Of a stretch of DNA of 32,000 bases, positions 1-32,000 are shown one piece after another (the stretch's first letter is position 1; each line of letters begins with the position of its first letter). The DNA comes from Horticoccus luteus (lineage in GTDB: Bacteria > Verrucomicrobiota > Verrucomicrobiia > Opitutales > Opitutaceae): contig NZ_CP080507.1 in the NCBI RefSeq assembly GCF_019464535.1, positions 840,001-872,000 on the forward strand, in the 5' to 3' direction. Under the pieces are notes generated by a model. That model ran no database searches. It was not told the DNA's origin and worked only from the letters and a program-made list of their open reading frames with translations. Made by a program: the position numbers and the translations under genes.

Positions 1-1
1 G

Positions 2-1700
2 GTGCGGGTGACGTCGGGCGAGGGTTGGACGTTCCGCAACCCGCAGCCGTCGTTTGCGCCGTATTACTCGGTGGCCTTTGGCGCGGGTCGTTACGTTGCC
101 GTGGGCGGGAGTGGCGTGATCGTCACCTCGACCGACGGCACCTCGTGGTCGGTCGCCGCGCATTTCTCGGATTTCATTCTCGATGTGGCGTATCACGGCA
201 CGCAGTTCGTCGCGGTCGGCAGTTACGGCAACGTCTTCACGTCCAATGACGGCCTGAGCTGGACGCCGCATTCCGCGGGGATTCCGCAGGAGTTGAACAG
301 CGTGATTTTCGCCGCCGGCAAATGGATTGCCACCGCCAGCAACGGCCAGGTGGTGACGTCGCCCGATGCGATCACGTGGACGGCGAGTTCCAGCCCGGTC
401 GGCTTTATCACCGGCCTCAGCGTGGGGCCGAACAATACCGCGATCGCGGTGGGCGACAAAAAATTTCTTACCAGTGCGGATGGTGTGACCTGGACGGCGA
501 CGTCGATTGCGAATGACGTTGATTTTGCCGACGTGGAATACGGCGCCGGGGTCTACCTCGCGAGCGGAGCGGATGCGATTTATCGCTCCACCGACGGTGT
601 CACTTGGGCGCCCACGACGATTGGCGAAACCACGACCGGCCTTTATTGGAACCGCCTGGTTTTCACGGGCAGCGGCTTCATCGTGGTCGGCGCGGAAGCG
701 CAAAGTTCCTCGCTGGGCTACATGATGACCTCGGTCGATGGTTTGGTGTGGACCGCGCGCACCGCGGAGCCGCTGCCGGGCCTGCAAGGCGTTACCAGCG
801 GCCCCAATGGGGTGGTGGCGGTCGGCGTATCCGGCGCGCTGCTGCAATCGACCGATAACGGCGTGACGTGGACGCGGCGTTACTCGGGCTTCACGTTTCC
901 GGGCAGCCTTTACAGCGTCGCGAACGGCACACCGGGAACCCTGGTGGTCGGCGACTACGGCAACGCGTGGCTCTCGACGACGCTCGGCGTCTGGAATCAG
1001 GTGGGTGGCAATACCGGCGAAAGCCTGCTCTCGGCCATTTATGCGGGCGGACGCTATGTCACGGTGGGCACCGGCGGGTATATTGCCCGTTCCACGTCGG
1101 CCGCGACAGGCACTTGGTCGGCCGCGACCACGGCGCCGGCGGTGAACTACCGCAGCGTGGCCTACGACACCGCGACTTCGACCTACACCGTCGTCGGTGA
1201 CAACGGCACCATCGCCACGTCGCCCGACGCCGCGGTGTGGACCACGCAGTCATCGAACTCCTCGCAATCGTTGCACGGCGTGGCAGCGGGTAATGGCGTG
1301 CGCGTCGCCGTCGGCACCGGTGGCACGATCCTCTATTCGACCAACGGGGGGGCGTGGACCAACGCCTCGTCGCCGGAATCGGGGCTGACCTACGAAGTCG
1401 TGGCGTTCGGGGGCGGCCGCTTCGTGGCGGCTGGTCGCTCGAACCACACCGTGATTATCACGTCAACCGATGGGGCGAACTGGCAGGAAGCCTACACGCC
1501 TTACACCGGGAGCATCCGCGGGCTGGCCTACGCCAACGGCAACTTTATCACCGTCGGCGGCACGTCGACGATTCTCACCTCGCCGGACGGCACGACTTGG
1601 ACGGCGGAGTCGTCGCAATATCCCTGGCTCCTGCGCGGTGTGACCGGCACTCCCTTCGGCTACGTGGTTGTGGGTGATTACGGTGCGATCGCGAGCAAGG
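2..1700 (+). repeat. Protein-level Asp-box (BNR-like) blade repeats, at least 11 clear copies (approximate bounds)
   Basis: The S/T-x-D-G-x-x-W motif recurs every 40-50 aa: TSTDGTSW, TSNDGLSW, TSPDAITW, TSADGVTW, RSTDGVTW, TSVDGLVW, QSTDNGVTW, TSPDAAVW, YSTNGGAW, TSTDGANW, TSPDGTTW. Each is preceded by a (F/Y)VAVG-type strand, which is typical of BNR/Ycf48-like beta-propellers. Confidence 0.8.
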
Positions 1701-4700
1701 CTTATCCGATCGCCCCAGTCATCACGACTCAGCCCACGGCGCAATCGGCCGATCAGGGTGGCAGCGTGACATTCTCGGTCGATGCGACCGGCCCCGCCAT
1801 TAGTTACCAGTGGTTCAGGAATGGCGCAGCCATCCCGGGCGCGACGTCGTCAACCTATACGATCGCGAGCGTCGGACTCGGCGACTATAATACCTATACG
1901 GTCAGGGCATCAAATACCTATGGCAGCGTAACCAGCACGGCGGCGACGTTGGCCCCGGCTTCGATCATCATCACCGACCAGCCGACGGCCCGCCGGGCGG
2001 TGGCCGGCGGTCCGGTGGATTTCCGCGTGGGCGCGATCGGCCCCGGCGATCTGAGTTTCCAATGGCGCAAGAACGGCGCCAATCTTGAGTCCGCCGGCGG
2101 TTCGGCGTTCTCGCTCAATCCCGTGACGGCGGCCGACGCTGGCAGCTATTCCGTGGTGGTCACGTCGACGTCGGGTTCGTCCACCGCGACGAGCCAGTCC
2201 GCGTCCCTCACGGTGCTGACGCCGGATGCGATGTTCTGGCAGCAATCGGTGCCGGGCAGCAACGATATCGCACCAGGCCGCACGGTGCACGACGGCCAGG
2301 GCGGCATCTACCTGCCTTGGACGATTTACAACAGCGGCCTTGATATGGTCGGCGGCAAATTCGCGGGACAACTCGCCCGCCTCCGCGAGAGCGACGGCAG
2401 TCTCGACACCGGTTTCAAACTCGACCGCCGTTTCCGTCGCGTGGCCTTTGCGGCGGTGCAGTCCGACGGCAAAATCGTGATCGCCGCGGATACCGGCGAC
2501 TCTTCGACGGTGATTCGGGTCGACGCGACGGGTGCGATCGATCCGACCTTCACGGCACCTTACTTCAACTACGGAATTCGGTTCCTGACCGTGGCGCCGG
2601 ACGGCAAGATTCTCGTCTCGGCGACGGATAACATGAGCAACGCCAATCCGCCCGGAGGCGTGCAGGCGCCGAATCCGGGGTTGTATCGTCTCAACGCCAG
2701 CGGTTCGCTCGATGATACCTTTACGCCCGCCTATATCACCAACGGCGGCATCGTGTTCTGGCCGCCGTTTGTGGACGCGCAAAACCGCGTGTATCTGACC
2801 GGCTCGTTCAACCAGATCAACGGCGTCCCGCGCTTCGGTATCGCGCGGTTCGACAGCACGGGCAAGTTGGATGGCACGCTCGGGAATCCGGCGAATTACC
2901 CGCAAAACTTCGGTTATGCCGCGATGCGCGCCTCTGCCTTGCAGAGCGACGGACGGCTCGTGGTGATCGGACAAAACCTGCGCTACACTGCCAAAGGCAC
3001 GACCAGCGATCCGGTTGTGGCGATCCGCTTCAACGCGGATGGCACCTTCGATTCCACGTTCGCGCAACCGCTGCGGAGCACCACCGGGTTCTCCGTCGCA
3101 CCGCGCGCGCTGGTCATGCTGGCCGGCGACAAATTCATGGTGATCGACAACCGCGCTCTGCGTTTCAACGCGGACGGCACCATCGATCCCACGTTCGACT
3201 CGCGCAGTTTCGATACTGAAGCGTTTTGGTTGTCCCGCGGCGCCGATGGCCGGTGGTATGTGCCGGCGATCAACGCCGTCAGCGGCGTCACGACGCAACT
3301 GTCGGTGGCGAACTCCGGCCTCGCGGCGTTTTCTGCCAATGGCACGCCGGATGAATCGTTCCAGACGGGCGGCTTCGGTCGCGCGATCTTCCCGACTTCC
3401 GCGCACGTGTTGAGCGATGGTCGCGTGTTGGTGGCGGGCAATTTCAACCGCTTCGGCAGCACGGCGCTGCCGGGCTTGGGATTGTTCGATGCGAATGGGC
3501 AACTCGCCGCGACGCAGCCGTCGCTCTCCCGGACTGGCGTGGTCGGGTTCTCGACGCTGCCATTTGCGGTCGTCGCCGACGCCGGCAGCGATCAGACTTA
3601 TGTCGTGACCGGTGATAACGCCGGTGACGGCGTCGCCCGGTTGGTGCGACTCACCGCCGACGGCGTGGCGGATGCCAGCTACTTGGCGCACGTTCCCGCC
3701 TCGGTGGCGCTCGGTTCGGCGGATATCATCGCGGCACCGAACGGCCGGTTGATTCTGGGCACGCGTTCCATCGATCCACAAGCTGCCTTGAACGGCGCGA
3801 CCGCCGCCGCGCTGGTCCGCTTGAATGCGGATGGTTCGGCCGACACTGGCTTCAATCCCGCGCTCCCGAACCTGGCGCGCGTCGATCGCGACGGCACCAA
3901 TCAAGTCTCGCACATCTACACCGGGGCGATGCACGTCACCCAAGTTCTACCGGATGGGAGATTGCTGGTCATCGTCAGCGGCATCGACGGCAGCGTCCGC
4001 CTGCAACGCCTGCTCGCCGATGGCTCGGTTGATGGCAGTTTCCAAACGCCGTCTTTCGGCGCGAACTTCGCGTCGTCCGGCTTCACGGGCTTTATCAACG
4101 ATCCGGTCGGGCAGGTGAACAACCAGTTCGCGCTGACCGCCTACGGCGACTCCAACCTCATCGCGACGGCACTCCAGACGGCGGATGGAAAAGTGTATGT
4201 GGGTGGCTCGTTCGCCCTCGCAGGCGCGCCGCGCGGCCTTGTGCGACTCAACGTCGACGGTTCCCTCGACACTACTTTCTCAGGTAGCGGCATCGCCAAC
4301 GCCGGCAATGTTGCGGCCTCGAGCTACATCAGCTCCCTGGTCGCTGACTCGAACGGACGCGTTTATGTCGCCGGCCGTTTCGATCACTTCAACGGCGTGG
4401 CCACCTCGACCGGCCTGATGCGCCTTGATGCAAGCGGTGCGCTGGATGCGACTTGGTCGCCGCCGGCGTCCGTCATCGATTATCCGGTGGCCGATGTCCG
4501 ATTGCAGTTGGTGGGAACGCGGTTGTATGCCTTCGGCACCGTGGCTTCGCCCGGCCAGGCTTACCCGGACACCTACCGGGTGTTGAGCATCGCGGATGCT
4601 CCGATGATCACTTCTCAGCCGGTCGCCCAAGTGGCGGTCGCTGGCGGTAGTGCTGTGTTTTCGATCAAGGTGACGGGCACTGCGCCGATTTTTTATCAAT

Positions 4701-7700
4701 GGCAGAAGAACGGACAGCCGATCGCGGGCGCCACTTCGGCTACGCTCACGTTGAGCAACGTGCAGTCTTCCGATGCGGGTGCATTCACCGTGGTCGTGAC
4801 GAACTCGACTGGCACGGTGACGAGTCAGTCGGCGACACTGACCGTCAATCCGATCGGGCCGATCATCTCCGCGCCGGCGAGTTTGTCGGCGGTGCAGGGC
4901 CGCACGTTCTCGTTCCAAATCAACGCCAACACGACGTCCGCGACGTATGGCGCGAGCGGGTTGCCGGCGGGGCTGACGGTGAACACCGCGACGGGCGCGA
5001 TCAGCGGCACGCCGACGACGACGGGCAGCTTCACGGTGACGTTGAGCGCCTCCAACGCGACCAGCAGCGACAGCAAACAGATCACGCTGACGGTCCAGCC
5101 GCCGGCGCCGGTCATCACGAGCCCCGGCGCGACCGGCGGCCGCGTGGGCAGCGCGTTCACCTACACGATTGTGGCGTCCAACGGCGCCACCACTTACAGC
5201 GCGCCGTATCTGCCGGACGGGCTCACGCTCAATACGGCGACGGGCGAGATCACGGGCACGCCGACGACCGCGGGGACTTACCTCGTCGTCATCACCGCGA
5301 GCAACGTGACCGGCTCCGCGACGACGCAGCTCCAGATCACCGTGGAATCCGCCGCCAACGCGCCGCTCTACGCGGGCGCCACGTCGTTCAGCGCGGTGCA
5401 AAACACCGGCTTCGCACTGGTGCCGGCGTTCACGAACAGCCCCACCGGTTTCGCGCTCGCGAAGCTCGCCGACGGCACCGATTCGGTGCTGCCGACGGGC
5501 CTCACGCTCAACGCCACCACCGGCGTGCTCACGGGCACGCCGACGCAGGTGGGCGTCTTCACGTTTGCGCTCCGCGCCACCAACGCCGGCGGCAGTTCGA
5601 CGGTCACGTTGACGCTTACGGTCAACCCCGCGCCGGCGGCGCCGAAGATCACCAGCGCGTCGAGCGCGATGGCGACGGTCGGCGTGGCGTTCAGCTTCCA
5701 ACTCACCGCGAGCGCCACGCCCGCCGCGACGAGCTTCACGCTCGTCTCCGGCACACTGCCCGCGGGCCTCACGCTCAACCCCGCGAGCGGCCTCATCTCC
5801 GGCACGCCGGGCGCACCGGCGCTCACGACCGTTTCGGTCGCGGCGACCAACACCGTGGGCACGGGTGCTGCGGCGCAACTGGTGTTCTCCGTGTCGCCTT
5901 CGCCGACGGCACCGGCGATCACGTCGGCGCTCGTGGCCACGGGCCAGGTCGGCACCGCGCTCAGTTATCAACTCACGGCGTCGAACACGCCCACGTCGTT
6001 CACCCTTGTGTCCGGCACGCTGCCGGCGGGTCTCGCGTTTGACGGGGCGACAGGCGCGATCTCGGGCACGCCCACGACCGTGGGCCAGCGCCGCGTTTAC
6101 TTCGCCGCGAGCAACGCCTCCGGCCGCGGCCTCGCGCTCGAAGTGCTCTTCAGCATCACCGCGGCGCCGACTGTGCCGGTGGTGACGAGCAACACGACCG
6201 CGGAAGGGCAGGTCGGCCAGGCGTTTCTCTATATTGTCACGGGCACAAACACGCCGATCAGCTACGGCGTGACGGGCACGCTGCCCGCCGGCCTCGTGGC
6301 CGAGGAAGGCGTGATCTACGGTGTGCCCGCGCAATCGGGCACGGCGATCCTCACGCTGACCGCGACCAACGCCGACGGCACCGGCGCGGCGAAGACGCTG
6401 ACGATCACGATCCGCCCCGCGCCCGCGACGCCGGTCATCACGAGCGCGCTCAACGCCTCGGGCCGCGTGGGCACGGCGTTTGCGTATCAAGCGACCGCGA
6501 CGGAGAACGCGACCTCGTTCGTCGCGCTCGGGCTGCCCGCGGGCCTCACGATGAACAGCGCCGGCCAGATCAGCGGCACGCCGACCGCGGCGGGCACGTT
6601 CGGCGTGACGCTCCGCGCCACGAACGCCGCGGGCGCGGGCACGCCAGCGATCCTCTCGCTCGCGATCAACGCCGCCGCGCAAGCGCCGAAGCTCACGAGC
6701 GCCGCCGCGCAGGCGGGCAAAGTGCGCGTGCCCTTCACGTATCAAGCGAGCGCCGCGCCCGGTCCGATCACGAGCTACGGGTTGACCGGCACGCTGCCGC
6801 TCGGCCTCGCGTTCAACACCTCCACCGGCCTGCTCTCCGGCACGCCCGCCGAGTCGGGGGTGTTTGTCGTGACGCTGACCGCGACGGCCGACGCCGGCAC
6901 GAGCCTCGGCCAGGACGTGGCGTTGTTCATCTCGCCCGCCGACGATGTGCCGGTGATCAACAGCTCCACGCGCGCCGACGGCACGGTGGACGCTGCGTTC
7001 AGCTTCACCGTCACCGCGACGAATCTGCCGGCCGCGCCGTTCCCGCCGTATGCGACGATCGACGCGATCGGGTTGCCCGACGGCCTCGCGATCAATCCCT
7101 CGACGGGCTTGATCCAAGGCACGCCGACGAGCGCGGGGACGTTCACCGTTTACCTCGCGGCGACCAACCTCAACGGCACCGGGCCGGTGCGCACGTTGAC
7201 CCTCGTGATCAAACCCTCGCCGTCGGCGCCGATCATCAACAGTTCGCCGCAAGCCGCCGCGCAAGCGGGCGTGGCGTTCAGTTACCAGATCGGCGCGCTC
7301 AACGGCGCGACGGCCTACGAAGTGATCGGGGCGCCCGCGTGGCTCGGCGTCAACGCGACGACCGGCGCGCTCACGGGCACGCCGACGCTGCCGGGCACGG
7401 TGACGGTGCAACTGCTCGCGAGCAACGCGACCGGCACCTCGAGTCCGCAGACGCTTACGCTGACGATCGCGCCGGCGGCGAACACACCGGTGATCACCAG
7501 CGGCCAGGCGGCCACGGGTGCGATCGGCGCGGCGTTCAGTTACCAGATTGCCGCGACGAATACGCCGACGAGTTACATCGCGACGGGACTGCCGGAAGGC
7601 CTGGTCTTCGATGGTGCGACTGGCCAGATCACGGGCACGCCGCAAGCCTCGGGCGAGTTCCGCGTGACGCTCACAGCCGTCAACGCCCAAGGCCCGGGCG

Positions 7701-7759
7701 CCGGCGTCACCCTTGTTCTCACCATTACGTCGAGCGTTGAGCTCAACGGCGGCAACTGA
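2..7759 (+). CDS. Giant secreted/cell-surface multi-repeat protein, 5' end cut by the window edge (Asp-box/BNR beta-propeller + Ig-like + delta-60 repeats + He_PIG 'putative Ig' repeats)
   Basis: A 7.7 kb ORF is open from base 2, so the GTG at 2 is probably not the true start. The stop is TGA at 7757-7759. Four recognisable repeat classes appear in the translation (see the repeat features). GC-rich third codon positions match the flanking genes. All overlapping ORFs are Arg/Gly/Pro-rich shadows. Confidence 0.92.
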   Translation: MRVTSGEGWTFRNPQPSFAPYYSVAFGAGRYVAVGGSGVIVTSTDGTSWSVAAHFSDFILDVAYHGTQFVAVGSYGNVFTSNDGLSWTPHSAGIPQELNSVIFAAGKWIATASNGQVVTSPDAITWTASSSPVGFITGLSVGPNNTAIAVGDKKFLTSADGVTWTATSIANDVDFADVEYGAGVYLASGADAIYRSTDGVTWAPTTIGETTTGLYWNRLVFTGSGFIVVGAEAQSSSLGYMMTSVDGLVWTARTAEPLPGLQGVTSGPNGVVAVGVSGALLQSTDNGVTWTRRYSGFTFPGSLYSVANGTPGTLVVGDYGNAWLSTTLGVWNQVGGNTGESLLSAIYAGGRYVTVGTGGYIARSTSAATGTWSAATTAPAVNYRSVAYDTATSTYTVVGDNGTIATSPDAAVWTTQSSNSSQSLHGVAAGNGVRVAVGTGGTILYSTNGGAWTNASSPESGLTYEVVAFGGGRFVAAGRSNHTVIITSTDGANWQEAYTPYTGSIRGLAYANGNFITVGGTSTILTSPDGTTWTAESSQYPWLLRGVTGTPFGYVVVGDYGAIASKAYPIAPVITTQPTAQSADQGGSVTFSVDATGPAISYQWFRNGAAIPGATSSTYTIASVGLGDYNTYTVRASNTYGSVTSTAATLAPASIIITDQPTARRAVAGGPVDFRVGAIGPGDLSFQWRKNGANLESAGGSAFSLNPVTAADAGSYSVVVTSTSGSSTATSQSASLTVLTPDAMFWQQSVPGSNDIAPGRTVHDGQGGIYLPWTIYNSGLDMVGGKFAGQLARLRESDGSLDTGFKLDRRFRRVAFAAVQSDGKIVIAADTGDSSTVIRVDATGAIDPTFTAPYFNYGIRFLTVAPDGKILVSATDNMSNANPPGGVQAPNPGLYRLNASGSLDDTFTPAYITNGGIVFWPPFVDAQNRVYLTGSFNQINGVPRFGIARFDSTGKLDGTLGNPANYPQNFGYAAMRASALQSDGRLVVIGQNLRYTAKGTTSDPVVAIRFNADGTFDSTFAQPLRSTTGFSVAPRALVMLAGDKFMVIDNRALRFNADGTIDPTFDSRSFDTEAFWLSRGADGRWYVPAINAVSGVTTQLSVANSGLAAFSANGTPDESFQTGGFGRAIFPTSAHVLSDGRVLVAGNFNRFGSTALPGLGLFDANGQLAATQPSLSRTGVVGFSTLPFAVVADAGSDQTYVVTGDNAGDGVARLVRLTADGVADASYLAHVPASVALGSADIIAAPNGRLILGTRSIDPQAALNGATAAALVRLNADGSADTGFNPALPNLARVDRDGTNQVSHIYTGAMHVTQVLPDGRLLVIVSGIDGSVRLQRLLADGSVDGSFQTPSFGANFASSGFTGFINDPVGQVNNQFALTAYGDSNLIATALQTADGKVYVGGSFALAGAPRGLVRLNVDGSLDTTFSGSGIANAGNVAASSYISSLVADSNGRVYVAGRFDHFNGVATSTGLMRLDASGALDATWSPPASVIDYPVADVRLQLVGTRLYAFGTVASPGQAYPDTYRVLSIADAPMITSQPVAQVAVAGGSAVFSIKVTGTAPIFYQWQKNGQPIAGATSATLTLSNVQSSDAGAFTVVVTNSTGTVTSQSATLTVNPIGPIISAPASLSAVQGRTFSFQINANTTSATYGASGLPAGLTVNTATGAISGTPTTTGSFTVTLSASNATSSDSKQITLTVQPPAPVITSPGATGGRVGSAFTYTIVASNGATTYSAPYLPDGLTLNTATGEITGTPTTAGTYLVVITASNVTGSATTQLQITVESAANAPLYAGATSFSAVQNTGFALVPAFTNSPTGFALAKLADGTDSVLPTGLTLNATTGVLTGTPTQVGVFTFALRATNAGGSSTVTLTLTVNPAPAAPKITSASSAMATVGVAFSFQLTASATPAATSFTLVSGTLPAGLTLNPASGLISGTPGAPALTTVSVAATNTVGTGAAAQLVFSVSPSPTAPAITSALVATGQVGTALSYQLTASNTPTSFTLVSGTLPAGLAFDGATGAISGTPTTVGQRRVYFAASNASGRGLALEVLFSITAAPTVPVVTSNTTAEGQVGQAFLYIVTGTNTPISYGVTGTLPAGLVAEEGVIYGVPAQSGTAILTLTATNADGTGAAKTLTITIRPAPATPVITSALNASGRVGTAFAYQATATENATSFVALGLPAGLTMNSAGQISGTPTAAGTFGVTLRATNAAGAGTPAILSLAINAAAQAPKLTSAAAQAGKVRVPFTYQASAAPGPITSYGLTGTLPLGLAFNTSTGLLSGTPAESGVFVVTLTATADAGTSLGQDVALFISPADDVPVINSSTRADGTVDAAFSFTVTATNLPAAPFPPYATIDAIGLPDGLAINPSTGLIQGTPTSAGTFTVYLAATNLNGTGPVRTLTLVIKPSPSAPIINSSPQAAAQAGVAFSYQIGALNGATAYEVIGAPAWLGVNATTGALTGTPTLPGTVTVQLLASNATGTSSPQTLTLTIAPAANTPVITSGQAATGAIGAAFSYQIAATNTPTSYIATGLPEGLVFDGATGQITGTPQASGEFRVTLTAVNAQGPGAGVTLVLTITSSVELNGGN
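1715..2220 (+). repeat. Two tandem Ig-like (I-set-like) domains (approximate bounds)
   Basis: 'PVITTQPTAQSADQGGSVTFSV...YQWFRNGAAIPGATSSTYTI...YTVRASNTYGSVTS' and 'IIITDQPTARRAVAGGPVDFRV...FQWRKNGANL...AGSYSVVVTSTSGSS'. This is the classic 'YQW-x-KNG ... AG-x-Y-x-V' bacterial Ig-like signature. A third copy lies at about 4598-4850 (APMITSQPVAQ...YQWQKNGQPIAGATSATLTL...AGAFTVVVTNSTGTVTS). Confidence 0.8.
2221..4597 (+). repeat. About 13 delta-60-type repeats (TIGR02608-like), protein level (approximate bounds)
   Basis: A 'DG-S/T-hydrophobic-D-x-(T/S)-F' motif recurs at roughly 55-65 aa spacing: DGSLDTGF, TGAIDPTF, SGSLDDTF, TGKLDGTL, DGTFDSTF, DGTIDPTF, NGTPDESF, DGVADASY, DGSADTGF, DGSVDGSF, DGSLDTTF, SGALDATW. 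Between copies are 'DG(K/R)(I/L)(L/V)V' strands. Confidence 0.75.
4853..7720 (+). repeat. Array of 11 He_PIG-type 'putative Ig' domains (PF05345-like), protein level (approximate bounds)
   Basis: Eleven copies of about 85-95 aa, each with the 'GLP-x-GL-x-(L/F/V)-N-x-x-TG-x-I-(S/T)-GTPT-x-x-G-x-(F/Y)-x-V' signature. Examples: GLPAGLTVNTATGAISGTPTTTGSFTV; LPDGLTLNTATGEITGTPTTAGTYLV; GLPEGLVFDGATGQITGTPQASGEFRV. Confidence 0.85.
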
Positions 7760-7767
7760 ATCCTCCC

Positions 7768-10137
7768 ATGAAACACCTCCCTGTGCGCCGTCTTTTGCTG
7801 ACGGCCGTGTTCTTCCTGGCTGCGGCCCTTGTCGGAGCCGCCGCGCCCTACGGTCTCCCTGGCGGGCAGTCGGGCGTGACCTACAGCTTCGACGTGCCGA
7901 CGCACCTCTCGTCGACGCCGCCCGATGGCACCGTGTATGGTGCGACGGGACTGCCTTCGGGCGTGTCGATCAACGCGGCCACCGGAATCATCAGTGGCAC
8001 GCCGGCGGCCCAAGGAAGCTACAGCGGCAACATTTCGCTGCAGTATCCCACGACGCCGGTCACGACCGACAACCTCGCCTACACGTTGGTGATCGCGCCG
8101 CCCTCGGGCACGCCGGTCATCACGAGCACGCGCACTGCGAGCGGCACCGTGGGCACGCCGCTCACTTACACGCTCGCGGCGAATCCCGCGCCGACCAGCT
8201 ACAACGTCGGCACGCTCCCGCCCGGCCTCTCGTTTGATAACGTCGCAACCATCTCGGGCACCCCGACGGTCTGGGGTTCCTACACGGTCGCCGTGGCGGC
8301 GAACAACGATCTTGGCACGGGCGCGGAAACCACGCTCACGTTCTCGATCGCTCCCGCCGGCCCCGTGCCGGTTGTCACCGGCGGCACGCTCTCGCCGGAC
8401 GTTAACGCCGCCGTCAATTACCAGATCCAAGCCACGCAAACGCCGTCGAGCTTCGCGGCCGACGGGTTGCCGCCTGGACTCTCCGTAGATACAACGACCG
8501 GACTCATCACCGGCGCGCCCACCGTCGGCGGTCTCTACACCGTGAACCTGACCGCGACCAACAGCTACGGCACAAGCCTCCCCGCGACCCTCACCCTGCA
8601 AGTCGGCGTGTCCGCAATAAACTCGGCCGCCACGCTTGCCTTGACGGTTAACCAGGCGATGGCGCCGTTTGCCTTGAGCGCGACCCATTCGCCTCTGAGT
8701 TACAATGTCACCGGGGCTCTGCCGGCTGGCGTGGTCAATACCGCGGGCACGCTCAGCGGCACGCCCACCGGGACGGGCACCTTCGTGCTTTCGGTGAGCG
8801 CCAACAACGCCGTCGGCACAGGCCCCGCTTCGACGCTGACGATCACCGTCAACCCGCCGCCCCCCGTCATCACCACGCAGCCTGCCACGCAACTGATTGT
8901 CGCCGGTCAGCCCGCGACCTTCACCGTGGCAGCGACTGGCGCGGGCACGCTCACGTATCAGTGGAAGAAAAACGGTGCAGCGCTGAGCGGCGCTACCGCG
9001 GCCACCTACGCGATCACGAGCACGACGGCAGGTGACGCTGGCAGCTATACGGTCGACGTCAGCAACGCCTACGGCACGACTGGAAGCGCCGCCGCCGCGC
9101 TGACGATTGCGACCGCTCCGACCTTTACCACGCAGCCTGTGACCACCGCCGTGACCGAAGGCCAAAGCGTCACGCTGACCGCCGCCGCTTCCGGCACGCC
9201 GGCGCCGACCTATCAGTGGTACAAAGACAATGTCGCCATCGCCGGCGCCACGACGGCGAACTTCACGATTGCTGCCCCGACGACGGTGGATGCCGGCAGT
9301 TACACCGTCAGCGTGACCAACGCCGCCGGCACCGTGACCAGCTCAGCCGCCATTCTCTCGGTCAATCCGAGCAGCTATCTCTCCAACCTCTCCGTCCGCG
9401 CGACGATGACTCAGGGCCAGACGTTGATCGTCGGCTTCGTGATCGACGGCGGCGCGAAACCGGTGCTCGTCCGCGCAGCGGGTCCGGCCTTGAACGCCTT
9501 CGGTCTCACGGGCGTTGGCGATCCGCGGATCAACCTTTTCGATGCGGGCGCCAACCTCGTTGGCAGCAACGACGATTGGGACAGTTCGCTCGCTCCGCTC
9601 TTCCATGAACTCGGTGCCTTCGACTTCGTTGTGGGGAGCAAGGATGCCGCGCTGGAACAGTCCATCAACGGTCCGCACACCGCGCAGGCCAGCGGCACCG
9701 GCACCGGGACCATCCTCGTGGAAGGCTACGACGCCGGCGCCAACGATGGCCGCAAGCTCGTCAACCTGTCCGCTCGCTACCACGTCGGCACGGCGAACGA
9801 CATTCTCATCGCGGGCTTCGTGGTGGGTGGCACCGGCACCAAACAGGTGTTGATCCGCGCCGTCGGCCCGACCTTGGGCGGTTTCGGCGTCCCGGATACC
9901 CTGGCTGATCCGAAGCTCGTCATCTTCAACGGCGCCACCGTCGTCGCGACCAACGACAATTGGGACGCCAGCCTAGCGGCCACGTTCACCGAAGTGGGCG
10001 CGTTTCCGCTGCAGGAGAACAGCAAGGATTCCGCGATGGTCATCACGGTGCAGGCGGGCACGTCCTACACCGCGCAAGTTTCCGGCGCCGATGGCGGCAC
10101 CGGCGAGGCCATTGTCGAAATCTACGCGATCCCGTAA
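7768..10137 (+). CDS. Secreted repeat protein: signal peptide + 4 He_PIG repeats + 2 Ig-like domains + tandem-duplicated C-terminal module of unknown family
   Basis: ATG at 7768 lies 8 nt after the upstream stop; the stop is TAA at 10135-10137. The N-terminus MKHLPVRRLLLTAVFFLAAALVGAAAP looks like a signal peptide. He_PIG signatures: GIISGTPAAQGSY, ISGTPTVWGSYTV, ITGAPTVGGLYTV, LSGTPTGTGTFVL. Ig-like signatures: 'TYQWKKNGAALSGATAATYAI...AGSYTVDVSNAYG' and 'TYQWYKDNVAIAGATTANFTI...AGSYTVSVTNAAG'. A strong intrinsic terminator follows. Confidence 0.92.
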   Translation: MKHLPVRRLLLTAVFFLAAALVGAAAPYGLPGGQSGVTYSFDVPTHLSSTPPDGTVYGATGLPSGVSINAATGIISGTPAAQGSYSGNISLQYPTTPVTTDNLAYTLVIAPPSGTPVITSTRTASGTVGTPLTYTLAANPAPTSYNVGTLPPGLSFDNVATISGTPTVWGSYTVAVAANNDLGTGAETTLTFSIAPAGPVPVVTGGTLSPDVNAAVNYQIQATQTPSSFAADGLPPGLSVDTTTGLITGAPTVGGLYTVNLTATNSYGTSLPATLTLQVGVSAINSAATLALTVNQAMAPFALSATHSPLSYNVTGALPAGVVNTAGTLSGTPTGTGTFVLSVSANNAVGTGPASTLTITVNPPPPVITTQPATQLIVAGQPATFTVAATGAGTLTYQWKKNGAALSGATAATYAITSTTAGDAGSYTVDVSNAYGTTGSAAAALTIATAPTFTTQPVTTAVTEGQSVTLTAAASGTPAPTYQWYKDNVAIAGATTANFTIAAPTTVDAGSYTVSVTNAAGTVTSSAAILSVNPSSYLSNLSVRATMTQGQTLIVGFVIDGGAKPVLVRAAGPALNAFGLTGVGDPRINLFDAGANLVGSNDDWDSSLAPLFHELGAFDFVVGSKDAALEQSINGPHTAQASGTGTGTILVEGYDAGANDGRKLVNLSARYHVGTANDILIAGFVVGGTGTKQVLIRAVGPTLGGFGVPDTLADPKLVIFNGATVVATNDNWDASLAATFTEVGAFPLQENSKDSAMVITVQAGTSYTAQVSGADGGTGEAIVEIYAIP
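9370..10134 (+). repeat. Tandem duplication of an about 125-aa C-terminal module (copy 1 about 9370-9753, copy 2 about 9754-10134)
   Basis: My hand alignment of the two halves shares NLS-x-R, LI-x-GFV-x-x-G, K-x-VL-x-RA-x-GP-x-L-x-x-FG, DP, ND-x-WD-x-SLA-x-x-F-x-E-x-GAF, SKD-x-A and TAQ-x-SG...GTG...VE-x-Y. I estimate roughly 40% identity by eye. Confidence 0.7.
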
Positions 10138-10186
10138 CGCCTCGGTCAGGCTTCCTCGGCCGACTCCGGCTGACCACGTCTTGTCC

Positions 10187-10217
10187 AGCCCGCCTTCACC
10201 GGCGGGCTGTTTTTTTT
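10187..10217 (+). terminator. Rho-independent terminator of the two-gene surface-protein operon
   Basis: Perfect 8-bp GC-rich stem AGCCCGCC (10187-10194) / GGCGGGCT (10201-10208) with a 6-nt loop, followed by G + T8 (10210-10217), 50 nt after the stop codon. Confidence 0.85.
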
Positions 10218-10366
10218 CGGAGATAACCGCACGTGTTTACGCCGACTTCCCCTCCGGTTTCCGGCGGTCGGCGAAGCGGGCTCTTACGCGGCTGCATGCA
10301 TTTGGTGTGCGCGGACCGATTTCACTTCGCCCGCGCGCCAATTTTCGTTACCGGCTGGTGTTCCCC

Positions 10367-12361
10367 ATGCACCATCTTCGTTTCCGCCAAGTTCATCTCG
10401 ATTTCCACACCAGCGGCCTCATCCCCGGCATCGGCTCGGAGTTTGACAAGCGGCAGTTTCAGGAGGCCCTGAAAGTCGGCCACGTGAACTCGATCACGGT
10501 GTTCTCCAAATGCCACCACGGCTGGAGCTACCACCCGACGAAGGTGGGCCGGATGCACCCGCATCTGAAATTCGATCTACTCGCCCGGCAGATCGACGCG
10601 TGCCGCGAGATAGGCGTGCGCTGCCCGATTTATCTCAGCGCCGGGCTCGACGAACTCGCGGCGTTCGCCCACCCGACGTGGGTCGTGAAGCGCAAGGACG
10701 GCGTGAATTGGAAACCGCTCGAGGTGGACTGGTTTGGGCGGATCCTGCGGTTCAATTCGCCGTATCTCGATTATCTCTGCGCGCAGATTCGGGAAGTGGT
10801 GGAGCGCTGGCCGGACAACGACGGCATCTTCCTCGATATCATCGGCACGCAACGCGACTACAGCGACGACGCGTTGCAGGAAATGAAGCGCGCCGGCTAC
10901 AATCCCGAGCTCGACGCAGACGTGCAGCGCTACGCGGAGGATGTGCTTTATCGTTACTTTCGCGCGGCCAACGCCGCGGTGAAGTCGGTGCGCAAGGATA
11001 CTCCCGTCTTCCACAACTCCGGCCATATCTCGCTCGGTGCGCGCAAGGCGCTTGCGTTCAATTCGCATCTTGAACTCGAGTCGCTGCCGACCGGCGGCTG
11101 GGGCTACGATCACTTCCCGATGTCCGCGCGCTACGCGATTACGCAAAAATGGGATTTTTTGGGCATGACGGGGAAGTTTCACAACACGTGGGGCGAGTTT
11201 GGCGGCTTCAAGCGCCCGGCGGCGTTACGTTACGAGTGCAGCGCCATGCTTGCTTACGGCGCGAAGTGCAGCATCGGCGACCAGTTGCACCCGAACGGCG
11301 AGATGAACCGGGACACGTATGAACTCATCGGCGCCGCCTACGCCGAAGTGGAACGCAAGGAGCCGTGGTGCGACTATGTGAAGCCCGTCGCGCGGATTGC
11401 GCTCGTGAGTTGCGAGGTCAACCAAGAGCGCTGGCGCGGCGGCCACGCGCAGTCGGCGCTCGCGGACGAGGGCGTGAGCCGGATGCTGCTCGAGCTGCAC
11501 CAACCGTTTCTCATGCTCGACGAACACGCGAGCTGGGCGGGCTTCGACGTCGTCGTGCTGCCCGACAAGTTTGTCATGACGCCCGCGAAGGCGGCGAAGA
11601 CGAAGGCGTTTCTCGCCCGCGGTGGCCGCATCCTCGCCGCGGGGACGGCGCTGCTCGACGAAGCGCACGCGAGTTTCGCGGTGGATCCTGGAGCGAAGCT
11701 GCTCGGCCGCTCCGCCAACGATCCTGACTATCTTCTGGCGACGACGTTGACGCCCGAGGTGCCGGTGAAGTCCGCCATCGTGATCGCGGGCGGAGCCTAC
11801 GTCATCAAGCCCACCACGGCCCGCGTGCTGGCGGAGCGGCGCGAGTCGTATTTCAACCGGACGTGGGAGCATTATTGTTCGCACCAACACGCACCCGACG
11901 CGCCCGGCGCGGTCAGTCCTGCGGCAGTGCTGGGGAAACAGATCGCGTATTTCGCGCACGATATTTTCACGCAGTATCGCGCCAGCGGTCAGCCGCTGTA
12001 TCGCGATTTTGTGAACGCGGCGCTGCATCGCCTCCTGGATGACAAGCTGCCCGTCGCGACCAATCTGCCGACGACCGCGCGCGTCAACGTCCTCGAGCAG
12101 CCGAAAGAGCGACGCTACGTGGCGCACGTGCTCTACGCGCCGACGGCGGTGCGCGGAACCTTCGCGGGAAAGAATGTAGAGATCATCGAGGACCTCATCC
12201 CGCTGCGGAATACGGAGGTGGCGTTGCAGTTGCCGCGCAAAGTGAAGAGCGCGCGTCTCGTGCCCGAGGGAAGCGAGCTGGCCTTCACGCAGGCGGAGGG
12301 CGTGGTGGCGTTCACGATCCCGGAATTCACGAGTCACCAGATGGTCGAGCTCGCTTACTGA
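10367..12361 (+). CDS. Putative glycoside hydrolase, GHL6-like TIM-barrel with beta-galactosidase-trimerisation-like middle domain
   Basis: ATG at 10367 (MHHLRFRQVHLDFHTSGLIPGIG...) lies downstream of the terminator. The ORF-track start at 10091 overlaps the previous gene and spans the terminator, so I rejected it. The N-terminus 'RFRQVHLDFHTS...FDKRQFQEALKVGHVNSITVFSKCHHGWSYHPTKVG' matches my recollection of the 'hypothetical glycosyl hydrolase 6' (PF14871) family. The family assignment is from memory and is not verified. Confidence 0.6.
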   Translation: MHHLRFRQVHLDFHTSGLIPGIGSEFDKRQFQEALKVGHVNSITVFSKCHHGWSYHPTKVGRMHPHLKFDLLARQIDACREIGVRCPIYLSAGLDELAAFAHPTWVVKRKDGVNWKPLEVDWFGRILRFNSPYLDYLCAQIREVVERWPDNDGIFLDIIGTQRDYSDDALQEMKRAGYNPELDADVQRYAEDVLYRYFRAANAAVKSVRKDTPVFHNSGHISLGARKALAFNSHLELESLPTGGWGYDHFPMSARYAITQKWDFLGMTGKFHNTWGEFGGFKRPAALRYECSAMLAYGAKCSIGDQLHPNGEMNRDTYELIGAAYAEVERKEPWCDYVKPVARIALVSCEVNQERWRGGHAQSALADEGVSRMLLELHQPFLMLDEHASWAGFDVVVLPDKFVMTPAKAAKTKAFLARGGRILAAGTALLDEAHASFAVDPGAKLLGRSANDPDYLLATTLTPEVPVKSAIVIAGGAYVIKPTTARVLAERRESYFNRTWEHYCSHQHAPDAPGAVSPAAVLGKQIAYFAHDIFTQYRASGQPLYRDFVNAALHRLLDDKLPVATNLPTTARVNVLEQPKERRYVAHVLYAPTAVRGTFAGKNVEIIEDLIPLRNTEVALQLPRKVKSARLVPEGSELAFTQAEGVVAFTIPEFTSHQMVELAY

Positions 12362-12366
12362 ACAGC

Positions 12367-12402
12367 GCGCCATCGGCCGACCCCGGCGTAGGCCGATGGC
12401 GC
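12367..12402. terminator. Bidirectional hairpin between convergent genes
   Basis: Perfect 12-bp inverted repeat GCGCCATCGGCC (12367-12378) / GGCCGATGGCGC (12391-12402) with a 12-nt loop. It sits 6 nt after the plus-strand stop and about 80 nt after the minus-strand stop. There is no U-tract, so the mechanism is uncertain. Confidence 0.55.
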
Positions 12403-12482
12403 TTGCGCCTTGCCGATCTTGGCTCCGGGTCGCGGGATGGCGATTGACGCAAGAAAGGGCGGCTGATGCCGGAAAACGACGG

Positions 12483-14633
12483 CTAGTCCGCTTCGTCGAC
12501 CGCTAGTTTCCTTTCACTATACACGGTGCGCAGCACGATCTTGCCGCTATCGGCCAATGGCCGAAGACCTTCGTTTCTACCCATGGCGGTGTCCACAAAC
12601 AGTTCGTCCCACAAATGGAGCAACTCTTCCCACTCGGCCCGACTTCGCAGGTGAACGCCCGCCAGGAGCTTGGCCGCTTCGGGGTGAACGATTTCTCGGG
12701 CGCTGGAATTTGTCGCGTCGATGGTTTTACCCTGCGCTTGGGTCGCTTCCTGAAAGGCGGCAATATTGAGCACTGTCGCCAGAAGGATTTTTGCGAAAGG
12801 ATCGTCCGGTTGCAATTGCACCGCTTTGGCAAACGCTTCGCGCGCTCCAGCGAAGTCGGCGTCGCCTAAACTCACTTTGCCGATGGCGCGCCAAGCTTGC
12901 GCTTGGTGGGGGTCGAGCGCGACTTCTGCACGCCAGTCCGCGAGCGCGCCGGCGCGATCCTGCAGGAGATAGCGAATGTTGCCGCGCGCGCCGAGCGCCA
13001 CCGCGGCGAGATCGGGCGAGGCGTATTTCACCGTGGCTTCGGCTTCGACCAAAGCGTCGGGAAGGAAAACCATTGTACGCAAAATACTGGCGAGGTTGAA
13101 GTGCGCCACACCATGGCCGGCCTCAAGTGCGATGGCGGCCCGAAATGCCGGAATGGCACGGCGGTAGTCGCCGGCGTCGCTATAGATGGAGCCGACGTTG
13201 CTCTGGGCGTCGGCGTACTTCGGGTCGAGTTTCAGGGCCTGTTCGTAGGATTGCAGCGCATTATAGAGATCGCCTCGACGGCGATACTCATTGCCCAACT
13301 CCTTCCACTCACGGGCGGTCGCCGCAGGGCGATCGAGCGTTGCACCTCGGGTCGCTTCAATCAAATCGTCGGCGCCTTCCTCCAGCTGGAAGGACGCGAC
13401 CGGAGCCATCGGGTCGGCGGGGTGATGCAGCAGCGCCATCGACGCATAGGAGTTGGCCTGTTTTTGCGCCGCGCGCCGCAGACGAGCGCGGCCGCCGTCA
13501 GCTCGGATTTGGTCGGCTTTATATTGATAGAGTTCGCGCAGGGCATCCATCGCCTCAAAATTGTCCGCGCCCGTCGCAACGGCGGCTCTCTCGTCTTCCG
13601 TCCAGCTTAAACCGGGTGGATGAAGGCCCTCTTTCCTGATCGCCGGCGCGTTTTCGAGTTTGTACAGACTTTGCGCCCGCAACGCCAGCGCCACGGGGGT
13701 GCGTTTCAATGTCACACTGCGGGTGAAGTCGCGTTGCGCGGCATTCCAAAAGTACGCATCGGAGGCGGTAAAATTTTGGACTGAGTCGGGTTGGGGGAGC
13801 GAGGAGCCGGGTGCCTCGATGGCTTTGCTCTTGGGTTTGGTGAAGAGATCGCCGAAGCGGAGGTAGTAGCGACCCCGCTCCAGCCAGGCGTCGGCGTCGT
13901 CGGGGTTTTGCGCGATGGCGGCATTGCGGCGCGCGCCGTCTGGCGAAAAGAATTTTACGACCGCGAACTTTGGGTCGAGTTTGAGGACTTCGGCCCAGGT
14001 TGTCTGCGTATTCTCCAAGTCACCCTTTTGATAGTAGGCGAGGCTGAGAGCGACATAGGCGTCGCGCAAAATTGCACTTTCTTTGGGAGCGCGCGCTTTT
14101 GCATCGAGTGCGTCCGCCAGCGCCGCGTCAGGCCGGTTGAAATAAAGGTGCACAAGCGCGCCGACCAGGCATTGGCGAGCGTGACGCGACTCCCAGCCTT
14201 TGCCGCGCCGCGCCTCTTTCATGGAGCGATTCGCGCCGTCCCAATCTCCCGCCCGGAGTTGGTCCCGGGCTTGGTTTGTCCGGATCATCGCCTCTCCGTT
14301 GATGAGAGTTTTATATTTCCCATCGTAAATCTTAAAGCGCATGGCGTCGGCCAAATACCAATCCCAGGCAGCATCTTTCCACTGCTTAAGCTTCTCATAA
14401 ACGAGCGCCCGCTTCTGGTAGGCCAAAGCCAATTGGTAGTAAGTATATTGTGCCTTGTCTCCGACGTCGGTTTCCTTGACCTGCCTTTGCAAGGCGTCAA
14501 TGGATGCCGTCTGTTCTTGAAGTTGCGTTTGCAGTTGCTGAGACGTCGGAGCGTCGGCGGCACGCACCATCGGCGCGCCGAGAAGCAGAGCAGTGACGAG
14601 AACAAAAGATTTCATGGCGGCGAGCGTGACCAT
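12483..14633 (-). CDS. Secreted TPR-repeat protein
   Basis: Stop is TAG (reverse complement of 12483-12485). The start is probably ATG at 14633 (MVTLAAMKSFVLVTALLLGAPMVRA|ADAP) or ATG at 14615 (MKSF...); both give a Sec signal peptide. The GTG at 14741 would add 36-42 aa ahead of the signal peptide. Multiple TPR-like units are present, e.g. 'WKELGNEYRRRGDLYNALQSYEQALKLDPKYADAQSNVGSIYSDAGDYRRAIPAFRAAIALEAGHGVAHFNLASI'. Confidence 0.85.
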   Translation of the reverse strand: MVTLAAMKSFVLVTALLLGAPMVRAADAPTSQQLQTQLQEQTASIDALQRQVKETDVGDKAQYTYYQLALAYQKRALVYEKLKQWKDAAWDWYLADAMRFKIYDGKYKTLINGEAMIRTNQARDQLRAGDWDGANRSMKEARRGKGWESRHARQCLVGALVHLYFNRPDAALADALDAKARAPKESAILRDAYVALSLAYYQKGDLENTQTTWAEVLKLDPKFAVVKFFSPDGARRNAAIAQNPDDADAWLERGRYYLRFGDLFTKPKSKAIEAPGSSLPQPDSVQNFTASDAYFWNAAQRDFTRSVTLKRTPVALALRAQSLYKLENAPAIRKEGLHPPGLSWTEDERAAVATGADNFEAMDALRELYQYKADQIRADGGRARLRRAAQKQANSYASMALLHHPADPMAPVASFQLEEGADDLIEATRGATLDRPAATAREWKELGNEYRRRGDLYNALQSYEQALKLDPKYADAQSNVGSIYSDAGDYRRAIPAFRAAIALEAGHGVAHFNLASILRTMVFLPDALVEAEATVKYASPDLAAVALGARGNIRYLLQDRAGALADWRAEVALDPHQAQAWRAIGKVSLGDADFAGAREAFAKAVQLQPDDPFAKILLATVLNIAAFQEATQAQGKTIDATNSSAREIVHPEAAKLLAGVHLRSRAEWEELLHLWDELFVDTAMGRNEGLRPLADSGKIVLRTVYSERKLAVDEAD

Positions 14634-14955
14634 TGCGAACCGGCTGTTCGCGCGGGAAAATTCCGTCGCCGACGCCGCTAGGCGCGCCAAGGAAGCTGAA
14701 GCAGACGTGAGAAAGACCGGACCGAGTCGGATTTTAACCATTTAAACGGACGGTGTAGGTTGGGCGCAGGGCGTTGGCGAGACGTACCGGGCAATTGAAT
14801 GAGTGGAATCTCTGGAGTCGCACGGAGGGTGCGAAGGCTGCGTGTCCCTTTTGTTGTTCGAGGCCGGAGCAAATCCGCCTGGGGGCCCGCAATTCAGTCG
14901 AGGCAGGCCGAAACACGTTTGTGCTGCCGACGATTTGGTCTCAGCGTGGCCGCGC

Positions 14956-15618
14956 ATGATTCGTCGTTTATCCCTCACCCTGGCTGGTGCGCTGGCCGTT
15001 TTCTTGGCCGGCTGTGCGACGCCGACGACGGAGCCGCTCAACCTGACGACGGCGAAAAAGGCCGTGGTGGGATATGTGGAGTCGGGTCAGTATGAGCGCC
15101 AAGTGCAAGCGGTGGCCACGGAGGCCGTGCGGACGGTGGAGGCACGGGTGGCGCGACGCAGGGCGGGGGAAAAACTCGCGGTGGTGTTCGATATCGATGA
15201 GACGATCATCTCGAATTTGCCGCACATGCGCGCGATGGATTTCGGTTATGTGCCGAAATTGTGGGACGCGTGGGTCGATCGCGGGGAAGGTCCGGCGATT
15301 GCGCCCGTGGTCGAGGTGTATCGCACGGCGCGGCGTCTGGGCGTGGAGGTTTTCTTCCTCACAGGTCGCCATGAGTCGGACCGTCCGGGCACGTTGAAGA
15401 ACCTGGCGGCGATCGGCTGCGGTGACTTTCGAGAACTGATCTTGAAGCCGCCCGGGACGAGCCAGACGACCGGTGAGTTCAAGACGGCCACACGACGGCG
15501 GATCATGGAGAGCGGCTACGCGATTATCGCGAATATCGGCGATCAGGTGAGTGACCTCGAGGGTGGGTTTGCGGAGCGGACATTCAAGCTGCCAGGGCCG
15601 TTTTATATTGTGCAATGA
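14956..15618 (+). CDS. Lipoprotein class-B (HAD subfamily IIIB) acid phosphatase
   Basis: ATG at 14956 gives MIRRLSLTLAGALAVFLAGC with an L-A-G-C lipobox. HAD motif I is 'VVFDIDETI' (DxDxT), motif II is 'FFLTGR', and motif III/IV is 'K...IANIGDQVSD'. This is the PF03767-like plant/bacterial acid phosphatase pattern. The upstream extension to 14803 has no support. Confidence 0.85.
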   Translation: MIRRLSLTLAGALAVFLAGCATPTTEPLNLTTAKKAVVGYVESGQYERQVQAVATEAVRTVEARVARRRAGEKLAVVFDIDETIISNLPHMRAMDFGYVPKLWDAWVDRGEGPAIAPVVEVYRTARRLGVEVFFLTGRHESDRPGTLKNLAAIGCGDFRELILKPPGTSQTTGEFKTATRRRIMESGYAIIANIGDQVSDLEGGFAERTFKLPGPFYIVQ

Positions 15619-16550
15619 ACGACATCATTGGCGTTGATATTGGCGGGACGAAATGCGCGCTCAGCGTGCCGGTGGGCGACGGGCGCGTGGAAGAAGTGGC
15701 CCGATTCGCGACGACGGACGTGCGCGCCACGCTGGAGCGGATTTACGCGGAGATCGCGAAGCTCGCGCCAACGCGGGATGCTGTATTCGGCGTCTCGTGC
15801 GGTGGACCGCTGGATGCGAAACGCGGGTTGATTCTCTCGCCGCCAAACTTGCCGGGATGGGATCGCATCGCGATTTGCATGGAGTTGACGCAGCGATTCG
15901 GCGGGCGTGCGTTTCTGATGAACGACGCGAATGCGTGCGCGCTGGCGGAGTGGCAGTTTGGCGCGGGGCGCGGCTGCCAGAGCATGATGTTTCTCACCAT
16001 GGGTACGGGGATGGGCGCGGGCCTGATTCTCGACGGCCGACTGTATGAAGGCGTCACAGGCAACGCCGGCGAAGTCGGACACCTCCGCATGGCGCCCGAC
16101 GGGCCGGTCGGTTACGGGAAGACGGGATCGTTCGAGGGATTTTGTTCGGGTGGTGGGATCGCGCAACTCGCGCGCGAACGGGTGCGGACATGGGCAGGGC
16201 AGAGCCAGTTGCAAACGCTCCCACGGGAAGAAATCACGGCGCGCGCGGTGGGCTTGGCGGCGGAAGCGGGCGATGCTCTGGCGCTGGCGATCTGGCGCGA
16301 CGTCGGAACGCGGCTCGGCGAGGCGCTGGCGTGGTTCATCGACCTGCTGAACCCGGAGCGAATCGTGATTGGGAGCATCTATGCGCGGTGCGAAAAGTTC
16401 CTGGTGCCCGCGATGAACGAAGTGATCGTAAGAGAAGCGTTGCCGGACAGTGCGCGCGATTGCCGAGTTGTGCCCGCCGAGCTCGGCGACGAAATCGGCA
16501 GCTACGCAGCCGTAGCGATCGCGCGGTATCATGGCGCGAGGACGAGCTGA
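15615..16550 (+). CDS. ROK-family sugar kinase (atypical: zinc-motif cysteines absent)
   Basis: ATG at 15615 overlaps the upstream stop (ATGA at 15615-15618). The N-terminal ATP motif is 'IIGVDIGGTKCAL', followed by 'NDANACALAEWQFGAGRG' and the ROK signature 'GTGMGAGLILDGRLYEGVTGNAGEVGHL'. Stop is TGA at 16548-16550. Confidence 0.88.
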   Translation: MNDIIGVDIGGTKCALSVPVGDGRVEEVARFATTDVRATLERIYAEIAKLAPTRDAVFGVSCGGPLDAKRGLILSPPNLPGWDRIAICMELTQRFGGRAFLMNDANACALAEWQFGAGRGCQSMMFLTMGTGMGAGLILDGRLYEGVTGNAGEVGHLRMAPDGPVGYGKTGSFEGFCSGGGIAQLARERVRTWAGQSQLQTLPREEITARAVGLAAEAGDALALAIWRDVGTRLGEALAWFIDLLNPERIVIGSIYARCEKFLVPAMNEVIVREALPDSARDCRVVPAELGDEIGSYAAVAIARYHGARTS

Positions 16551-16590
16551 CACTTCGGTGCGATGCATTCCCACTACAAACAACAAAGCC

Positions 16591-16630
16591 TGACCTCTTC
16601 TCCGTTAACTTGACCTCTTCTCCGCTAACT
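16591..16630 (+). repeat. Tandem 20-bp direct repeat upstream of the kinase gene (possible operator, iteron or insertion scar)
   Basis: TGACCTCTTCTCCGTTAACT (16591-16610) is immediately followed by TGACCTCTTCTCCGCTAACT (16611-16630), a 19/20 match. The array ends 22 nt before the ATG at 16653. Confidence 0.8.
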
Positions 16631-16652
16631 CACCTCAACTACCAGTCTCTGA

Positions 16653-17690
16653 ATGAGCAACCTAGCTAGCAATCTCGTAGGGCATGACTTGAACGGTTGG
16701 ATCGTAACTAAGAAAATCTCGAAATTCGGCGGCACGGGCGGTGCATTTTCTTCAGCCTACCTTGTCCAGCATAAAGACGGGCGCGATGCATTCTTGAAGG
16801 CGATAAACATCGGGTATGCGATGAATATGTTTTTGCCCACGGGAAAGAGGCGAAATGAGATACTGCAGGACATAACCGAGAATTTTGAGCATGAGGTCGA
16901 TCTGCTTGAGGCTTGTGACACCAAACGTCTTGATCGCGTGGTGGTTGCCATAGAAGAGGGCGAATATCGCCACCCTAGCGATCCATACTACATCCCCTTT
17001 TTGATCTTCGAGCTGTGCAAGGAAGGAGATGTTCGGCGTCACCCAAAGATGGCCGCCGCTGGGGTGACGTGGCCGCTGCGAGTGTTCCACGAAGTCTGCG
17101 TAGGCCTAAAGCAACTCCATTCGATCAACATCATCCATCAAGACCTAAAACCATCTAACGTGCTGATCGCGGCAGGCACAAAAGCAAAAATCGCCGACTT
17201 GGGTCGCGCTACCGTTTCCGGTTCACGCGCGATGTTCTCTGGTGCTAATCACTGGGGCGACACGGACTACATGCCCATTGAGTTTCACTATAATCACTTC
17301 GAGCCTGATCCCACAGTTCGGCAGAAGGCGGCAGACTTTTACATGTTAGGAGGGGTATTGGCATTTCTCGTCTGCAAGATTAATATCTTCAGCTTGATTT
17401 TGACTAAATTGCCGGCCGCTTATCATCCGATGAACTGGACCGGTGGGTTTAATGCTGCTCTACCGGCGCTTCACACTGCCACTATTGATGCGGTTGCCGA
17501 CATCGTGGCGAGCTTGCCGGACGTAGTTAAGAGCGACGTTAGGGAGATGATACTCTTTCTCTGTCACCCCGAACCATTGAAGCGCGGGCATCCCAAGACC
17601 GTGATTCAAGCCAGCGGAGACCGGTATTCTATGGAAAGAATTGTCACGACTGCTGACCGCGTCGCAAACAAGGCGCGGCTGATCCCATGA
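16653..17690 (+). CDS. Minimal Hanks-type (eukaryote-like) Ser/Thr protein kinase, non-RD (HQD) variant
   Basis: All core subdomains are readable. They are: the Gly-loop 'KFGGTGGAFSSAY'; the VAIK-like 'AFLKAI' (K49); the alphaC Glu in 'FEHEVDLL'; the catalytic loop 'HQDLKPSNVLI' (D164 at 17142-17144, K166, N169); the Mg-binding 'KIADLG' (DFG to DLG, D182); the APE-like 'TDYMPIE'; 'DFYMLGGVL'; and the subdomain XI Arg in 'HPEPLKRG'. No TM, PASTA, FHA or other sensor domain is present. Confidence 0.85.
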   Translation: MSNLASNLVGHDLNGWIVTKKISKFGGTGGAFSSAYLVQHKDGRDAFLKAINIGYAMNMFLPTGKRRNEILQDITENFEHEVDLLEACDTKRLDRVVVAIEEGEYRHPSDPYYIPFLIFELCKEGDVRRHPKMAAAGVTWPLRVFHEVCVGLKQLHSINIIHQDLKPSNVLIAAGTKAKIADLGRATVSGSRAMFSGANHWGDTDYMPIEFHYNHFEPDPTVRQKAADFYMLGGVLAFLVCKINIFSLILTKLPAAYHPMNWTGGFNAALPALHTATIDAVADIVASLPDVVKSDVREMILFLCHPEPLKRGHPKTVIQASGDRYSMERIVTTADRVANKARLIP

Positions 17691-19342
17691 ACCAAGGTCT
17701 CGGCGACAAATATGTCGTTCCGCAGTGGCTGCCGTTCAGGGTGGCATCTCAAACCAGAGAGCTGACGACGTTCCCTGTCCCTGGGCCGGTGATTGACTAC
17801 GGTCCTGCGAGGATCGCATTTCAGGAATCGTTAGATGATTTTAAACAGGCCCCATCTGTTTTCGTAGGCACAGAGCTGATGGGCGTCGCGGATGTCATCG
17901 GACTTAAGACATCTGCGAAGTGGCTTGCGGAGTATGTTTTGACTGAGCCGATAGCTGGGAAGGTTGCGCACGGACAGGCCCGGCGGATTCTTGGGGAGGT
18001 CGCCGTAAGTCAATTGAGCGAGCGTGCCGCCATCCAAAGCAGAAAGGCCCGATTGCAGGACTTTCCACACGACGCGATCGCGTGGATCGAGCAAGCGAGA
18101 TTGTACACGATCCTCGGCCAAAGGAAAAAAGCCGAGAGGGCGATCAAGGTGGGGGTGCACTTAGCGCCATCTAACCGTTTTGTTATTCGTGCCGCAGTGC
18201 GGTTTTATATTCACTACGACGAGTGGGATGAGGCTCTCCGTGTCGCAGCGCGCGCGCACGCGATCAATCCAGACCCATTGATTTTCGGTCCATTACTGAG
18301 CGTTGCGACTTATTTGAAAAAAATGCCGAAGAGCACCAAAGCGGCCGGAGAAGCCGCGCTAGCGGCGGACAAGCCTTTCGTCTTTTCTGAGACCTTGGAG
18401 GCCATAGGTACGCTGGAGGTGTTGAACGGGGCGGAGCAGCGTGCAAAGAAATTCTTTCGGCATGCTTGGGTTGATCCGACTAAATCCGTCATCGCGCATA
18501 GTCAGTGGATTCTTCGCGAGCAAATCCCGGGGCTGGCCGCTGATCGTAGGTTCGACTTCACTCAGAGTAACGAAGCCTTGGGTTGGCTGCGCTTCGCGTT
18601 TTTAGATTTTAAGGGTGCGTATGCCTCAAGCACTGCATGGGCATTGGAAGAACCTTATTCAAAATCTCCTTACGTCTTGGGGACCATTGCTGGATGTCAG
18701 GCAGAGCGATTCGACCTCGCGATTGAAGCTGGTGAACGTGGCCTCGGAGCTAATCCCAAGGATTCACTACTTCTAAATAATCTAGCCTTCGCGTACCTTA
18801 GAAACGGCGATGCGGTTTCAGCTAGAAAACACTTTAACTCGATTAAGCACCTCGCGGATGCGCCAGAGGAAATCGCCCCAGCTGCTACATATGGACTACT
18901 ACTGATGGCGGAGGGTGCGCAGATTAAGGGTCTAGAATACTATTCGACCGCTATTGACCGCGCGGTGAAATGCGGCAACCGGAGACTCGCGTTGCGCACG
19001 ACGTTGAACCTGATTATCTCCAGACTCGATACTGCAAAGACAATAGACCCGTCGGTGCTTCGAAAGGCGATGGAGACTTTGCCTCAATATCAAGACCCCG
19101 GATGCCTAGGCGCTGCACGGGCAATAAATCGGCGACTACAGGCGGCCACGTTCACAAGTTCTGTCGAGCTGGGGACTGTAGCACGGGAATTTCGGGACTC
19201 TGTGGAAAAAGAATCATCGCGATACCTTGCTGCAGTTCAGGGGCGTTTTATTGACGTAGTCGCAAGAGATCACAGCCCGAAGACGCACGATATCCTCCCG
19301 CTCGAATCGCCCAACAGAGAGCCCGAATTATTCTCAAAGTGA
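17687..19342 (+). CDS. TPR-like all-helical repeat protein, partner of the kinase (function unknown)
   Basis: The ATG at 17687 overlaps the kinase stop (ATGA at 17687-17690). The gene has the same low GC as the kinase. TPR-like units include 'AIAWIEQARLYTILGQRKKAERAIKVGVHLAPSN' and 'SLLLNNLAFAYLRNGDAVSARKHFNSIKHL'. I see no P-loop, nuclease, protease or other catalytic motif. The N-terminal about 110 aa do not resemble anything I recognise. Confidence 0.8.
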   Translation: MNQGLGDKYVVPQWLPFRVASQTRELTTFPVPGPVIDYGPARIAFQESLDDFKQAPSVFVGTELMGVADVIGLKTSAKWLAEYVLTEPIAGKVAHGQARRILGEVAVSQLSERAAIQSRKARLQDFPHDAIAWIEQARLYTILGQRKKAERAIKVGVHLAPSNRFVIRAAVRFYIHYDEWDEALRVAARAHAINPDPLIFGPLLSVATYLKKMPKSTKAAGEAALAADKPFVFSETLEAIGTLEVLNGAEQRAKKFFRHAWVDPTKSVIAHSQWILREQIPGLAADRRFDFTQSNEALGWLRFAFLDFKGAYASSTAWALEEPYSKSPYVLGTIAGCQAERFDLAIEAGERGLGANPKDSLLLNNLAFAYLRNGDAVSARKHFNSIKHLADAPEEIAPAATYGLLLMAEGAQIKGLEYYSTAIDRAVKCGNRRLALRTTLNLIISRLDTAKTIDPSVLRKAMETLPQYQDPGCLGAARAINRRLQAATFTSSVELGTVAREFRDSVEKESSRYLAAVQGRFIDVVARDHSPKTHDILPLESPNREPELFSK

Positions 19343-19541
19343 CTACGGAGAGGTTGTAGAGTTCATTCGTAAGCTCTCGACGGTTTTCGGGCTACTGCGG
19401 CCAGCTCACCGTTCCTTCGCGCCGTCGTAGCGGATCGCGTGACCGGCGGAGTGTCGGGCGTTGTTGAGGAAGCGGATGGAGAGGTGGACCCGTCCGTTGG
19501 ACAGCGGATGGATAGATTAAGTTATGAGAGACAAACGCTCA

Positions 19542-22511
19542 TTAGGTGCCTTGGCGACGCACACAAGCTCGCGCCTGATACCGCGCGAGACGTTCCCGCA
19601 GGTTTTTCAGGCCGATGCCCAGCGAGGGCAGCTCCGGGGGCTTGCCATCGGGCTCGATCCACAGGCCGGTGTTGGAGACGAGCAGGTCGATGGCGTCGCC
19701 CGCGCGCCGGACTTCGATTCGCACCCCGATGCGATCTTCGCTGGTGGCGTGGCCGTATTTGATCGCGTTCTCGACCAGCGGGAGGAGCAGGAAGTGGGGT
19801 AGTGGCATTTTTTCCAGTTCGGTCGGGCAATCGATCATGATTTCCAGCCGATCGCCCCAGCGGGTCTTTTCGATCTCGAGGTAGGCGCCGAGTTGCCGCA
19901 ATTCCTCGCCAACGGTGGTGCGCTCCCGCTCGTCGTCGCGGTAAAGCGTGGTGCGGCAAAACTCCGACAAGCGGGTCAGCATCGAACGCGCGGCGCCTGC
20001 GTTCGCCGGCAGCGTGGCGTTGAGCGACGCGAGCGCGTTGAAAAGAAAGTGCGGGTTGAGCTGGTAGCGGAGCGTCTCGAGCCGGGCTTGTTCCTCGGCC
20101 AGGCGCGCGGCCGTCTTCTGGTCGAGCTCGAGCTTGTGCAGGCGCGCCAACTCCTCGTTTTGCAGGAGGAGCGTCGCGGTGCGCTCCGCCACGACTTTCT
20201 CCAAGACCTCGGCGCGTCCCCGCAGTTGGAGCGTGCGGAGGTGGACGATCCCGCCGATTCCCGCCGCACCCAACAGGGCGTAGCCGCACCAGGCCCAGGG
20301 CTTGCGCCACCACGGCGCCAGCCGCGTGAACGCAAACACCGCCTCGCTGCCCGCGCGTCCCGCGTCGTCGCGCGCTTGCACCCGGAATCGAAAGGCTCCC
20401 GGAGGCAGGCTGGAGTAATCCCGTCGCGCCCCGTCCCCCCACGCCGACCAGTCGGAATCGATGCCGTCCAAACGGGTGCGATAGGTCACGTTGACCCGCC
20501 CGTTGCCGTCCGTCTGGAAAAACGGAGCCGCGAACGAGAAACGCACAGACTTCTCGTTCGGACCCAGCGTGCCGCCGGGGACTTTCCCCGCGCCACCCCA
20601 GACGACGCGGCCCGCGGCCGTCTCGACGCGCCGCACGAAGGCGGTGGGCGGAGGCGGGATGGCCCCGTGCCAATCCTTCTTTGTCGCTGCGATGCCCAGA
20701 TACCCGATCCACCAAGCGTCGGCGGCCGGGTCGTCACCCACCGCCGTGGGCCGGATCGACTCAAGTCCATTGCGTGGCAGTGTCTCGAATCGCCAGGCGT
20801 CCGGACCCGTGCGGCGAGCGAGGGCCGCCGCGTCTTCGATCCGCGTGTTGGCCATCCAGAGCGATCCGTCGGCCAAGGGAAACGCTCTCGACCACCGGCT
20901 CGGGTCGAGGCCCGCGATACGATCCTCAGCGCGGAAAAGATCCGTGGCGGGATCGTGGCGCCAGATGCCCTGCCAGTTGCATGCTTCCACGCTTCCGTTC
21001 CATGCGAAAATCCACACGCGAAACGTCGGCTTCTCCGCCTCCGGCAGGCCCCGCTCCGGGCCGATACGCTCCGGTTTCGCGTCGAGACGCACGCCCCCGC
21101 GCCAGTCCAGGCGCACCAGTTCCAGCCGGTTGCGCGTGCCCCACAGCCAGCCCGCTTCGTCCTCGACGAGTGGATATAGTGGCATGCGCACGCCCGGCAC
21201 CTCGGCCTCGAAACGCCAATGTCTGGTGCCGTCGGATCCAGTCTCCTGGCGATAGAGCAGCAACAACCCGTCGGGTCCGGTGCTCGCGACGAGGCGGTCG
21301 GGCTCGCGCCGCAGCCGCAGCGCGGCGCGGAAACCCAGCCGCCGCTCATCGATCATTTCGACGCGGCCGTCCGACTTGAGCAGCCGGAGGTTGTCGCCCG
21401 CCACGATCAGCCCGTCCTCGGTCGGCACCAGCGCCCAGGCGTCCATCCCGCCCTGCGGCAGAAGGGTGAATCTTCCGTTCGCCTCGTCCCGCGCCAGCAC
21501 CCCCGTGGTCGTAGCGGCGTACAGGTGGCCCTGATAAAACGCAAATGCCTCCACCCGCCCGTGCAGATCCGAGGGCGAGACGTGCAGCGAGGTCGGCCCG
21601 TCGAACTGGGCGCGGATTACCCCGCCGTAATGCGTTATCCATACGCCGCCATCCCTGTCGGGTGTGAGCGAGGAGATCTTTCCGCTGGTCGGCACATAGC
21701 GGTCGTCACGGCCGTAACGGCTCAAGATGTGGCCGGCGGTGTTTACCAGCAGCAGACCGTTTGCGTCCGTCCCGAGCAGAAAGACACCGTTGCGCACCGG
21801 GCAGCCGGCGGTCACGCGGTCGCCCGCCAGCGCGTTGCGCACCTCTTCTGAGACCAGCCGTGCCGCGTCTCCGATCCAGTTGTGCAGACCATCGGCGCAC
21901 ACGATCCAAGTCGCGCCATTCGCTCCCGGCCAAAGCGAAACGATGCCCGCTGTTCGCACGGCGCCTGAGGCCGGGACTGGCCTGGTCGCCCCGGCCTCGA
22001 TGCGCCAGACCCCGGCGCGCGTGACGAAATACGGTCGGCCGTCGTGCGTGAAGAGAGAGGTGCAGCCTCCGTCGATCGGCATCACCGTGACGCGGTCGCG
22101 GACGTCCACCCGGACAATCGCCGGGCGCAGGCCCTGCGTGGCGAACCACGCGTCCTCGCCCGTCAGGACCAGGTGCAGGACGTGCCCGACCTCACGGTAG
22201 GCGGCCGGTAAATCGCCCTGCAGCAGGCGTGCGACCAAGATGCCGTGTGGATCAGGTTCCAGCAGGCCAAAGACGCCGGCGCCGGAGAAAAAGACCCGCC
22301 CGGACGCCGTCACCGCGACGTTATGCACGATCATGCCCTCGGTGCCTCGAATCAGTCTCCAAGATACGCCGTCATATTCGATCAGGCCCTCGATCGTGCC
22401 GACATACACGAGGCCCGCCGGATGGAGGGCGACCGCTCGCGTATGCGGATTGGTCGGCAAATCCCTTTCCGTAAAAGCGCGAATGATCGGCCCGCCGGTG
22501 TCCCTCGCCAA
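19542..22511 (-). CDS. LytS/YehU-type sensor histidine kinase with periplasmic two-component-regulator propeller + Y_Y_Y domain; possibly decaying (see findings)
   Basis: The Y_Y_Y-like region is 'VTYRTRLDGIDSDWSAWGDGARRDYSSLPPGAFRFRVQARDDAG'. A TM helix 'WAWCGYALLGAAGIGGIVHL' and a coiled coil follow. The His_kinase (PF06580-like) H-box region is 'LRYQLNPHFLFNALASL'. The HATPase N-box is 'LLLPLVENAIKYG', G1 is 'LLVSNTG' and G2 is 'SLGIGLKNLRERL'. The ORF-track start is TTG at 22511. The ORF ends only about 20 aa after the G2 box. Confidence 0.8.
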   Translation of the reverse strand: MARDTGGPIIRAFTERDLPTNPHTRAVALHPAGLVYVGTIEGLIEYDGVSWRLIRGTEGMIVHNVAVTASGRVFFSGAGVFGLLEPDPHGILVARLLQGDLPAAYREVGHVLHLVLTGEDAWFATQGLRPAIVRVDVRDRVTVMPIDGGCTSLFTHDGRPYFVTRAGVWRIEAGATRPVPASGAVRTAGIVSLWPGANGATWIVCADGLHNWIGDAARLVSEEVRNALAGDRVTAGCPVRNGVFLLGTDANGLLLVNTAGHILSRYGRDDRYVPTSGKISSLTPDRDGGVWITHYGGVIRAQFDGPTSLHVSPSDLHGRVEAFAFYQGHLYAATTTGVLARDEANGRFTLLPQGGMDAWALVPTEDGLIVAGDNLRLLKSDGRVEMIDERRLGFRAALRLRREPDRLVASTGPDGLLLLYRQETGSDGTRHWRFEAEVPGVRMPLYPLVEDEAGWLWGTRNRLELVRLDWRGGVRLDAKPERIGPERGLPEAEKPTFRVWIFAWNGSVEACNWQGIWRHDPATDLFRAEDRIAGLDPSRWSRAFPLADGSLWMANTRIEDAAALARRTGPDAWRFETLPRNGLESIRPTAVGDDPAADAWWIGYLGIAATKKDWHGAIPPPPTAFVRRVETAAGRVVWGGAGKVPGGTLGPNEKSVRFSFAAPFFQTDGNGRVNVTYRTRLDGIDSDWSAWGDGARRDYSSLPPGAFRFRVQARDDAGRAGSEAVFAFTRLAPWWRKPWAWCGYALLGAAGIGGIVHLRTLQLRGRAEVLEKVVAERTATLLLQNEELARLHKLELDQKTAARLAEEQARLETLRYQLNPHFLFNALASLNATLPANAGAARSMLTRLSEFCRTTLYRDDERERTTVGEELRQLGAYLEIEKTRWGDRLEIMIDCPTELEKMPLPHFLLLPLVENAIKYGHATSEDRIGVRIEVRRAGDAIDLLVSNTGLWIEPDGKPPELPSLGIGLKNLRERLARYQARACVRRQGT

Positions 22512-23135
22512 CTGGACCTCGCTCCGCCCCGTCGCAACGAGAAGGGCGGCACCGGCTAGCAGGTTAATCGCCCATTTATGATGGGCGGATGTCTGTCGCG
22601 TAATATCGCGTCAATCAAGGACGTAATGCCATTTTAGGTTGAACGAAAAACCCTCGGTAAAGGCAGAGATCCGCCGGTCTTGACTTCCCACACTACGCCG
22701 CGGAATGACCAAGGCCAGGCGCGCGGGCAGCGAGAGACACCTGTCTTGACTCGTGATCCTCCGCCGGAGTGCCTGTGCCACGGCGGACGGCGGAGGCGAG
22801 CGGAGACAAAAGCCTCACGGCTTCCGCTACGATGAGCGGACCTACGCGCTCGCCGCGTAGAAAAATGGCATAGGGGAACGAAAGTCTTACGGCCTCCGTT
22901 GCGGGTGAGCGGGGGCGATTCGCGCGAAGGCTTCGGGCTCGCGGCAGACTACAGGCGGTAAGGTCTCTTTCAAACGAAGGATCACAGACAGGAATGCCGA
23001 TGTTACAGTGAGAGGCGGGTTGATTATTCCGGAAGAAAGATCGGCGCGGGGCACTTTTGGCGATGACAGGCGGGAGTCGGGTCGTAGGGTCGGCGCGGGC
23101 GACAGCGGATGAACCGGTGCCGTCCCGCGCAATTT

Positions 23136-25232
23136 ATGAAGCAGACTCGCAGAAACTTCCTGCAAACGACTTCTCTGCTCGCGGCTTCGTTGCCGCTCTC
23201 AGCCCGGCTTTCCGCCATGACTACCCCCGCTTCTTCCTCCGCTGCGGCGCCCGCAGGGGCGCAACGCGGCTTGCTGTTCGACGACGCGGATTTGCCGCGC
23301 ATCCGAGCCAATACCACCGATCCGCGTTTTGCGGCGCTTTGGCAGTCGATGCTCGCTGCGGACATGGCGGCCGACACCGATTTTCTCGAGCACCATGTGC
23401 GGCTGCACAATCACGTCGTAGATATGTTGCACGTGCAAAAAATTCTGGAGCGCGCGTCGTTTATCTACGTCGTGAATCGCGATCCGGCGCAACTGAAGCT
23501 CGCACGGCTGGCGATCCGGCGGCTGTTGGATTATCCGGATTGGGACAACTTCATCGAGGGCGGGCGGCAGATCATTGGTCTGCAGCGCGCGCCGGAGGCG
23601 ACGGTGGCGTTGCTCTTTGCGATCGAGTGGCTCGGCGATGGGTTGAGCGCGGCGGAGCGTGAGGAGATCGAGCAGGCGGTCGTGGCGAAGGGCGTGCCGG
23701 CGAGTTACACGAGCGTGTATGGGATGAAATATCCCGACCGCGTGAAAGGCTGGGAATGGAATCCGCGGAGCGAGGTGGATGAGTTTCGCTATATCGATTT
23801 GAAACGCTGGCCGTTGATTCTCGCGGCGACGAATTTACGGATCATCCCGACCGGGGCGCTCGGTATTGCGGCGTGCTATTTTCACGACCGGCTGCCGCAG
23901 GCGGCGGGATGGCTGGAGCTGGCGCGGTCGAGCGCGAAGTCGTTTTCGTCGATGTATGGCAGCGACGGCAGCTACGACGAGGGCGTGAGCTACTGGGGCT
24001 ATACGACGTTGTTCATGGCGATGTTTGCCGAGGTGTTGTGGCGCAAGACGGGCATCGATGACCGGTCGTTGATCAACTACCCGGGCACCGTGCGCTACGC
24101 GTTGAGCATGACGATGCCGACGATCGACAGCGGGCTCAAGGTGCAGGATTTCCAGCACGTGAAGGGTTACATGATGCCGACGGTGAAGCCGGAGCACGAC
24201 ATCGTGAACTTTGGCGATGCGAACGGCGCGGTGGATGTCTCGGTGGCGGCGTGGGTCGAGCGCACGAAGCACGATGCGGTGGCGCAGTTCGTGGCGCGCG
24301 ACATCGGTGAGGCGAAGTTTCACTTCGGGATGATCTGGTATGACGCCGGCGTGAAGGCAGCGGCACCGGAGGCGGCGTTACTCGATCACCGCATGAGCAA
24401 CGATCTCGTGGTGTCGCGGACGGGCTGGGCGGCGGAGGACAGTGTGCTGGCGCTGCGCAGCGGCGGACCGGCGAATCATGAGCACGCGGATCGCAACAGC
24501 ATTATCTTCAAAGCGCATGGGGAGCGCTTGCTGCACGATCCTTTTCGCGCGGCGTATGTGCGGACCGATCCGCGCTGGCTGCTGCGGCTGACACCGGCGC
24601 ATACGGCGGTGTTGATCGACGGCAAGGGCCATCAATATCACGACGGCAGCGAAGGCACGAACGCGTCGTGGGCGTTTGCGCGCGTGATCGATTTCCGGAC
24701 GGGCGAGGGATGGATGACCGTGACGAGCGACGCCACGGATGCCTACGCGCTCGTGAACGAAAATGTGCAGCGGGTGCAGCGGACGCTCGTGTTTCTAAAA
24801 CCGGAAGTCGTGGTGATCTTCGATCGCGTCGCGATGAAGGGAGCGCCGCTGACGGTGCAACTGCACTTTCAGGCGAACAACGAAGATTTGGGCGCGAAGG
24901 TGTCGGCGTCCGGTTCGGAGTTTCTGATCGAGCGCCCGCGGGCGTCGTTGCGCGGTCGCGTGGCGGCGGCGGGCGCGGTGACCGTGGCAACGGACAAGCT
25001 CCCGCTCGCAGAGAAGGACGGGATTTACCCGTTTGCAGCGGTCGAGTCGGCGGCGGCGAACGAACACGAGATCGTCACGGTTTGCACGGCGCGGCCGAAG
25101 GGCGAGGCGCACGGCGACGTGCGCATCGTGCGCGACGGTGGGGCGTGGCGGGTGCAGGGCGAGCACGGCGGCCGACGGATCGATGTGCGGCTGGCGGCCA
25201 CGGGCGACGGCGCGCCGGCGGTCACGCTTTGA
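23136..25232 (+). CDS. Tat-exported heparinase II/III-like polysaccharide lyase family protein
   Basis: ATG at 23136 gives MKQTRRNFLQTTSLLAASLPLSA, a twin-arginine signal (RRNFL). The C-terminal half carries the Hepar_II_III-like motif 'GGPANHEHADRNSIIFKAHGERLLHDP'. The alginate-lyase-like helical N-terminal half is inferred. Stop is TGA at 25230-25232. Confidence 0.78.
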   Translation: MKQTRRNFLQTTSLLAASLPLSARLSAMTTPASSSAAAPAGAQRGLLFDDADLPRIRANTTDPRFAALWQSMLAADMAADTDFLEHHVRLHNHVVDMLHVQKILERASFIYVVNRDPAQLKLARLAIRRLLDYPDWDNFIEGGRQIIGLQRAPEATVALLFAIEWLGDGLSAAEREEIEQAVVAKGVPASYTSVYGMKYPDRVKGWEWNPRSEVDEFRYIDLKRWPLILAATNLRIIPTGALGIAACYFHDRLPQAAGWLELARSSAKSFSSMYGSDGSYDEGVSYWGYTTLFMAMFAEVLWRKTGIDDRSLINYPGTVRYALSMTMPTIDSGLKVQDFQHVKGYMMPTVKPEHDIVNFGDANGAVDVSVAAWVERTKHDAVAQFVARDIGEAKFHFGMIWYDAGVKAAAPEAALLDHRMSNDLVVSRTGWAAEDSVLALRSGGPANHEHADRNSIIFKAHGERLLHDPFRAAYVRTDPRWLLRLTPAHTAVLIDGKGHQYHDGSEGTNASWAFARVIDFRTGEGWMTVTSDATDAYALVNENVQRVQRTLVFLKPEVVVIFDRVAMKGAPLTVQLHFQANNEDLGAKVSASGSEFLIERPRASLRGRVAAAGAVTVATDKLPLAEKDGIYPFAAVESAAANEHEIVTVCTARPKGEAHGDVRIVRDGGAWRVQGEHGGRRIDVRLAATGDGAPAVTL

Positions 25233-25278
25233 GGCGCGGGCGCGATTGAGCGGTTGGTCCGGCGGTTAAGTTATATCC

Positions 25279-27066
25279 ATGCCAAGCTTCAACACGGTAA
25301 ACGGGATCGATTACGTCCTGATTGCACTGTATTTCGTGATCGTCATCTGGGTCGGCTTTTACGCGGCCGGAAAAAACAAGGGGACGAACGACTTTTTCAA
25401 AGCGAGCGGGCAGGTGCCGTGGTTCATGGCGGGCGTATCAAGCTGGGTGTCGGGTTTTTCGGCTTTCATGTTCGTGGCGGCGGCGGGCTACACGTATAAG
25501 CATGGGTCGGGTTCGCTGCTGCTGTTTACGTCGGCAGTGTGGGGTTACCTGCTGGGGTATTTCTATTTTGCGGCGATCTGGCGGCGGGCGCGGATCCAGG
25601 CGCCGCTGGAATTTTTGACGCGGCGGTATTCGCCTTCGACGACGTATTTTTATACGGTGACGGCCATCGTGCCGCAGGTGGTGGGCATCGGGCAGGGGTT
25701 GTATATTTTGTGCATCTTCATCTCGGCGGCGCTGGGTTTTGATCGCGAGGTCTTCCATCTTTTCGGGCTCCCGCTGACGGGCCTGCAACTGAGCATGCTC
25801 GTGGTGGGCACGGTGATGATTGTTTACAGCGTGGTCGGCGGATTGTGGGCGGCGGTGCTGTCGGACGCGGTGCAGGGTGTGATCATCCTGACGATGTCGG
25901 CGATGATTCTGCCGATCTCGATGGCTTATCTGGGCCACGGCGGCGGCGTGATGGCGGGAGTGCATCGGCTGTTCACCGAGTTGCCGCGCGAACTGGTGGT
26001 GCCGAGCGGCGAGCCGGTTGATCCGTGGTTTCTGGGATCGTTTATTCTGGCCTCGTTGCTGGGCTACAACGTGGCGTGGCATTTCGCGCAGCGTTACAAC
26101 AGCGTGCCGACGGAGCGGGATGCGAAGAAGATGGCGATGCTGGGCGCGGTGTTGTCGGTCATCGGGCCGGTGGCGTGGGTGCTGCCGGTGATGGGCTCGC
26201 GCTTGATTTTTCCGGACATGCACGCGTTGTGGCCAAACTTGAAGGCGCCGGAGGAGGCGTCGTTTGTGAGCCTCGCGATGTTCCTGCTGCCGCACGGCAT
26301 GGTGGGCTTCGTGGTGGCGGCGATTTTGTCGGCGACGCTGGGGCAGGCGAACGACGCGTTCAACTGGCTCTCGGCGGCGATCACGAAGGATGTTTACGTG
26401 CCATTGCGCCGGCGCTTCACGAAACGGGAGACGTCGGACAGGCACCAGATGCGAACGGCGCAAGTGACGATGTTCATCATCGGCGTGACCGGGGTAGTGC
26501 TGGCGTTTGTGATTTCGACGATGGGCGGCGCGTTCGATTTTGCGTTGAAATACTATTCGCTCACGGGACCGGGGTTTTCGATGCCGGTGGCGTTGGGTTT
26601 GATCTATCGGAAGACGCCGTGGTGGTCGGGGATCGCGTCGTGCGTGGCGGGGTTTACGGCGGCGTTTGGGTTGCTCGCGATCGACGCGTTTCCGGAGCAC
26701 GTTTACGCGCGCAACATTCTGAGTGCATCGATCGCGTCCACGGTGGTGTTTGCGATTTCGGCGCTGTGGTGGAATGCGCGCGATCCGAAGAGCGCGCCGG
26801 CGATCGCGCTCGACCGCGATTTGCGGACGCCGGTGCCGGAGCCGGCGGGACCACAGGGCCACGGCGCGCTGGGAGTTTATGCGGTGATCGGCAACATCAG
26901 CCTGCTCATCGGCGTAGTGCTGCTCGCGTGCTGGTTTGTGCCTTCGACCGAGGTGGCGCCGGCGACACTGAACGTGGTGGGCGGCGCGATCCTGATTGCG
27001 GTCGGGTTCGCGTTGCGCTGGGTCGCGCGGCCGACGAAGGCGGACGTCGCGGCGAACGGGAAGTGA
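25279..27066 (+). CDS. Sodium:solute symporter (SSF) family transporter
   Basis: ATG at 25279 lies 46 nt after the heparinase-like gene on the same strand, so an operon is likely. The protein is highly hydrophobic with about 13-14 predicted helices. SSF-like segments include 'FFKASGQVPWFMAGVSSWVSGFSAFMFVAAAG' and 'GGLWAAVLSDAVQGVIIL'. Confidence 0.8.
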   Translation: MPSFNTVNGIDYVLIALYFVIVIWVGFYAAGKNKGTNDFFKASGQVPWFMAGVSSWVSGFSAFMFVAAAGYTYKHGSGSLLLFTSAVWGYLLGYFYFAAIWRRARIQAPLEFLTRRYSPSTTYFYTVTAIVPQVVGIGQGLYILCIFISAALGFDREVFHLFGLPLTGLQLSMLVVGTVMIVYSVVGGLWAAVLSDAVQGVIILTMSAMILPISMAYLGHGGGVMAGVHRLFTELPRELVVPSGEPVDPWFLGSFILASLLGYNVAWHFAQRYNSVPTERDAKKMAMLGAVLSVIGPVAWVLPVMGSRLIFPDMHALWPNLKAPEEASFVSLAMFLLPHGMVGFVVAAILSATLGQANDAFNWLSAAITKDVYVPLRRRFTKRETSDRHQMRTAQVTMFIIGVTGVVLAFVISTMGGAFDFALKYYSLTGPGFSMPVALGLIYRKTPWWSGIASCVAGFTAAFGLLAIDAFPEHVYARNILSASIASTVVFAISALWWNARDPKSAPAIALDRDLRTPVPEPAGPQGHGALGVYAVIGNISLLIGVVLLACWFVPSTEVAPATLNVVGGAILIAVGFALRWVARPTKADVAANGK

Positions 27067-27130
27067 TGGCGCCGTCGCGCCGTGGGGCGAGCGAGGCGAC
27101 GCGCGGGCGGCCCGGCGCAGGGCGGCGCGA

Positions 27131-29131
27131 TTACGGCGCGGGTGGCAGCAGGGCGGGGCTCAAGCGCGCTGCGGTTTGGAATTGGTAGTTCGCCTCGGCG
27201 GTGCGCCCGAGGCGGTGCAGGACGCGCGCGAGATCGAGATGCGCTTCGGCGTTGTCGGGCAGCAGGCGGACGACGGTCTCGAGCTGGACGGCGGCATCCG
27301 CGAGCTGACCGGCTTGCAACAGCGCGCGAGCGTAGGTGCCCGCGAGTTGCGGGTTGTCGGGCGCGAGCGAGACGGCGCGCTCAAAATGCGCGCGAGCGGG
27401 CGCGAAGCCGGACGTGAGCATGATCGCGATGCCCCAGTTCAGCTCGGCATCCGCGAAATCGGGGCGCAGGTGAAGGGCGCGTTGGAAATGCGGGATTGCT
27501 TGCGCGGCGCGATCCAAGCGAGTGAGCGCCTGGCCAAGATTATTTTCCGCTTCGGGGAAAGCGGGTTGCAGGCGCAAGGCCGACTCGAAGGCAGGGACAG
27601 CGTCGGCGGCGCGATCAAGCTGCAGGAGGACGGAACCCAGGTTATTGAACGCTTGGAAATAACGCGGCTCGAGTTGCACCGCGCGCTGGAGGTGGGGCAG
27701 CGCTTCGGAAAAGCGTCCCAGCCGCGCGAGGTCGTCGCCGAGGCTATTCTCCGCGAGGGGATAATCGGGGTGCAGACGCAGCACCGTCTCGACGAGCGGC
27801 AGAGCATCGGCGGGACGGCCTTCGTTGGCGTAGATGACCGCGAGGTTTTGATACGCGAGCCACGCGTCGGGATTTCGCGCGATCGTCGTCTGGTAGAGTG
27901 TGGTGGCGTCGCGATACGTGGCGCATTGCCGCCAAGTCAGGACGCCGAGACATGCGGGGAGAGCGGCGAGGAGCGTCCGGCGGGCCGTGGCGGGCCAGCG
28001 GGTGGTGATTGACCACAGCGCGGCGGCGAGCAAAGCGAAGACACCGAGGCTGGCGAGGTATTGAAAGTGGTCCGCGACGTAGGAAAAGAGGAAGGGGTAG
28101 ACGTTGACGAAACCGAGGGCGGGGAAAAGCGTGCCGCCGAAAAGGAGCGCAGCGGCGAGCGGCGCGCGCGTGCGGCGGCTCGACCACACCAGTGCAGCCA
28201 GGAGGGCGAGAGCGGCGAGGAGTGAGAACCAGAGTTCGGGAGCGGACACGTGGATGGACCAGCGCGGATAGATGAAGATCAGATCCGCGGGCCAGACGAG
28301 TTTGCCGAGGTAGAACCAAAAATTGCGGCCGGCGAGGAGAAGGCGGGCGGTGAAACTGAGGGCGAAGTCGGCGCCTTGCGCACCGATCAAGGTGCGTTCG
28401 ACGTGGGCGGTAAAGAGGCCGGCGGCGGCGCCGCAGAGGAACCACGGGAGGAGCGGGCCCACGTCGCGGCGCAAATCGAGGCGGCCGCGTTTCCACCAGA
28501 GCACGACGAGGAGGGCGGCGGGGAGGGTGGCGGTGACTGTTTTGGTGAGGAGCGCGCCGACAAACCAGAGGCCCGCCCAAGCGTAGGACGAGCGCCGGCG
28601 ATCATGGTCGAAGTCGAGGTAGGCGAGGACGCCGAGCAAATAGAAGATCGCGGACAACGTGTTCTTTTGTTCGGAGATCCAAGCCACGGATTCCACGCAG
28701 ACGGGATGGAGTGCAAAGAGCACTGCGGCGAACCAGGCACCGGGCACGGCGAGGCGGAGCAGCACGCGGGCGAAGAGGCAGGCGGCGGTGGCGTGGAGAG
28801 CGATGTTGGCGAGATGGTAACCGAGCGGTGCCGCGCCCCAGAGAAGATGCTCCAACCAGAATGCCGAGTGCAGCAGAGGATAATATTGCTGCGTGGCGCC
28901 GACCTCGAACCAGATGCGAAACAGGCCGGCGAAGGATTGCAGGTCCGCGCGGGTGACGTGGCCGTCGTCGTCCCAAATAAACCCGCTGTGCAGGGCGGGC
29001 AGATAGGCGAGCAGCACGGCGAGCGCGAGGAGCGCGCAGGCCCAAGCGGCGGGTTGAGTGCCGGTGGCAGTGGCGGCGGTCGGGTCGGCGGGGGCGGGGG
29101 CCGCGGGCCGGCGGGTTCGGGCGGAGGCCAT
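27131..29131 (-). CDS. TMTC-like membrane protein: N-terminal polytopic GT-C-type domain (DUF1736-like) + C-terminal TPR array
   Basis: The probable start is ATG at 29131 (MASARTRRPAAP...); the extension to 29236 crosses the neighbour's terminator. The first loop after TM1 carries 'GFIWDDDGHV' (DDD at 28964-28972). About 10 hydrophobic helices follow, then at least 8 TPR units, e.g. 'AWLAYQNLAVIYANEGRPADALPLVETVLRLHPDYPLAENSLGDDLARLGRFSEALPHLQRAVQLEPRYFQAFNNLG'. Confidence 0.8.
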   Translation of the reverse strand: MASARTRRPAAPAPADPTAATATGTQPAAWACALLALAVLLAYLPALHSGFIWDDDGHVTRADLQSFAGLFRIWFEVGATQQYYPLLHSAFWLEHLLWGAAPLGYHLANIALHATAACLFARVLLRLAVPGAWFAAVLFALHPVCVESVAWISEQKNTLSAIFYLLGVLAYLDFDHDRRRSSYAWAGLWFVGALLTKTVTATLPAALLVVLWWKRGRLDLRRDVGPLLPWFLCGAAAGLFTAHVERTLIGAQGADFALSFTARLLLAGRNFWFYLGKLVWPADLIFIYPRWSIHVSAPELWFSLLAALALLAALVWSSRRTRAPLAAALLFGGTLFPALGFVNVYPFLFSYVADHFQYLASLGVFALLAAALWSITTRWPATARRTLLAALPACLGVLTWRQCATYRDATTLYQTTIARNPDAWLAYQNLAVIYANEGRPADALPLVETVLRLHPDYPLAENSLGDDLARLGRFSEALPHLQRAVQLEPRYFQAFNNLGSVLLQLDRAADAVPAFESALRLQPAFPEAENNLGQALTRLDRAAQAIPHFQRALHLRPDFADAELNWGIAIMLTSGFAPARAHFERAVSLAPDNPQLAGTYARALLQAGQLADAAVQLETVVRLLPDNAEAHLDLARVLHRLGRTAEANYQFQTAARLSPALLPPAP

Positions 29132-29192
29132 CGCGGGGGGATTAGGAGGAGCGGCGCGGGCGTCGCGACACTTTTTCGCGGGCGGAAGGAGC

Positions 29193-29227
29193 AAAAAAAA
29201 ACGCCGCCACCGGGCAGGTGGCGGCGT
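29193..29227 (-). terminator. Rho-independent terminator of the TonB-dependent-receptor-like gene
   Basis: On the minus strand: a 10-bp stem ACGCCGCCAC / GTGGCGGCGT (29201-29210 pairs with 29218-27), a 7-nt loop, then a T-run (the A-run at 29193-29200 on the plus strand). It begins about 25 nt after the stop at 29251. Confidence 0.85.
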
Positions 29228-29250
29228 GGGCAACAACCCTAGCGTTCGAA

Positions 29251-32000
29251 CTACAGGTCGAACGAAGCGGAGAAGATGAATTGTTGGGAATCAACAATGC
29301 GGTAGGTGTGGATGGTGCCGTCGGGGAACGCGCCGATGGGTTGGAGGTGGACCTGTTGACCGAGGTTGCGCGCGTTGAGTTGGAAGGTGGCGCCGACGCG
29401 GTCGTTCCAGAGCTTGGTCTTGTAGGCGATGAACGCATCCACGTAGGTGTGACTCTTGTCGTAGATCGGGCGGTTCGGGTCGAGGTCGGTGATGATCGCG
29501 GGCAGGCTCTGTTTGCCATAGTAGCCGATGGCGGCCTTGTCTTCCCAACGGATGGCGCCGCCCACCGTCATGCGGCTGAGGTATTTGTTGTCGGTGAGGC
29601 CGGCGAGCTGGTAGCTCGTGGCGCCGCGGAAGCCGTAACGGCGGATCTGTGGGTTGGTTTTGCCTTCCTGGGCCTTGATGATGCCGAGAGGGGCACCGAC
29701 GAAGGCCTGGTAGTTCGCTTGCGGAGTCTGCGCGGTGGCGGAATAGGAGGCAGGCGTGCCGGCGACCGGGGCGGCGGAATACTTGTGCAACCACCAAAGT
29801 TTGCCGGGATTGTTTTCGGCGGCGGCGTTGGCATCGGTGATGGACGGGTCGACGATGGTGGTCCAGGTCGGCATGCGTTCGTCGATCCAATCGACGAGCG
29901 CTTTCGAGATGTTCTTATTGACGGTTTGATTGTCCGTCAGGGCGGCGGTGAGGGTCCAGTTTTGGGTGGGATTGTAGTTCACCTCGACCTCGGTGCCGCG
30001 GGACTGGAGGTCGGAGGTGGCGCCGATGGGCAGCACGGACGCGGCGTTGATATAGTAATCGGCGTCGTCGGGGCTGAACCCGGTCTGCCGGGTCACTTCG
30101 GTGGCGACCTCGGCGGCGGTCCAGGTGGGATGCTGGAAGGCCACCCAGTGATTCGCATTGGCGTAGAGATTCAGGTAGGGCGTGGGATTGCCGGTGCCGG
30201 TCGGCACGAAGTCGAGGCGGAGCACGCGACCGGCGAGGGTGTTGATGTCGTTGGTCTGCGCGTTGCGCTGGAGGTCGTCGTAGCGGGTGACGCGGATGTT
30301 GAGCGTGTTTTTCAGCAACGTGAGATTGAAGCCCCAGCTGGTTTCCGACCCGCTGGTGTTGGGCAGGCGATTGCGGTAAAGATCCTGCGCGGGCGGAGTG
30401 GGCAGGAAGCTGTTCGACTTGTTAAAGTTGACCGAGAGACCGTCGACGAGCTCGCCGAGGAAGCCGTTGGAGCGGGCGATGGACTCACTCCAGCGAGTGT
30501 TGGAAAACGGGCGGACGACAAACTGCACATTGGTCGTGCGGCCACCGGTCGAGAAGTAGTTCGGCTGCCAGCCGTTGACGATAGTATAGTCGAATGACGT
30601 GCCATCGGGCTGGAGTATTTTGTTCGTGGGCGTGCCGGGATTGCCGTATTTGATATAAACGTTGTCGTTGCGGACGCCGAGGGTGGTGACCAGGCGGTCG
30701 TCGAAGAGGTGACTCTGGACGACGGCGCCGTTGGTGCGGATGGTGGTCTTGGAATTGAGCGCGCCACCGGTTTTGTCGGCGGCCACCTGGTCGAGGACGA
30801 GGTTGTCGGTGTGGAAAACGCCCGTGGCCGAGTTGCCCCACACGAACGGATAGGTGCCAAGCTTCAGATCGCCGGGAGCGTAGTCGACATTGTTGCCGAC
30901 CTTGTCGCCGACGTAGAAACGATATTCGCCGGAGGTAACGGGGAGGTTGGCCGGAGTTCCGGAGGGGGCGGATTGAAAACCGGTATAGGTGCCGGCGGGA
31001 ATCCAAGGGGCCGCGGTCATGGCTTCGCGCCAGGAATACTGACGATTAACGCGGTATTTGTATTCGCTGTAGCCGGTGACCTGGAAAGAGCCCAGCCACT
31101 TGAGGAGGTTCTTCTCTTCGGTGAGATCGAGACGGTAGGCGAGTTGGGCGCGGGAGGTGTCCCACTTCTGGGGATTTTCCTGGATGCGGGGTTTGTCGAC
31201 GGCGAGGTAGGGGCGGCCGAGAAAGGGATTGGGGGTGCCATCCAGAAGGCGCTCGTTGATATCGACCATGAGCTGGCCGGACTGGCCGTTGTCGTTGGCG
31301 ATGCCGACAAAATTGCGCGCCCAGCGATCGGAGTCTTCGCGCATGAAGGCGAGCTGCGCGGCGAGCGTTTGGGTGGGCGAATTGAGGAAGAGCTGGTCGA
31401 TCTGTAAGAGGTTGGTGCTGGTGCGATCCCAGAAGCGGTTCGGGGCGGCCAGGTTGATCGAAGTCCAGTCGTAGATGCTGCGGTCGCTCACAGTCGGCGT
31501 CGTGTTGAACAGGTATTGGTCAAACGGACGCGGCGCGGTGCCGGAAAAGACGGAGCCGGCGGCGGCGGTGGTCTGGAGGAAGTGGGAGGCGGTGAAGTTG
31601 CCGATCGGCCCGGTGGCGTTTGTGGTGCTCTGCGGTGCGGACCAATAGGAAAGCCCCGATTGGTCGATGAACATCTGGCTGTGATTGTTGCCAAGGTAGC
31701 TCGAATTAAAATAGTCAGGGCCGTTATAGGTGGCGGCGGTATAGGGTCCGAGCGTGGCGCCGTTGACGTGGACCGTCATCGTGACGGGGTCCCAGGTGGG
31801 TTTGCCGCTGGCGAGCCAATAGGAGAGATTATCGCGCGGTGGGAGCGAGTTGGGGCGATTGCCGTAGGCGTGATAGTTATAGGACGAAAAGCTGATGGTC
31901 GTGAGCTTGAACGGCTGGTATTTGATCATGCCGTTATAGCGTTCTGTGCGGACGCCGGAGGGCTTGAGCTGAAACTCGTCGTCCTGATAGACGGCGCTGC
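29251..32000 (-). CDS. Outer-membrane beta-barrel protein, TonB-dependent-receptor-like; N-terminus lies outside the window
   Basis: Stop is TAG (reverse complement of 29251-29253). The reading frame stays open beyond the first Met (31929) to the window end (…SAVYQDDEFQLKPSGVRTERYNGMIKYQ…). The composition is rich in alternating aromatic/polar beta-strand patterns and N/T/Y/G. The C-terminal strands are '...ATFQLNARNLGQQ...YRIVDSQQFIFSASFDL'. The plug and TonB box are not in the window, so the family call is moderate. Confidence 0.62.
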   Translation of the reverse strand, partial: SAVYQDDEFQLKPSGVRTERYNGMIKYQPFKLTTISFSSYNYHAYGNRPNSLPPRDNLSYWLASGKPTWDPVTMTVHVNGATLGPYTAATYNGPDYFNSSYLGNNHSQMFIDQSGLSYWSAPQSTTNATGPIGNFTASHFLQTTAAAGSVFSGTAPRPFDQYLFNTTPTVSDRSIYDWTSINLAAPNRFWDRTSTNLLQIDQLFLNSPTQTLAAQLAFMREDSDRWARNFVGIANDNGQSGQLMVDINERLLDGTPNPFLGRPYLAVDKPRIQENPQKWDTSRAQLAYRLDLTEEKNLLKWLGSFQVTGYSEYKYRVNRQYSWREAMTAAPWIPAGTYTGFQSAPSGTPANLPVTSGEYRFYVGDKVGNNVDYAPGDLKLGTYPFVWGNSATGVFHTDNLVLDQVAADKTGGALNSKTTIRTNGAVVQSHLFDDRLVTTLGVRNDNVYIKYGNPGTPTNKILQPDGTSFDYTIVNGWQPNYFSTGGRTTNVQFVVRPFSNTRWSESIARSNGFLGELVDGLSVNFNKSNSFLPTPPAQDLYRNRLPNTSGSETSWGFNLTLLKNTLNIRVTRYDDLQRNAQTNDINTLAGRVLRLDFVPTGTGNPTPYLNLYANANHWVAFQHPTWTAAEVATEVTRQTGFSPDDADYYINAASVLPIGATSDLQSRGTEVEVNYNPTQNWTLTAALTDNQTVNKNISKALVDWIDERMPTWTTIVDPSITDANAAAENNPGKLWWLHKYSAAPVAGTPASYSATAQTPQANYQAFVGAPLGIIKAQEGKTNPQIRRYGFRGATSYQLAGLTDNKYLSRMTVGGAIRWEDKAAIGYYGKQSLPAIITDLDPNRPIYDKSHTYVDAFIAYKTKLWNDRVGATFQLNARNLGQQVHLQPIGAFPDGTIHTYRIVDSQQFIFSASFDL

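Follow-up and report, generated by a model that had tools for sequence, protein, structure and literature searches.

The kinase–TPR gene pair

The window analysed here, a 32,000-nt stretch of the Horticoccus luteus genome, holds 13 genes. Immediately downstream of a ROK-family glucokinase gene (15615–16550, + strand; Pfam ROK, E = 3.6e-51) lies an interval with exactly two ORFs, both on the + strand: a PDC-M71A-type Hanks Ser/Thr protein kinase gene (16653–17690; 345 aa) and a PDC-M71B-type TPR protein gene (17687–19342; 551 aa). As the first-pass annotation of this DNA had it, the stop codon of the kinase gene overlaps the start codon of the TPR gene in an ATGA that can be read directly in the sequence (17687–17690, + strand), indicating putative translational coupling of the two genes. 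In the window the pair is surrounded by carbohydrate-related genes and a histidine kinase gene, and no defence or mobility gene was found beside it among the 13.

Upstream of the kinase gene, the same annotation had described a 20-bp tandem repeat, which is present as a direct repeat of 2 × 20 bp (TGACCTCTTCTCCGYTAACT; 16591–16630, + strand; TRF score 73, 95% match between copies) with its end 23 bp upstream of the kinase ATG start codon. The 20-bp unit occurs at a single site in the window, and none of 100 shuffles matched it. Absent upstream of the pair in the closest relative (L104), the repeat could be an operator or promoter element or an insertion scar. A scan of the sequence for promoters and terminators returned one promoter-like site, located within the kinase gene, and terminator-like matches within coding sequence.

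The kinase is 100% identical to the database entry 'protein kinase [Horticoccus luteus]' and matches Pfam Pkinase (4.5e-16) as well as PK_Tyr_Ser-Thr. It carries the motifs of a Hanks kinase, namely GGTGGAFS as G-loop, K49 as the VAIK lysine, H162-Q-D164-x-K-x-x-N169 as the HxD catalytic loop with its Asn, the DFG-like D182-L-G and the APE-like P208-I-E210, and is of the non-RD type (HQD), with K49, D164, N169 and D182 all in place. Across 40 homologues, K49, H162, D164, K166, N169, D182 and G184 are invariant, in keeping with the earlier naming of K49 and D164 as catalytic residues, and Q163 is retained in at least 90%. An AF2 model of the protein (pLDDT 90.5) has the protein-kinase fold. From these invariant catalytic residues and the predicted fold, we infer that the kinase is catalytically active. 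Foldseek and PDB sequence searches gave generic kinase matches and no solved relative; the closest named homologue comes from Terriglobia (50% identity), and another Opitutaceae copy is 45% identical.

The TPR protein, identical to K0B96_03350 of H. luteus, matches Pfam TPR_19, TPR_14 and TPR_17. Its AF2 model (pLDDT 83.5) consists of approximately 27 helices, all in helical repeats, and the C-terminal 27 residues are predicted to be disordered. An N-terminal VLPQWLPF motif is conserved, as are N364/N365, R168/R172, W274 and W318 on the concave face, and these would be candidates for an interface with the kinase. The protein is thus a stand-alone superhelix without a catalytic domain; neither Pfam nor NCBIfam gives an NTPase domain. 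Among the top 50 Foldseek matches and all 10 PDB sequence matches we saw generic TPR solenoids, with no Avs protein and no solved relative.

Foreign composition, and absence of the pair from the site in relatives

The interval holding the pair has a GC content of 0.528, compared with 0.647 in the rest of the window, and all other windows of 2830 bp (n = 235) have a GC content of at least 0.605 (mean 0.649, s.d. 0.024). The GC drop reported in the first-pass annotation is therefore real and makes the interval a compositional outlier, although the figure of 42–45% given there is wrong for a mean of 52.8%: the lowest 300-bp window within the interval reaches 0.48, and lower values occur only in single 60-bp stretches. 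Nor are the flanks a uniform 67% or so, as had been stated, but span 60–71%. Codon usage follows the same pattern, with GC3 of 0.60 in the kinase gene and 0.56 in the TPR gene against 0.79 ± 0.05 in 11 neighbouring genes (z = −3.9 and −4.6, respectively). After the TPR stop codon, a low-GC tail (19343–19405) with 60-bp GC of 0.45–0.57 climbs to 0.72 at 19400; the compositionally foreign DNA ends approximately here on its right side.

The hallmarks of a genomic island or integrative element are missing from the window, which contains no integrase, no tRNA and no convincing flanking repeats. Searches of the window gave no integrase or transposase, as previously claimed, and no tRNA or Rfam element; att-like sequences and flanking direct or inverted repeats sought around 16300–19800 amounted to short matches at chance level, with no insertion scars.

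Comparison with relatives supports acquisition by horizontal transfer, which had been proposed on composition. ROK homologues 76–87% identical occur in many Opitutaceae, and by homology ROK is a core gene of the family and the conserved left flank of a lineage-specific segment; tblastx homology to three relatives stops at 16550, the end of ROK. In these three Opitutaceae genomes (L081, L083 and L084), ROK adjoins a heparinase II/III gene, with the pair and the histidine kinase gene absent between them. The corresponding Horticoccus gene is a heparinase II/III-like gene (23109–25232, + strand; Pfam Hepar_II_III_C), the product of which is 50–70% identical to that of the gene directly after ROK in the three relatives. 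Judged by this gene order, ROK ancestrally had the heparinase gene as its neighbour on the right, and the lineage-specific segment ends on the right at that gene; the empty site shows, on the same comparative grounds, lineage-specific acquisition. In L104, a close relative that carries the pair, the cassette again has a lower GC content than the DNA on either side, and similarity at the DNA level is confined to the two coding sequences.

Because ROK lies directly next to the heparinase gene in the three relatives, the Horticoccus-specific segment is approximately 6.5 kb long (16551 to ~23100) and takes in the gene for a 989-aa Y_Y_Y/LytS-type sensor histidine kinase (19542–22511, − strand; Pfam His_kinase 5.3e-20, Y_Y_Y 5.7e-9). 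The histidine kinase gene, which had been taken for the native flank of a shorter insert, is thus within the Horticoccus-specific segment and outside the kinase–TPR module; its composition is host-like (GC3 0.82). We found no response regulator gene beside it that would make up the histidine kinase/response-regulator pair named earlier. Between this gene and the low-GC tail, three-frame translation picks out a brief segment (19406–19541, − strand) in which codon usage is host-like and the frame is not that of the histidine kinase; it may derive from the 3′ end of the histidine kinase gene by displacement or frameshift, the gene possibly having been clipped by the insertion. The HATPase_c match of the histidine kinase ends at profile position 90 of 111, and a conceptual fusion of its C terminus to the out-of-frame fragment gave no Pfam match.

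Membership in the candidate family PDC-M71

Both proteins have near-full-length matches in PADLOC-DB v2. The kinase matches PDC-M71A (E = 4.4e-91, 303.9 bits) over residues 3–343 and profile positions 7–347 of 352, and the TPR protein matches PDC-M71B (PDLC04781; E = 9.2e-75) over residues 7–466 and profile positions 9–490 of 515, as well as a second PDC-M71B model, PDLC04782 (2.7e-34). PDC-M71 is one of 145 untested phage defence candidates (PDCs) proposed by guilt-by-embedding (Payne et al. 2024, bioRxiv 10.1101/2024.01.29.577857; PADLOC-DB v2.0.0). Listed as CAS_00219 with 31 cassettes in RefSeq v209, it was drawn from genes that lie within BREX, DISARM or type I RM systems, and its cassette order is FAM_02024>>FAM_01393, that is, A>>B (supplement file 8 of the same work). 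The H. luteus locus has an A-model match and a B-model match in adjacent genes on one strand in the order A>>B. By profile match, therefore, the Horticoccus pair is a member of PDC-M71, an already listed candidate family, and the system is not undescribed, as had first been supposed. In the literature searched we found no paper naming PDC-M71 and no experiment on it or on a homologue.

The Horticoccus copy is the same as other PDC-M71 cassettes in gene order, strand and tight adjacency, with no structural difference. Relatives do occur embedded in type I RM, the trait by which the candidate was picked. The Horticoccus copy differs in setting: it is solitary, neither within nor beside any defence system, and lies in a Verrucomicrobiota genome.

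Pairing, spread and genomic context across the family

Several lines of evidence bear on the two genes as a unit. First, in all 79 loci that could be tested, drawn from more than 15 phyla, the TPR gene follows immediately downstream of the kinase gene, on the same strand and usually overlapping it, and the pair is obligate. With longest-ORF starts, an overlap of 4 nt is the most frequent arrangement (21 loci), and nearly every junction falls between −53 and +19 nt. Second, kinase and TPR protein co-diverge (Mantel r = 0.90, a value reached in 0 of 2000 permutations). The kinases share a mean identity of 0.40 and the TPR proteins one of 0.30; on these identities, the TPR partner is the faster evolving of the two. 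Third, no other conserved gene recurs across the loci, only kinase and TPR, which bears out the earlier view of the pair as a self-contained module. At E ≤ 1e-30, TPR-partner clusters number approximately 2,000 (50% identity), the best 150 of which are all stand-alone proteins. The pair is patchily distributed across its more than 15 phyla, in neighbourhoods that are wholly different between loci.

The association of homologous pairs with defence genes and mobile DNA, for which a search had been suggested, takes the form of placement in type I RM operons, beside integrases, on plasmids and in a P2 prophage hotspot. In one locus (L076) the gene order is HsdM-HsdS-kinase-TPR-HsdR, placing the pair within a type I RM operon, and in six others (L030, L040, L044, L052, L053 and L079) the pair directly follows hsd genes. 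HsdM-type genes account for 11 of 429 genes within three positions of the pair on either side and for 3 of 718 further out (Fisher p = 0.003); integrase and HsdR genes show no significant concentration near the pair relative to positions further out. PADLOC families matched numbered 362 among near neighbours versus 197 among far ones, with type I MTase and specificity models at the top. Within 10 kb of the pair, 28 of 80 loci have at least one gene for type I RM, GmrSD or an integrase, and the other 52 have no recognisable RM gene or integrase within that distance.

On mobile elements, two P2-like prophages (L095 and L098) have gpA, kinase and TPR, followed by portal and terminase genes. The gpA–gpQ region of P2-like prophages is a lysogeny-expressed accessory defence hotspot known for superinfection exclusion genes (PMC9122126). 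The pair occurs in 14 IMG/VR contigs and on three plasmids, where its neighbours include relaxase, IS, integrase, Pycsar and NACHT genes, and a search of 50,697 GenBank phage genomes at 1e-20 gave no match.

Proposed function

With moderate confidence, we favour the interpretation that the Horticoccus interval is a horizontally acquired copy of PDC-M71 and that PDC-M71 is a mobile anti-phage immune module with a kinase effector and a TPR sensor, a function we infer. The pair would act against phages or other mobile elements. The faster-evolving TPR protein would bind the kinase as a sensor or gatekeeper, and a phage protein lodged in the TPR groove would release or activate the kinase, which would be active without activation-loop phosphorylation. 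The kinase would then phosphorylate host or phage proteins and halt the infection; growth arrest or abortive infection, of the kind known from Stk2 and PD-T4-6, would be the probable route. Much more tentatively, PDC-M71 may be a mechanistically new kinase immune system, in which a separate, fast-evolving TPR superhelix restrains a constitutively competent non-RD Hanks kinase until a phage protein frees it: a two-polypeptide analogue of NLR and Avs proteins with protein phosphorylation as output, which would have reached more than 15 phyla by way of prophage hotspots and RM islands.

The obligate, translationally coupled and co-diverging nature of the pair, with copies on plasmids, prophages and integrase-flanked islands, would also be expected of a toxin–antitoxin-like addiction module, with the kinase as a growth-arresting toxin and the TPR protein as its stoichiometric inhibitor; the module would stabilise its carrier elements or islands, and phage defence would be a by-product. 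Kinase toxins do exist (HipA; the DS-6 HipA-like defence system, PMC13092281), but the kinase fold here is Hanks, not HipA, and placement within RM operons and in the P2 hotspot suggests defence cargo over plain stabilisation. Further, typical antitoxins are small and labile, whereas the presumed antitoxin here is a large, well-folded solenoid of 551 aa encoded downstream. We consider an addiction module unlikely on this evidence. Addiction and defence roles of a kinase–TPR pair can coexist.

The 14 viral contigs and three plasmids that carry the pair are compatible with a benefit to the mobile elements themselves, through counter-defence or host takeover, the kinase phosphorylating host proteins, including defence proteins, to the gain of the phage or plasmid, as has been reported of the phage T7 kinase. 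A phage kinase reported to disarm defences (PMC13645617) would provide a precedent. However, the majority of copies lie on chromosomes, and several have the same orientation as the host type I RM operons that contain them; the prophage copies sit in the lysogeny-expressed gpA–gpQ hotspot, which is known for superinfection exclusion genes (PMC9122126); and GenBank phage genomes contain no match at the threshold given above. These observations make counter-defence improbable.

Signalling in Verrucomicrobiota and Planctomycetota commonly uses Hanks kinases and TPR scaffolds, and the window neighbours are carbohydrate-related genes and a histidine kinase, but an ordinary cellular signalling pair, a kinase plus TPR scaffold for a host process such as envelope or carbohydrate metabolism with an incidentally odd composition, is very improbable for genes that are missing at the same site in three relatives, patchy over more than 15 phyla in completely different neighbourhoods, carried by prophages and plasmids, and 4 s.d. 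below host genes in GC3.

Comparison with known systems

What is known of kinase-based phage defence comes from a small number of single-protein systems, Stk2 and PD-T4-6 among them. Like PDC-M71, Stk2 of Staphylococcus epidermidis and PD-T4-6 of E. coli have a Hanks-type kinase as presumed effector, with a proposed path from phage trigger through kinase to infection arrest. Both are single-gene systems, whereas the PDC-M71 kinase has a separate TPR partner in all 79 testable loci. The Horticoccus kinase was assigned to neither: its PADLOC Stk2 match (5.8e-6) covers only residues 147–240, approximately 90 residues, and the best PD-T4-6 model gives a partial match at 9.6e-14 compared with 4.4e-91 for PDC-M71A, the obligate TPR partner being a further difference. 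PglW of the Pgl or BREX type 2 systems is likewise a Ser/Thr kinase of a defence system, but is a large multidomain protein that acts with PglX, PglZ and other BREX genes; no PglX, PglZ, BrxC or other BREX gene is among the 13 in the window. HipBA was also rejected, as Pfam gives no HipA domains in the kinase and the partner is a TPR solenoid rather than an HTH antitoxin.

On the sensor side, the TPR superhelix likely recognises phage proteins in Avs and STAND-NLR systems, as proposed here for PDC-M71. The pair was not classed with these systems, since Pfam and NCBIfam give no STAND or NACHT NTPase domain and the TPR model is all helical repeats. In PDC-M71 the TPR protein is instead a separate polypeptide, with no NTPase or fused effector, and the effector is the kinase. 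Mycobacterial PknG is a non-RD Hanks kinase fused to a TPR domain that regulates or targets the kinase, and resembles the PDC-M71 pair in combining a kinase of this type with a TPR module. PknG, however, carries both on a single chain together with a rubredoxin domain and serves in housekeeping or virulence, whereas PDC-M71 consists of two mobile genes, and no PknG chain is among the 60 best PDB sequence matches of the kinase.

The window offers a clear-cut case of a solitary defence-candidate cassette inserted within a carbohydrate-utilisation locus. Beyond guilt-by-embedding, support for the family now includes obligate pairing, co-divergence in which the TPR partner evolves faster, conservation of the catalytic residues, and placement in the P2 gpA–gpQ hotspot and within type I RM operons. 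PDC-M71 is a widespread two-protein version of candidate kinase-based defence, with approximately 2,000 clusters at 50% identity in more than 15 phyla. If the proposed function is true, the family would show a stand-alone repeat sensor gating a eukaryotic-like kinase in bacterial immunity.

A low-GC pair of overlapping genes

The kinase gene (16653–17690, plus strand, 345 aa) and the gene for its TPR partner (17687–19342, plus strand, 551 aa) overlap through the ATGA at 17687–17690 and follow a tandem repeat of 2 × 20 bp (TGACCTCTTCTCCGYTAACT, 16591–16630), as the first-pass annotation had described; the window holds no further copy of this repeat, and none is expected by chance. The interval 16551–19380 has a GC content of 52.8%, against 64.7% in the rest of the window, and lies below every other 2830-bp window (all ≥60.5%; mean 64.9, s.d. 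2.4). GC3 is 0.60 and 0.56 for the pair versus 0.79 ± 0.05 for eleven neighbouring genes (z = −3.9 and −4.6). The proposed foreign feature is real, but its composition had been partly mis-measured and its context partly misread: the GC drop was overstated, the minimum over 300-bp windows within the interval being 0.48 and not 0.42–0.45.

The proteins are 100% identical to the ‘protein kinase’ and ‘hypothetical protein K0B96_03350’ of Horticoccus luteus (Opitutaceae, Verrucomicrobiota). The window's other genes are chiefly carbohydrate-related or sensory, encoding a giant putative surface protein, He_PIG/Ig, GHL6 and TPR proteins, acid phosphatase, the ROK glucokinase, a Y_Y_Y/LytS-type histidine kinase, heparinase II/III and a sodium-solute symporter. 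The giant ORF (2–7759, >2585 aa, running past the window's left end) and the 789-aa He_PIG/Ig-domain protein next to it (7768–10137) probably represent large proteins of the surface or adhesin type. An 892-aa ORF (29251–31929, minus strand) has strongly host-like GC3 (0.83) and no Pfam family at E ≤ 1e-5.

A probable insertion next to a core gene

ROK is a core Opitutaceae gene, with 76–87% identity across many genomes. In three related Opitutaceae genomes it is followed directly by heparinase II/III, without the kinase–TPR pair, and in one of these the symporter comes next; tblastx homology to the window ends at 16550 and resumes near 23262. Together these observations delimit a Horticoccus-specific segment of about 6.5 kb (16551 to ~23100), which contains the low-GC cassette and the histidine kinase gene, of host-like composition. 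The right boundary drawn by the first-pass annotation was therefore too narrow, and the histidine kinase is not the native neighbour of ROK: in the three relatives the ancestral neighbour is heparinase II/III.

The closest relatives share 79% (kinase) and 74% (TPR) protein identity, and their DNA matches the window at about 69% identity only over 16653–19273, a stretch that begins at the kinase ATG and ends close to the TPR stop. In the close relative L104, cassette GC (0.52–0.58) is again below that of its flanks (0.60–0.70). What was transferred is, in essence, the two coding sequences, and the pair was very probably acquired horizontally in the Horticoccus lineage. As previously stated, the window holds no integrase or transposase; it also holds no tRNA or Rfam element, and no att-like repeats were found around the cassette.

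The LytS-type histidine kinase (19542–22511) is host-like in GC and GC3 (0.82), yet its gene belongs to the segment that three relatives lack between ROK and heparinase; either it moved into the 16551–23108 segment or it came earlier. It ends abruptly (…RLARYQARACVRRQGT, stop), and its HATPase_c match reaches only position 90 of the 111 in the profile. A little further downstream, at 19406–19545 (minus strand), a 34-codon stretch in another frame has host-like GC3 (HPLSNGRVHLSIRF…AKER, stop) and is preceded by an AT-rich patch of ~45 bp. One possibility is that clipping or a frameshift, where the low-GC cassette ends on the right, has altered the 3′ end of the histidine kinase gene. No response-regulator gene is seen beside it, and the ~600 bp at 22512–23108 contain no convincing ORF. 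On the left flank, a 752-aa TPR protein (minus strand) and acid phosphatase B (12483–15618; GC 0.58–0.62, GC3 0.68 and 0.72, below the rest) stand upstream of ROK where relatives have inositol-phosphatase and GHMP-kinase genes; rearrangement or acquisition seems to have affected this flank as well.

The two genes travel together

Across 185,579 species genomes scanned, at least 478 relatives were found, the best 80 of which span more than 15 phyla. At 79 of these 80 loci a TPR homologue lies immediately 3′ of the kinase on the same strand; the 80th stops at a contig edge. The commonest junction is a 4-nt overlap (21 loci), nearly all fall within −53 to +19 nt, and no third gene recurs across the 80 loci. 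Pairwise identities of the two proteins are strongly correlated (Mantel r = 0.90; 0/2000 permutations that high), the TPR partner being more divergent (mean identity 0.30 versus 0.40). Searched against 1.84 billion proteins, the partner profile matches 2,014 representatives at E ≤ 1e-30, and all of the 150 best-scoring ones are stand-alone proteins, typically near 500 aa long, though a few are shorter fragments.

The kinase (Pfam Pkinase, 4.5e-16) has a full set of Hanks catalytic elements and appears catalytically competent. K49, H162, D164, K166, P167, N169, D182 and G184 are invariant in 40 homologues, and Q163, present in at least 90% of them, gives an HQD catalytic motif that makes the kinase non-RD. 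This type, together with an activation loop lacking any conserved Ser or Thr, suggests that control would be exerted by means other than activation-loop phosphorylation. The AF2 model is a confident kinase fold (pLDDT 90.5, pTM 0.90) with generic structural neighbours (SIK3, CDK2 and CAMKK2; TM about 0.55–0.6); structure and PDB sequence searches gave no close solved relative.

The partner has weak Pfam TPR matches and is modelled by AF2 as an all-helical solenoid of about 27 helices (residues 38–521) with a disordered tail (pLDDT 83.5). By structure as well as by sequence, its neighbours are generic TPR proteins (OGT, Ski3, consensus TPR), and domain-profile searches found no enzymatic domain.

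A catalogued candidate family

In PADLOC-DB v2 the kinase matches PDC-M71A over its full length (4.4e-91) and the partner matches PDC-M71B over residues 7–466 (9.2e-75), so the pair almost certainly belongs to this phage defence candidate. ‘Undescribed’, as the system had been called, is therefore wrong; ‘uncharacterised’ holds. Payne et al. (2024) derived 145 curated, explicitly untested candidates from genes nested within BREX, DISARM or type I restriction–modification (RM) systems; PDC-M71 is their cassette CAS_00219 (FAM_02024>>FAM_01393), with 31 RefSeq occurrences, just over the cut-off. A literature search found no mention of PDC-M71 by name, and it is not among the systems in two studies testing candidate defences (cold-seep PDC tests and DefensePredictor).

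Defence and mobile neighbourhoods

The two genes form a self-contained and mobile unit that is found repeatedly at sites of defence cargo. First, at 28 of the 80 loci at least one RM gene, GmrSD or integrase lies no more than 10 kb away. Tyrosine integrases occur at 15 loci (directly adjacent in 4), type I HsdM at 11, HsdR at 9, Peptidase_M78 at 4 and GmrSD at 3. Close to the pair, within ±3 genes, HsdM-type genes are over-represented (11/429 versus 3/718 farther off, p = 0.003); integrase and HsdR show no significant proximity relative to more distant genes. When 150 near neighbours were scanned together against PADLOC, 362 families were matched, foremost the type I methyltransferase and specificity models with 5–6 members each; for 150 distant genes the number of families was 197, none with more than 2 members. 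One locus is a true embedding (HsdM–HsdS–kinase–TPR–HsdR), and another runs from hsdMSR through an OLD-like ATPase/Toprim gene to the pair.

Second, 14 IMG/VR contigs carry the pair. In two P2-like prophages it is flanked on one side by replication gene A (Phage_GPA, 2e-122 and 7e-105) and on the other by the portal and terminase genes; this position is the gpA–gpQ locus, a hotspot of anti-phage systems (Rousset et al. 2022, PMC9122126); at a further locus it adjoins a prophage integrase. Three plasmids (Arthrobacter, Deinococcus, Rhizobium) carry it in the company of relaxase, IS, integrase, PDDEXK, Pycsar and NACHT genes.

Other genes accompany the pair locally. A small MarR-family gene directly upstream in four loci, including L069 (9557–9976) and the Rhizobium etli plasmid pRetIE4771b (L103, 3570–3980), may encode a transcriptional regulator dedicated to the pair in that sub-clade. 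Two small conserved ORFs (~125–130 and ~185 aa) and a ThiF/E1-like gene just upstream in two Nitrospirota loci (L004, 8972–9935, and L006) may form another linked accessory system. In Pedobacter sp. KLB.chiD (L063) a gene at most two positions downstream matches PADLOC PifA (13228–15093, 4.8e-44). On an IMG/VR contig from a Mu-like or transposable prophage (L090, 2598–8926), the pair comes after genes for a helicase (1070 aa) and an Eco57I-type methyltransferase (1039 aa) and is close to terminase; the arrangement resembles an RM-like system carried by the phage, to which the pair has been joined.

We favour, with some reserve, an immune module with a defence function. More tentatively, the TPR protein could sense a phage component and gate the kinase, which would then phosphorylate host or phage proteins and so block infection. 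A toxin–antitoxin-like addiction module, which would be compatible with defence, is unlikely, and a counter-defence or takeover role serving the mobile elements that carry the pair is less likely still; an ordinary signalling pair is the least probable reading. The H. luteus pair is a new copy in an already catalogued, unvalidated candidate family rather than a newly recognised system; PDC-M71 is worth experimental testing, and the present analysis makes that case stronger.
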